From positions 18,735,292 through 18,799,291 of the forward strand of contig OZ316898.1 in NCBI GenBank assembly GCA_973895155.1: a stretch of DNA of 64,000 bases, read 5' to 3'. The position numbers were made by a program, and so were the translations under genes. The DNA is from Marsupella aquatica. Lineage: Eukaryota > Plantae > Marchantiophyta. This document shows, piece after piece, positions 1 to 64,000 of this stretch. The notes beneath the pieces were generated by a model that saw nothing but the letters and a program-made list of their open reading frames with translations, was not told the origin of the DNA and ran no database searches. Within the stretch, counting starts at the first letter, position 1; the number at the start of each line of letters is the position of its first letter.

Positions 1-260
1 ACCTTCCACATGTTTCTAAACGTAGTCAATCAGGGTGCTGCTATTTTACAATTTGTGTTCCCCATGCCTCTCTTGGCTGAAGCTGGACTGTATACACACT
101 TGTAGGTGGATTTTTTTATCTCGAGGACAAACTATGATTGAGTTGGGTGTCAAGCTGAATCACTCAGCTCTTTTGAAGTTAAAGATGACTTCCTTTGTAA
201 TCTGGTATGTACACAAATCCGTGGAGCAAAATTGTGGGAGAAGAGGCTTCCACGATAGGA

Positions 261-1481
261 TCAGGATCTAGGAGAACAGTTCTTCAAGCTGTGCTGTAGT
301 TGTTGGAGAAGTTGAGCAGCTCTTTGCTTGGTTCTTGCGTTGATTTGGTGGTGACCCGATTCAACAAGACGAGATAATTGCATCAAAATTCCCACTTGCC
401 CAGCTGCTTCATCGACACATCTGTTCGGGGAATGTTGGCAAATTGTCCAAAGACATGAAACTGCACTCTCTGATGCAGTAGGAATGTCATTCACGATGAT
501 TCTGACCAGCAGTGGCACCACTAGGGCGTGAGCTGTGACTGCCTCCCTCCCCTCTGGACTTGAGCAGAGGAGCTCCATCAATTTCGTTAGTATTTGCAAC
601 TGGCTTCTTCTCTTTGTTTCCAACAGAAGGTCCACCACTGCAAACACCACACCAATCTCCACAGCTCTCGCTATATTTTTATCCGGGCCATTCGATATGA
701 TAGAGAGGATGGCATTCAACCCAGCGTCCACTGCTTTGAGGTAAAGATTCTCCTTGAGCAGCTGGACGAGGCCTTCGAAGATGCCGGCTATGTTTCCCAC
801 CGAGGCCTTCACCTCTTTGTCTCCATGAGCAAGGCTGTCCAGTAACAGGGCAGCGTTCACTCTTCCATCTATGCTTCCTCTGTTGAGCAGCCAGGAGATG
901 ACTGTGAGCTGCTTTGTTCCGATGTGAACGAGCTTTCTCATGTCTTGCAGTGGAAGGAGTATGAGGATGCCCAGTGCCTCCTCACAAGCGTGCACATCCT
1001 TGCTCAAACTGTTAGGAGAGAAGACAAAGTTTGCCAGAACTGGCATTGCACCTGCCTCCGCTAGAACTGCCCTGTTTCGAGTGCCCTGATTCAAATCCTT
1101 GGCTAGACACCTCAATTCCTTGAGAGTATTTAATGAATTTACTCCCCTTGTGGCCACTTCTCTCAGCATTTCCGTCACAGGTCGCCGCTTGGCTTCATTT
1201 GTGGAGGACACTACAGAAACTACCTCCTCTACGGCTGCTCCATAGGAATAATTATTGGATGAGCACCACTGTTGAATCAGCCTCTGCAACGTCTGGTTGG
1301 GGGCAGTGCCCATGTTGCATAACACCTGCATTGTGGATGGGCAGGTGTTGTGCCCCTCAGCGAACCATTTTTCAATGCTTCTCCTATCATAAGTCTGCCC
1401 TGTCGTCAGCGTCACTGGATCCTTCATCAATTGTAGAGAAATTGGACAAATAAAGAAATTGGGGACTGCCGCCTTCACCAT
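261..1481 (-). CDS. Plant U-box/ARM-repeat E3 ubiquitin ligase (CMPG1-like architecture: U-box + ARM, no UND), paralogue 1, ~406 aa, intronless
   Basis: U-box motif PNFFICPISLQLMKDPVTLTTGQTYDRRSIEKWFAEGHNTCPST followed by ARM-like helical repeats. The ORF track starts at a GTG (1580); the first ATG at 1481 aligns with the paralogue starts. Confidence 0.93.
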   Translation of the reverse strand: MVKAAVPNFFICPISLQLMKDPVTLTTGQTYDRRSIEKWFAEGHNTCPSTMQVLCNMGTAPNQTLQRLIQQWCSSNNYSYGAAVEEVVSVVSSTNEAKRRPVTEMLREVATRGVNSLNTLKELRCLAKDLNQGTRNRAVLAEAGAMPVLANFVFSPNSLSKDVHACEEALGILILLPLQDMRKLVHIGTKQLTVISWLLNRGSIDGRVNAALLLDSLAHGDKEVKASVGNIAGIFEGLVQLLKENLYLKAVDAGLNAILSIISNGPDKNIARAVEIGVVFAVVDLLLETKRRSQLQILTKLMELLCSSPEGREAVTAHALVVPLLVRIIVNDIPTASESAVSCLWTICQHSPNRCVDEAAGQVGILMQLSRLVESGHHQINARTKQRAAQLLQQLQHSLKNCSPRS

Positions 1482-2690
1482 CTTGAATCTTGAATCTTCT
1501 TGCCTGTTGCTGTTATGAACTTCTCCGTGGATCCACACTAGCTCCTCAACTCCAAGATTGTAACTATCTCCTGCAGTCACCTATCACTAGAGGGAGCTTC
1601 CTTTCCGCTGAATGAGGTCTGCTTTCTATGTTGAGCTCTGCATACAAAATGGTTTGTGAGCTTGATGAAGTTCAGAGGACGGCCAGTTAGCTATATACTC
1701 CAGCCAACAGAATGTGGGCCGTTATGTCTTAGCTTGCCTGAATTGTTATTGTCTTTGCTGTCTTCTCCAGGCTCCAGTTCCGAGCTCCAAGGGACACGGT
1801 GCAAGCTGTAATTATAAATGTTTATGTCCACAGATGGGGCTCCTTGGGAATTTCGGTCGGTGAACTTGTTGGCTGTCTGGTCGCTTGCGTGGATGTGTCC
1901 TTTGAGGTTGCCATTTTGCTTTGGTGCTCAATTTCGCTTGTCTAACAGTTAGTTGCTGTTGAAGTATGTCTGATGTCGATTGATCCATCTAGCTCAGTAT
2001 AGCAAGGAAGCCATGTGCCTTGGATGTGCCAGCAATAGAGACATAATGAAATGAGAATTCAAGAGACAGAGAGCCCATGTTTGGCACTCAACTGCGAAAC
2101 TTCACCGCCCCTACCCTTCCGAGTGAGCGAGGCCAACTGGACCAGCGCGTATGGTTAAGAGAGTTTGATTTCGGGGGACAACTTGAACGGAGGCCCGAAT
2201 TACCACGTAGTTTGTGGGGACGGTTTGAAGTTTCAATGACGAATTGCGAGATTCTTGGATCACATTTGAGATTATTTTGTAAAGCCAATGATTCCACGAA
2301 ATTGTACACAGGAGGAGCACGTGCCCAAACCAAATCTGCTCCCCGCCCTCTGCAGGAGAGCCCTTTCAGCATCATCTTGTGTGCGTTCCCTTTCCTCCCC
2401 TGACAAGCTATGAGAAGCTCAAATCCTGCCTCCATGGCCTTTGGAGCGCCACTCCTGCTCAATGAACAGGGCGAATCCGTGATGCCACTGACAACTCCAG
2501 TAAATGTCAAGGTCTCCACAATGGAAATGTTTGCTTCAAGTACACCATGTTTCCAAAATTTCCTCCGTAGTGTTCGTTCAGGGCCAAGAGCAAAGTTTAG
2601 GCTCTTCCAATTCCTGTCTCTCGGATCAGGTATCTAAGGGTAATTACACCACACATCAAATTGATTATCGGGGAACTGATTGATTCGTTA

Positions 2691-2926
2691 CTGGGCCTTC
2701 TTTCTTTTGCCTGGAAAGACATGAAAAGCTACTTTGTAGAGTTGATTCTCCGGACTATGGCAATTGCCGTGGACATTAACTCATTCTGTTATATCCTCCA
2801 TTTCGAACTCTGTGCTGGGCCTTCTTACTTTTTGCCTTGAAAGACTTGGAAGACTTGGAAGAGTAGTTTATCTATTTGATTCCCGGATACTGGCAATTGC
2901 CGTGGACATTAATTCATTCTGTTATA
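2691..2926. repeat. Two imperfect direct copies of a ~105-bp unit (2691-2793, 2815-2926)
   Basis: ctgggccttct...ttgattc.cgga..tggcaattgccgtggacattaa.tcattctgttata occurs twice. Confidence 0.8.
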
Positions 2927-5327
2927 CTCTTCGTTTAGAACTTATGATCCATTGCTGCTTAATTTTGCAAATGTCAATTCACAACGACGGCAGCCCCCGG
3001 GGCACCATGCTGTAAAACTGTGTCCAGCGCTCTCGGTCTCTCTCTCTCAAGGCCACCGTAGATGTCGATGTCTTCTCCAGCCGGCTGGCTACAGGGGAGA
3101 CAGACATGACTGTGTCTGTCGGATGGGTTCACTGTTGGATTGATTGGCCAACAAATTGGTGATTGTTTCCACGTTTGATCGCATGTTCTTTAGTGGTATT
3201 CAATTGCTGTGTTTTCCGAAGTTGGTTCGTGTGAGGGACTCCCACCCTAGCCAGCGGCAGCTTGACACACGCTGTGATGGATCCGATATAATCATTATTT
3301 CATCATGAGGAGTTGGTTGTTGCATTTGATTCCACCACACGGAGAGGGACTCGAACTGTCGAACCGCCCGCAGGACAGGTTTATTAAAAGAGCATACTCA
3401 TATCACTGTTTGATGATCTTACTCTGGTGAGTAATTGTAAGCTAGTGATCATCAAATGAGGTCACCCTTGTCCGTCGATTCTCTACGTCAGTACAGTGTA
3501 TGATTTCAGGAGTACGTCTCTCGTCAATCGAGTCCACACCTTGATTGCCGGTGTCGCACGTCCTCTCCCTGGAACCTACCGCATGTACCGTCTGTGGTTC
3601 GGTGTTTCACCGATGTCTTTCTTCAATGAGTGGTTTTGGAATCTTGCGGATGACTGTCTAGACTTGGTTGATCGTGGAGGGTCAGTGTTCTACTTTCCCC
3701 TAACCTCGTCCCAAAAGATTGGACTTGTGTCTGAAATCTTTTGCTCTCTAGCTTCTCCCTTTCGAAAGGAGGGTTCTCGGCAAAGTGTGGCAACTGGATC
3801 ACTGTATTTTAATTGCTACGCTGATCTCTGGCTTATTTGGGGCGTTGGGACTAGCCAACCTCATCGTCCGTTCAAAAATTGTGACCGGAATTCTTTTGCA
3901 GCTGGGGTCACTCGTCTATTTTGCACGTTTCTGGAAGTTCGAATTTCTCACGTAGCTGCAAACTCGCAACATATACCTTGTAGGGTTGTCTCAGGCGCTC
4001 CTCCCTGTAATGTCCTTCTGTGTGGTTTCTGTGTTGTCTGCAGAATTGATGGAAGCCATTGCAATCAGTCGACAGATGGGAATTAAGTACCCGCTGATAT
4101 CAAAATTCATAGAGAGGTGGTTTCATTAGAGATCCCAAGTGCTGAAGTGGTGGAAGCCACAATTACGACATCTCATACTGCATTAGTTTACTGAAGGGAA
4201 TGAAGTTCCCGTTGATATAAAATTCAAAGAGAGGTGGTTTCATTGAAGATTCCAAGAAGACAACTTATCAGGCCGTGACTAAGAGATTTCGTCGATATGA
4301 GATTCATGAGAGGTGGTCTCCTTGGACATCCCATGAAGTTGTTAGACCATCACTCAGATGTGCGACTTGCAATCTCCATGGCTCAGTATACTATTTATTA
4401 TCGTCTCTGAGTCAGACTTTACAACCTTTGAAACGCAGGAAAGATTCCAAAAAGTTTGCAATTGAGTTCGTTACGAAAATAAATGACCCTTTGAGTGATG
4501 ACACTGGCAACATCAACATCAAATAGGAATGGAATTATCCCCTGAACCTTTGAGTGATGAGACTGACAACAACTCTCCCATAACGCCAGTGTTTTCAAAA
4601 ACCAACTTCTCTGCTTGGCCTTGTTAATTCAAAATCAACACCTCGGCCGGCCTTGTCCTTAGCATTCAACACATTCGCCTGAGTCTCATTAGTCACAGAT
4701 TTGCCCTTAAATTGAGCTTCGATATCAGCCGAATCGGTTGTTATGTTCTTCATGTAACACACTCCGTACTCATGAACACTCTAGGGAATGTCATGGTAGA
4801 CTCATTTTAGACATGTTCGTGACAACAGCAGGTCACTGGATATCGACTTCTAGAGTGGTTTTGCTCGTCTGGTAGTGAAAATGAGGCTGTTTTCGATGTA
4901 AATTCTTCCATCTGCGAGGGGCACGATGCAAGAGTACGCCGTGTCCAAAACAGATTCTTTGGGGTGATCACAATTGGGTACAAGTTCGTCCATCTCCGAG
5001 GAGCAGTCAATGTAAGACCACGTGCTCAAAAGACATTCGTTTAAGTGATCACAATTTGGGTAAGTACTTCATAAAATGAGGTATCTACAATTCAGTGCAC
5101 CCAAATTATCGATCAAGCTCGACAACTCCACTAGGCATTGGGCCAAACGACAAAATGCAAAACGGGAAACTAAAATTAAGTTGACAAGCCAATCTTATTG
5201 ATTGCCCTCCACACTTAAGGCACGAAAATGAAATTTGCAGCATGCCAAGACTGTAGAGGAGAACAAGACCAACGATTTGTACTTCGATAAGTATACAGTC
5301 CTTTTTACAACAAGAATCCCTCTAGTC

Positions 5328-7955
5328 CTACTTCACAAGAACCCCTACCATGGAGATGTTAGCCTGGCCCCTAATGGAAACTCTGCCAATCTTTTTGTCC
5401 ATAGAGAGCGCCAGTATTCCTCCTCGTTGCGATACCTGCCACCAGCACAAGAAAGATACCGCAGTAAGAGATGAGACACAACGCAAGGCTAGGTCGGAAA
5501 AAACCCGACTGATTTGGCTCTATTTTACGATCGGAATGACTGGTTTTGTGGCCCTGGGATTGTTCAGCATTGCACCAGCTCCAAAGAAAGTACAGAAGCT
5601 GCAGACAAATAGAGATGGGGGGAAGAGAAGATACACCAGAACAGCCCAAGAGAAAGTGCAGAAATCAAATGCTCTCCAAATCACGCTCTTCAATTGTCTG
5701 CAGCAAACTCTACCAGCATAAACATACCTGGTGAGCTAGTAGGTCGTACTTGTCGGTTTTCGTTGCCCAGTACGGTCCCAGGATAGAATGAGCACTTCCA
5801 GTGACAGGGTCCTGCAGGGACGGTTGATCTCTTTAACCTTAAAAAGTGTGAAGATGAAAGAATTTTTGGCAAGTGTCTCCTAAAGCGGAGTCCATTCCAA
5901 AATTTGGGCTCTAAAGGGTTGTGAATTGGTATGACCGGCACGTGCAAAGGAGAGTCACAAAATCTGATTGGACCATAAAACTGTACTAAGTTTTTTCCAT
6001 AATGAAGGCAGAATATCATACCTCATTCATTCCCAATTTTGGCAAGAAGACCCTAGAAACAAAATCGAACCCTGAAGTTTCTCCTCCTGGAGCTATAGCG
6101 AGTAAGCCGTCACTATCGCACTTGAGCAATTCTTGCATATTTGGCTGCAGTTTGTCCATTTCCTCGCGCGTTTCAAGTTCAACCTGCACAAAATTTCAGA
6201 TGCCTGATTGTCAGACCAGCGATATCAAGAGGCAAGGAATAGAGAAAAGTGTGAAGGTGGAGGTTGCCTCATTTAACTATAGTGGAGAGCATGAACGCAG
6301 CAATGGAATTGAGAACCGACTAGCTGAATTTATGCCCAATGCTAGAGATAGAAAGACATTGTCGAGAACGCGGGGCATGGATTAACAATCTCTAAAACTG
6401 TCCATAGTTAAACGAGAGAAGATAGGAACGAATGAACTTGAGGTCCAACCAGACCCACCCAATCAGGCTATGGTGCTATGGTACCAACATAGTATATAGA
6501 CTTTTCAAAACGCGAAGCCACGTATCAGAAAGAATGAGCAGCAAATACAGGAAACTAATTAGATAGCTCATCAATATTCCTGATCTTCAAAAGATGTCTG
6601 AAGAACTGGCCAGATATAAACTGATGACTTGATTGATTTCCACTTAGGTGGTTTAAACTCAGCTCTAGCCACAAACTCGTCACAAAACTGAAGCGAGGTA
6701 GCTGGGCTTACAATTAGATAACTCGAAGCTTTTCCCAAAGAGACTGATGTCGCAGTCCTTAGGGTATCAGATAGAGCCTCGACATCAGAATTGGAAGCTG
6801 GAGTAGTTGTTATCCAGGGAAAATTCATCTCAATAAGTTCTATTTTGGGCGTTTTTGTCTCCTCACTTGAATCAGTTTGAGCGTCACTCCCTTTTGGTCC
6901 TAAACAACGGGATGATAAAATTCCGCCCTTTGTGTGGAAGAATATAGTATCCTGCTTGCTGACAGCTCCAGAATCGTATAGGAGATGAGAAGTTGCAAAG
7001 GTGCCAAGTCCGCATAAACTCACCTGCACAGCATTCAAATTGTTCATTGTGGCATAGGAGATCTACTGGTACCAACTACAAGTAATCTCGACGAAGTAAT
7101 TTCTCTGAAATTTGATTCAAGAAACTGCAATGCTCGTTTGCTTTGCTCCCCTAGTAAAGGAAATATCGCTACTAGCTTAATGTCCGTGCTTGACTTCACT
7201 GGTGTGACGTATCAAGAATAAGATACCTCTCCTTTAAATATGAAAATTAAGTATCATCAACATTTTCTGATTAAAAAGGAACGGAAAATTAACTACCGCG
7301 GGTAGAAGTTCCTTAACATGGTAAAGGGAAGAGCAGAGCAGGCATGAGCTCGAAAATTCAAAACCTTGGCTTCGAAGCTTTGCAACGAAGAACTAAGACC
7401 CTCAATCGCAGACTGTCAAGTTTTGACCCCTTGGTAGCTGCTGTAGAGTCAAACAACCAAATATCAATGTCAATACCCACCTCGCATCCAGGAGTGAACC
7501 ATCGTAGATCGTACTCATGAATTACAGGTCGAGGTTCCCGTGTTAGGGCGGAACTTTCGTTGCTGTCCACCATTTGTTCATTTCGCTCTTCCTTTTCAGG
7601 CTTCTTCACAGAAAATGCAGTTGCAGATAGGTTGAACTTAGCTGCAACATCTTGCATCCACTTGTCGTCTTTCCACTCCGAGAGGACAACCACTGCTGCA
7701 GCATTGCCTTTGCAATTCTCTCCAACGAAACCATCAACCTGCCATAAAAACAAGAGTTGCAAGATCTCAGTGTCTAAGCCATCGGTGAATACCTTGCTCG
7801 CTTAGCCCCTTCAAAAATGAAAATGTAAGCCATTTCACATCAGCTAATTGCACCTTAAGAAGAAAGAGACTCACAACAGCGTATGGGATCGACTCAGGCG
7901 ACCGAAACAGAGATTCGAAAGCTTGAGCTAGCGAACGATCGCTTCCCGACCCCAT
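5328..7955 (-). CDS. PhzF/PhzC (phenazine-biosynthesis-like, DAP-epimerase fold) family protein, six exons: 7955-7875, 7738-7481, 7023-6712, 6183-6022, 5811-5728, 5435-5328; ~334 aa
   Basis: All five introns are GT-AG and phase 0. The spliced product has family motifs VDGF..GNAAAV, FNLSATAF, YDLRWFTPGCEVSLCG, DFVSRVFLPKLGMNEDPVTGSAH, QVSQRGG, RVSIRGQA and a TAG stop at 5330-5328. Confidence 0.88.
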
Positions 7956-9199
7956 CACGGCTTCGACTGTTCAGATCCGGAGCTATTCCAGTGCTTCAGC
8001 AGCAGTTAATTTCTAACGTGTTGCTCACTGGCGAGCCACAAACTCGACTGATGGTGGGTCGGCTCAAATTCCAAGCCTCTACGTTCCCTCTCCTTCTGGG
8101 CTACAACTGGAGTCTCAATCCGAGTTCTCAGTCAAACAATTCGGGGTTGAACAGAGGTTCAAATCTCAGTCAAAGAATCCGTGCCTACTGGACACTGATC
8201 CGACATGTAAGCTGAGAGTCATTAATAAAATATGGAGATATGGAGATGGGAGGACAAAGCTTACCAGGAAATGGATCGAGAGAAGTTCTGGAGGGCTTCC
8301 GAATGAAGCTGAGAAGTCTAAAAGCTTGGTACAGTCTTGTGGGCGAGTAATTGAATTCGTGATCAGTTGCCTTGGTGAAGTGACACATGGAGCAGCAGCT
8401 TGGGCCAGCTGGTCCACTTGGCACGATTGAGACACGCTGCCATCAAACTGTATTTTCACCTTCCAGGAAAGACTCGAGTCTGTGTAATTGCACCATGATA
8501 AACCCAATTGTTATGTTTATGTCACTCTATACCATGATACACCCATTTATCCTCTTCCAATCACTGAATGTTATTCTAGTATATTGTCACATCTTGACAT
8601 GGAATTACAGGGACGCAAAAGAATTTAACCTTGCCCATTACGGTACCTTCAAAGAAGTGTGTTTGTGAGGATGAGGATGGCTACAAGCTTAGGGTTTGAT
8701 TCAGTTGATAGGCCCCCAAAATGAATAATGTTACTTGATGGACCCCCTGGGTGATCCAGATTGTTGATCGATAGACCTTAAGTCAATGTACCCAAAATCC
8801 CATGGGTTGGGGAGGAAACTTTGGTTTGGGGGTCCATCAAGCAAATCTCTCCATGGACCCAAACAATCTGTTGATTTTTGCAGGTAAAGTCTAGAGTAGA
8901 TAACATCTTGTGAAGAGGGCGCCAGCTCCAGGGTGACTCTAAGTCATAACACCTGCTGGTTTTTTTACAAAGGAGAGAAGCATGGGCCCCATCAATACCA
9001 AGTGCGAGGACCAAAGGCGCCCAAGCAAGAAGAACAGACGGCAAGCTGCGCCGGTCGAGGTGGACAAGCAGTCCCCACAAAACCCGACCAACTAGTCAGG
9101 TCAGGAACCTTAGACTTCCCTGTGCTGCTTAGTTCTGTTCTACAAAAGGCTACACTACAGTCCCCAACACATTAAGTTCTGCTTTTATCTAGGGCTACC

Positions 9200-10042
9200 G
9201 ATCCAGAACAGCATGTGGGTCAAGATGGCAAACAAAATCATCAAGAGGAGTCTTCACACAGGTGCTGTTGAAGATAGAACAATGTTGGTGGACATCTGGG
9301 CAGGATGGTCTCTCCCCAATTAAGGTCAGTTTTTTCTACGGCGTCTATTTAACCATTGCTTCTCAACTAATGGGCAGTATAGCCATTGGAAGGTATGTGG
9401 TCCGTGGCATTTGCTTCAGATGCAACACATGCTTTGAGCACACTGAACATCTGTTTTTCAGCTGCAACAAAGTGAATGCTAGATGGCGGTAAGTGCAAAC
9501 TCTGGTGCAGTGGTCAAGTGCAAACTCTGGTGCAGTGGTCCCCCGCTCTCAATATTCCTTAACCTTCCTTGTCCACAAAGAAGACTGTTTAAGTTAAGAT
9601 TATCACACTTGCCACAAGGTAACACCAGAAAATCTGTGGAGGTGGCATAACATTGGAAGACTGTATAATATGGTTTTATTTGAATAATAAAAAAAATTTC
9701 TGAAGCTGATGGGTGGATTGATCATAAAGGTTGACCACACAGACTCACTGGACCCAGCACATTTTCCTTTAAAAAGGACCAAGCACATTTTGACACCTGC
9801 AAAGGCAAATTCATACAAAGGAAATATGTTATTTTAGTAAAATATACTGTTCCACCAACTAGTGCCTTTTTTATGGCTTCCATGACCTGACTTGTGGTTT
9901 TGTTCGTCCGCCGGGGTTTTTTGCAGCTTTTGGGCGCTTGGCCCTTCCTATTCCTTTGCTTGGGCGGCTTTTACTCCCCTGCCTGGTTTGATGGCTTTGG
10001 GTCGCTTGTTTTCCAACCCCCCCCCCTCCCAACCAAAAAAAA
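9200..10042 (+). mobile_element. Degenerate, internally deleted 3' fragment of an L1-clade LINE related to the element at 26923-33680
   Basis: gtgggtcaagatg..atcatcaagagg and GICFRCNTCFEHTEHLFFSCNKVNARW match 32070-32900 (GICVRCKLCFEHTEHLFFSCRMVTERW). A T/G-rich tail ends in an A-run at ~10035-10042; the right boundary is uncertain. Confidence 0.7.
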
Positions 10043-11537
10043 GCAGACTGGTTCAGAATGATATATGTCCATTTGTATTGTTCATATATATACAACACTG
10101 CCAAACTAAGAGCAAAAAGAGCCATATTGGGAGACAGGGTCCCAAAGGCAGGAGACCAATGAAGGAAAACCAAGGGGAGAACCAAAGACTAACAAAGAGC
10201 CCAACGGGGATCCCAAGAGGTCAACAATTGAGGACTAAAGCCCTACTGAGCAACAATCTGAAAGCCTGGTTGAGCTCCATAGTAAACCACATATGAGGGT
10301 CATGTAGAGGAATTTGACTAGAGGCCCTAAGACCAACCACCTTGGCTTATGAAGAGTAAAAACTCTGTGTGCCCTTTACAGTGTGACTGACATCTGCTAA
10401 CAAAAGAAGGTAGTGAGTACCAAAACTGGAGGATAAGGCATCCACTCTACACAAAATAATGTGCAAGCCCACAAGGGACATTGGGCCTATCTAAATTGTT
10501 CATCCTCTCAAATGTTAGATTTCTTAGAGTTTTGATTTTGTAATTTCTAGGTACAAGAGGGTTACCCAGACATGTAAAGACTTTTTGGACCTCCCAGCAA
10601 GCAAATCAGTGCGGAACTTGGGGCATGATTTGTTTTTTATTTAGGTAACGCTACTTCATGAGTGTATCCCATGGAATGTCTGACACAATGCTCATGTAGA
10701 CCACAGAAACCCAAACGGACTGGAGAGAAACCCTTTTTGGTTGCAGATAACTTTCGCTTTGTAAATGTTTTTGTACTTGTCTGCCTGACAAATCTGGTCC
10801 CGTTATGGTTGCCAGGTTTATGGGAGTGGTCCATCTGAGCACTACTTTTCAAAAATGTGCTCCAGAAAGGGGTCTCAAATGTCAAAATTGGATGGACCTT
10901 GACTTAGTAGTTAAGGTTAGGAACATGAAAAGTTATAATAGACTACCAAATTCATAATCTATTACTTTGTCCATAAAGATTGGTTATATGCCATGACCAT
11001 AAGTCATTGCATTGTCTCTAGCCTCTACTATGGCCATTGTGTGCCAAAATGGGTGTTGTGTTTTGAATATTGGCTCTGTGTTCAAATATTGGCATTGTTG
11101 TATTACTCATGAGCTTTTCTCATTTGTGTTCAATGTAGAATAGTTTTAAGTCAAAACCCAAACACAACATCCAACTTGAATAGAATGTCAATATTCTAAC
11201 ACAATGCCCAGACCACGATGTATTAAAAAGACATTGTGTTCAAGCTAAAATGTATTTTTTATCATGAGACACTAAAATCTTACATTTTCAAACACAATGC
11301 CATGGATTTGGGTTGGGGGAAACCAGTAGTGGAATTATGATTATTTTGAGTAACACTAAATGACTAGCCCAATGACCCCTTCCTTGAACATAAATAGATA
11401 TGAAGAGAAATCTTGCACAATAAAATTTATATGCTATTTTGGTTAGTCTTTGCCCCATCCTTGTTTTTTTGTCCATTCTCATTTAAGTTTTCTTTCTTTA
11501 AAGTCAATGTCACTTTTGTCCATCCTCACTCATTTAA

Positions 11538-11727
11538 ATTTAACATTTTGAACCTCATCATTAGTTTTGTCTCTATTGAGGGTTTTAACATTTTGAACCT
11601 CATCATTAGTTTTGTCAGTTTTGTCTCTATTGAGAGTTTTGACGTTTTAACCTCATCATTAGTTTTGTCAGTATTGTAGTATTGTCTGTATTGAGAATTT
11701 TAACATTTTGAACCTCATCATTAGTTG
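11538..11727. repeat. Minisatellite, ~4 copies of a 45-60-bp unit
   Basis: ttttaacattttgaacctcatcattagttttgtc..ctattgag is repeated. Confidence 0.85.
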
Positions 11728-12102
11728 TGTCTGAATTGAAAGTTAGGGTCTAGAGGCTTCACTCTTAAAAGTAGACGGGTAGATTTAAGTTGGAGTTTAT
11801 ATAGTAGGTGGGCTCCCTTATTATAGTTGTAAATTATTGTGAACAGAGTATCTAATGACACGGGCACGTTGCCTAACCAGGATGGTAACCTTTCCCGTGG
11901 CGACATCAGCAAATTAAGTAACCGGAGCTACGATAGGCACAATGATAGCAATGGTACGTGTGGCCTGTTGAAGGAGCCGTGACCGAGTTGCCATTCTCTA
12001 CAGTGGCCCAAGTTTTTCTGTGGCAGTTTAGCTCCAAACGATGGCAAATGTCACAGCTCCAGAGGCATCTTGACAATGAGGTCAACTGCTTACACAGACC
12101 AG

Positions 12103-12652
12103 GATCTCGATGATGTGTCAAACTTCACTTTTCCTCGATAAAGGGCCGAACAAATCTCCGCTGTTCTTCATCAGATGCCCTGCTCTGAAGTCTCCAGACC
12201 CACGTTGACGTCTGGTAGATCTTCCTTTGTCCGGGTCAAATCGAAATTAATTAAGGAAAGGGCGGTTCAGTTCGACGAGAAATTTTCCGCCCTTGGGATT
12301 TGGGATTGGCGATGCTCTACAGGTCGTTTTGGGGTTGGTGTCAAGACCGCGAGAGCAGTGAATGCTGCCATGATGACGCAAAGAGAGCTCGATGATGTGT
12401 CAACAATTACTTTTCCTCGATACGGGGCAAACAAACCTCCACTATTCAGCATCAGACAGCCTACTCTTGAGTCTCGAGACCCACTTTGACGTTTAGTAAA
12501 TCTTCATTGGCCGGGTCAAATCGAAACGAGGAAGGTGCGATCCGGTTTGGTGAGAAATTTCGTCTTTAGGTTTTGGGTTTGGCGAGAAACAAAATCTTTC
12601 GTTAGGCTTGGTGTCAAGAGCACGAGAGCAGTGAATCCTGCCATGACGCAAA
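12103..12652. repeat. Diverged tandem duplication, unit ~282 bp
   Basis: ctcgatgatgtgtcaa..acttttcctcgata...ccgggtcaaatcgaaa...ttggtgtcaaga..cgagagcagtgaat.ctgccatga occurs twice. Confidence 0.8.
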
Positions 12653-12868
12653 TAGTTGTTGAGGCCAATGGCGAGCACCCGACAGATGCGGGGCTAATGG
12701 CTTTGCGCCTCGATACCGTCAAGAGGGAAGAAAGAGTCTAAATATGTGCTTAACCAATGGAAACTTGATTCTAACTTCTAGGAATGTAAAATATCTGTGG
12801 GACGTTATGAACGATCGACATTTTATGAACAGAGACCGAAACGTGTTATGAACGATAATAGTATTTTT

Positions 12869-13055
12869 TATTTTTGGGTGCCCAGAGGAGAGAGCAGAAA
12901 TGAACAGAGTAACCTGCTGTTATGCCATTGTGCGAGACCTTGCTTGAAATCATGGCACTACTAATTTTTGGGTGCCCCAGAGCAGACAGCAGAAATGAAC
13001 AGTGTAACCTGCTGTTGTGCCATTGTGCGAGACGTTGCTTGAATCAAGGCACTAC
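12869..13055. repeat. Tandem duplication, unit ~95 bp
   Basis: ttttgggtgccc..agag..gcagaaatgaacag.gtaacctgctgtt.tgccattgtgcgagac.ttgcttgaa..ggcactact occurs twice. Confidence 0.85.
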
Positions 13056-14192
13056 TGAGTGCGAAACTTTGCTTGCGCTGTGGAACACCATTTTGGAGGA
13101 TCTTGTCGTTTTAAATGAAAATTGTCTAACACTAGTAGAACTCTGATTGCACAAGATAGTTCGGAAGACCATTTATGGAAGACCGTTCATGGACTCATAG
13201 TCTTACGGAAGAATGAACAGTTGGCCTAATACTTGACTTTGTGCCACACACTCAATCGTAATACATGATTGCTCTGCTTCCACGTCTGTCATCGTCTGTG
13301 GCTGAAATCAGCATTCGATTTATCGACCTGGGTGGGCGATGACAGGAAAGTCTCGCCAATCACACATGTCCAGAGAATGGAGATCTCAGCGCTGAGCTTC
13401 ATTTGCAATGCGACTGTCAACTGCTCGGATGGAACCCTTCCAATCGAAATTACATAATGACATCAAATCTCAATCGTGGTCAAATCTGGAGAGTATCGTT
13501 AATTTTCATTTATTAGAATCTTGCAACGAACCAGATTCGGATCTCTGGCTAAATATTGGGGATTGGAAGACTCCAGCTCCATCGTTGAGAGCTTAATTGT
13601 CAACAATCCAACATAGAATCCATACAACTTACAAACTCTCGAGCTTAATAGTCAACAATCTCGCGTAAAATCTATATCAGCTACAGAAGCTTGCTGCTTG
13701 ATTTGTGTGTAGCAGAATGGTGTATTCTGTATCTATGTTACCCTGTTGCACATGTTGCAATGTACATATGCCAGTGGGTCTCTTTGAATGAATCTTTGGG
13801 CAATGATTGATTAACCCGTAAAAAGAACCCTCTTCGTTTAAAAAGTAAAGAGAAGAATCTGTCTGTCCTATTATCGCTACTACTAGTACAAACTATAATA
13901 CAAACTCATGCCGTGGCCTCGTTTTCGTAGCCCTCAAAAAATTGGAAGGGATATTGTGCTTTTGCCGCAACAATTCTCCCTATGCTACAAGATGTGGAGG
14001 ACCCGTGGCAGCAGAAGGTCGAATTACAACACTTGCCCTCATGTGCCCAAAAACAATACTCCTCAGGTGCTCGAATTTGATCCTTTACAAAAGCTAACTG
14101 TACCCTTCCGTCTCGCTCATTCAGAATTTGAGTGATGGTCATTGGAAGCGCGGAGACGAATATTGTTGGACGATGATTGAGTGTTCCACCGG

Positions 14193-15497
14193 TCAGCGCC
14201 TGTCATCGCAATGATTTATCCTATGTCGTATTCGTCTCAGGAGATCAGCAGCTCTCCGCTTAGTTTCTGGGTTGATTCTACTGTCATCAGCTTGACAGAA
14301 AGCCCACAATTGGATCAAAATTCCCGCTTGCCCAGCTGCCTCATCGAGGCACTTCCTCTGGGAGAACTGGCAGACAGTCCACAGGCACGAGATGGCGCTC
14401 TCAGACGCCAGGACATCTCTCTGGCCGATGATTCTCAAGAGCATTGGTACAATCAGACCGTGTTTGCTCACAGCCTGTTGCCCCTCTGCACAAGAGCACA
14501 ACAGCTCCAACAGTTCCGTCAATGGGCGGTCTTGGCATCTCCTTTCAGCATCAGGTAGTAACTCAGCCACAGCAAACACCACCCCTGCCTCCACTGCTCT
14601 CACCATATTCCTCTCCAAACCGGAGACGATTGTCACAACAGCCTTCAAGGCAGCGTCTCGTGCTCTGGGGTACAGATCCTCTTTGAGCAGCTGGACCAGG
14701 CCCTCAAACACCCCAGCTGTAGCACCGACAAGCAGCTTTAAATCATCGTCATCCTGGCAGAGCCTTCCTAAAACCACGGCAGCGTTCACTCGCGCATCTA
14801 TCGAGCTACTTCTATTGAGAAACCAAGAGATTGCAGTGAGCTGCTTGGCATCAACGAGGATCAGCTGGCTGCTGATGTTGTTCTGCAGCGGAAGCAGCAC
14901 GGTCAGCACCCCCAGCGCCGTCTCACTCGCTTCCACGGACTCCTTCCTCAAATTCTCCGGAGAAAATGCGAAGTGAGCTAGAATTGGAATCGCCCCTGCT
15001 TCCCGCAGGACTCTCCGATTCTCAAGCTGGTGATTGGAGTCCATCGCCAGGCTCTTGAGCTTCCTCAATGAGTTGTACCGATCCATTCCCAGAGCGACCT
15101 GCTGTAGAATCTGGCTCACTTGCCGTCTAGTCGCCGTCGCCGTCTCAGTCGCAGTCGCACGTTGTTGTAAGTCCGCCACATCCGCCGTCAACGGCTGTCT
15201 GTCTCCAAGGTTGGGCGTGGAAGCGTGACGACGGTGTTGTGGGACGGCGACGGCGGCGAGGCTGATATCGTTACACAGTCGCCAACGGCGGATCAGCCGT
15301 TGGAGAGTGCTGTTCGGAGCCACGTCTTTGCTGTCGACCACCTGCATCGTCGAGGGGCACGTGTTGTGGCCCGTCTCGAACCATTTCTCTATGCTTCTGC
15401 GATCGTATGTCTGGCCTGTGCTCAGCGTTACCGGATCCTTCATCACCTCGAGCGAGATCGGGCACATGAAGTCAATCGGCACTGACAGCTCTACCAT
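14193..15497 (-). CDS. Plant U-box/ARM-repeat E3 ubiquitin ligase, paralogue 2, 434 aa, intronless
   Basis: MVELSVPIDFMCPISLEVMKDPVTLSTGQTYDRRSIEKWFETGHNTCPST U-box; ARM region collinear with paralogues 1 and 3. Confidence 0.94.
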   Translation of the reverse strand: MVELSVPIDFMCPISLEVMKDPVTLSTGQTYDRRSIEKWFETGHNTCPSTMQVVDSKDVAPNSTLQRLIRRWRLCNDISLAAVAVPQHRRHASTPNLGDRQPLTADVADLQQRATATETATATRRQVSQILQQVALGMDRYNSLRKLKSLAMDSNHQLENRRVLREAGAIPILAHFAFSPENLRKESVEASETALGVLTVLLPLQNNISSQLILVDAKQLTAISWFLNRSSSIDARVNAAVVLGRLCQDDDDLKLLVGATAGVFEGLVQLLKEDLYPRARDAALKAVVTIVSGLERNMVRAVEAGVVFAVAELLPDAERRCQDRPLTELLELLCSCAEGQQAVSKHGLIVPMLLRIIGQRDVLASESAISCLWTVCQFSQRKCLDEAAGQAGILIQLWAFCQADDSRINPETKRRAADLLRRIRHRINHCDDRR

Positions 15498-16405
15498 GCT
15501 CTTCCTCGATCAACCGAACTCTTCCCCTTTCCCGTCTTCCCCTTTCCAAATTCGTTCCTTCCTTCCAAACTTTCAATGATTTCAATCCTCTCACGAATTC
15601 TGCCGCCGGTGTGGTACAGAAGACACACTGAATTCCCCACCTCCTGGAAATGCCGTCTTGAGAATTTCTCCTGACTGAAAAGCTCTTCACCACTCGAGCG
15701 AAATCGTGCACATGAAATCGATCAGTATTGACTGCTCAACTCGTGCTGTCCTCGATGAGACGAATTGTTTCCCTTCCCCTTCCCCTTTCCGAATTCGATC
15801 GTTCCTTCCAAACTTTCAATGATTTCAATCCTCTCACGAATTCTGCCGCCGGTGTAGTAGTACAGTAGAGAAGTTGAATTGCCCACTTCCTGGAAATGCA
15901 CCGTCTGAGAATTTATCCTGACTGAAAACCTCTTCACCACTCGTCGATCAGCATTGACAGCTCAACTGCGCTCGTCCTGGATCAACCCAATTCTATCACT
16001 TGCCCTTCCTCTTCCCTACTTCGTTCTTTCCTTCCACACTTTCAATGATTTCAATCCTCGCACGAATTCTGCCGCCGGTGTAGTACAGAAGACACACTGA
16101 ATTCCCCACCTCCTGGAAATGCTCCGTCTGAGAATTTCTCCTGACTGAAAAGCGCTTCACCACTCGAGCGAGGCCATGCACATGAAATCGATCAATTTTG
16201 CCAGCTCAATCATGCTCTTCCTGGATCAACCCATTTCTCTCCATTCCCCTTTCCGAATTCGTTCGTTCCTTCCAAACTTTCAATGATTTCAATCCTCTCA
16301 AGAAGTCTGTCGCTGGTATAGTAGTAGTACAGTAGCAAAGCTGAATTCCCCCACCTCTTGAAAATGCACCCTCCTACAAATTCTCCTAACTGAAAAGCTC
16401 TTCAG
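15440..16405. repeat. Four tandem ~230-245-bp copies comprising the upstream region plus the first ~18 codons of U-box gene 2
   Basis: ctcgagcga..gcacatgaa.tc.atc...ttccaaactttcaatgatttcaatcctctc..gaattctgccgccggtgt...ctgactgaaaa recurs at ~15440, ~15686, ~15932 and ~16156. Confidence 0.9.
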
Positions 16406-17327
16406 CTTCTGTCAGATATCAGATGAATGAGCAATGGACTCTCTATAAAAAGGGTCATGACAGTGTGCAACTTATGTGGAGAAGGTCATGGGCATACACG
16501 CGGCACTTTGGGATTAAACAATTCAACCTGTTTAGATACAAAGCAAAATGATGAGAAGGTCATGGTTGGACACGTGGCGAACTTTGCAGTAAACCAGCTC
16601 ACCCTGTTTAGATACAAAGAAAATTGATTTTTCCTGTTTGCACCACCTCACATTGACGCTAAAGACAACTTTTATTGGTTAGCAAAGTAAACTTTTATCG
16701 TGTTTGTGTTGCAAAAAGGAAATTTTTTTGGCTTGCACCTTTCCTTCTTATCTACTCGAAAATTCATTTCATCCAAAACTTTATCTCGCTTTTACTTTCT
16801 CTATTTCTTCCTATTAGTTTATTTCTGATGTATTCATCCAAGTACACTCAACAATCCCACTATGTTGTTGGTCTGTCTGGTGTGTTATTGAGGTCAGAGT
16901 CTTTCCACTCTTAGACTTTGATTTTGATGTAAGTCCGCTTGGCTATCTCTTGGGCCGTGGGGAAAGGGCTCCTGGGGTTTGGTGTTGTATCCTATTGTCA
17001 TACAGAGCCACTCATGGCATGCACAAGAAGGACTTCGTATACCCAGACTACCATGCCCTATCCCCATTAACAAGCATAGTCTAAATAACATTTTCTTTCT
17101 CTTACAAGGTAAATTATGGCCTATGGCCTCTCTATGGAGTAGGTTATGAATGGTAGACTTAGGTTGAGAATTATAGTATACATTGGTCTCTTTAGGTTTT
17201 GTTGGTCTGTTAGTACTTTAGGTGGGTCAACTCCACTGGGCCTTGCTTGCTTCTGACCTTTGGGCCTTGTACTTGGGGATATTTTGGTTAGGATTAAATC
17301 TGTATCGAATGAGATAGCATCAACACA

Positions 17328-17733
17328 TGTGGACAAACATTCATGGACAACAAGATTAAAACTATGTCGTACACCCCATCTGGGCTAAGGGTTGAGCATA
17401 GATGACATTCGTAACGGCAAGCCCATGAATCATCCAACGTACAATAGTCGACACAGAGAGATACGTGGTTCACCTCCACATGAGGCTACGTCCACGGGAA
17501 CACACAAGAGCTTTACTGCACTCTAGGCCGACCGGCCATACCAAGCATCCACAGCACAAGCTCTCCATATCTCTCAACTAGCTCCGTAACAATGAGCCTA
17601 AGTTCCACCAGGGTCTGGCATCAGCCCTGGCTATATGCACAACAGCACTACCGCTAACCTTAGCTAGGTCCTAACCCGAGTTAGCCTAACTGTGGTTAGC
17701 ACAAGAGTCACAAGACTAGAGCAATATCTAACA
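17328..17733 (-). repeat. 3' LTR of copia copy A (~406 bp)
   Basis: Starts tgtggac, ends tatctaaca; 17490-17733 is repeated at 35600-35838. The left boundary is inferred from the TG dinucleotide only. Confidence 0.8.
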
Positions 17734-17743
17734 AACTCCCCCT
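17734..17743 (-). other. Polypurine tract of copia A
   Basis: Minus strand AGGGGGAGTT directly precedes the LTR start TGTTAGA. Confidence 0.85.
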
Positions 17744-17940
17744 TGACTCTTGTCTTGGGGACTGGACTAAATGCTACCATATGGAATCCTCAGCGGGAAG
17801 TTCTAGACAATCACCAAACCAGGTCTCCTCCTAAAAACCACAAGGGTTAACTAAGGGTTAACTAGAACTAAGCCGTAGCCTAACAGGAATGAGTAATCCA
17901 TATACAAATAGTCACACATTGCTAAATAACTCTACTTGCA

Positions 17941-20900
17941 CTACAACTGCAAAACCTGCAAAGTAGCACGGTGTCTTGAGAAACTCTCCAAAGGAATCAC
18001 TTTGGTAAAGGCATCAGCGGGATTGAGCTTTCCATCAATCTTGACTAGCTCAAAAGTTTTATCAGACACTGCTTGCCTGATAAAATGGTACCTGATATCA
18101 ATGTGCTTCACCCTGATATCCATCACCTAGTTAGCAACCAAGTGAAGAGCACTCTAACTATCACAGTTTAGAGTCATTTTTCCATGCTCTAAACCCATCG
18201 CCGCGATCAACTTATCCAACCAAATTGCTTCCTTTGCAGCTTCTGCTGCTGCAACATACTCAGCTTCTGTAGTAGACTGAGATATGCACTTCTACAAGGT
18301 AGATTTCCAACTGATACATCCTCCTCCAAGAGTGTATACAAACCCAGTTGTAGACCTCCTTGTATCCAGACAGCCTCCATAGTCAGAATCTACATAGCCA
18401 ACTAACGTTCTATCTAATCTGTTATCAAATAGTAATCCACAGTCCTCTGTTCCCTTCAGATACCTGAGAATCCACTTCACAACTTCCCAATGTACCTTCC
18501 CTGGATTTGACATGAATCTGCTAACCTTGCCCATCGCTAGGGCCAAGTCAGACCTAGTACATGTCATCAAATACATCAGACTGCCTACTGCCTTCTCATA
18601 AGGAATCTTAGCCATCAGACCTTTCTCCACAGCATCCGTAGGAGAGAAAGCCGATGATAACTTGAAATGTGAAGCTAAAGGAATACTCACTGGCTTACAG
18701 TTCTCCATGTTGAATCGTGCAAGTACTTTCCTCGCATACTGGCCTTGACTCAAGCACAACTGTCCAGTCTCAGAGTTCCTAAAAATCTTCATCCCTAAGA
18801 TCCTCTTGGCCTTACCAAGATCCTTCATCCTGAATTCAGCACTCAATTTTGCCTTGAGATTGTCAACCTCAGATTGATCTTTAGCCACAATCAGCATGTC
18901 ATCCACATAGATCACTAGAATGATGAACCCAAACACATCATTCTTGACTGATTTCGTATACACACAAGGATCATACACCATCCTTGTAAAACCTTGAGCA
19001 AACATGAAATCATCAAACCGCTTGTTCCACTGTCTGGGAGACTGCTTCAATCCATACAAGGACTTGAGCAATCTGCAAACTAAGCTCTCTTGGCCCTTCT
19101 TCATAAAGCCTACTGGTTGTCTCATGAAGATCATCTCTTCCAAGTTGCTATAGAGAAAAGCAATAACAACATCCATCTGATCCATCACCACATTAAAAAA
19201 TACAACAAGTTGACACAAGATCCGAATTGTGGAATACTTAGCCACCGGTGAAAAGACCTCATTGTAATCCACTCCTTTCTCCTAAGTGAACCCCTTGGCA
19301 ACAAGCCTTGCCTTGTAGATCTTATCTCCACCCTCTGAAGGACTGTCCTTCAACTTGTAAATCCACTTGCTGTCCACCACTTGTTGACCTCTTGGAAGCT
19401 CCACCAGCTCCCATGTCTTGTTGTCACTCAAAGATTGCAACTCCCTCTGCATTGCTGCATTCCACTCATGCTTTTGCTCTGAAGCACAAGCCTCACTATA
19501 CGAAGAAGGCTCTCCTTCTTCCAAGATCAAAGCCATATCATCTTCATCAGGTGCAATGTCAATATTATCTAGCTTAGATGAGTCTGCCCATTGACCATAC
19601 CTGGTAGGAGCTCTAATAGAACGACTGGAAGTTCTTCTAGTAGATGACTCAGGCTGATCTGTTGCTGCTGCTGCTGGTTGAATTTGAGGTACCCCAACAA
19701 CAATTTGCTCCTCTTGTTCCATCATAGGAACCAGCTCCAAGCCCGGAGCTTCTCCATCTCTCCTGTCATGAACTGCATCATGACTAATCTCCCCCTCAAC
19801 CCGGTCCAGGATGGGAGATTTCCCCTTGTCGGTATGGAAGTCCTGAGAACTCTCCCCCTCCTTTGATGATCTGGATTCATTAAAGGACACATCTCTACTG
19901 ACAATTAGCTTACAGGTTACTGGATCCCATAACCTATAACCCTTCAAACCTTTCTGATAACCAAGGAAAATGCACTTCTTCGATTTGGACTCCAGCTTGT
20001 TTCGAAGCTGGGAAGGTGTAAGCACATAAGCATCACATCCAAAAATCCTCAGATGTGAGTAATCAGCTGGACGCCCGTACCTCATTTCAAATGGCGTCTT
20101 GAATTCAATAGAACTGGATGGAGAAAAATTTACCAAATAAGCTGCAGTGTTGACAGCTTCAGCCCAAAACTCATGTGGTAAGCATGATTGACTTAATATA
20201 CTCCTCGAGCAATCCAATAGTGTTTGGTTGAGTCTCTCAGAAACACCATTCTGCTGAGGAGTATAGCTTGTTGTGAGATGGCGGGTAATCCCCTGCTCCT
20301 TACAATAAGTTCCAAATTTACCGGAACTGTATTCACCGCCGTTATCCGATCGAAGATATCTCACCTTATTACCAGTCTGATTCTCAACTTGGGCTTTCCA
20401 CTCCTTAAAAGTGGCAAAAACATCAGACTTATTGTGTAGAAAGTATATCCACACATACCTTGAGTAATCGTCAATGAACGTGACATAGTATAACCGTCCA
20501 GAATGTGAGGGAGTAGGGGCGGGACCCCACACATCACTATGTACATACTCAAGTACCTCCTTGCTGGTGTGAGTTCCAACTCCGAAGGGTTTCCTGTGCT
20601 GCTTCCCTAGCACACAATGCTCACAAAATTCCAACTTACAAGATTGCAAATTAGAAAGTAATCCTTTCTTCTGAAGAATAACCAAACCTTTTTCACTCAT
20701 GTGGCCAAAACGGAAGTGCCACAGTCGGGCTGTCTCCTCATGAGATAAGGTTACATTGGCTTCATCATAGACTACACTGCCCTCCATAACGTATAGATTG
20801 CAATGTCTCTGTCCCTTCAATACAACTTTCGTACCAGTTGAAACCTGAAGGACACCATTAGCAGAACTCCACTGATGGCCATTTGCCTCTAAAACTCCAA

Positions 20901-21162
20901 GTGAAATAAGATTTTTCATCATGTTGGGAATATGTCTCACATTCCTCAATGTTCTCACAGCACCATCAAACATCTGAAATCTTACAGATCCAAGTCCAAC
21001 AACTTGACATGAGATTCCATTTCCCATCAACACTAACCCGTTGGAAACCGTGTAAGAACTGAAACAATCTCTTCTAGAGCAAATGTGAAAAGTACATGCA
21101 CTATCTAGAATCCAGTCATCACTACCTGGATTTGACACTACGTTGAGAGCATAACCTTGACA
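17941..21162 (-). pseudogene. pol: Copia A pol (protease, integrase, RT, RNase H) with in-frame stops
   Basis: WILDSAC protease; H..H..C..C plus HSDVWG/LRSDNGGEY/NGVSER integrase; YKARLVAKG and YVDDML RT; STTEAEY/KHIDIRYHFIR/NPADAFTK RNase H. TAG stops at 19282, 18292, 18154 and 18127. Confidence 0.95.
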
Positions 21163-22217
21163 TCACAATATGTCATCATCATCGAGTAAATCTACCTCAT
21201 GCGAGCTCGATATTGCGTTAGCAGAGACAGTAGGGACCTTTACTCGACAATCCCTTTTCATGTGGCCTGGCTTGCCACAATTCCAACATGCAAGAGGCTT
21301 CCTCTCTTGCGATTTTCCTCTGGATTTAGATCTCCCCCGTGATGTAGATCTAAACTTGTTCTGCCCATTCGTGCGCTGCGTTGCTCTTCCCCTATTCACA
21401 TTGAGCGCAGTGCCAGAAGAAGATGCTGTCTGTGATTGACCCAGCTTCTTCTGAGCATCATTAGACAGTAAAGAGCTTACCACCTCATTATACGAAATGA
21501 ACTTCAGATCTCTGTACAAGAGCACCTGTTTCAAGCCTTGATATGACGGCGGTAAGGAGCTTAGCAGAAGCAAGGCCTTATCCTCATCTTCAACTCCTTT
21601 TCCCAGGTTTGACAGATCAACCGCTAGACTGTCAAACTCATCCAGGTGATCCTGCATCTTACTCCCTTCCTTGAGCCTGAGGCTCATCAAGAGAGATTCT
21701 TGTACAGCCGATCTGACGCATCTTCCCGGTAGTACTTCTCTCTTAGAGCCTTGAACAGTGACGCGCAATTCGCATAATCATCCAGTTGCTTGATGATGTG
21801 CGGCTTGAGATATAGCATCACTGCATTGACAGCAATCACCTGCTCCTGTCTCCACTGTCTCACAGAAATCTCCTCCTCTCCATCATACTGCTCTCGCAAA
21901 GAGAGCAGATGAGCTAAGCCCATGGCCCGAAGAACACCCTTCACTTGCTTCTCCCATAGCAAGTAATCAGTACGACCATCGTACTTCTCCACCTCAAACT
22001 TCACTCCTCCAAATCTAGCCATCTCCCTCTTCTTCCCCAATACCGACAGCTCTGGTAGTAGTACAGCTTCCTCCACTGCACGTCGCACCGGTGATCGTAC
22101 CGGTGTTACTTGTTCCTCCTCAAACAGTAGCAGCTCCTCTTCAGACTCTCCGCCTGAACGTCGCGATCCCGAAGCTCCACCGACGCCAATTCTTCCAGTA
22201 TCCTCCGAGTCACTCAT
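21163..22217 (-). pseudogene. gag: Copia A gag, split into two frames at ~21695
   Basis: KFEVEKYDG..DYLLW, copia gag core LRLKEGSKMQDHLDEF/LLLSSLPPSY, CCHC knuckle CWNCGKPGHMKRDC. Confidence 0.9.
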
Positions 22218-23263
22218 ATGAAACAATCACGAAAAAATGTCTTTGTTGAAACTTCTCATAAAACTCAAAACTCAACACCGCCGCGTAGCCCACAAAGCTA
22301 GGAGTCCAATACTGAAATCCAAAATCAAAATCAAAATTCGACGGAAAAGTTATTCAAATTTTGGTCGGGGTGGGTAAAACCTTGTGAAACTCCCCCGTTT
22401 TGACCACCTCGGAGAATAACCAAAATACCAAGTACAACCTGTCGTCGGAATCGCGATGTGATCGGTGCGCCGCGTTGCTAACTCTAGTGGCAACCTCCTC
22501 ACCAAAAAAGAACCAAAACAATTACCGTGCGGCGGACGGAATCTTTGTGTGACGGCCGAATATTCCCGCACAGTCCGACAAGTCTCACAGGGGGCCATTC
22601 CCCCTGTCAAAGCGGTTAAAACGGAGGGCAGCAGGTCCCGGCACAAGAGGAAAAGCAAGGGGAAAGAAAAAAGCTTAAAATAGGGCCCTAAAGGGGGTGC
22701 AAAGCCCCTTTAAACAAGAATACATGTAAAAGGGCCGTCGTACGCACAGGGGGTATACCCGGGCGGTTGCATACGCAGCCGCGTATGCCGTATGCTGGGC
22801 CGGGGAACCAAAAAAAAACTTTTGCAAGGAGGAGTGAGGGGCGACCGGCGGCCGACAGGTCACGCGAAGAAGGAGGCAGGGCGTCAGGGCCGGCCAAAGG
22901 GAGGAAAGCACGAAAAAATTCCCCCTAATGTAAACACAATGTCGCATGAAACTCGAATGTGTGTGGCTGAGCGGATAGGTTAGTGAGAGGGCTTTCTAAC
23001 GGTGGTTAGAACTCGCTGATCAGTATCCGTGGTGCGGAGGAATTGAAGTTTGCGTCGTTCAGGATTTATTCATGTTCGACGGTTTTTCGGGGGAGAGACC
23101 AGAGTTTGCGTTTTTCAACGGGGTGAGCTGTGCGGTGCGGGCACATTATAGCTCACGTTGAAGGTTGATGCGAGCTGGTCGTTTCGGTAGCTGAGTTGCT
23201 ACCGAGTTGTTACCGAGTGAGACGTGACGAGTGACGGAGGCGTTCAGGTTTTATCACAAGCTA

Positions 23264-24106
23264 TGGAGCTTGTTCAAATCTGAACCGGGTTTCTCTTCGT
23301 GACGTACGACTCGATGGAAGAAACGTGAAGTGCTGCGGCTCAACGGTTTGATCACGGCAAGGCGGTTGTTTTGAGCCTGGGATTGGCACTTGATGCGGAG
23401 TGAAGGCGATGCGGCGGAAATTGTTTACTCAGTTGAAGCGGCAGACTGAGCCGGTGAAATTTGGCCACATTTACCATCGGCGGCGTTCTTTTTACTCGTT
23501 GGAACTAGCGACGGCAAAGGTGAGTTTATGCCTTTTTTCGTTGGGGGGGTCATTTTTGGTTTTAAAGGCATTTAACCCCTTGTGTGTGTTTACACACACG
23601 TTCTCCCCCTCCTCCCCGTCCCGCCCTGTGTACCGTGTATGTGCGCCCCCCCCCCGACACTCCCGTTTTTTGTGGCGCAGCGGCGTGGAGCTTGTTCACA
23701 TCTGAACCGGGTTTCTCTTCGTGACGTACGACTCGGTGGAAGAAACGTGAAGTGTTGCGGCTCAACGGTTTGATCGCGGCAAGGCGGTTGTTTTGAGCCC
23801 GGGATTGGCACTTGACGCGGAGTGAAGGCGACGCGGCGGAAATTGTTTACTCAGTTGAAGCGGCAGACTGAGCCGGTGAAATTCGGCCACATTTACCGTC
23901 GGCGGCGTTCTTTTTACTCGTTGGAAATAGCGGCGGCAAAGGTGAGTTTATGCCTTTTTTTCGTTGGGGGGGTCATTTTTGGTTTTAAAGGCATTTAACC
24001 CCTTGTGTGTGTTTACACACACGTTCTCCCCCTCCTCCCCGTCCCGCCCTGTGTACCGTGTATGCGCGCCCCCCCCCGCACTCCCATTTTTTGTGGCGCA
24101 GCGGCG
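23264..24106. repeat. Near-identical tandem duplication (~422-bp unit) in the copia B leader
   Basis: tggagcttgttca.atctgaaccgggtttctc ... tttgtggcgcagcggcg at 23264-23685 and 23686-24106. Confidence 0.95.
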
Positions 24107-24937
24107 CCCTGTGCAGCGCCGGCCGGCGTGATTGCAGCCGCTCGGCAGCTGCAGCCCTCCCGTGACCACCCCGTGCCTTAGGGCCTTCCCCGCGCGCCCC
24201 TGGCTGCTGGCCCTGCCTTTGCCCTGTGCCCCCGGTTCTCCCACCTCGTGCCTGCCTCCTGCCGGTGCCCCTCCACGGCGCACGGCGACGGTAAGCCCCC
24301 GGGAGCCCCGTACGCAATCGTATTTTACTCCCGGACCCCACCTTGACGCCCTGTACACCCCCTGGCCCGCCTCGCGTCGCCTATACGTGGATGCGCCTTT
24401 TTATACTCGTATTTTTGGATTTAAGGCACTTTGCACCCCTTTAGGGCCTATTTTTGGCTCTTCTTCACTTCCTCTTGTTTTACTTGGTGCCGGGACCTGC
24501 CGCCCTCCATTTTAACCGCTTAGACAGGGGGAATGGCTCCCTGTGAGACCTGTCAGACTGTGCGGGAATATTCCCAAAAAACAGAGAGCTGTTTTTTGGT
24601 TGTCCGACGAAGATTCCATCCGCCGAACGGTAACTTTTTTGGTTCGTTTTTGGTGAGGACGTTGTCACTAGAGTTAGCAACGCGGCGCACCAATCACATT
24701 GCAATTCCGACGACGGGTTGTACTGGGTATTTTGGTTATTCTCCGAGATGGTCAAAATGGGGGAGTTTCCCAAGGTTTTACCCACCCCGACCAAAATTTG
24801 AATAACTTTTCCGTCGAATTTTGATTTTGATTTTGGCTTTTAGTATTGGACTCCTAGCTTTGTGGGCTACAAGACGGTGTTGAGTTTTGAGTTTTGTGAG
24901 AAGTTTTGAAAAAAGACATTTTTCGTGATTGTTTCAT

Positions 24938-25996
24938 ATGAGTGACTCGGAGGATACTGGAAGAATTGGCGTCGGTAGAGTTTCAGGATCTCGACGGTCA
25001 GATGGTGAGTCTGAGGAGGAGCTACTACTGTTTGAGGACCTCGGAACAAGTAACACCGGTACGATCACCGGTGCCACGTGCAGTGGAGGAAGCTGTGTTA
25101 CTACCAGAGCTATCGGTAGTGGGAAAGAATAGGGAGATGGCAAGATTTGGAGGAGTAAAGTTTGAGGTGGAGAAGTACAATGGTTGTACTGATTACTTGC
25201 TCTGGGAGAAGCAAGTGAAGGGTGTCCTTCGGGCCATGGGCTTAGCTCATCTGCTCTCTTCGCGAGAGCAGTATGATGGAGAGGAGGAGATATCTGTGAG
25301 ACAGTGGAGACAAGAGCAGGTGATTGATGTCAATGCAGTGATGCTATATCTCAAGCCGCACATCATCAAGCAACTGGATGATTATACGGATTGCACGTCA
25401 CTGTTCAAGGCTCTAAGAGAGAAGTACTACCGGGAAGATGCGTCAGATCGGCTGTACAAGAATCTCTCTTGATGAGCCTCAGGCTCAAGGAAGGGAGTAA
25501 GATGCAGGATCACCTGGATGAGTTTGACAGTCTAGTGGTTGATCTGTCAAACCTGGGAAAAGGAGTTGAAGATGAGGATAAGGCCTTGCTTCTACTAAGC
25601 TCCTTACCACCGTCATATCAGGGCTTGAAACAGGTGCTCTTGTACAGAGATCTGAAGTCCATTTCGTATAATGAGGTGGTAAGCTCTTTACTGTCTGATG
25701 ATGCTCAGAAGAAGCTGGGTCAATCACAGACAGCATCTTCTTCTGGCACTGCGCTCAATGTGAACAGGGGAAGAGTAGCGCAACGCACGAATGGACAGAA
25801 CAGGTTTAGATCTACATCACGGGGGAGATCTAAATCCAAAGGGAAATCGCAAGAGAGGAAGCCTCTTGCATGTTGGAATTGTGGCAAGCCTGGCCACATG
25901 AAAAGGGATTGTCGAGTCAAGGTCCCTACTGCCTCTGCTAACGCAGCATCAAGCTCGCATGAGGTAGATTTACTCGATGATGATGACATATTATGA
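24938..25996 (+). pseudogene. gag: Copia B gag (private 4-bp insertion at ~25039 plus the frameshift shared with A at ~25460)
   Basis: Peptides near-identical to copy A gag, including the CCHC knuckle. Confidence 0.9.
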
Positions 25997-26922
25997 TGTC
26001 AAGGTTATGCTCTCAACGTAGTGTCAAATCCAGGTAGTGATGACTGGATTCTAGATAGTGCATGTACTTTTCACATTTGCTCTAGGAGAGATTGTTTCAA
26101 TTCTTACACAGTTTCCAACGGGTTAGTGTTGATGGGAAATGGAATCCCATGTCAAGTTGTTGGACTTGGATCTGTAAGATTTCAGATGTTTGATGGTGCT
26201 GTGAGAACGTTGAGGAATATGAGACATATTCCCAGCATGATGAAAAATCTCATTTCACTTGGAGTTTTAGAAGCAAATGGCCATCAATGGAGTTCTGCTA
26301 ATGGTGTCCTTGAGGTTTCAACTGGTACGAAAGTTATATTGAAGGGAAAGAGACATTGCAATCTATACGTTTTGGAGGGCAGTGTAGTCTGTGATGAAGC
26401 CAATGTAACCTTATCTCATGAGGAGACGGCCCGGCTGTGGCACTTCCGTTTGGGCCACATGAGTGAAAAAGGTTAGGTTATTCTTCAGAAGAAAGGATTA
26501 CTTTCTAATTTGCAGTCTTGTAAGTTGGAATTTTGTGAGCACTATGTGCTTGGGAAACAGCACAGGAAACCCTTCGGAGTTGGAACTCACACCAGCAAGG
26601 AGGTACTTGAGCATGTACATAGTGATGTGTGGGGTCCAACCCCTACTCCCTCACATTCTGGACGATTATACTATGTCACGTTCATTGACAATTACTCAAG
26701 GTATGTGTGGATATACTTTCTACACAGTAAGTCTGATGTTTTTGCCACTTTTAAGGAGTGGAAAGCCCAAGTTGAGAATCAAACTGGTAATAAGGTGAGA
26801 TATCTACGATCGGATAACGACAGTGAATACAGTTCCGGGAAATTTGGAATGTATTGTAAGGAGCAGGGAATTACCCGCCATCTCACAACAAGTTATACTC
26901 CTCAGTAGAATGGTATTTCTGA
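25997..26922 (+). pseudogene. pol: Copia B pol 5' part (protease, integrase N-half)
   Basis: WILDSAC, LWHFRLGH, HSDVWG, LRSDND; stops at ~26474 and 26906. Confidence 0.92.
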
Positions 26923-27052
26923 CAAGGATCATGTGCTCCTGAGGGGAATGTGGGGGGGGAGCGATGGCGCAAGGAGAATTGGCGATGGCGCACCCTTAGG
27001 GTTGCGCCTCGGCTGTTTAAGGTCCTTGAACAAGTGAGGTGAAGTGTCGGGG

Positions 27053-29416
27053 ATGAGTAATGCGACGTCTCAAATGCAGGGATTTAGAGTGCAAGAGAAA
27101 GGGATGGAAAACATGGACAACCGAGCAATGAGTAGAGATCCAAAATTCAAAGACATGACCACGGACACGGAGATGGAGATCCAGCCGGCAGAGTACACTC
27201 TTGGCGATGTCAGGATGACATCGAGGGTACAGGGGTCTCTGGCGGATGAAGCACACAATAGCTTGAAAGGAGACACAGTCAGACAAGCTGAAAAGGGCAG
27301 GACTGGCAATGTCAGTGTAACAGCTATGAGGGTGGTCACTGAGAAGTCAGGAAGGAATAAAGAAACTGAAGAAATTGCATGGGGAAACAAGATTTCACAG
27401 CAGGTGGAGGCCACACAAGTGAATGGAAAGCACAATGGAAAAGCGCAGCTAAAGATGCAAAGGGCGGAACCAAGCAGTGAGAGCAGACCTGGCAATACCT
27501 CGGGGTCAGGGACCAAAAGGGCACAGGTTGAACAGAGCAAGCTGATCATCGAGTCTTCACCCTCTGACAAACTCAAGACATTTATTGAAAACAATGGAAG
27601 CCAACAAACAGTAGATTGCGATAGAATGCTCACACACAATGGGCAGCTGACCAACAAAAGTGTCTTGAATGGTGTTCATGAGGAGTTAGAAGAAAACCAG
27701 GAAAAGACAGGGAATTTTGGTTTCTTGGACCCAGCATGGGACCCAGCGGAAGGGGATGACACGGAGGGATACCTCAATGGGGGGGACAGTGATGAAGAGG
27801 AGGACGAAAACCCCTACGACCACAATCTGGACAAAGAAGCAGGGTTGCATGTGTCTAATGAAGATCTTCGTGCTCAACTCGCACATCTGCCTCAAGTCCC
27901 TAACAAGCCATCGCCAGGAATGAGGTCAGAAACTCTAGTAGTAGACAAGAATATCGTTGCTAGCCGAATTCTGCATTTACAAAATCGTGGGATTATCATG
28001 TACACCGTTGACTTCAATCCTTCAAGAGACTATTTCGAAGAATGGGCACATGAAGTAATAGGCCACAAAATGGGGATCGCAATAGAGCAAATCAAGGTTC
28101 TGTCCAGGTACACTTTTCTGATTGTTGTGTCCACCCCTGAGGAGCAAACCTCTATCCTTCTGGAACCATATCTTAGCATGGGTAGGAAGATGGTGATTGC
28201 TATGCCGTGGACACCTGATTTTGATGCCAAAGCCATGAAATCTACTAGAGCGCCAGTGTGGGTCGATCTGCCGCTGCTTAACCCGGCTTTTGAGTACTAC
28301 GCAAACCAGATGTTAGCAAAAGTGGGGAAAGTACTCTATGCACAGACTGCACATGGTAGAAGTAAATTTTCACATATTCGGGGTTGTGTGCTTTGCAACC
28401 TAAACGCTGATCTTGTAGAATACATAGACATGAATATCCCAGGGGTTGGCCACTACCGGGTGGATGTAATTTATCGCACTCTACCAGATGCTTGCTTTGC
28501 CTGCAAGCAAAGAGGTCACATAGCCAGATACTGTCCTAACAAGCCAAATGTGGGAAAAAGCAATGGGGACCGGGCAAATGGAATTTCCAATCTAGAATCC
28601 ACAGGGAAACAGGGGAAAGCGCCAGTCCAGGTAGACAAAGAAGGCTTCACTATAGTCAAAACTCGGGCCCCACACAAAGGTGATAGGAATAAAGGGGAAA
28701 CATCCACCACACAAGACCGGAGCAGCAATCCCTTTGATGCTTTAGCACAGCTGGATGACATCGAAGATGGAGAAATTGTACCTGAGCAAATCACAAATGT
28801 GGCCCAAAAAGAGGAAGCCAATACTGAAAAGAGCACAAGGGAATCAAAGGAAAACAACACAAAACAAATTGAGCCTGCTGAGAGCAATGGGAACGGTGAG
28901 GAGGAAGCACCAACAGCCATTCACAACACCAACCTAATGAATAGTGCCTCGTTGGAGGCGAACGCTATGGAGCCTACCAAGGCAGGGGAGGGAGCAGAAC
29001 CAATGGAGACTGACAGCAACAAAAACACAAGGAAAGCGGTGCCTTCACCTATAAATGCTTGGGGTACTGGGGCCAGTGTCTCTCCCTCCAAAACAGGGAC
29101 GCCAGCACGACAACAACCCAAGAAAACTAAGAAGAGCAATCAAACAGCAGTGATTCCAACCTTTGTGAGCGACCGAAGAATGGCAGAATTTCTCCCAGAA
29201 GAAATTCCATATCATGTGAGTGACAGAAGTGGTGGGACTGAACCAAGGATGCTCTGCTTTGACCAAGCTCAACCCAACAACAGTAACGGAGGGGGTCGGG
29301 ACCAACGAAAGGGTGGCAAAGAGAAGAACACAAATGAACAGGGGAACAAGACAACAACGGAAGAGAAGGGAACAGGCCCGAACAGAAGTACTGTCACACA
29401 CAAAAAAAACTGCTTT
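27053..29416 (+). CDS. LINE ORF1 protein (DUF4283-like region plus CCHC knuckle); true 3' end unclear because the frame runs into ORF2
   Basis: MVIAMPWTPDFD...PVWVDLPLL, YRTLPDACFACKQRGHIARYC; low-complexity termini. Confidence 0.8.
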
Positions 29417-32400
29417 ATGATGACTGACGAACTTACTGTGAGTCAATGGAATGTTAGGGGACTCAACGACCCGCTGAAGCTGAAGCAGATTGGTGGCTGG
29501 ATCAGAAAAAACAAACAAGAGACGTCGATCTTGTGCCTACAAGAACTGAAAATTAAAAAGGATAGGGCAATTTTCCAACTGGGAGTCTTGGCACCGACCG
29601 CAACGAAGTTGGTGGATTGTGATGAGAACGGGAAAGTGGGCGCAGCGTTGATTATACCAAATAATCACCAAATCTTGGACCATGGGAATAAGGGGGACGG
29701 GACCTTTGTGTGGGCAAGCATTCTGACCACCAAAGGGGAAGTGAGTATTGGTTTGGTTGATACATGATTGAGTGATGGGAACATGATTGAGTTGTGGGAC
29801 GACGCTGTGGGCCCTAACTCGCTACTCCATGGATCAAAAGCTAGGGCATGGAATAAACTCTCAGACCATCTGGATCTTGTTGACAATTACCTTTGCGCTG
29901 GCACCAGGAAGGGCCCGCATTTCTCTAGGCAAGCTAATTATGCTGGTCGGCTTGATCAATCTAGACTGGATAGAAACTACAGTAGCAACAGGAATCAGTG
30001 GTGCGAGTATATAAGATTATGTACTCATGACGGACGGGAAACTCTCTCAGATCACATACCTGTTTCCACAACCTTTGTTCTGCAGCAGAAGATGCAATCT
30101 GGACCCGGGAAGAAATCTACATACTTTAAGATGCATCCGGAGTACGTGGACTCACAAACTCTGGAAGGTGAGATGAAAACAATCTGGCAAGCACAGATGA
30201 GTGATAATCGTGACCCCCGGGTTAATTGGGACCTGGCTTGGGGCGCAGTCAAGAAGCTCCAACAAGCGGAAAAAAGGAGAAGGAACAACAGCAGATCTCA
30301 AGAGCATCCAAGTAACGAATTGCAGGAGGCTAGGATTGCTGCAGGGAACAATCCGTCTAGGGCGAATCCGGATGAGCTTCGGCAGATTGAAGACAAGACC
30401 AGGAAGGTGGCGAAGGATGATGCAATCAAGCTGAGGTGTAGAAGCAGAATTAGATGGCTGAAATTGGGTGAAGCTCCCACCAAATACTTCTTCAACTAAC
30501 TCAAAGCAAAACAAGCCAAGGAAAGCATCAAACAGCTACGCCTGCAGAGCGGGGAAATCTGTGAAGATGAAGAGGTGATTCTCCAAGAAATCTTCTCCTT
30601 TTACAAGCAACTATACTCGAAAGACCCGCAAGTGGATACACATCAAATGCAAAAAGATGAGGTATTGCGGCTTATCTCCAAAAAAGTAAATCAGGAGGAG
30701 AACTCTATGATCACCGAGATTCCAGGAGCGGAAGAAATCGAAAAAATTGTTACTAACATGCCAAAAGAAAGAGCACCTGGAATTGACGGAGTGACCATAG
30801 AAATGCTACAGAAAGGATGGGAATACATGAAGCAGCCTTGCATTGATATGATCCAAGCCTATTGGGAGGATGGCAAGCTATCGTCCAAGGCATCTGCCGG
30901 GGTGATCAAACTCATCCCAAAGAACAACAATACCTTGGACCTGAGTAACTGGAGGCCACTAACCATGCTGACCCTGACCGAAAAGATTGTGGCCAAACTC
31001 CTGGCAAACAGAATTAAGAAGGTGGCAGGAAAATTGGTTGATCCACAACAAACCGGTTTCCTCGAAGGAAGAGACATTCTGGATAACTTATTGACGTTCA
31101 AGATTGGACATGAGTTGGCAACCATCAAGCAGATGCCAACTATTTTCCTCAAACTGGACTTCACTAAAGCTTACGATCGAGTTGCTCACTCTTTTCTATG
31201 GTCGGTGCTGACAGCGATGAACTTTGACCACAAGGTTATCTCGCTCATTAAAGGACTGGTGGAAGGAACACAATCAAAAGTGCATATTAATGGTAGGTTC
31301 ACTGAACCCATTGCTCTGGGTAGGGGTGTCAGACAAGGGTGTCCACTATCTTCACTGCTGTTCACGCTCACTACCCAACCTCTGATGTCCTTAATCAAGG
31401 AAAAGATCAGCGAGGGACAACTGCAAGGGCTGAAACTTCATGACAATAATCATCTGTGCCATCAGCTGTTTGCTGATGACACTGGCCTGTTCCTCACTGC
31501 AACAGAAAGGAATTTTCAGATTGCTCGTGCCACGATCCAGAAGTATGAGGACATCTCGGGAGCCCTGCTAAACCTTCAGAAGTCAAAAATTATTCCTCTC
31601 TATCTAAGTGACGGCAGCTACCCCAGCTGGCTACATAGCATAGGTTGCAGTATTGCCAAACAGGGAGAGATTATTGAATATCTTGGATGCCCGATCGGCT
31701 ACAAGATCCGCCCTTCTCATGCGGCTAGCTTTATGATGGGAAAGCTGAGAAAGCGACTATGCCACTGGACCAACCAAAGTCTTTCTATGACCGGCAGGGC
31801 GGTCCTGCTGAAACATGTTCTGAGGGCTATCCCCACGTATCATCTCATGTCGATGGAGTTGCACAAGACTGGTTACCAGGAGTTTGGAGAAAGTTTGCAG
31901 GCGATTCCTATGGGGCCCGTCGTCCAACAATGGGTACAAAAAAGCTCTAATTGCGTGGAAAGACATCACTACCCATAAGAACGATGGAGGTTTGGGCATT
32001 TTGCCCTTTGCTGAGCAAGCCCAAAACCTGAAAATGAGACATATTAGCAAGCTCATCATGGGAACAAACAGTGAGTGGGTCAAGATGACCGAGGAGATTA
32101 TCAAGAAGGGGCTGCAGTCAGGACCAGGAAAGAAAGAGAGAAGACATTGGTCACCCACGGAAGCGATGCTCCTTACAACTGAGCTCTCCATCAAAGGATC
32201 CCGCACTGTGAAAGGCCTTCTCAAAGGGTGGACTGACAAAACCAGACAACTCAAATTCAATTTTGGATCTGGTAAGTTGCCCTCTACCCTAACCATGGAG
32301 CAGACTGCGCTATTATATGAACGTAACAATCAGATCAGCGACCTGGAAGGGATTGATCTCAGGAGGTTTCTTGCTAACCGGGGAATTAAACGGATATCAG

Positions 32401-33278
32401 ACCTTTTCTCCCCCATGGACGGCTGGTTGGATAGCGACACCCTCTGCAATCCCATACGGAGCAATAGACACTGTGGTTTTGATGCTTTCAACAGGTTCTA
32501 TGACATGCTGAGAAGAAGTAATGGCCTCTTTGAAGGCAATCTGCACCAATGCGAAAGCTGGCAGTGGACTTGGAAAGGGAAGAATCGTGGATGGAGATTT
32601 CCAAATAAGGTCTGGACCCAATGTTCCCCAAAGTCTAACCTTGACGTGACCAAGATTAACAGGAGATGGGGACAGCTGAAGACCAGGGCACAATGGAATC
32701 AACTATGGAAGAGCCTGTGGGGGGGATGGACATTTCCGAAAGTGAGATTTCTGATTTGGAGGTTGCTTAACCATGGTTTTTTCACCAACGGGAGGGGAAG
32801 CCACTGGAAGGTGAGTGATGGGATATGTGTGAGATGCAAGCTCTGTTTTGAGCACACGGAACACCTTTTTTTCAGCTGCAGAATGGTGACCGAACGGTGG
32901 CAAGAGGTGTACAATGCCCTGCAGGAGGCTCCAACTCTTAAGTTTCCTAACCACAATTTGTTTACCGCAATTTCTTATGCGGTCAGGACACACAAACGGA
33001 AACCTGGGCCACTTATCATTCTGATGGAACTATGCAATAGTATATGGAAAGAACGAAACGCAGCAACATACTCACAATTCCTTGGGCGTCTCCCCGGATG
33101 GGTGACCCTGCGACAGTCTGAAATTCACCTCAGGGCCTTGTACGGGGGATGCACCACTCCTAGGAAAAGCAAGCAAGTTAGGAAAGCCTTGGACCAGATT
33201 CAGCTTGTGCTGAAGCCATGGGAGCAGACTGAGAGTCCAGTTGCCTTAGACCTCTCTATTGATGACAGTGAACGATGA
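29417..33278 (+). pseudogene. LINE ORF2 (APE endonuclease, RT, C-terminal zinc-binding domain), disrupted
   Basis: WNVRGLN, LCLQE, SRLDR, LSDH endonuclease; APGIDG, NWRPLTML, KLDFTKAYDRV, GVRQGCPLS, LFADD RT; C..C..EH..HLF..C. Lesions: stop at 29765, TAA at 30497, frameshift at ~31880. Confidence 0.93.
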
Positions 33279-33698
33279 AGGTTTGTCCCTGTTACTCTGG
33301 ATTGATTCAACTCCTTGGGTCAATATTTGGATGAAGAATAGCAACCACATGTACTCTGGTTTTCGCGCTACGTTTGACCTACGCCAACTCGGGATGGAGC
33401 ACAAACATTCGCATGACTTTCCCGACCAACTTGCGTGGTGTCGAAAGGGGATGGGTTCTGCCCAAAGGGGCTGGGTGTTGGCTACCACCTGGTGGCTTCA
33501 CAGGTCCTTTTGGCCTGATTAGGGTTTTTTTTCTTTTTTTCCTCCCGGTTTTCCGGGTTGCCACTGGGGGTGGCTTTTGTCCCCCTGGTGGTGTGTGCTG
33601 GTTCCGGCCCTTCTCCGGTTCGTTGACGGTTTTTTTTTTTTTAAATAAATTAATTAATTAATTAAAGAAAAAATAAAAAAGTAGAATGGTATTTCTGA

Positions 33699-35563
33699 GA
33701 GACTCAACCGAACACTATTGGACCGCTCGAGGAGTATGTTGAGTCAATCATGCTTACCACATGAGTTTTGGGCTGAAGTTGTCAATACTGCAGCTTATTT
33801 GGTAAATTTTTCTCCATCCAATTCTATTGGATTCAAGACACCATATGAAATGAGGTACGGGCGTCCAGCAGATTACTCACATCTGAGGATTTTTGGATGT
33901 GATGCTTATGTGCTTACACCTTCCCAGCTTCGATCCAAGTTGGAGTCCAAGTCGAAGAAGTGCATTTTCCTTGGCTATCAGAAAGGTGTGAAAGGTTATA
34001 GGTTATGGGATCCAGTAACTTGTAAACTAATTGTCAGTAGAGATGTGTCCTTTAATGAATCCAGATCATCAAAGGAGGGGGAGAGTTCTCAGGACTCCCA
34101 TACTGCCAAGGGGAAATCTCCCATCCCGGACCGGGTTGAGGGGGAGATTAATCATGATGCAGTTCATGATAGGAGAGATGGAGAAGCTCCGGGCTTGGAG
34201 CTGGTTCCTGTGATGGAACAAGAGGAGCAGATTGTTGCTGGGGTACCTCAAATTCAAGCAGCAGTAGCAGCAGATCAGCCTGAGTCATCTACTAGAAGAA
34301 CTTTCAATCGTTCTACTAGAGCTCCTACCAGGTATGGTCAATGGGCAGACTCATCTAAGCTAGATGATATTGACATTGCACCTGATGATGATGACATGAC
34401 TTTGATCTTGGAAGAAGGAGAGCCTTCTTCGTACAGTGAGGCTTGTGCTTCAGAGCAGAAGCATGAGTGGAATGCAACAATGTAGAGGGAGTTGCAATCT
34501 TTGAGTGACAATAAGACATGGAAGCTGGTGGAGCTTCCAAGAGGTCAGCAAGTGGTGGACAGCAAGTGGATTTACAAGTTGAAGGATAGTCCTTCAGAGG
34601 GTGGAGACAAGATCTACAAGGCAAGACTTGTTGCCAAGGGGTTCACTCAGGAGAAAGGAGTGGATTACAATGAGGTCTTTTCACCGGTGGCTAAGTATTC
34701 CACAATTCGGATCTTGTGTCAGCTTGTTGTGTTTTTTGGTCTGGTGATGGATCAGATGGATGTTGTTATTGCTTTTCTCTATAGCAACTTGGAAGAGTTG
34801 ATCTTCATGAGACAGCCACTAGGCTTTATGAAGAAGGGCCAAGAGAACTTAGTTTGCAGATTGCTCAAGTCCTTATATGGATTGAAGCAGTCTCCCAGAC
34901 AGTGGAACAAGCGGTTTGATGATTTCATGCTTGCTCAAGGTTTTACAAGGATGGTGTATGATCCTTGTGTGTATACAAAATCAGTCAAGAATGATGTATT
35001 TGGTTTCATCATTCTGGTGATCTATGTGGATGACATGCTGATTGTGGCTAAAGATCAATCTGAGGTTGACAGTCTCAAGGCAAAATTGAGTGTTGAATTC
35101 AGGATCTTGGTAAAGCCAAGAGGATCTTAGGGATGGAGATTTGTAGGAACTCTGATACTGGACAGTTGTGCTTGAGTCAAGGCCAGTATGCAAGGAAAGT
35201 ACTTGCACGATTTAACATGGAAAATTGTAAGCCAGTGAGTATTCCTTTAGCTTCACATTTCAAGTTATCATCGGCTTTCTCTCCTACGGATGCTGTGGAG
35301 AAAGGTCTGATGACTAAGATTCCTTATGAGAAGGTAGTAGGCAGTTTGATGTATTTGATGACTTGTACTAGGCCTGACTTGGCCCTAGCGATGGGCAAGG
35401 TTAGCAGATTCATGTCAAATCTAGGGAAGGTACATTGGGAAGCTGTGAAGTGGATTCTCAGGTATCTGAAGGGAACACAAGACTATGGATTATTATTTGA
35501 TAACAGATCAAATAGAACGTTAGTTGGCTATGTAGATTCTGACTATGGAGACTGTCTGGATAC
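33699..35563 (+). pseudogene. pol: Copia B pol 3' part (integrase C-half, RT), truncated
   Basis: FWAEVVNTAAY, GYRLWD, YKARLVAKG, YVDDML, GYVDSDY; stop at 34483, frameshifting deletion at ~35103. Confidence 0.93.
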
Positions 35564-35599
35564 GTTCCCCTTCTGGATGGTCCCCTGAGAGGGGTTATT

Positions 35600-35838
35600 C
35601 CCACGGGAACACACAAGAGCTTTACTGCACTCTAGGCCAACCGGCCATACCAAGCATCCACAACACAAGCTCTCCCTATATCTCAACTAGCTCCATAACA
35701 ATGAGCCTAAGTTCCACCAGGGTCTGGCATCAGCCCTGGCTTAATACACTACAACACTACCGCTAACATTAGTTAAGTCCTAACCCGAGACTAACTATGG
35801 TTAGCTCATGAATCACAAGACTAGAGCAATATCTAACA
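35600..35838 (-). repeat. Partial copia LTR (5' ~240 bp in element sense), same orientation as the LTR at 17328-17733
   Basis: ccacgggaacacacaagagc...gactagagcaatatctaaca matches 17490-17733 with several substitutions and indels. Confidence 0.92.
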
Positions 35839-38800
35839 AGTACCATGAAAGTAAATAAGGTTATACTAGAGGCATAACCCAACACTTTTGGCTCCAATTG
35901 TCACACAAAGCTTTCTTTACCTGTTGGTTACCCTCATATATAGTGATCAGTCAACAAAGTAGTATGTAGACCCCTTGTTGGACCTGTGGTGAAGACTTTC
36001 AATGAACATTATCTATCAGATTTATTATTAGCTGCTAATAATGGCCTTGGCAAAGGTCTTCTCCAAACATATGCTTCAATGCTTGTAAGGAAACTAATAC
36101 ATGTTACTAGCTATTATAATGTTCATGAAATCTAAACTTGCAACCTCAAAATTTCTTTCCCCCTCCTGCCCATCCTAAGCTCTTACCTACAGGTTTTCTT
36201 TCTTTTTCCTCTCCCAATCCTAGCCCCCATTTTCTGATTTGTACATTTCCCTTCAATCTCTTTCATCTGATTGGTTTGTAAACTAAGGGTCATCGGATTG
36301 TCCTGAGAAATCCATTTCTTCAATTCTTCAGTAAGTAGGTCCCCAAGCTAGGCAGCAATGTAAAACATCTCAGCCCAAATGGACTTCCCGGGGTCCCCAC
36401 TACTTTTCTTTTGACCCATTGCGCGCAGATAAGTTAGAGGTTTTATAATTTGATTGGGCAAAAGACTTTAGAAGTTTCCTAAAGTTCTTCAACAAAACTC
36501 CCAAGACTCCAGAAATATATCCCATGACTTTTAAGTACAATAGGGGTGCTGAAAAATGCGCTTCTTCAAATTAAGTTGTAAGATCAAAATAGGGAAATTT
36601 TGATATCTTTAATGTGTGATGATACCTGTCACAATTTCATTGCCCAATGTATACTGCCTTTAGGAATCAGCTAGGGGTCACACAAGGGGTTTTATGGCGG
36701 GTTTTAGGGGACATTTTAAACTATGTTCCGACCCTTGCACGGGAAGCATGGCAGGAGGTGGCGGTTGATGGGGGAAGGATGTGCCTCAAGTTTAGGTTAG
36801 TTCTCGTTCGAACAGGTGCCGTTGTGGCCATTGTGCCATAATCAGAAACCAGATCAGGAAGCAAAGGCAGGCGTCTGTGTTTTCTCATTGCATTTCCATG
36901 TTCCATGATTTGATTTTTTTATCAGTGTTACTTGTCTTGTGCTGTCCCAACGGGGTCCCAACTGCACAGTTGTTGGCACTCAAGCTGTGCTGCTCTCTTG
37001 GCCGTGTTGTGAGCCGTGCTGCTATCATTTGTTCTTCTGGCTGTGCCATCCAATTTTCCTATGCCAATTTTTCTCCCAGCCGTGCTCTCGTTTCCCTTTA
37101 AATACTAAATGTACATGCCCACTCCTTAGTGTTTGCAAGCTCATTCTCTTGGCTGCCCTATTGTTTTTGAATGTGACATCTATTGTTTCTTCTATTGACT
37201 ATGTTGTCCCGAACATGCTTGAGTTTAGTTTGGTGCTCTCTAGCTTATTCGCTCTCATTCTTCCATGCTCTCCTGATTGTGCTTGTTCCATGCGCTCTCA
37301 GTTATTTATGTAGACACTTACTAGGTAGCACACAAACAAAGAGGAGGGAGATCGACTGGATCAAATGTTCTCAAGAAACAAGAGGAGAGGGAGCCGATAA
37401 GAACACTGTTGATGAGGGGATTTGAGCTGAAAGCCAAGCATGCATGCGTTGAGTGAAGAGGATTGATGGTTTTTGCTGTTGTGCTTATGATTTTGGGTCT
37501 TTCCATATATTGCTTGTTGTCCATGGCGAGGCAATGCAGAAGGAGTTACAAGGACCAAAATTTGGCCAAAGAAGTATAGGCCCAGTTCAATGGGTGTGGT
37601 AGAAGACTTCCAAAATTTTGTGGAACAATAAATAGGGCATGCTTTATTGATTGGTCGGCTTTAAAGAACAATAGGTCTATTTAGTTGTAAAACATTCTTT
37701 ATATAAAGTTTTTAGGGGTTTTTAAGTAAAAAATTGCAAAATTTAAAGAAAGAAATGGTGATATAAAAACAAAATTCACTTATAAGTTAGGGGCTCAAAC
37801 CCTAAAATATTGCACAGGTGTATGGCACTCCATATAGTGACTCCCTCAAGCCCTATCTCTTTGCTTTGAATACACTTTCAGAGTGCTGTTGGGCGGCCTC
37901 TATTCTCTATGTTTATCACTTTGACTTTATGATAAATTTTTCTTTACAATAAAATAAAATATATAAATTTTATAGGACCTTGGGTAGATTCTCCAAAGAG
38001 TGAACCGCATTAATATAGGGTGCAAGCTATAATGATAGAGCATACCTCTACTGAAGCATACTACAATAAATAGTGTAGTTTAGGCTCCAATCTATTGAAA
38101 GGGGACACAACCTTCACCAATTACACCAGCATACTATACCACCACCTAATGAGGGATCTCTTAAAATTAAAATAATTTATTTATTTTGTTATTCTGAGAA
38201 AGTTTTTTAAACTTGAACATCCTACAATTTGATTAGCTACAAATAGCCATGCCCATTGTCTTAGTACCTGTAGTGGAACTATTTACGGACCCCATTAGAG
38301 GTCCCTTCCAAAATTCCTGGCACCACAGCGTGCCACGTCAATAACGACCGCAACAAACAAGACTCGTCGATTTTGTGAATCAAATTTATAGTTTTCATTC
38401 GTGTTTGTGTCAATTTGGGTGTAAATTTTGGGATGCCGTGCCGTAAAAAGAAAAGTAAAAACATTGGAAATGCAAAGAGCAAGACGGTTAAAACTGTCAC
38501 TATGTAACCGTTTTAGTTTCATTTCTAATTTTAAACTTAAATTCCAAGATTTATAAAAAATATTTTTCATATAATAAATAATGACTAATAACTAACTTGA
38601 TAACTTTCTTGTTAAACCACAACTCCCGGTATGTAAGGACCTCTCGTATTGTACGTCCATTAATGCTGGGAAGAGCACATAGAAACCCAGGATCGGGGAG
38701 GAGGAATGGCTGGAATCTTGAAAGTTCATCGAATTTATACTCAAAACTATTTACTCATTCTCAAAACAAAAAATACCCAGTCTTAGATCTCATTGAGATC

Positions 38801-40888
38801 TTTCTTTTGCACCATAGATTGCCTTCTAACATGGATGAATAAGATTTCTAGAGGCATTACAAAATGGACGGCAAGATCGTAAAATCAACAAAATCGACGG
38901 CTAGGAAGGCTTGGATTTGTTTAATTTTTCATTTGAAAAATATTAAATCATTTGCAAAACGGACAGAACCCATCCATAGATCTATTTGAGATCTTTCTTT
39001 TGAGCCATAGATTGGCCATTATGATGGACGGACGAGATTTTCGGAGATAAGAAATGGAGACGGCTCAGATCGACTCTTCCCCCTGATTTTATTAGCCAAG
39101 GGGTCCACGAACTAATTTTTTGCACTATTAGATGTAGATTACATTTTTAGCATACAAATACTACAAAAAATAGTATCAGATCATTTTTTAATTGTATGAT
39201 AATGAGATGGAAAGTGCAAAATCATGATTGTTATGTGTGCATTTTAAATTCTTTTTATTTATCATATTGCAATGGAAAATGTATATCATTGATGTTACAC
39301 TCTTATTTAATTTTTTTAACTATCATGATGCGATAAAGACTATACATTGAATTTATCTTAATGCAATAAATTTAATGCACATCATTAAGTCAAGCTTGTG
39401 TTTGAAACATTTCTCGCAGGGTTTGAAAATCTTCTTCATATGCTTTCCATAATTGTTTATCAAATATTTAATAGGTCCAAAAATGAGCACTCAAGTTTCC
39501 AAACTTAAACCTTTGTAGGTGAAAGCAATAAATCAGAAAATTGACAAACTATTATTTTATTTGGACAAAAAATTCAAATCATATTTGTAATCAAAGCATG
39601 AGAGTACATTGAAGAATTGTTAATTCATGTGGAGGAAAAGAGACAAGAGGATGGAAAAGTTCAAGGATTTTTACATATGATGTGACCAAATGTTCATTGA
39701 AACAAGATGATGGTTGTTCTTGTGATCTGCACAAAAACCATTGGATTTCTGCAGTTGGCTATCTAATCAATATGAAATTGCTTTTAATAAAGTTCCTCAA
39801 TGCTGATCAAAATGGAATCCAATAACTCTTCATAAAGCACCATGAGCTTTTATTTTGCATTGCAATCCATTGTAGGGTCCAGGCTGGACTATGGCGCACA
39901 ATAGCAACCTTTATTGTGGAAGATAGTTGACTTTTTCTCAAATTTTTTACAGAAGAGAGATTTGATTATTCAAACTGTCATTTAGCAAGTCAAAAGCATA
40001 TTTAGTTTGGTCTTAACCTAAGTGATTGTTGTGACTAGCTGAACTTGTTATGTAAAATCTTTTATAGCTTTTGTAATTGTAAGTGGGTCATATGCTGGTA
40101 AGTTTGTCAACAACATGGTGTTTTGTGTTGTGGGGTATAGGTGGTATTCACCATCGTCAATAATTTTTTCAATGGACATTCAATATCAAGAATCAGCACA
40201 TGCAGCACTCTACAATTAGATATAGTGGTTTTAGAAGCAGTCATACCTTCTTTACAAAACAATGAATATTCTACAAGAAATTCAAACGATTAGAAATATT
40301 AGTGGAGACAGATCTTATTTTATTTTCTTCAGATGAGCGGTTCCACGTTATTAATGGTTACTTTGGAAAACACTTCTTTGTCCTCGCATGCCCCACAGTG
40401 TCCCAAGCTTTCTCTGTCCCTTGTGCAAATGCAACAATTGTCTTGTCTTCATCCCCTTTTTTTGATTGAGACTGCCCGAGAAACTATAATCGCCTCTAGT
40501 TGAGTAATTGGAAGCTAAGTGTCACCTAATTCAGCCAACAATGATCACTGAACTAAGTTTTCTTACTTAGTAAGCTTGCTAATCTAGTTGCCTTTGAGGA
40601 GTCATTGCTCCTGTGAACAACACGAGAATTGACTAGCATTGCAAAGGATCAAAGGAGAGACAAACCTCTAGACCAATCTGAAACCAGGAGGTACAACCAT
40701 CAGGCCAAACCTAAGGAAAATTCCTATGCACAGGCCTTTGTGTACTGATAGTGGTTTCTAAAGGGTTGCGAGTAGGCTTAGGGGTGATTTGCTAGGTTCT
40801 CTATGCCTAATATGGTTTTGTACACAACTCCGCGTAAGAAAGAGTATATGTTATATGCAGAGTTGTGGTTTAACGTAAACTGAAGTCT

Positions 40889-41121
40889 CATGGACCTTTC
40901 ATCGACCATAGTTGGATCGATGGACCAGAAAGTTCATGTAGACTTTTCTGGTCCATTGATCTAACTATGGTCTGACAAAGAGCTTGGATCCATGGACCTT
41001 TCATCGACCGTAGTTGCATCGAAGGACCAGAAAGTTCATGTAGACTTTTCTGGTCCATTGATCTTAACTATGGTCTGACAAAGTCCTTGGATCCATGGAC
41101 CAGAAAAGTCTAGATGAACTG
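40889..41121. repeat. Tandem pair of ~102-bp foldback units plus an inverted partial third copy
   Basis: Stems gaccatagttggatcgatggaccagaaagt / acttttctggtccattgatctaactatggtc at 40904-40972 and 41006-41075. Confidence 0.88.
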
Positions 41122-41569
41122 TACTAAGACCTTTTTTTTGGTAGTACTCAAATATTTCTCTATGTTCAACAGTGACCTGGTTTATCCCTGCAACAAAGTT
41201 CATGAGGAGTGGTCCACCCAAGCATTACTGTCCCCCACAGAGGATGAGGTATTGATGGTGAGGCAAGGCACAAAGGGCAACAGTGAGGCAAGGACGGCAA
41301 GGCTGGAGGTCCACCTCGGGCACCTACCGGTGCGCAGTCGCCCTTTCCTTTGACAAATATTTAAAAATAAAAAGTCATGGAGGCATTGGTGAAATTTTCT
41401 TCTGGCCAATCAAACAGTGACAAAAAATTCCCCCAAAAAATGGTTTTCAGTAACGGTCACTATTTCTTGTGCCAAGACTAGATGGCAAAGGATCATCCGA
41501 TGGGATTGGATGTAGTGCATGGATTATCCAAGTTAGGAGCTTTGTTTTCGAACCAATATTTTGACCCAG

Positions 41570-41678
41570 AAATTTTCTTGTAGAATATTTCTTGGTGATT
41601 TCTTGTAAAATTCTTGTAGAATATTCTTGGTGATATTTTGTGTAGAATTCTTGTAAAATATTCTTGTAGAATATTCAT
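41570..41678. repeat. AT-rich degenerate short tandem repeat (ttcttgtagaatat-like)
   Basis: Multiple ttcttgta(g/a)aa copies. Confidence 0.8.
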
Positions 41679-41786
41679 ATGTTAGACGCCGTAGTGAGAA
41701 AAAGTTGCATACACGGGTGGCCCGAGTGCACCATGACAGGGTTGATGTGGGCCAACATTTTTGGGGGTAGTGAATTATGAGACGGG

Positions 41787-42039
41787 TTGCAGGTGCAAAT
41801 GCCAATGGTCTATTACCTCCTGGTTTTAGGTCTTTTGTTTGTGGTCATTGTAATCATGGTCGGGCGGGGGTTTCGGTCAAAATTCCCAGCGCGTGATTGG
41901 TCGGGCACCGATTTGCAGGTGCAAATGCCAATGGCCTATTACCTCCTGGTTTTAGGTCTTTTGTTTGTGGTCATTGTAATCATGGTCGGGCAGGGGTTTT
42001 GGTCAAAATTTCCAGGCGTGATTGGTCGGGCACCGATTG
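41787..42039. repeat. 126-bp tandem duplication
   Basis: ttgcaggtgcaaatgccaatgg...gcgtgattggtcgggcaccgatt occurs twice. Confidence 0.92.
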
Positions 42040-42274
42040 TCCGGAGGCCCGGGCACCTATACTCAAACTCCCTATATGTGAAATGCCCTACAGTAGATGT
42101 TGGCTGCCCCGACCAAACTAAATCTGCGATTCTCAAAGTGGGCACGTGGTCCAGTAACATGACTGGATTAGGTTGCTTCCTTCATTTGCTTGCATCCCAT
42201 TCGACGAAATGCCAAAGTGGGATCTGCTCTTGCGACGAACGTCACTTGTTGCTTGCCGACCCGATACGCGTTGC

Positions 42275-42407
42275 GTATCAGGATTGTCCAGGCGATGTCC
42301 GCCACGTCTGCACTCTGGCCCCCATGGAGCTGAAATTCCTCGTATCAGGATGGTCCGGGCGATGTCCGCCACGTCTGCACTCTGGCCCCCATGGAGCAGA
42401 AATTCCC
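42275..42407. repeat. 66-bp tandem duplication
   Basis: cgtatcaggat.gtcc.ggcgatgtccgccacgtctgcactctggcccccatggagc.gaaattcc occurs twice. Confidence 0.92.
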
Positions 42408-42623
42408 TTACGTTCAAAATGTAGAGGAAACACCCGATGAAAGCTTCCTCGATTCCTCGACTCTGCAACTTTTACAGAATTGGGCAAATGCTCTACTACT
42501 GTAGACTATGCCCATCGACACTCGTACTAACTAAGATTGCATTATCCATGATCTCTACGCGCTGAGCGATGATTGGCAGGAATGTGTGTACACCTGAGAA
42601 AGAATCATGTGCTGCACCTTCTT

Positions 42624-43040
42624 CTAATTTTTTAGCTCAGCGTAGATTTCAGTGTACAGTCTTTGGACTTTGGTCGTCTCGACCTTTTTCTTGAGGCCTT
42701 CATTTGTCTCGAATGTAACTGTTGTAGTGTGCTGGATTTCTACTGTGAAGGTGTTTCTGACGACTGGGTAGTTTCCTAGAAGCATGGAGCGTTGCAGACA
42801 AGCTTTAAACTTGGGTGGATTGTCTATGGAGCTGACTTTGAAGCTTGAAGAAGACCCCAAGGTGTACTGCATTGCTTTGCCAAAGCCAGTTTCTTGCCGG
42901 ATGCGACCCAGTTCGTCGCCATGGGAGAGCTGCAGAGCGTCTCTAACAAGAAAAGTCAACTTACTCTCTTCCAATGGCTGGTACCCCTGGTTGAAGACAG
43001 TCGTGGGGCTCGATCTTCTCCTCCTCTTCCTGGCTGGCAT
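42624..43040 (-). CDS. Hypothetical protein, 138 aa, basic N-terminus
   Basis: ATG-initiated ORF MPARKRRRRSSP... with protein-like composition; TATATA on the minus strand at ~43422-43427; no recognisable domain. Confidence 0.35.
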   Translation of the reverse strand: MPARKRRRRSSPTTVFNQGYQPLEESKLTFLVRDALQLSHGDELGRIRQETGFGKAMQYTLGSSSSFKVSSIDNPPKFKACLQRSMLLGNYPVVRNTFTVEIQHTTTVTFETNEGLKKKVETTKVQRLYTEIYAELKN

Positions 43041-46000
43041 AGGATTCCACTCGGAATGGACTGGAAGCACCCGGAAATTATATTCTGTCGGTTTCCAAGG
43101 GAATGGTTCTGTCTAGTCTGGTATTTGGTCGGTTGGCTGCTCTTATCGGTCGATTCTGCGACCATTTGTCTACACTGAGATTTGGACAACGACAGTCTGG
43201 TGTCTGCTCATGAGGTCGATCGCTAGTTACTTCGGATTGAAGAAGTGGACGACATTGCGTGTGATTGAGCAAGCTTAGTCTCGTACTCAGTTCTAACATA
43301 TGGTCCGAATCACGCAGTCTGCTTGTTCCCAGCTAGACTTCCCCACATAATGAATCTATACTTTGTTCGGGGAAGACTTGCTTGATCCTCATAAATTAGC
43401 AGGTGGATGATAAGGGAAACCTATATACCTTGAGCGGCTCATGGGACAATCATGCATTTACACCTCATGTTCAGGTTTTGGTCGCTTTGATGTGACAAAG
43501 GCTGATGTGAGACGGTTAGCGAGGAGACCGAACGAAAGGATGTTGCCTAGAATTGCTCTGATTTACTGACAGGTTTACCGATGGAGCAGTAAACGGTCTA
43601 CCGATGTTCTATAATTCTCCATTACAACAAGCTGTGGCTCTTACCTGCAATCTCGGTCGTACATATTTGTGCTCATCTACTACAATAAAGTGATTGTTGG
43701 ATAAGCTTTTCGAGACTAAATAGCTAGCAATAGAAAGATTCTGTTTGTTTAATTCCTTTCAGCAAAAGAAAGATGTCGTTGGATGTTCACAATAAAATAT
43801 AGTAGCCAAAGTGCTTGTTGCTACATAGTGCAAAGGAGCCTTTAACGGGGACCACAGAGACCAAATCAGAAAGTGAGAATCACCCGCCAATTAATGCAGG
43901 GAAAGGGTCCTGCAATCGAACCACGAATATTTGGATGCTTTAACATAAGCTTTGAGCTTTTGCAGGTATCCGAATCATGATGAGATCCATGTCCCCCCCC
44001 TCCCCTCCAGTCACTCTTGTGCAGAAGCTGCAAAGTATTACCTTTGCCGGTCTAGAGGACGTGGCACCTCGGTGACTCCGAAAGACTTCCTGCATAATGG
44101 ATGTTCCCGTCGACGTTGTGTAATGGCACATGCACTTCTAACTTTCCTGGTGAGCCTTTACGAAAAAGTGGCCCCTCACGAAGACTCTGCGATGGTAGGT
44201 ATCCATTCATCTTCTTATTGGTGTGATGCGTTCCTTCAACTGTAGCATGCTCCGGTTGAGATGCCACCTAGCGACGCGGTCAGAGGTGCCACCCTTCATA
44301 GCAATCGCAGCGGTTAGTAACTTGAGAACTTACAAAGATTGTAAAAGCTGAAGTTTAGCAGAAGCAAATTGGTGATTGATGCACGGAACATTTCTGTGTA
44401 TGTTTGTGGTCTGACTGTCTGAGTCGAGGGAGCTAAATTTGGAACAAGTGATTGGAACTCCGGGTATCCGCGTCGATGGGTCTACTCTAGGTGGCGCTGG
44501 CCTGCCAAAAACATCTGAAGCGGACCTCAGGCTGCCTATGTGTTGAGCCAATTATTGATTGCTGTGCAGTATTGAGACCCCGGTCCTAAATCGAAAGTCT
44601 GTCTGTCTATGGTCTGGTCCGACGAGGATGTCTGATTGTCTGGTCTTTGCTCCAGGACATGAGACAAGGGGACAACCTTTATAAAGAGAATTCAATTCAC
44701 CAATACCATGCACTGGAATACACACTATATAGAACTAGTGGTCTCTGCATAAGTGCATATCTCTGTCAGGAGTCCCTTTACGCCATGCTAGCTGTTGAAG
44801 TGCGCAATGCCCCAGACTGATCGAATGTGGGAAACATACTGTCTCCTCAAATGGGCTCTTTCCTTCTCCTGTCAGAATCTTTCGGCCAAGCTGGTCAAAC
44901 CTTTAGATTTTTGTTCTCTGATAAGTCTCAGGCTCTCCGGACACTGCCTCGCAAGGCCGAGCGAGGGTAAGGGTTTTCATGTTCATCTCAAGGCAAAGTT
45001 CCTTTGGCTTGTAGTGACTTTATAATCAAGTTCCTCCTCTTTAGTCTTTGTCAGACTCTTTTGCATTCCATGACGACTTTCCCCATCCCCTTTTACTCTT
45101 TGGTGTGATCTTCTTCGATTCCCATGGTTCGACGAGTTAATATTTCGTCAGGCTGGAGAGAAGACACCTCGATTTTCATGTAGAGTGTCAGTTGTGAAAT
45201 GCTACTTTACCGATTTGGAGTTTTTCTTCAGCATTGCACAGTCAGCTCATTTGTCGATACAACTTACGTCTCAATAGCTTTTTCTGCGGCACTAGCACGG
45301 TGAGTTTGTCTCGACAGCAAGAGATCGAAGAATCCTTTCTCTCTCTCCCCGTAAAATGTGGTCGAATGGACACTTGAGGTATTGATTACTGTTATTATTT
45401 GGTAGTCATTTGCTCAGCACTGGCACGGCTGCTTTGGGGATGACACTCTTAAGTACCATCCCTTTCCTACATTGTCGGCAGAGCTGAATTGTCCTCAATG
45501 ACAATTGGGTTTTACATATTTCATGTACTTACTTGCGGAGCTCAACATTGGCCCGCTTGTCTGTGTTTGAACTAGTTGAAGGCGTATTATTATTACAAAT
45601 ACTTGACTCCCTAAACGTAACTCTTATCTCTGATTGTCTCTATTACAGCTGTAGGACCATGCCCCATTGTTTGGTCGTGTGTTCTGTAGTCCTGTCATAA
45701 TTCGGACGTTCTTTTAAGCTCACGTGCTCCTCCGATTCTCGTGAAGAGCTTTGTGGTTCAATTAGTGCGGTATTTCAGAGACTCCGTATGCATATTATTG
45801 ACTCAAAGAGTCATTGGCTCCGGTGGCCAAATTATTGGCTCCGAGTCATTGGAATACCGGAGTTCCGAAGTTCGATTATCTTCTTTTTGCTGCAATGGCG
45901 CCAGATACTCCGGGATGTCTTCGCAAAAATAGTGCAACTCATGCCTCTGATTTTGTGCATTGCAGCTGTAAGACCATTCCCCACTTTTTAGTGTTTTCAT

Positions 46001-48466
46001 CCTCCTTTCGTCTCGGATTCCACTCTTCGGGTCTTCTTTGTCTGACTCATGTCTTTAGCGCTTTGTGGGTTCAATGAGTAGAGTATTCCAATGACTCTGG
46101 TACTCCAATATCCTCCAATATACTCCTGACAGTCAACCAGAGAATGTCAAACCCGAGCTACCTGTCGATTCAACCTCGGTAAGACTTAGTAATCGAAATG
46201 TTCATGGAATCTTTCCTTGGCTGAAACTGCTTAATTTTTGTTATCTGTATGCCACGAGAGCAATTGTGTTGAGTGGATTTCTTACGGCTAACAACTAAAC
46301 GTTCAAATTATAGAAGAATGACTCGGGCATCGAAGTTACAATGCGATGAGAATGCTGGCATTTCCCAAATAGTGATGTATAATACTCGATTAAATACATT
46401 AAAACCAATGAAGATGCGAGATCTCCTTACTTACCTCTCATAACCTATGTTGGGGTTTGGGCCTTCATTTTTGAATGATTTGAGTCCTTAACTGAAAAGC
46501 TACAGAATTGACTCATTTGACACCTCTGCCGAATGATCGATTGTTTGTCAATTCCACGATTGTCTCCTTGACAACTGACGAATCCGAGGTATGAGTTGCG
46601 AAAAACAACCGTCAAGAGTACCTATGCCGAGATGGAGACTGTTATAATAAAATAACCATATGGTTAATCCTGCTCCGAGCTGCAAAGACTAGCATGGACT
46701 TTGAGGCTTGCAAACATTCCTTCTTGTCCGTCGATTAAGCTTAATGATTTTGTTCATTTGCCGGTCCGGCGTTTGCAGAGATATGAGTTGCTGGACGAAA
46801 TACCGCAGGATTCAAGTCTGCTCGTGCCAACAGAGAAAAACCCACTCTCAATGTCGTGGTGCTGTTGAACTTTACAGGACCCTTATCGAACCTCCACTTC
46901 TGAGAATTACACGCATGATGATAGGAGACAGTTGAAGAAAATGATGAAATATTGGGGCGGCTTGCTGCTCATCGGGGATGCTCTCCATCTTTAAACTTGA
47001 CTTCAACAACCAAGAAGTCCGCAATTTCCGCAAAGGTCGCAGCCCCTGGACGGTGGTGCATGCTAGGAGCCAGACGTATTTACTCAGAACAGGTCTTGCT
47101 GTGAGGTCAAGATCACGAGACAAATAATGCAACTCATCCGCTTAAAGACTTGCCGTAAGAGAAAACAAAACTGTTCCTAGGAGGGTGTGTTTCATCTCTC
47201 AAAGAAAACTTAAAACGTGTCGTTGTCACCGACGAGAGATGATGTGCTGTGTCATGTTCCCTGGGCAAAGTAACTACAGACATTGACATCCATAATCTTA
47301 CAGCCTCGCCTGTATTTCAACCAGGCGCAAATCTCAAGTACAAAATAATTATAAAACTATAATTTGCACTACAGAAAGACGGTTGTATCCGGTTAGTTGA
47401 TGAGGAATAAGGAAAGCCACGCAAGCGAAGATAATGCCGAGGGGCAATCATGTCACTAGTTTTGTCGAAACAATCGTGAATCCAGCAATTGCAGGGTTCT
47501 CAAGGACGATCGTGGAAAAGTAACTAAGACAGACTAATAACTACTGTGAATTCCATGGAACGTGGCGAGCAGGGTGCACAGACAAGTAAGTCCACGGAAT
47601 GCTTTAGCGCAGATCGGGCGAATTATCAACGAGAATTCATGGAAAGCGGATCTGTGGGCCCAAGTAACACGTAAACTCTATGGAAAGCAGCTAGTAAGTA
47701 GGCCGAGCTAGCAAGCAAAATCCTGGAATAGTGCCCAATAGTTGTAACTGAGCAGTGAAAGCCCGGAAAAGTGGCTTGCCAGCTGAACTCACGAGCAAAA
47801 TCCTGGAAAGGAGACCCAACTTGGCTGGACTCAATCGCGAGTGACTCCTTCAAAACGCAATCTCAAGGACGAAATTGAGATCTCATTCATACGAGCATTC
47901 CTCAAGAATAAAGTACACGAACTGATTGCATAGCCATGGCGTCCTTTGGGACGAGTCTTTTCATTATTCGCGTTGTAGATCATGTGATCCACCGAATGAC
48001 AAGATCATGTGATCTACCAATTACAACAACTTTGCCGTTTTTCAACTTTGGCGGATAATCCGATCCTAAACCGTCTGAAAAAAGCTAGACAGCAAGTCTC
48101 GACTCTGCTTGTCCCTCAGTGGTGACATTTACAAGAACAAGAGGGACAAGTACCGCCGGTAGTGTCGTTGTTGGGACTTGACGTGACGTGAATCGAAGGG
48201 GTCTAATTGCTCCCCGAAAGAATTGCTTGATATCCGATGCTGAGGAAGGTTTTCTCTGCTCTGCTCCTACATTTCTACGTATCGTACACGACAGCTGGTT
48301 CCTGGCAAATTGATTGCCGACAGCCCAGCTACCAGTGGTTCATCTTCCTCGGGTGTTCACTTAAATTTGATCTACTGAAGTGCCTCTACACGGGTATAGC
48401 ACAGCTCTGATTGCAACCCGAATTCTATCAAAACTCTAAATTGTTTAAGATATAATCTAACAATGA

Positions 48467-49702
48467 TCAGGGATCGCAGTTCTGTAATCTGTGCCGTAAT
48501 AGCAAAAGGAGGAAGGAAGCTCTATGCCTACTTTGCCAGCTGATTCTGCTGTCACCAGCTTCAGCAAAATTTGACAACTGAGTCAAGATGCCCGCCAACG
48601 CAGCTGCTTCATCGACACAATTCTCCGGATAACTTTGGCAGAGTGTCCAAAGGCAAGAGATTGCCTTTTCAGAGGCAAAGTCATCTCCCAAGCTGATAAT
48701 CCTCCCCAGAACGGGCACAATGAGGGCATGTGCACTGACTGCCTCCCTCCCCTCCGCGCACGAGCAGAGAAGCTCGAGTAGGCTTGTGAGGGCACGTACT
48801 TTACTCCTCTGCTCGGCTTCCGGAAGCCTCTCCACCACAGCAAACACGACCCCTGCTTTCACCGCTCTGATCAGATTTCTCTCCGGGCCCTCGTAGATGA
48901 TTGCTAGCAACGTCTTCAATCCAACTCCCATGGCCCTGGCATAGAGATCCTCCGTGATAAGCTGCACCAATCCCTGGAAAACGCCGGCTGTGGCACCCAC
49001 AGAAGATTTCATTTCCACGTCTTGAGAAGCCAAACTGAAGAGCAACAAAGCGGCGTTCACTCTCCCATCCAAGGTCCCTCTATTGAGCAGCCACGAGACG
49101 GTAGTGAGCTGTTTGGTCCCGATGTGGACATCCTTTCTGATGTGCCTCAAAGGGAGGAGAGTCAGAACACCCAGAGCCTCCTCGCAAGCTTGTAAGTTCT
49201 TGCCCAAGTTCTCCGGAGAGAAGACAAAGTTGGCCAGAATTGGAATCGCTCCAGCCTCGCGGAGCACTCTCCTGTTCTCGTGATTGTCCGACTCCTTCGC
49301 CAGACTTCTCAGCTTCCTAAGATTGTTGTAGCGCACCTCTGCTGGAATCGTCTCCCGGGAGATTTCCTGAAGCATCTTCTCCACCTGTTTCGGCTCCGCT
49401 TGCGGCTTAGCACACCTCTGCACTAGAGGAACCTCCTCCGCATCTCCCGAATAGTAATTGTTGGCGCCACACCAGTGCTCAATCAACCTGTTGAGAGTGT
49501 GGTTCGGATGGACCTCCTGCCTCTCGAGCTCCTGCATAGTGATGGGGCAGGTTTTGTGACCGGACTCAAACCATTGCTCGATGCTCCGACGCTCGTACGT
49601 CTGTCCTGTGCTCAATGTCACTGGGTCCTTCATCAACTCCAAACTGATCGGGCACATAAAAAAACTGGGCACTGGTGCTGTTGCTGCGACTGCAGTCACC
49701 AT
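48467..49702 (-). CDS. Plant U-box/ARM-repeat E3 ubiquitin ligase, paralogue 3, 411 aa, intronless
   Basis: VPSFFMCPISLELMKDPVTLSTGQTYERRSIEQWFESGHKTCPIT U-box; ARM region collinear with paralogues 1 and 2. Confidence 0.95.
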   Translation of the reverse strand: MVTAVAATAPVPSFFMCPISLELMKDPVTLSTGQTYERRSIEQWFESGHKTCPITMQELERQEVHPNHTLNRLIEHWCGANNYYSGDAEEVPLVQRCAKPQAEPKQVEKMLQEISRETIPAEVRYNNLRKLRSLAKESDNHENRRVLREAGAIPILANFVFSPENLGKNLQACEEALGVLTLLPLRHIRKDVHIGTKQLTTVSWLLNRGTLDGRVNAALLLFSLASQDVEMKSSVGATAGVFQGLVQLITEDLYARAMGVGLKTLLAIIYEGPERNLIRAVKAGVVFAVVERLPEAEQRSKVRALTSLLELLCSCAEGREAVSAHALIVPVLGRIISLGDDFASEKAISCLWTLCQSYPENCVDEAAALAGILTQLSNFAEAGDSRISWQSRHRASFLLLLLRHRLQNCDP

Positions 49703-50639
49703 CTCCGATCGTTTGTGTTCCTCGGCCCTGGTGCGATGATTAGTGATCAGAACTTCCTCCCACCGCCGCTTCTCCTTCGTGTCCCTCCGTAATCGTGCAT
49801 ACTCACATCACTGCCATACTCGATCCAATTGCCATATCACCAGCAAACTCACGCCGATTCCTCGTCAGACCAGCCAGCAAACTTCCCCACACTTCCCAAT
49901 CTCTCTTCTCTCACCAAAACGAAATCCTGCTCGGAAATCTGCTGCTCTCCGTGACCACCACGGCAATACTCACTCCGATTCCTCTTCACAGCGGCAGCAA
50001 GCAAACCTTCCCCACACCCTGGAATCTTTCTTTCTCTCACCAAAACGAAGTCCTGCTGCACATTTCCTCCAAGACAGACAGGTTCCCTTTCCAAAGAGTA
50101 CAGAATCTCAAACCGCTTCTTGGTGGCCTAACCGTTTCTTCCCCTTTCCACAAGACCCACCTACTTCCCGACGATCATGCGACGCCTATGAATGAATGAA
50201 AGAACCACAAGCAAAAAAATGCGTTCGATCGCCTCTCCCCGGAACTTATTATTGTAAACCACAGCAGAAGCTGAGTCTTTCTCGAGTCTTCTCGAGTCTT
50301 TCTCGAGTCTTTCTCGGTCAGATCTCGACAACTTCCACAGAATGAGCCCACCTGGATTGGGGGCCACTCCAATCGTCGCAGCCGGCTGCTGCGGCGACGA
50401 CAAGAAGAATGTTTTGGAACGCCACCGAAGCTTACGCCAGCTAACTGTAGGCGATCCTACTCTCAGGCTCTCGGCCCACCATGAATGCCTGATTATTTTG
50501 GATCGGTGATCGGGTGATGCCTTCAGCTCGCGAGCTTTCCACAGCAGGTGCACGCCTGTATGATGCTGTCCACACTGTGTGTCACCTCTAGTCCTGTACC
50601 ACTGTCACATTCTGTCTCTCTGTCCCTTAGTAGGACCAG

Positions 50640-52395
50640 GCAAGTGACTCGAGTCCAGCCCGGACAGAAAACATTTTCCTAGATTTTTCTGGCCGTTAGA
50701 TGTTCCTAGATTTAAGGATGACCGTCCCTGCTCCAGTGACTCGCGTCCATGCCAGCCAGCAAATTTTTTCTAACATTTTCCTGGATTTTTCCTGACAGTT
50801 AGATCTCCCTGGAATTAAGGATTACCGTCCCTAAACTCTGTGACTCGCGTCCAGGCCAGCCAGCGAATTCCTTGGAAAAGGGATTTGGATTGTTTCTGAC
50901 CTTTAGATCTCTGGAGATTTAAGGATGACCGTCCTTTCTGCGGCTGTGCCAGCTTGGAGCAGGGTAATCTGTAATGCTGCTTGAGGTATTATGGCCGTCC
51001 GATTCCCTGAAAGGTCTGAAAGGGGAAAGGGGGTAACTCTTGGAAGTAATTCTGTTCAATTTTTGGGGGTGACATAGCTAAAAAGTGACTCGCGTCCAAG
51101 CCAGCCAGCAAATTCCTTCTATAATTTTCGACTTTCCTGACTGTTGGATCTCCCTAGATTTAAAAATAACCATCCCTGTGACTTGAGTCCGGGCCAGCAG
51201 CCAGTAGAGCCTTCTCTAATTTTCCTGGATTTATTTTTGACCATTAGATCTCCTTGGATTTAAGGCTGACCGTCCCTGTCCGTCCAAGCCAGCTTGCTTG
51301 CTGTACTGCTTGGAGCAGGGTCATCGCTAAGGATGCTGGAGGTATTTAAGGCAATTCCTTGAAAGAGGCTAACTGAGTAATTTTGTTCCAATTTCCAGGC
51401 TGACATTGCAAAAAGGTGACTCACGTCCAAGCCAGCCAGCAAATTCCTTCTAAAATTCTCCTAGATTTTTCCTGGCCGTTGGCTCCCCATAGATTTAAGG
51501 ATAACCATCCTTGCTCCAATGACTCAGGTCCAGGCCAGCTTGTTTGCAGCAAAGCTTGGAGCAGGGTGATCTGTAAGGTTGTTCGAGGTATTTATTGCCG
51601 TCGAATTCCATGAAAGGGAGTAACTCAGTAACTGGGTTATTTCTTCGATTTTTGGGAGTGACAAAGCAATAAAGTGACTCGCGTCCAGTCCAGCCAGCAG
51701 AGCCCAAGGCCAGCCAGCAGAGCCGAGGCCAGCTTGCTTGCTGCCCCGCTTTGGAGCAGGGTAATCTGTGAGGTTGTTTGAGGTATTAATGGCCGTCCGA
51801 TTCCTTGAAAGGGGACAACTGAGTACCGATGGGGGTCACATACCGAAAAACAGGTTTCTTTTTCTGTCTTTTACTGCAAACGCCACTTCGTGTGAAGGGA
51901 ATGATTCTAGGAATCGTGGCAATAATTTGTTTTTCTGACCATTAGATCTCCCTGGATATAGGGATACTCGCTAATCCAATGACTCAACCCTTGGCCAGCC
52001 AGGAGGGCCAGACGCCAGCTTGATTCTGCACAGCTTCGAGCAGGGTAATCTGTAAGGTTGTTTGAAGTATTGTGGCCGTCCCATTCCTTGAAAGTGGGTA
52101 ACTGATTAAATTTGCTCGATTTTGAGGGTGACCTACTGAAAATTGGTCTGTAACTTGGGTTTCTTTTCTATTTTCACAAAGTTATCCCTAAACACCATTT
52201 TAAGTTGCCCACAAAAATAACTTAATTTGTAAGCTGCCCCCAACTTAGCAATGATGTTAATGATGTTTAATTTTGCCCATGATATAGGCCTTTTTAATGT
52301 CCCCTTGTGTGTGAAGGAGAAGGTGCTAGGAATGTTTCTCATCCAAATTTCCTACATGAATTTTTTACCATCAGATCTCCCTGGATTTAATGATA
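50640..52395. repeat. Complex degenerate tandem array of two interleaved modules
   Basis: About nine copies of (g)tgactc.cgtcca.gccagccagc...ttagatctccctggatttaagga..accgtccct and five of ggagcagggtaatctgtaa...gaggtatt...gccgtccgattccttgaaa; related solo copy at ~55240-55310. Confidence 0.85.
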
Positions 52396-52879
52396 ATCCA
52401 TCCAATGTAGCCAGGTAGGAAACTGGTTGATGGAAGACAAAAAAAACAGGTGGCAAATTTTTGCCACTAAAAAAATTAGGAACCTGGTCAGTCAATCTTG
52501 AGCCTGATAACTGAAGTTGTTGGGGAAAGACAGCAAAACATGCGCACTGGGAGGAATCCAGATTGGGAGTTGAAGAACAGCTCCATGGGCTCTCTTGCCA
52601 GGAGCAGGGGTGAGGGGCAACAGTGAGGGTATGACTAGGAGGGTGAGGGTTGTGGCTGGTGCAGGCAAGGAGTCGGGACTGCGTTTGGGCTAACCTGAAT
52701 TTGTTTGTTTGTTTAACTAGTACACTCCCTATAATTTGTTATCTCGGTGTATTTTGTGCGCAGGCAGAGTGTTTATGGGTCTCAGAAATGGGTTGTGGCC
52801 TTTGCTGTTCACACTTTTAGAAGATATCAAGGGATATAACAGTTGTGAGGTTTACAACCTTGACACTCTTTCTTCACCA

Positions 52880-53345
52880 ATTATAAACTTTGCAACACTT
52901 TTTTGTTTAATTACTACATTGTCACTTTTTCCATTGCTGGTTAGGCAAAGCAACTCTAGTTAGTTATCAATTATCCAATGGCCGGGGTCCAATGGTCAAC
53001 ATCCTACCAGTTTCCATCATCACACAATTGTCACTTTCCCCCAGGTAACTTAACCTCAACACCCTGGCCTATCCTCGACCAGGGGGGATGTGGGGGTGGG
53101 GCTGGAGGGGATGGAGTGAGTTGGGGCCGGAGCAAAGTAAGAGACCCAGCCCATTGTCGAGGGTTGGAAAGCATGTTGTGGTTAGGTAGAGGACATGAAT
53201 GACCACTTGATTGTGAAACCTGGCCAGATGTTGACCATTGGATTGTTTCAAGCTAATTAGAGTTTCTTTGTTTAACTAAGTTAGAGGAAAAGGATGACAA
53301 AATAGTAATCAAACTAAAAAAGTGGCAAAGTATGTATTTCACCCC
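52880..53345. mobile_element. Old non-autonomous foldback/MITE-like element with ~130-bp degenerate terminal inverted repeats
   Basis: actttgc.acacttttttgttt.attacta...aactcta.ttag...tccaatggtcaacatc on the left is mirrored by gatgttgaccattgga...ctaattagagtt...tagtaatcaaactaaaaaagtggcaaagt on the right; no TSD found. Confidence 0.6.
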
Positions 53346-56300
53346 AATCAGTTAAAATCTCAGCATTGTAACTGGTTCTAAACAATGAATGAATTATATC
53401 ATATTTAGAGAACTTTTCCCTTCCTTTCTTACAGAAAATCCCAGACAAACAAGGAGGTTAGACAAGATGCTCTGATGTACTCAAACAAACACAAATCACA
53501 TGTTAAATTGTACGCCTATAATACTATTACATTGTCTGGATGGGACTTTCTTTCCTTCCTTACAGGAAAAATGTTTTCATCATAAAGCTAGTCCACAACT
53601 ATAATCTACGTCACACAAACGTGGCTTCATCATTGTGTGGGGATGAGAGTCAAAGTCCCAATAATGCAGCACTACTATATGCGGTTGATTTGTGATCTTG
53701 ACTAATAAGCGAGAGGGGGACCTTTTTTGCAACGTGAACATGTGTGTTGGGCAAGCGTTAAGACAATTTCAATCATGTCTACAGTAAGTTAGTAGTAAAA
53801 CTTTGGAAGCACGTGTAACAACAGCACAATCATGCAACAAAGGTCTACTAGACAACTATTGGGCTGTAACAGTTTCGTTGGGATCTTCAACAAGTTTGTA
53901 AACTTAGAGTGATGCTCTCCAAATTTTTTTGAATAACTTTCATCCTCTTAGTGTTTCCTTGGGAATCGGGATTTTGACGGATTTGTCTCTTGAAACAACG
54001 TGGTGCCAAACCAAACTTATCTATTGGGAATTTAGGCAATGATTTCTAAAGCTGTCTAAAGTAGAAAAGAGCATTGGCATGTGCTTGCAGTCCATAGTAG
54101 ATGCTGAAGACTGCTGACCCAGAGCTCGATAAATACTACTGTCGAAAGTATTTTTAAGACCTTTTCATTGCAACCATTTTGGTAAGTCTTAAATAATTGA
54201 ATAATGAAGGGATTTAAGGGTCCATATTTCAGCCCAATGGAATGTTACCCAAGATTTTTGTATCTCAAATGTGTCATTTAAACACAGACTCTAGAAATCG
54301 TAGATGATACTAGACAAAGGTTAAAACTTAAACATCTCCATGCAATTGGAAAAGGGGTTTCAAGGGCTTCAAGTAGATGGTACTCTGAGTGCACACTGGA
54401 AGTTTCTAGTTTGTGCCTAGTAACTTCTTAGAGTTTGAGGAATGTTGCCCAATGTCAAAGGTGTAAACGACCAAAAATTATTAATAAATAAAAATATAGA
54501 CAAAGAACATGAAGCGCCAAACCCAGGAGACAGGATCCCATTGTCAAAGGCAATGGCTGAATACATTGCACCCAAGGCTGCCTTTATGCAGCTGTTTGGG
54601 CTGAATTGTGTAATCTCAGATTTACTAGGTTGCCACTTTTTTAGTTTTCCATGCATGTGGTATTGAAAGGCCTGCCCAATCAGCCCAGCCCCCCCCCCCC
54701 CCCCCACACACACACACCAAAAAAAGGTGGTTTGATTTTTATGTTGCCACCCTTACAGGCATAGCTTAGCGGTGAGAGCGATCATTCAGGTGTAAGAAGT
54801 TATGGTTTTAACCTTTGTATGGCCTCAGATGTGTGTCCCTGTGTTTGCGCTATTGCTCTTCCTTGACTCAAATGCTATTCTCTCATTCCACTTTGTTATC
54901 CTTGTCTTTACAACCCTGCATAAACCTATTTTCCACAGTGGGACCCTGACACTCCCACTCCTAGTGGCACAAGCCCGGTTCCATGGTCCCCATTTATAGA
55001 TTCACATGCTCCCAATAGCAGCCTCAAACCCACTCTCATCCGTCTCATTGTCATTCACTTTACCGGTGTCAACTGGAAGGGGTCTGGCTGGCTGGCTGAC
55101 ATGACTGGCATCTCTATGCGCACTCCTTTCCATCTCTTCTCATCTTTTGTCTTGCCTTCTGGCTGCTGTTGTGTCAGGTGTAGTGGGAGGACTTTTGGGT
55201 CTATCAACCTATTTCTTCCCACACTTAGCCTAATTTTAAAGTGAAGGGGAAGATGCTAGGAATACTCTTTATCTAATTTAATCATTAACAGTCAGATCTC
55301 CTTAGATATAGATTTAACAATAATTTAAGTATAACCGTTAGATTCTGGCTAATGGGCTTATAGCTAGGTGAGAATCTGGCTAGTGAGGTTTATAGGTAGG
55401 TGGGAAATTGGCTATGGAAATTAAAAAACTTAGCACGACACGACAGTGTTTGAGACACAGAAGTGGAATATGGCGAAATTTGGCCACAAATAAAGGGTGG
55501 AGTTGACAGCTTATTTTGACAACTTACTTTCTGGTTTTACAGTTTAGATCGGTTGGGAAGAGCCGCCCCCAATCCCCAAAGTGTACTTTCCCCAACTTGA
55601 CCACTGGATCAGCTGGGGACGATGATTTCAACCTCTATGCAGCTCATATGTGGACAGATTTTAGTTATAGTCAAATAATGTCAAGACAAAGTCAAGAGTT
55701 ATTAGAGCTACAAGAAGGATTTAGCTGGCATGGTTTGGAGCACATGACACGAGGTGGGCTGGCGCCTAGATAAGGGAGTTGGGTTTGGGCTGTGAAGTCA
55801 TGAGGTCTTCCGGCTCGCCAGAGAAAAAATATTCTCTGATTTAATACTGGTGGACTTGCCTTGACAATTCAACTTAAATCACAGGATGATGAGTGGTATC
55901 CAGTGGTGCGAATCCCCCAATCATGGGGATACCGCTTGATTTAAGTAGGATGGAGTCAAGATTTTAGTCAAAAACGGTGGAAGGATGACCTTGTCCAAGT
56001 CTTGCATTGCTATCAAAGGTTTTGAGAAAGTACTGTATCTTGCGAGACTGGCAACTGGCACTTTGGATCCCATATGTATTTTGCTCTGCGTGCCCCTCAG
56101 GGTTTGGTGTTTTAAATGTTTTGCTTTCGAGTTCCCCAAACTAGTCAAAATATTCGCAATAAATAAACAAAAAGTGGCAGCCCCCAATTGTATTGGATTG
56201 ACAACTCAGCTTTTGGCTCCCACCGAATTTTTCTTGAATATACCAGTTATAACTTGTTAAGTATCGTCACCTTGGTTTAATTTGAGCACTGAAGATAAGC

Positions 56301-58135
56301 GCAATTTCTACCTTTCTATTTTTTCTGTTTTTTAATGAAAGGTGACAGTCTGCCAGGTGCAACATCTACCTTTCCCATTTCGTAACTTGTCTATTTGCCA
56401 TAACTTATCAAACTCTCCCTTCACAATTTTCACTCTGAAGAAGTGTTTTTCTCATGCAATCCTGTCAGTATCACACACGAAATAATGTGGGCCACACTCT
56501 TGGAGACACTAGTACATAATTTTCCTATTTCTATTGGCTGGTGGTTCCTATCCTATGATCTATTGCACTTGAATTTTGTTCCTCTCCTTGTGTACAAATT
56601 GAAGGAATAACCTCCACCGGTTGCACACTGATTGTTTCTAAGGCAAGGTTTCCCTTTTGTTGCAAAAAACTGGAAGGTATAAGTTGGTACTTACAGGAAG
56701 ATTCAATCACCAAGAACAAGACTAATGAAACTGGTGTTGACTCGCATCATGACTCCCAATGTGAGCAAGACACTAAGGGAAACAATTATACATTTGCTTA
56801 AGGAGCTAGTACTGTAATGGATATTTGTTAAGTGGACTAGTTACAGTAGCTGAGTATCTGTTCTGTTTACCTTAACTTCCACGGAAGGCTCCAAAAGATT
56901 CCATCTTAGTCTCTTCAATGGCAACTCTTTTTCTGTGAGCAAAGTACATACTTGGATAATCAACACACTATACTATCCAGGTCCATTCCGACTGATAGTC
57001 TGTTTACAAATTGTCATTTGGGTGGGAAGAAAATCTGGTTGTTGGCTGACGTACTGTTTTTGTAAAGTTTTTTGTCACCCTTCAATCGGCCAAAAACACC
57101 AGCTTCCCCGCCTCCACCCTGCCCTGGCGTCCTTGCCTTGCCATCCTTGCCCAATGTGCCTTGCCTCACCATCCATATCTCAACCTGTATGTGGCCTCTG
57201 TGCCTTGCTCTTGCTATTCGTGCAATGCGCAGGCTTTGGCTCATCACACAAAATAGACTTCCAGATTTTTCAATTTACACTGGCAGGCATAATGCTGCCT
57301 TCATGCGTAAGTGGACTCAAACATAGGGAGATAAGTGTCACCATCCAGCCTTAGACACCAGGTCAAATGTGGAACAAATAAAATAGCTGTTAAACATTCA
57401 TTGGATTGAAAGGTATGTATCCAGGATGCTTTGGGTACGTTTTGCTACTAGGTTGGGATGATACCATGGACTTAACCAGGGTAGACTCCTACTTTCAAGA
57501 ATCACCTTAATAACCCCACCAGTCATGTAGGGTCTTGCTATCTTTGGATTGCCTTTCATGGTTCTCATCAAAAGAGAATACAAATATCAATTATACCCAT
57601 AAGATCGACACGTTCCTGACAAAATTATATTCTCGCAATGTTAGAAGAGAACCTTGGTTTTTCCATCAATTGATACGCACTATCATCGTCGTAGTAAAAG
57701 TACATTTTTCCAAACTGTGTTCCCTATGTTGATGATAAGGAGCAAACATAGTGGATATGGCATTATACTTGTATCCTTTAAAAAAGGTTATCCAGATGTG
57801 GAGGTATCTAACGGTTACTCAAACTCAAAGTCCCAAACAAGGACTCTGGGTGATTGCACCGTTACTCCTTATTTGCATATTTCTCCTGGCCCTTCAGACG
57901 CGCTACCATCCCTGTGCCTCCCCACAGCCATCAGATTTCACTGGCCCATGTGATCAAGGGCTCAAAACAAAGGTTCTTCTGAGACCTACGACTACTAAAA
58001 AATTGCATACAAAATTATGGAATATTCAGCGAGAAAAAAGGGAAAAAAATCTCAATCTTATAGGTAATTCAAAGTCCAGAGATCTTCCTTGTCCATTCAA
58101 ATTCAAATTCTTGTTATCTTGGCCATCTATTTTTT

Positions 58136-58446
58136 GAGAGATTTGCTTGGTGGGACCTCCATGGAAAAGTGCCGACTAGACCAGACCCAGAAAGTCAAAA
58201 ATTGCCCGGTGGGACCCCAAAAGGAGGTCTGAACGGGTTTCGCGTGTAAAACCCGGGCTGCACAGATTTCTGACAGCTTACGTGGACGGACCCGGTAAAA
58301 TTGACGATGGGACACCCCTTCAGCCTTCCAGGTCCGTAGGGAGGGCAGTCTGGCCCAGGACTTCCCATCCAGAAAGTCGGGCCCCATTGGATCCAAAATG
58401 TTAACGTTGCATTGAGAGCTGCAAGACCTTGCTCTACATTGAACCT
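58136..58446 (+). repeat. Left TIR of the MULE
   Basis: Reverse complement of 63148-63481; near-identical over the outer ~170 bp, more diverged inward. Confidence 0.95.
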
Positions 58447-58824
58447 ACGATGCATGCAGACGAAGCTCTGCATTGAACCTGGGAGGGGAGGATCGAGAGC
58501 TGCAAGACGAAGCTGTGTGCTCCAAGGGGACGATCGAGGAGTGGTAAAATCTGCCAGGAGAAGATCACCCAACATTGTCAAGTTTTCAGTAATTTCACCG
58601 AAGATATCAAGACGGGGCTGTGGATGCGGTGATGGCAGCTGAATGCACAGAAGCAAAGTGACAGAACGCCGAAGCATATTGCAGGGAGAGGAGTTGGTGG
58701 TGGAAGCTGCGCTGTGGGGAGAGCGTTGTCACTGCTGTTTGTTGCGCTGCGGGTTTAGGGTACGTGACATTATGCTGCCCCAATCATGCTAGGGAGAAGG
58801 GACTCAAAGGCAAACACCAGGCCC

Positions 58825-58831
58825 TATATAA
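58825..58831 (+). promoter_or_regulatory. Putative TATA box of the MULE transposase
   Basis: cccTATATAAc ~120 bp upstream of the ATG at 58949. Confidence 0.5.
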
Positions 58832-58948
58832 CGCAATGAGTCCATTTTGAGGTGCTTAGCAGCTGCGCGGTGGGGAGAGAAGCATTACCAGAACCATCCT
58901 GTACTGAAATTTTTCATTGCACACTCACATTGTCAACAAAAAAACACG

Positions 58949-61910
58949 ATGGAGGCAGAAGTTCTTGAAGAAAACCTAGCGCCCGATTGGATGAGAGGGG
59001 ATGCTTACCCTATATATATTCCAGATGAGGAGAGACTTCCGTTGCCTCCAAGCAATGAGTTGCAGGGCCGTTTTGCAGCTTGGAATTCTGAGATTGAACA
59101 AGTCCATCCACTATTGAAAGGAAAGTCTGTACATGAGGTGGAAGAGGAGGCTAGTCGTATGAGGCTTGGAGAATCATTCTGTAGTTTTAATGAATTCGAC
59201 CGGTGCTTGGATTCATGGAGTGTGCTGCATGGGAGAGTGAGCCATAGGTTCAAGACAAAATACAAGTTCAGAGTTAGAGTTTGTCGATTTGGAGCTGCCA
59301 TTAGACCTCGTTGGAGAGGAAACAACTCAAATTCTGGTCCGGATTCTTTGTTTGGAACTGCAGGTCTCCATGAAATCCTGCATGAAACTGAATTCAATAA
59401 TTCAATAGGATCCCAGAATTCTGAGATCAAAACTGTAGGTCTCCATGAAGCGGATTTCATTCATTTAGCAGGATCCCAGAATGCAAGTCCAGATTCGCAG
59501 ATTGAAATTGCAGGTCTCCATGAAGTTGATTTCATTAATTTGACAGGATCCCTGGAAGATTGTGGTGACAAAGAAAATGCAGGGGAACTGCCACATAGTC
59601 CATTGCTCATCAATTCCAGAGCACCATTACAAGAAATTCACGCCAATACAATGCACCAGTCCATGGGAACTCATAATAGCCGGAGGGAATTCGTGGCACA
59701 TACTAGGGAGTGGATCCCAGCTAGTTTTCCACAGCGCCTAGCAGGAAGGGACAAGGTTCGAAGGCAATCAAAGACTGGAGCATGTGGACAGCAATGTAGG
59801 TTCTTGCCACCACAGGATAGTGATAACACTGAACTCATGCAGCCCTGCCCATTTCGAGTTAGGTGTCAACGTGAGAAGGATGGAAAGTTTACAATCACAG
59901 TATGTGATTTGCAGCATACTTGTCCAGGATACAAGCATAAGTGGCGAGGCCCTGTCCAAAAATCTGCATGGTTGGGTGAGACGCTGGCACCTCAAGTAGT
60001 GCTAAATGTCCAAGTGCCAGTGAAGGAGATGTTAAATGGACTGAGAATGGACTACAAAAAGAGTTGCAATTACCATCAAATGTGGAGGGCTCGAGACCTT
60101 GTGCGAGACTGGTATCTGGGTGGCCAGCGTCAAAGTTTCCTCCTAATTCCTTCATTGCTGGATAGAATGAAGGATGTTGATCCAAATTGTGTAGTTGATT
60201 GGTCTAGTGTGGAAGGCGGTCGAGTTTTTAATCGAGCATTCATATGCCCTTCTGCGACCCGCACAGCTTTGCAGTACAGTCAACCTGTGGTCTGCATTGA
60301 TGCGTGCCACACCAAGAATCGAAAGTATCCGATTCAACTCTTTGTAGCTACTGCACTTGATGGGAACTCCCAAGTAAACATTCTTTGTTATGCCATTGCC
60401 CCAGTCGAGAATACTGACAACTGGACATGGTTTTTGTCATTGCTAGAGCAGTCAATTCATGGAATAGCAGACCCTACTATTCCAGTCATTTCCGATAGAC
60501 AGAAGGGCCTACAAGTAGCTGTTAAAAATGTGTTCCCAACAAAGGTTCACGGCCATTGTGCCAACCATTTGAGAGCCAACTTGAGGAAACGTCATGGCAA
60601 GGGAGCAGAACGAATCTTTCTGGCTTGTGTGTATGCTAACACCAAGAGATGGTAAGGCTAGTGCATGCTTTGTACAATCCAATTTTATACTTTCAATTTG
60701 AAGAACTTACAGAGATTGGCTAAGCTTATACATTGGCACTGACATGGATTGCAGGTTTGAATTGTTGCTGAACCACTTGTCAACATCGGTTACAGACGGA
60801 GCTAATGCAGTAAAGTACATCAGAGACATGGACGAGAACTTGTATGCCAGGCATGCATTCCCCTTGCCCCGTCTTGGGAAGGTTACCAGCAACCCTGTGG
60901 AGCAAGCCAACTCAGGTTTGCTTCCCATTAGGGAGTTTGCACCTTTTAAAGTGCTAGTAGAGTTGTGGTATTATGTCCAAACTCACTACAACAACAAGGA
61001 AGCAACTGCAATTGCAAGACAAGAGACCTATAGCCAGCAAGCATTGAAGCGACACACAACCAACTTGCAATCCTTTGGACAATGGCAAGTGCTAGATGAT
61101 GGACAGAGTCAAGCAAAAGTTCAGACCACAGACCAACGGGAGGAGTATCTGGTCACATTATCACCAAAGCTCTCTTGCAGTTGTGTGGAGTTACAAGAAA
61201 TGCTCTGGCCATGTGAACATATAATGGCTTGGTATGACAGGGATGGTAAAGACTTCACTAAGCTTTTCCACCACTGCTGGAAGATGTCTTCTTTGCGAAA
61301 GTTGTATGAGCCAAAGGTACCTTGTTTCCTGGTTTGTGATTTGGACCCATCAGAGCACTGTCTTCCTCCTATTCCAGCAGTGAAAAAAGGCAGGCATAGG
61401 GTGGTGCGAATTGAGAGAGGCAACAGACCATCCACAACAGAAGATCTTGCACAGGATGAGTATGTGGATGAAGAGGGGAATTTATTCCGACAATTTCCAA
61501 TTCAAGAAGACAGTCAGAGGATGGCACCCATGCAAACTGCACAAACTACAGCTAGGTCTCACCAAGTTCCCACAGTAAGGCAGACACCAACTGGAACAAC
61601 TAGGATGCCTCAAGTGAATCCTCGTCAGTGCAAATGTTCTATTTGTGGTCAAGTGGGCCACAACAAGAGAACTTGTCATGTGAACAGAGCAACAACAGGA
61701 ACTCCACAAATACAAGTACCAGAAGACAATGGGGAAGCCTTGCATGACCATGCTCGACCGACTTCTCAGACAGTAAACCCATCAGGTCCATTTGCATATT
61801 CAGAAAGCTCAGACAATTCATGTGAGTCTGATAATGTGGATACGTTGAACTCAGATGAAGAACCAAGTCAAGTCAGTGACATGGATCATTTCATTAGCAT
61901 TGCAAAATGA
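58949..61910 (+). CDS. MULE (MURA-like) transposase, two exons 58949-60651 and 60755-61910, ~952 aa
   Basis: The 103-nt GTAAGG..TGCAG intron joins the two ORFs in frame (TKRW|FELL). DDE: CIDACH, ISDRQKGL, TSNPVEQAN; CxxH HCANH; SWIM CSC...PCEH; C-terminal CSICGQVGHNKRTC knuckle. Confidence 0.92.
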
Positions 61911-62102
61911 GATAGCAAGAGAAGCTATAGGAGCATTTGACCCACAAGATCTGTAGGAGAACTCATATTGCTGCCTGAGTTGCTGCAGCAAGTTAATGAT
62001 TGTAACTGCAACCAAATTTTGACATCAAAATGAAATGCTCCAAATTTATTCCAAAATTGGCAAATTCAAATCACATGAGAGTTGCATTTGTGTCCGATGC
62101 CT

Positions 62103-62723
62103 CTACATGTCACCATTTCCACAAAATATCTCACAGCAACACACACATCTATAAACATGATGGCCAACATCATCTAAACCCAAGAATTCTATGTTCTGTC
62201 TGTGAAGTGAGTATGGGATGTATCCAGTGGTAGCCACCTCCCTGTCCATCCAATTCTCTGCTTGTAAGATAGACGTAAAAGACTTGTGTTTGGCCCCACT
62301 ATACCTAGTGACTTGTCTGCCAGCCTCCTCCCAAGTCTTGTATATTCCAGGAGTTCTCCCTATGGCCACTGCATACCATTTTTGCTTTGAGCTCACTCCC
62401 AGGTTACAATTATATGGTCTCTTGATTGAAGAACCTAAAAAAGCGCTAGGTTTACTGCAAGAAGTAGACACTGAATGGGGACTCGGATCTCTGTGGAGAT
62501 TCCCTTTGCCAGCTTCATTGTCCATAGGCAGGGGTCCTTCCACAACAGTCCCTAGCGATTCATGACTTGTAGAATCGAGTACAACAGGGAGTGGACGGAT
62601 ACGCTCCAACATGAGATGAACAAAACCAAAAATCGCACTAAGTACTCCTACAAGTGACCAGAGAAATGCACGAGCTGCAACCCAAAATTGGTTGCCCGAA
62701 TCGTGCTCTGTTGCTTTAGCCAT
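62103..62723 (-). CDS. MULE accessory protein, 206 aa: putative N-terminal TM helix, RNase H1 N-terminal/caulimovirus viroplasmin (Cauli_VI)-like domain, Cys-rich tail
   Basis: aa 115-159 KWYAVAIGRTPGIYKTWEEAGRQVTRYSGAKHKSFTSILQAENWM fits the YAV..GR..GIY.TW.E...QV..Y.GA.HKSF....A signature; hydrophobic aa 13-39. Confidence 0.82.
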   Translation of the reverse strand: MAKATEHDSGNQFWVAARAFLWSLVGVLSAIFGFVHLMLERIRPLPVVLDSTSHESLGTVVEGPLPMDNEAGKGNLHRDPSPHSVSTSCSKPSAFLGSSIKRPYNCNLGVSSKQKWYAVAIGRTPGIYKTWEEAGRQVTRYSGAKHKSFTSILQAENWMDREVATTGYIPYSLHRQNIEFLGLDDVGHHVYRCVCCCEIFCGNGDM

Positions 62724-63147
62724 GAGCGTCCAATGCTCCCAACCAAACCTGCTATGCGTAGCCTTCCGTTTGGTGGAGGAAACCCTTTGAGTAATCAGCT
62801 TGGGACAGCAGAACGTCCGCTATCCTCCCCACAATGCAAAACAGAGCAGCACCGATCCTCTCCCACTGCAATGCACCTCAATCGACCAACTCTTCGCCCC
62901 ACAGCTAGCGCCTACGACCAAATTGTCTCCTAGCACAGCTTCGCAGCGCAGCGCAGCTTGACAGCGCAGCTTCATTGGTCTCCATGCAATCCGCTGCCCT
63001 CCCAACACGCACCTGCTGAATTAATAATAAACTCTACCTAAACCTGTAGCCAACAAAATGGAGTGCTTCGCATTTCAGACGAAGCGATGCTCTCCTCACA
63101 ACAGAGCTTGGTCTCGCAGCACTTTGGCGAACAGCACAACGCAGGGC

Positions 63148-63481
63148 AGGTTCAATGTAGAGCAAGGGCTTGTAGCTCTCAACGCAGCGTCGACATTTTG
63201 GATGCAATGGGGCCTGATTTTCTGGATGGGAAGTCCTGGAGCTCACTGCCCATTAGCATCCCAACGGGCCTTGAAGGCCGAAGGGGGAGTTCTGCTTCCC
63301 CTTTCCCATCGTCAATTTTCCCGGGTCCCATCCACGTAAGCTGTCAGAAATCTGTGCAGCCCGGGTTTTACACGCGAAACCCGTTCCAACTTCCTTTTGG
63401 GGTCCCACCGGGCAATTTTCGACTTTCTGGGTCTGGTCTAGTCGGCAATTTTCCATGGAGGTCCCACCAAGCAAATCTCTC
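63148..63481 (-). repeat. Right TIR of the MULE
   Basis: Ends ...gtcccaccaagcaaatctctc; mirror of 58136-58446. Confidence 0.95.
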
Positions 63482-64000
63482 TCTATTTTTTGCACCTAGC
63501 AGTCTTTTCTGCTCATTTTAGCAAGCCGTGTACAGACCAAAAGAAAGATTTTGATGAAATCTACTGCTGAATTTTTTCTCTTTAAAATTGAATAAATAGT
63601 GTTCAGAAAATAAAATAAACCCAGTTTTCGTTTTGTCCTACTGCTGATTTGTTCTGGGTTGAACCTTGCCAACTAGAATACCATACAGTTGTATGAAAGG
63701 CCTTTTTTATGCGTCATAGTTGTAGTTTAAGAAAATACATGCAACTAAACTGGCTTTCTCTCTAAATATTACTGCCTCCCACACACCTTTATCTCCTTCC
63801 CATCCCTTTATCTTCTGTGCAAGGCCCTAGAACACTAGCAAATTGAACACAAAAAACAGACAAATTTGGAGGCAATGAGTGCCATTAGCCCCCGAGTACA
63901 GCTATATTTTGCACTATATTTTGCACTGCCAAAGAACCAAAAGCGCCAATCTAGGTGACAAGAATGGAAAGGCAAGAGATCCAACTAAGGGGGGAACACA

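What the first reader, a model, noticed from the sequence alone, without database searches (positions are those of the whole stretch)
62103..62723. Mutator element carries a second gene with an RNase H1/CaMV-P6-type duplex-binding domain and a putative membrane anchor
Seen: inside the TIRs, convergent with the transposase and starting ~425 bp from the right TIR, is an intact 206-aa ORF. It has a hydrophobic helix (aa 13-39), a clear RNase H1 N-terminal/Cauli_VI signature (aa 115-159), no RNase H catalytic domain, and a HHVYRCVCCCEIFC tail. Known: this domain binds RNA:DNA hybrids/dsRNA in RNase H1 and occurs in CaMV P6, a silencing suppressor. The convergent two-gene layout mirrors maize mudrA/mudrB, and Arabidopsis VANDAL MULEs encode the anti-silencing protein VANC. 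Inference: this may be a distinct MULE accessory system, for example sequestering dsRNA/siRNA precursors or R-loops to evade silencing. I do not recall such a pairing being described, but could not search for it.
Basis: partly seen in the sequence, partly recalled or inferred. Interest (0 to 1): 0.85.

Follow-up and report, generated by a model that had tools for sequence, protein, structure and literature searches.

The report
Mutator transposon carries hybrid-binding helper gene
A jumping gene in a plant (likely a liverwort) carries, facing its transposase, a second gene kept intact in diverged sister copies whose unnamed protein has the RNA:DNA-hybrid-binding module of RNase H1 but no nuclease, and which likely helps the transposon recognise transcribed DNA.

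Summary
A complete 5,346-bp Mutator element (85%-identical TIRs, 10-bp target duplication, 952-aa DDE transposase) carries a convergent 206-aa ORF with a Cauli_VI/RNase H1 hybrid-binding domain (HBD; E 1e-17) and no nuclease. It is not a one-off capture. In public DNA runs, sister copies about 89-95% identical keep the frame. In the ~89% type, similarity stops at the start and stop codons. Listed variants give omega of about 0.33-0.44 (p 0.002-0.016). The protein belongs to an unnamed family of 14 more 50%-identity representatives sharing a PYNC motif, the HBD and a Cys/His tail (likely zinc-binding), many with the same N-terminal helix. The membrane anchor is unresolved. Whether the distant homologs lie in transposons, and whether the gene is expressed, could not be tested. 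The pairing is not wholly unrecorded: one supplementary table lists Cauli_VI in 1 of 1,846 active plant MULE clusters and in CACTA and Harbinger elements, without comment. Best guess: an R-loop-reading helper of transposition; anti-silencing is a close rival. Interest 0.6.

The parts
58126..58135 (.). Left target-site duplication (10 bp)
   Evidence: Identical to 63482-63491. Contigs in runs X3 and X5 leave the window at 58134 with sequence resembling the right flank, as empty sites in a host repeat would.
58136..58453 (+). Left terminal inverted repeat
   Evidence: 290/341 columns identical to the right TIR.
58949..60651 (+). Mutator transposase exon 1 (split WRKY-like zinc finger by inspection; D451, D516; CxxH)
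   Evidence: Pfam MULE E 2e-14 and Transposase_mut; catalytic residues align with homologs.
60652..60754 (+). Inferred 103-nt GT-AG intron in the transposase
   Evidence: One of two in-frame solutions. It gives a 952-aa protein that aligns without a gap to Calypogeia homologs across the junction. No RNA evidence.
60755..61910 (+). Transposase exon 2 (E617, SWIM finger, CCHC knuckle)
   Evidence: SWIM E 0.002, below the curated cutoff; E617 and SWIM residues align with homologs; knuckle seen in the sequence.
62103..62723 (-). ORF2, 206-aa accessory gene
   Evidence: frame and ends kept in sister copies; synonymous excess; protein family.
62601..62687 (-). ORF2 aa 13-41: conserved hydrophobic or amphipathic helix (W..LS..FxFxHxxLER); membrane role unresolved
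62406..62417 (-). ORF2 aa 103-106: PYNC motif (C106, candidate metal ligand)
   Evidence: Y104, N105 and C106 each kept in 12 of 13 homologs that cover it.
62250..62381 (-). ORF2 aa 115-158: RNase H1 hybrid-binding (Cauli_VI) domain
   Evidence: Pfam E 1e-17; PDB 1qhk, 3bsu; model pLDDT 84-88 superposes on 3bsu, rmsd 0.6 over 45 columns.
62115..62204 (-). ORF2 aa 174-203: Cys/His tail (H174, H188, C193, C195, C196, C201), likely zinc-binding
   Evidence: H174 14/14, H188 14/14, C193 12/14, C195 13/14, C196 11/14, C201 12/13; predicted three beta-strands at moderate confidence; no Pfam match.
63141..63481 (-). Right terminal inverted repeat
63482..63491 (.). Right target-site duplication (10 bp)

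Best explanation
ORF2 is a dedicated second gene of this Mutator family, kept in frame in diverged sister copies, whose protein has a nuclease-free RNase H1 hybrid-binding domain and likely acts as an R-loop reader that would help the transposase engage transcribed chromatin. Shown: the element's anatomy, the domain, retention and synonymous excess in sisters, and a conserved family architecture. Inferred from RNase H1 biochemistry: binding to RNA:DNA hybrids without cutting them. Inferred from conservation: C106 with H174, H188, C193, C195, C196 and C201 binds zinc and braces the HBD. Inferred by analogy with MURB: the N-terminal helix binds a partner (transposase, itself or a nuclear membrane), so the protein would tether transposition to R-loop-rich sites. 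Confidence that it is a functional accessory gene is about 0.88; the figure below is for this particular mechanism.
For: One run (X2) holds at least three sequence types over the ORF's 3' half, with 0, 35 and 37 differences. The 37-difference piece starts at the stop codon (62104) with no gap in 325 nt. Pieces with 25-26 differences end at the ATG (62723) in X2, X3 and X4. One contig swaps 113 nt of linker for 98 nt, in frame. All 12 indels shown (of 15) lie outside the ORF. Of the 33 shown variants inside the ORF, 15 are synonymous and 18 are not, against an expected synonymous share of 0.22-0.27: omega about 0.33-0.44, p 0.002-0.016. One X5 contig links the transposase tail to ORF2 and differs at 33/476 sites outside versus 5/275 in the ORF2-side window, p 0.0016. 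Fourteen further representatives, median 38% pairwise identity over aa 101-204, share the module. None of the 58 RNase H-bearing proteins among the 150 hits has the tail or the helix. A lone Drosophila HBD binds hybrid tightly and not dsRNA or dsDNA (PMC7657459, passages). Human Y29 is kept as Y117. Cauli_VI recurs in MULE, CACTA and Harbinger accessory proteins and in 3 of 217 Harbinger proteins labelled transposase (PMC12973397 Table S6), which fits work alongside the transposase. MURB binds MURA and is needed for heritable insertions (same paper, section 2.3).
Against: No binding, localisation or targeting data exist for this protein. Human K60 is S148 here, and the K59 position is E in 4 of 14 homologs, so hybrid affinity may be lower or lost in some branches. 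The yeast HBD prefers dsRNA. No basic NLS-like cluster was found by a simple pattern, and the N-terminal helix is hydrophobic enough to be a membrane anchor. The variant test used only the 33 in-ORF rows among 40 shown of 121, pooled over sisters; no single sub-domain is significant alone. Some copies are broken: P0001 leaves the frame near codon 194, and one X5 contig has 2 gap letters in the ORF. The genomic context of the 14 distant homologs is unknown, so linkage to a transposase is shown only for sisters at about 90-95% identity.
Confidence: 0.4

Rival explanations
1. Anti-silencing shield in the nucleus: the protein binds hybrids or duplex RNA made by the element itself (convergent transcripts, TIR fold-back, scaffold RNA of RNA-directed methylation) and keeps them from the silencing machinery, working like VANC but through RNA rather than a DNA motif.
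For: The genes converge with 192 bp between stops, and the TIRs could pair strongly (first 150 nt, -302 kcal/mol as RNA), so triggers are plausible. The ORFs are CpG-depleted (observed/expected 0.33-0.35, like flank and retroelements), consistent with a methylating host. VANDAL MULEs encode an anti-silencing accessory protein (PMC5735166 abstract). The yeast HBD prefers dsRNA.
Against: ORF2 has no domain or sequence likeness to VANC or PMD in Pfam. An HBD is not sequence-specific, whereas VANC is. The TIR-pairing energy follows trivially from TIR identity and needs read-through that was not observed.
Confidence: 0.27
2. Membrane-anchored, cytoplasm-facing dsRNA sponge or P6-like suppressor of post-transcriptional silencing.
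For: Hydropathy 2.05 over aa 21-39, reached by 1.8% of shuffles. It stays at 1.97 when five listed substitutions of one sister contig are scored. Three of 9 homologs with the helix score 2.1-2.4. There is no obvious NLS.
Against: Four of those 9 homologs score 1.1-1.4. The helix ends in a conserved HxxxER, and P0124, P0110 and P0145 carry E and K/R inside it, which suits an amphipathic helix. Isolated fly HBD does not bind dsRNA.
Confidence: 0.13
3. The HBD is a repurposed scaffold: the zinc-braced module binds a protein (transposase or a host chromatin factor) and nucleic-acid binding is secondary or lost.
For: The best-conserved residues of the family are His and Cys outside the HBD. The basic positions equivalent to human K59 and K60 vary, including E.
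Against: Y117 (13/14), W131 (11/14), F149 (14/14) and the full HBD profile are kept in all 14 members of the alignment scanned.
Confidence: 0.12
4. Neutral cargo: a Pack-MULE-like fragment of a host RNase H1 gene carried by chance, or a host gene moved recently into the element.
For: MULEs often capture host fragments (PMC6446971, passages). Broken copies exist. The context of distant homologs is unknown.
Against: Similarity ends at the start and stop codons, indels avoid the ORF, and synonymous changes are in excess. Four of the five nearest HBDs among the 150 hits are family members, and the 11 nearest lack a detected RNase H domain. The helix and tail occur in no RNase H1 among the hits.
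Confidence: 0.08

Closest known systems
Maize MuDR (mudrA + mudrB)
   Same: Long TIRs, DDE/SWIM transposase and a second small gene; MURB binds MURA and is needed for insertion (PMC12973397 section 2.3). The convergent layout of mudrA/mudrB is recalled, not checked.
   Different: ORF2 has an RNase H1 HBD and a Cys/His module; no Pfam family other than Cauli_VI matched. Homology to MURB was not tested directly. The transposase's nearest named relatives are liverwort proteins.
Arabidopsis VANDAL (VANA/VANB/VANC)
   Same: A MULE with accessory genes, one of them anti-silencing (PMC5735166 abstract).
   Different: VANC is a sequence-specific DNA binder acting on tandem motifs; ORF2 has a non-sequence-specific duplex-binding fold and no PMD-like match.
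Hybrid-binding domain of RNase H1 (PF01693; yeast 1qhk, human 3bsu); also in caulimovirus P6
   Same: Full-length profile match, same predicted beta-beta-alpha-beta-alpha fold, Y29 equivalent kept.
   Different: No catalytic domain; K60 is Ser; the domain is flanked by PYNC and a Cys/His tail and preceded by a hydrophobic helix, none of which is found in the RNase H1 hits.
Cauli_VI accessory proteins of active plant TIR transposons (PMC12973397 Table S6)
   Same: Cauli_VI in an accessory protein of 1 of 1,846 MULE, 3 of 775 CACTA and 1 of 217 Harbinger clusters.
   Different: Bare table rows with no species, architecture or discussion (main text has 0 hits for 'cauli' or 'RNase H'). That survey lists three liverwort genomes and only a hAT cluster for them, so its MULE row is probably another lineage.
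Pleurotus helitron capE; stand-alone HBD genes in fungal KDZ transposons
   Same: An HBD gene carried by a DNA transposon (PMC4289320 passages; unchecked scan notes).
   Different: Other superfamilies and another kingdom; capE was reported in a single copy and read as viral cargo; whether these share the Cys/His module was not tested.

Membership tests
Mutator/MULE superfamily, autonomous | Long terminal inverted repeats | tested here: met
   318/341-bp arms, 85% identical.
Mutator/MULE superfamily, autonomous | 8-11 bp target-site duplication | tested here: met
   10 bp, identical on both sides; range from PMC6446971.
Mutator/MULE superfamily, autonomous | DDE transposase with MULE domain and zinc finger | tested here: met
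   PF10551, PF00872, SWIM; D451, D516, E617 aligned with homologs; needs one inferred intron.
Mutator/MULE superfamily, autonomous | Current transposition activity | not testable with these tools
   Intact frames and several sequence types per run suggest past spread; TIRs at 85% do not date it.
RNase H1 hybrid-binding domain (PF01693) | Profile match above cutoff and beta-beta-alpha-beta-alpha fold | tested here: met
   64.5 bits against a cutoff of 21; model and Foldseek to 3bsu, probability 1.0, E 2.6e-3. The model was built with HBD homologs in its alignment.
RNase H1 hybrid-binding domain (PF01693) | Hybrid-contact residues (human Y29, K60; main chain of R52, A55) | tested here: inconclusive
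   Y117 kept, K60 is S148, R140 and G143 at the main-chain positions. Ser at this place also occurs in complete RNase H1 proteins.
RNase H1 hybrid-binding domain (PF01693) | Binds RNA:DNA hybrid | not testable with these tools
   Needs a binding assay.
RNase H1 enzyme | C-terminal RNase H catalytic domain | tested here: not met
   Absent in ORF2 and in all 15 tail-bearing hits.
Pack-MULE (neutral host-fragment capture) | Non-autonomous element with fragments lacking coding constraint | tested here: not met
   Transposase intact; ORF2 whole and constrained.
Pack-MULE (neutral host-fragment capture) | Near-identical parent gene in the host genome | not testable with these tools
   No genome is held for this window.
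VANC-type anti-silencing protein | VANC/PMD-related domain | tested here: not met
   Only Cauli_VI matches in Pfam for ORF2; 13 homologs add only weak DUF hits.
VANC-type anti-silencing protein | Induces hypomethylation of cognate elements | not testable with these tools
   Needs transgenics.
MURB-type accessory protein | Second gene inside the TIRs, retained in sister elements | tested here: met
MURB-type accessory protein | Required for insertion | not testable with these tools
   Needs a transposition assay.
Single-pass membrane protein | Conserved uncharged 19-residue hydrophobic segment | tested here: inconclusive
   2.05 here; 1.1-2.4 in 9 homologs; charged residues inside the helix in some.
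Known zinc-finger or zinc-ribbon family | Match of the Cys/His tail to a described family or fold | tested here: inconclusive
   No Pfam or PDB sequence match beyond the HBD; the fold searches were dominated by the HBD.

The most novel reading that the evidence does not exclude
ORF2 defines an undescribed, old family of transposon accessory proteins in liverworts: an RNase H1 hybrid-binding domain nested in a new zinc module behind a tethering helix. It would be one case of a recurring strategy in which unrelated DNA transposons (MULE, CACTA, Harbinger, fungal KDZ and Helitron) recruit a nuclease-free R-loop reader to aim insertion at transcribed chromatin or to shield their own hybrids. That would make R-loops a general interface between cut-and-paste transposons and their hosts.
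Probability: 0.3. Interest if true: 0.82.

Novelty: new variant of a known kind. Interest (0 to 1): 0.6.

Why it matters
How Mutator elements choose targets near genes, and what their second genes do, is a long-open question; MURB has no recognisable domain to test. Here the second gene has a domain with known biochemistry, so the question becomes directly testable: hybrid binding, insertion sites against R-loop maps, and loss of function. The same domain turns up in other DNA-transposon superfamilies, which hints at convergent recruitment. The family is unnamed in the sources checked, and its Cys/His module matches no Pfam family. A small natural R-loop reader without nuclease could also be a useful probe.

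Tried and rejected
No host genome is held, so copy number, full-length sisters and a host parent gene could not be examined. No RNA holder was listed; this says nothing about expression. Word-index protein searches found only P0001 and wrongly suggested an orphan; the full HMMER search corrected this. The one metagenome scan returned 13 loci: 8 are complete RNase H1 frames, 1 is a longer HBD-led protein, 4 are partial or interrupted frames, and none has a related transposase nearby. The viral scan with ORF2 gave 3 HBD-only hits. Transposase scans of prokaryotic genomes and viral contigs found nothing. The family alignment had no stretch conserved enough to scan with. PHROGs: no match. Single-sequence folding failed (pLDDT 34). 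Fold searches found only the HBD; the tail was barely tested and is not shown to be a new fold. Complex prediction of transposase aa 1-400 with ORF2 gave no answer (score 0.00, no alignments used); it is evidence neither way. The protein atlas was unavailable. An IS1-like zinc-ribbon reading of the tail (recalled pattern) was considered; no Pfam match supports it. A spliced 3' extension of ORF2 was considered: only weak donor sites, and homologs end at the same place. Contig depth was not used as copy number. Run X6 (small share, mostly 151-nt contigs) was laid but not relied on. Literature: searches for Cauli_VI + transposase (0 papers; the underscore is dropped by the index), viroplasmin + transposase (4 papers), and searches found no paper describing a MULE HBD accessory gene. 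PMC5751038, PMC6431247, PMC13547354, PMC6446971 and bioRxiv 10.64898/2026.08.24.746577 were searched for terms only. Their supplements, subscription journals and Repbase were not seen and could hold such a description.

Full report
1. The element. The ORF lies in a complete Mutator element at 58136-63481. The TIRs (58136-58453, 63141-63481) are 290/341 identical and are flanked by an identical 10-bp duplication. Contigs of runs X3 and X5 follow the left flank to 58134 and then continue with sequence resembling the right flank, as expected for empty sites in a host repeat. The transposase is split by an inferred 103-nt intron. Of two in-frame solutions, the 952-aa one aligns without a gap to homologs and keeps D451, D516, E617 and the SWIM finger. 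The word-index search gave 7 relatives among 1,103 candidates; the two named ones are from the liverwort Calypogeia fissa. The window also holds plant U-box/ARM genes. A liverwort host is therefore inferred, not shown; no genome is held.

2. The ORF. It is 206 aa, intact, convergent, with 192 bp between the stops. PF01693 covers aa 115-158 at E 1e-17. It matches yeast 1qhk and human 3bsu. A model of aa 109-206 built with 13 HBD homologs has the HBD fold at pLDDT 84-88 and superposes on 3bsu. There is no catalytic domain. Of the human contact residues named in PMC7657459 (one section read), Y29 is kept (Y117) and K60 is not (S148); Ser occurs there in complete RNase H1 proteins too.

3. Retention and selection. 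Six public runs from 4 studies and 3 organism labels hold the element or part of it, 4 of them with half the words or more; one may be the source sample. X3 carries the window's own flank unchanged, so labels A and B are not proof of two species; X5 is clearly diverged. In X2 alone, three sequence types cover the ORF's 3' half (0, 35 and 37 differences), and a fourth contig matches only 62105-62155, the Cys-rich codons. The 37-difference type begins at the stop codon and has no gap in 325 nt. Pieces with 25-26 differences end exactly at the ATG in three runs. One contig replaces 113 nt of linker by 98 nt, keeping the frame. All 12 indels shown, of 15, fall in the spacer 62067-62099; they account for all 14 gap letters of the 35-difference contig. 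Four loose ends next to aligned pieces, translated by hand, stay open in frame and recover motifs seen in the window protein. Of 121 differing places, 40 were shown and 33 lie in the ORF: 15 synonymous, 18 not, omega about 0.33-0.44, p 0.002-0.016 depending on transition weighting. The transposase gave 14 synonymous and 9 not among 23 shown places. One X5 contig spanning the transposase tail and ORF2 differs at 33/476 places outside and 5/275 in the ORF2-side window, p 0.0016; a second differs at 29/208 upstream and 5/102 at the ORF start, p 0.019. Against: the rows are a shown subset pooled over copies; no sub-domain is significant alone; P0001 leaves the frame near codon 194; one X5 contig has 2 gap letters inside the ORF. 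Decayed copies exist beside intact ones. Linkage to the transposase is seen directly for two sister contigs (X5, 95% identical; one X1 contig with joints across 61696-62099), not for the 89% type.

4. A protein family. The full HMMER search gave 2,236 hits at E 0.001 and listed 150. Fifteen of the 150 carry the C-terminal tail: P0001 and 14 others; 58 carry an RNase H domain; none carries both, and none of the 58 has the N-terminal helix. The 14 are 27-71% identical pairwise over aa 101-204, median 38%. They keep PYNC106 just before the HBD (Cys in 12 of 13) and, after it, H174 (14/14), H188 (14/14), C193 (12/14), C195 (13/14), C196 (11/14), C201 (12/13) and N203 (12/13). Seven conserved Cys/His residues on both sides of the HBD suggest a zinc site that braces it; this is inference. 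The tail has no Pfam or PDB sequence match and is predicted as three beta-strands at pLDDT 59-80. Four further hits (P0105, P0110, P0124, P0145) have the helix and HBD but no tail. All 20 representatives looked up are unnamed, 19 from Logan and 1 from ENA. Their genomic context could not be fetched, so their link to transposons is unproven. The HBD's basic positions vary: the K59 position is K in 9, R in 1 and E in 4 of 14.

5. The N-terminal helix. Hydropathy is 2.05 (1.8% of shuffles). The helix is conserved with a W..LS..FxFxHxxLER pattern, which is more specific than a plain anchor needs. Nine homologs score 1.1-2.4, and three tail-less relatives have charged residues inside it. A membrane-spanning role is possible (about one in three by my judgement); an amphipathic interaction helix fits at least as well.

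6. Mechanism. Shown: a constrained accessory gene with a nuclease-free HBD. From literature: an isolated fly HBD binds hybrids tightly and not dsRNA or dsDNA; the human HBD binds dsRNA weakly; the yeast HBD prefers dsRNA (PMC7657459, passages). MURB binds the N-terminus of MURA and is needed for insertion (PMC12973397, section 2.3 and passages). I commit to an R-loop reader that works with the transposase in target engagement (0.40). One pointer is that Cauli_VI also appears inside 3 of 217 Harbinger proteins labelled transposase, though these may be fused gene models. A nuclear anti-silencing shield is the close rival (0.27); a membrane-bound dsRNA sponge (0.13), a protein-binding scaffold (0.12) and neutral cargo (0.08) follow. 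That Mutator elements favour gene 5' ends rich in R-loops is partly recalled; PMC12973397 says only that maize Mutator inserts near actively transcribed loci.

7. What is known. MULEs with second ORFs are known (PMC6446971, passages; PMC5735166, abstract). Table S6 of PMC12973397 lists Cauli_VI in accessory proteins of 1 of 1,846 MULE, 3 of 775 CACTA and 1 of 217 Harbinger clusters, with no mention in the text. Its tables list three liverwort genomes and one liverwort cluster, a hAT; I searched the file as held and did not read it whole. A Pleurotus helitron carries a PF01693 gene (PMC4289320, passages). Two unchecked notes of this scan report stand-alone HBD genes in mushroom transposons. Ten searches of the held library (listings only unless cited) found no description of this family or of an HBD-based MULE accessory system.

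8. Verdict. A real, intact element with a real accessory gene from an unnamed protein family: a new variant of a known kind. The pairing has been tallied once before but, as far as I could find, not described. Function is untested. Interest 0.6.

Noticed in passing
window 261-1580, 14193-15509, 48467-49807 (all - strand): Three intron-free plant U-box/ARM (PUB) E3 ligase paralogs spread along the window, likely a tandem family pushed apart by transposons.
   Followed up: partly
window 18292-22226 (-), 24942-26476 (+), 33685-35588 (+), 27038-33278 (+): Two closely related Copia-type LTR retroelements in opposite orientation; the second appears split by a LINE (ORF1 with DUF4283, reverse transcriptase). 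All have in-frame stops.
   Followed up: partly
window 50640-52400: An array of imperfect 100-350 bp repeats (7-8 copies of a 25-49 nt core) upstream of the third U-box gene, without a long ORF; unexplained, possibly the subterminal region of another DNA transposon or Helitron.
   Followed up: no
window 59330-59557: Three imperfect 63-75 bp in-frame repeats inside the variable insert that splits the transposase's N-terminal zinc finger; sister contigs show joints across this region.
   Followed up: partly
window 58414 / 63184: One X3 contig joins the two TIRs on opposite strands, which could be a short non-autonomous derivative or a mapping effect of the TIR similarity.
   Followed up: no
window 58962-58982 and 62443-62463: A 21-nt, 90% complementary match between the 5' end of the transposase ORF and the linker of ORF2; probably chance.
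   Followed up: no
proteins P0105, P0110, P0124, P0145: A sub-group with the same N-terminal helix and HBD but no Cys/His tail; possibly the accessory gene of a sister transposon lineage.
   Followed up: partly
protein P0015; locus L009 1003-1508: P0015 is a 578-aa acidic protein with eight tandem HBDs and, by inspection, no nuclease; L009 is a likely eukaryotic contig with two HBD matches.
   Followed up: no
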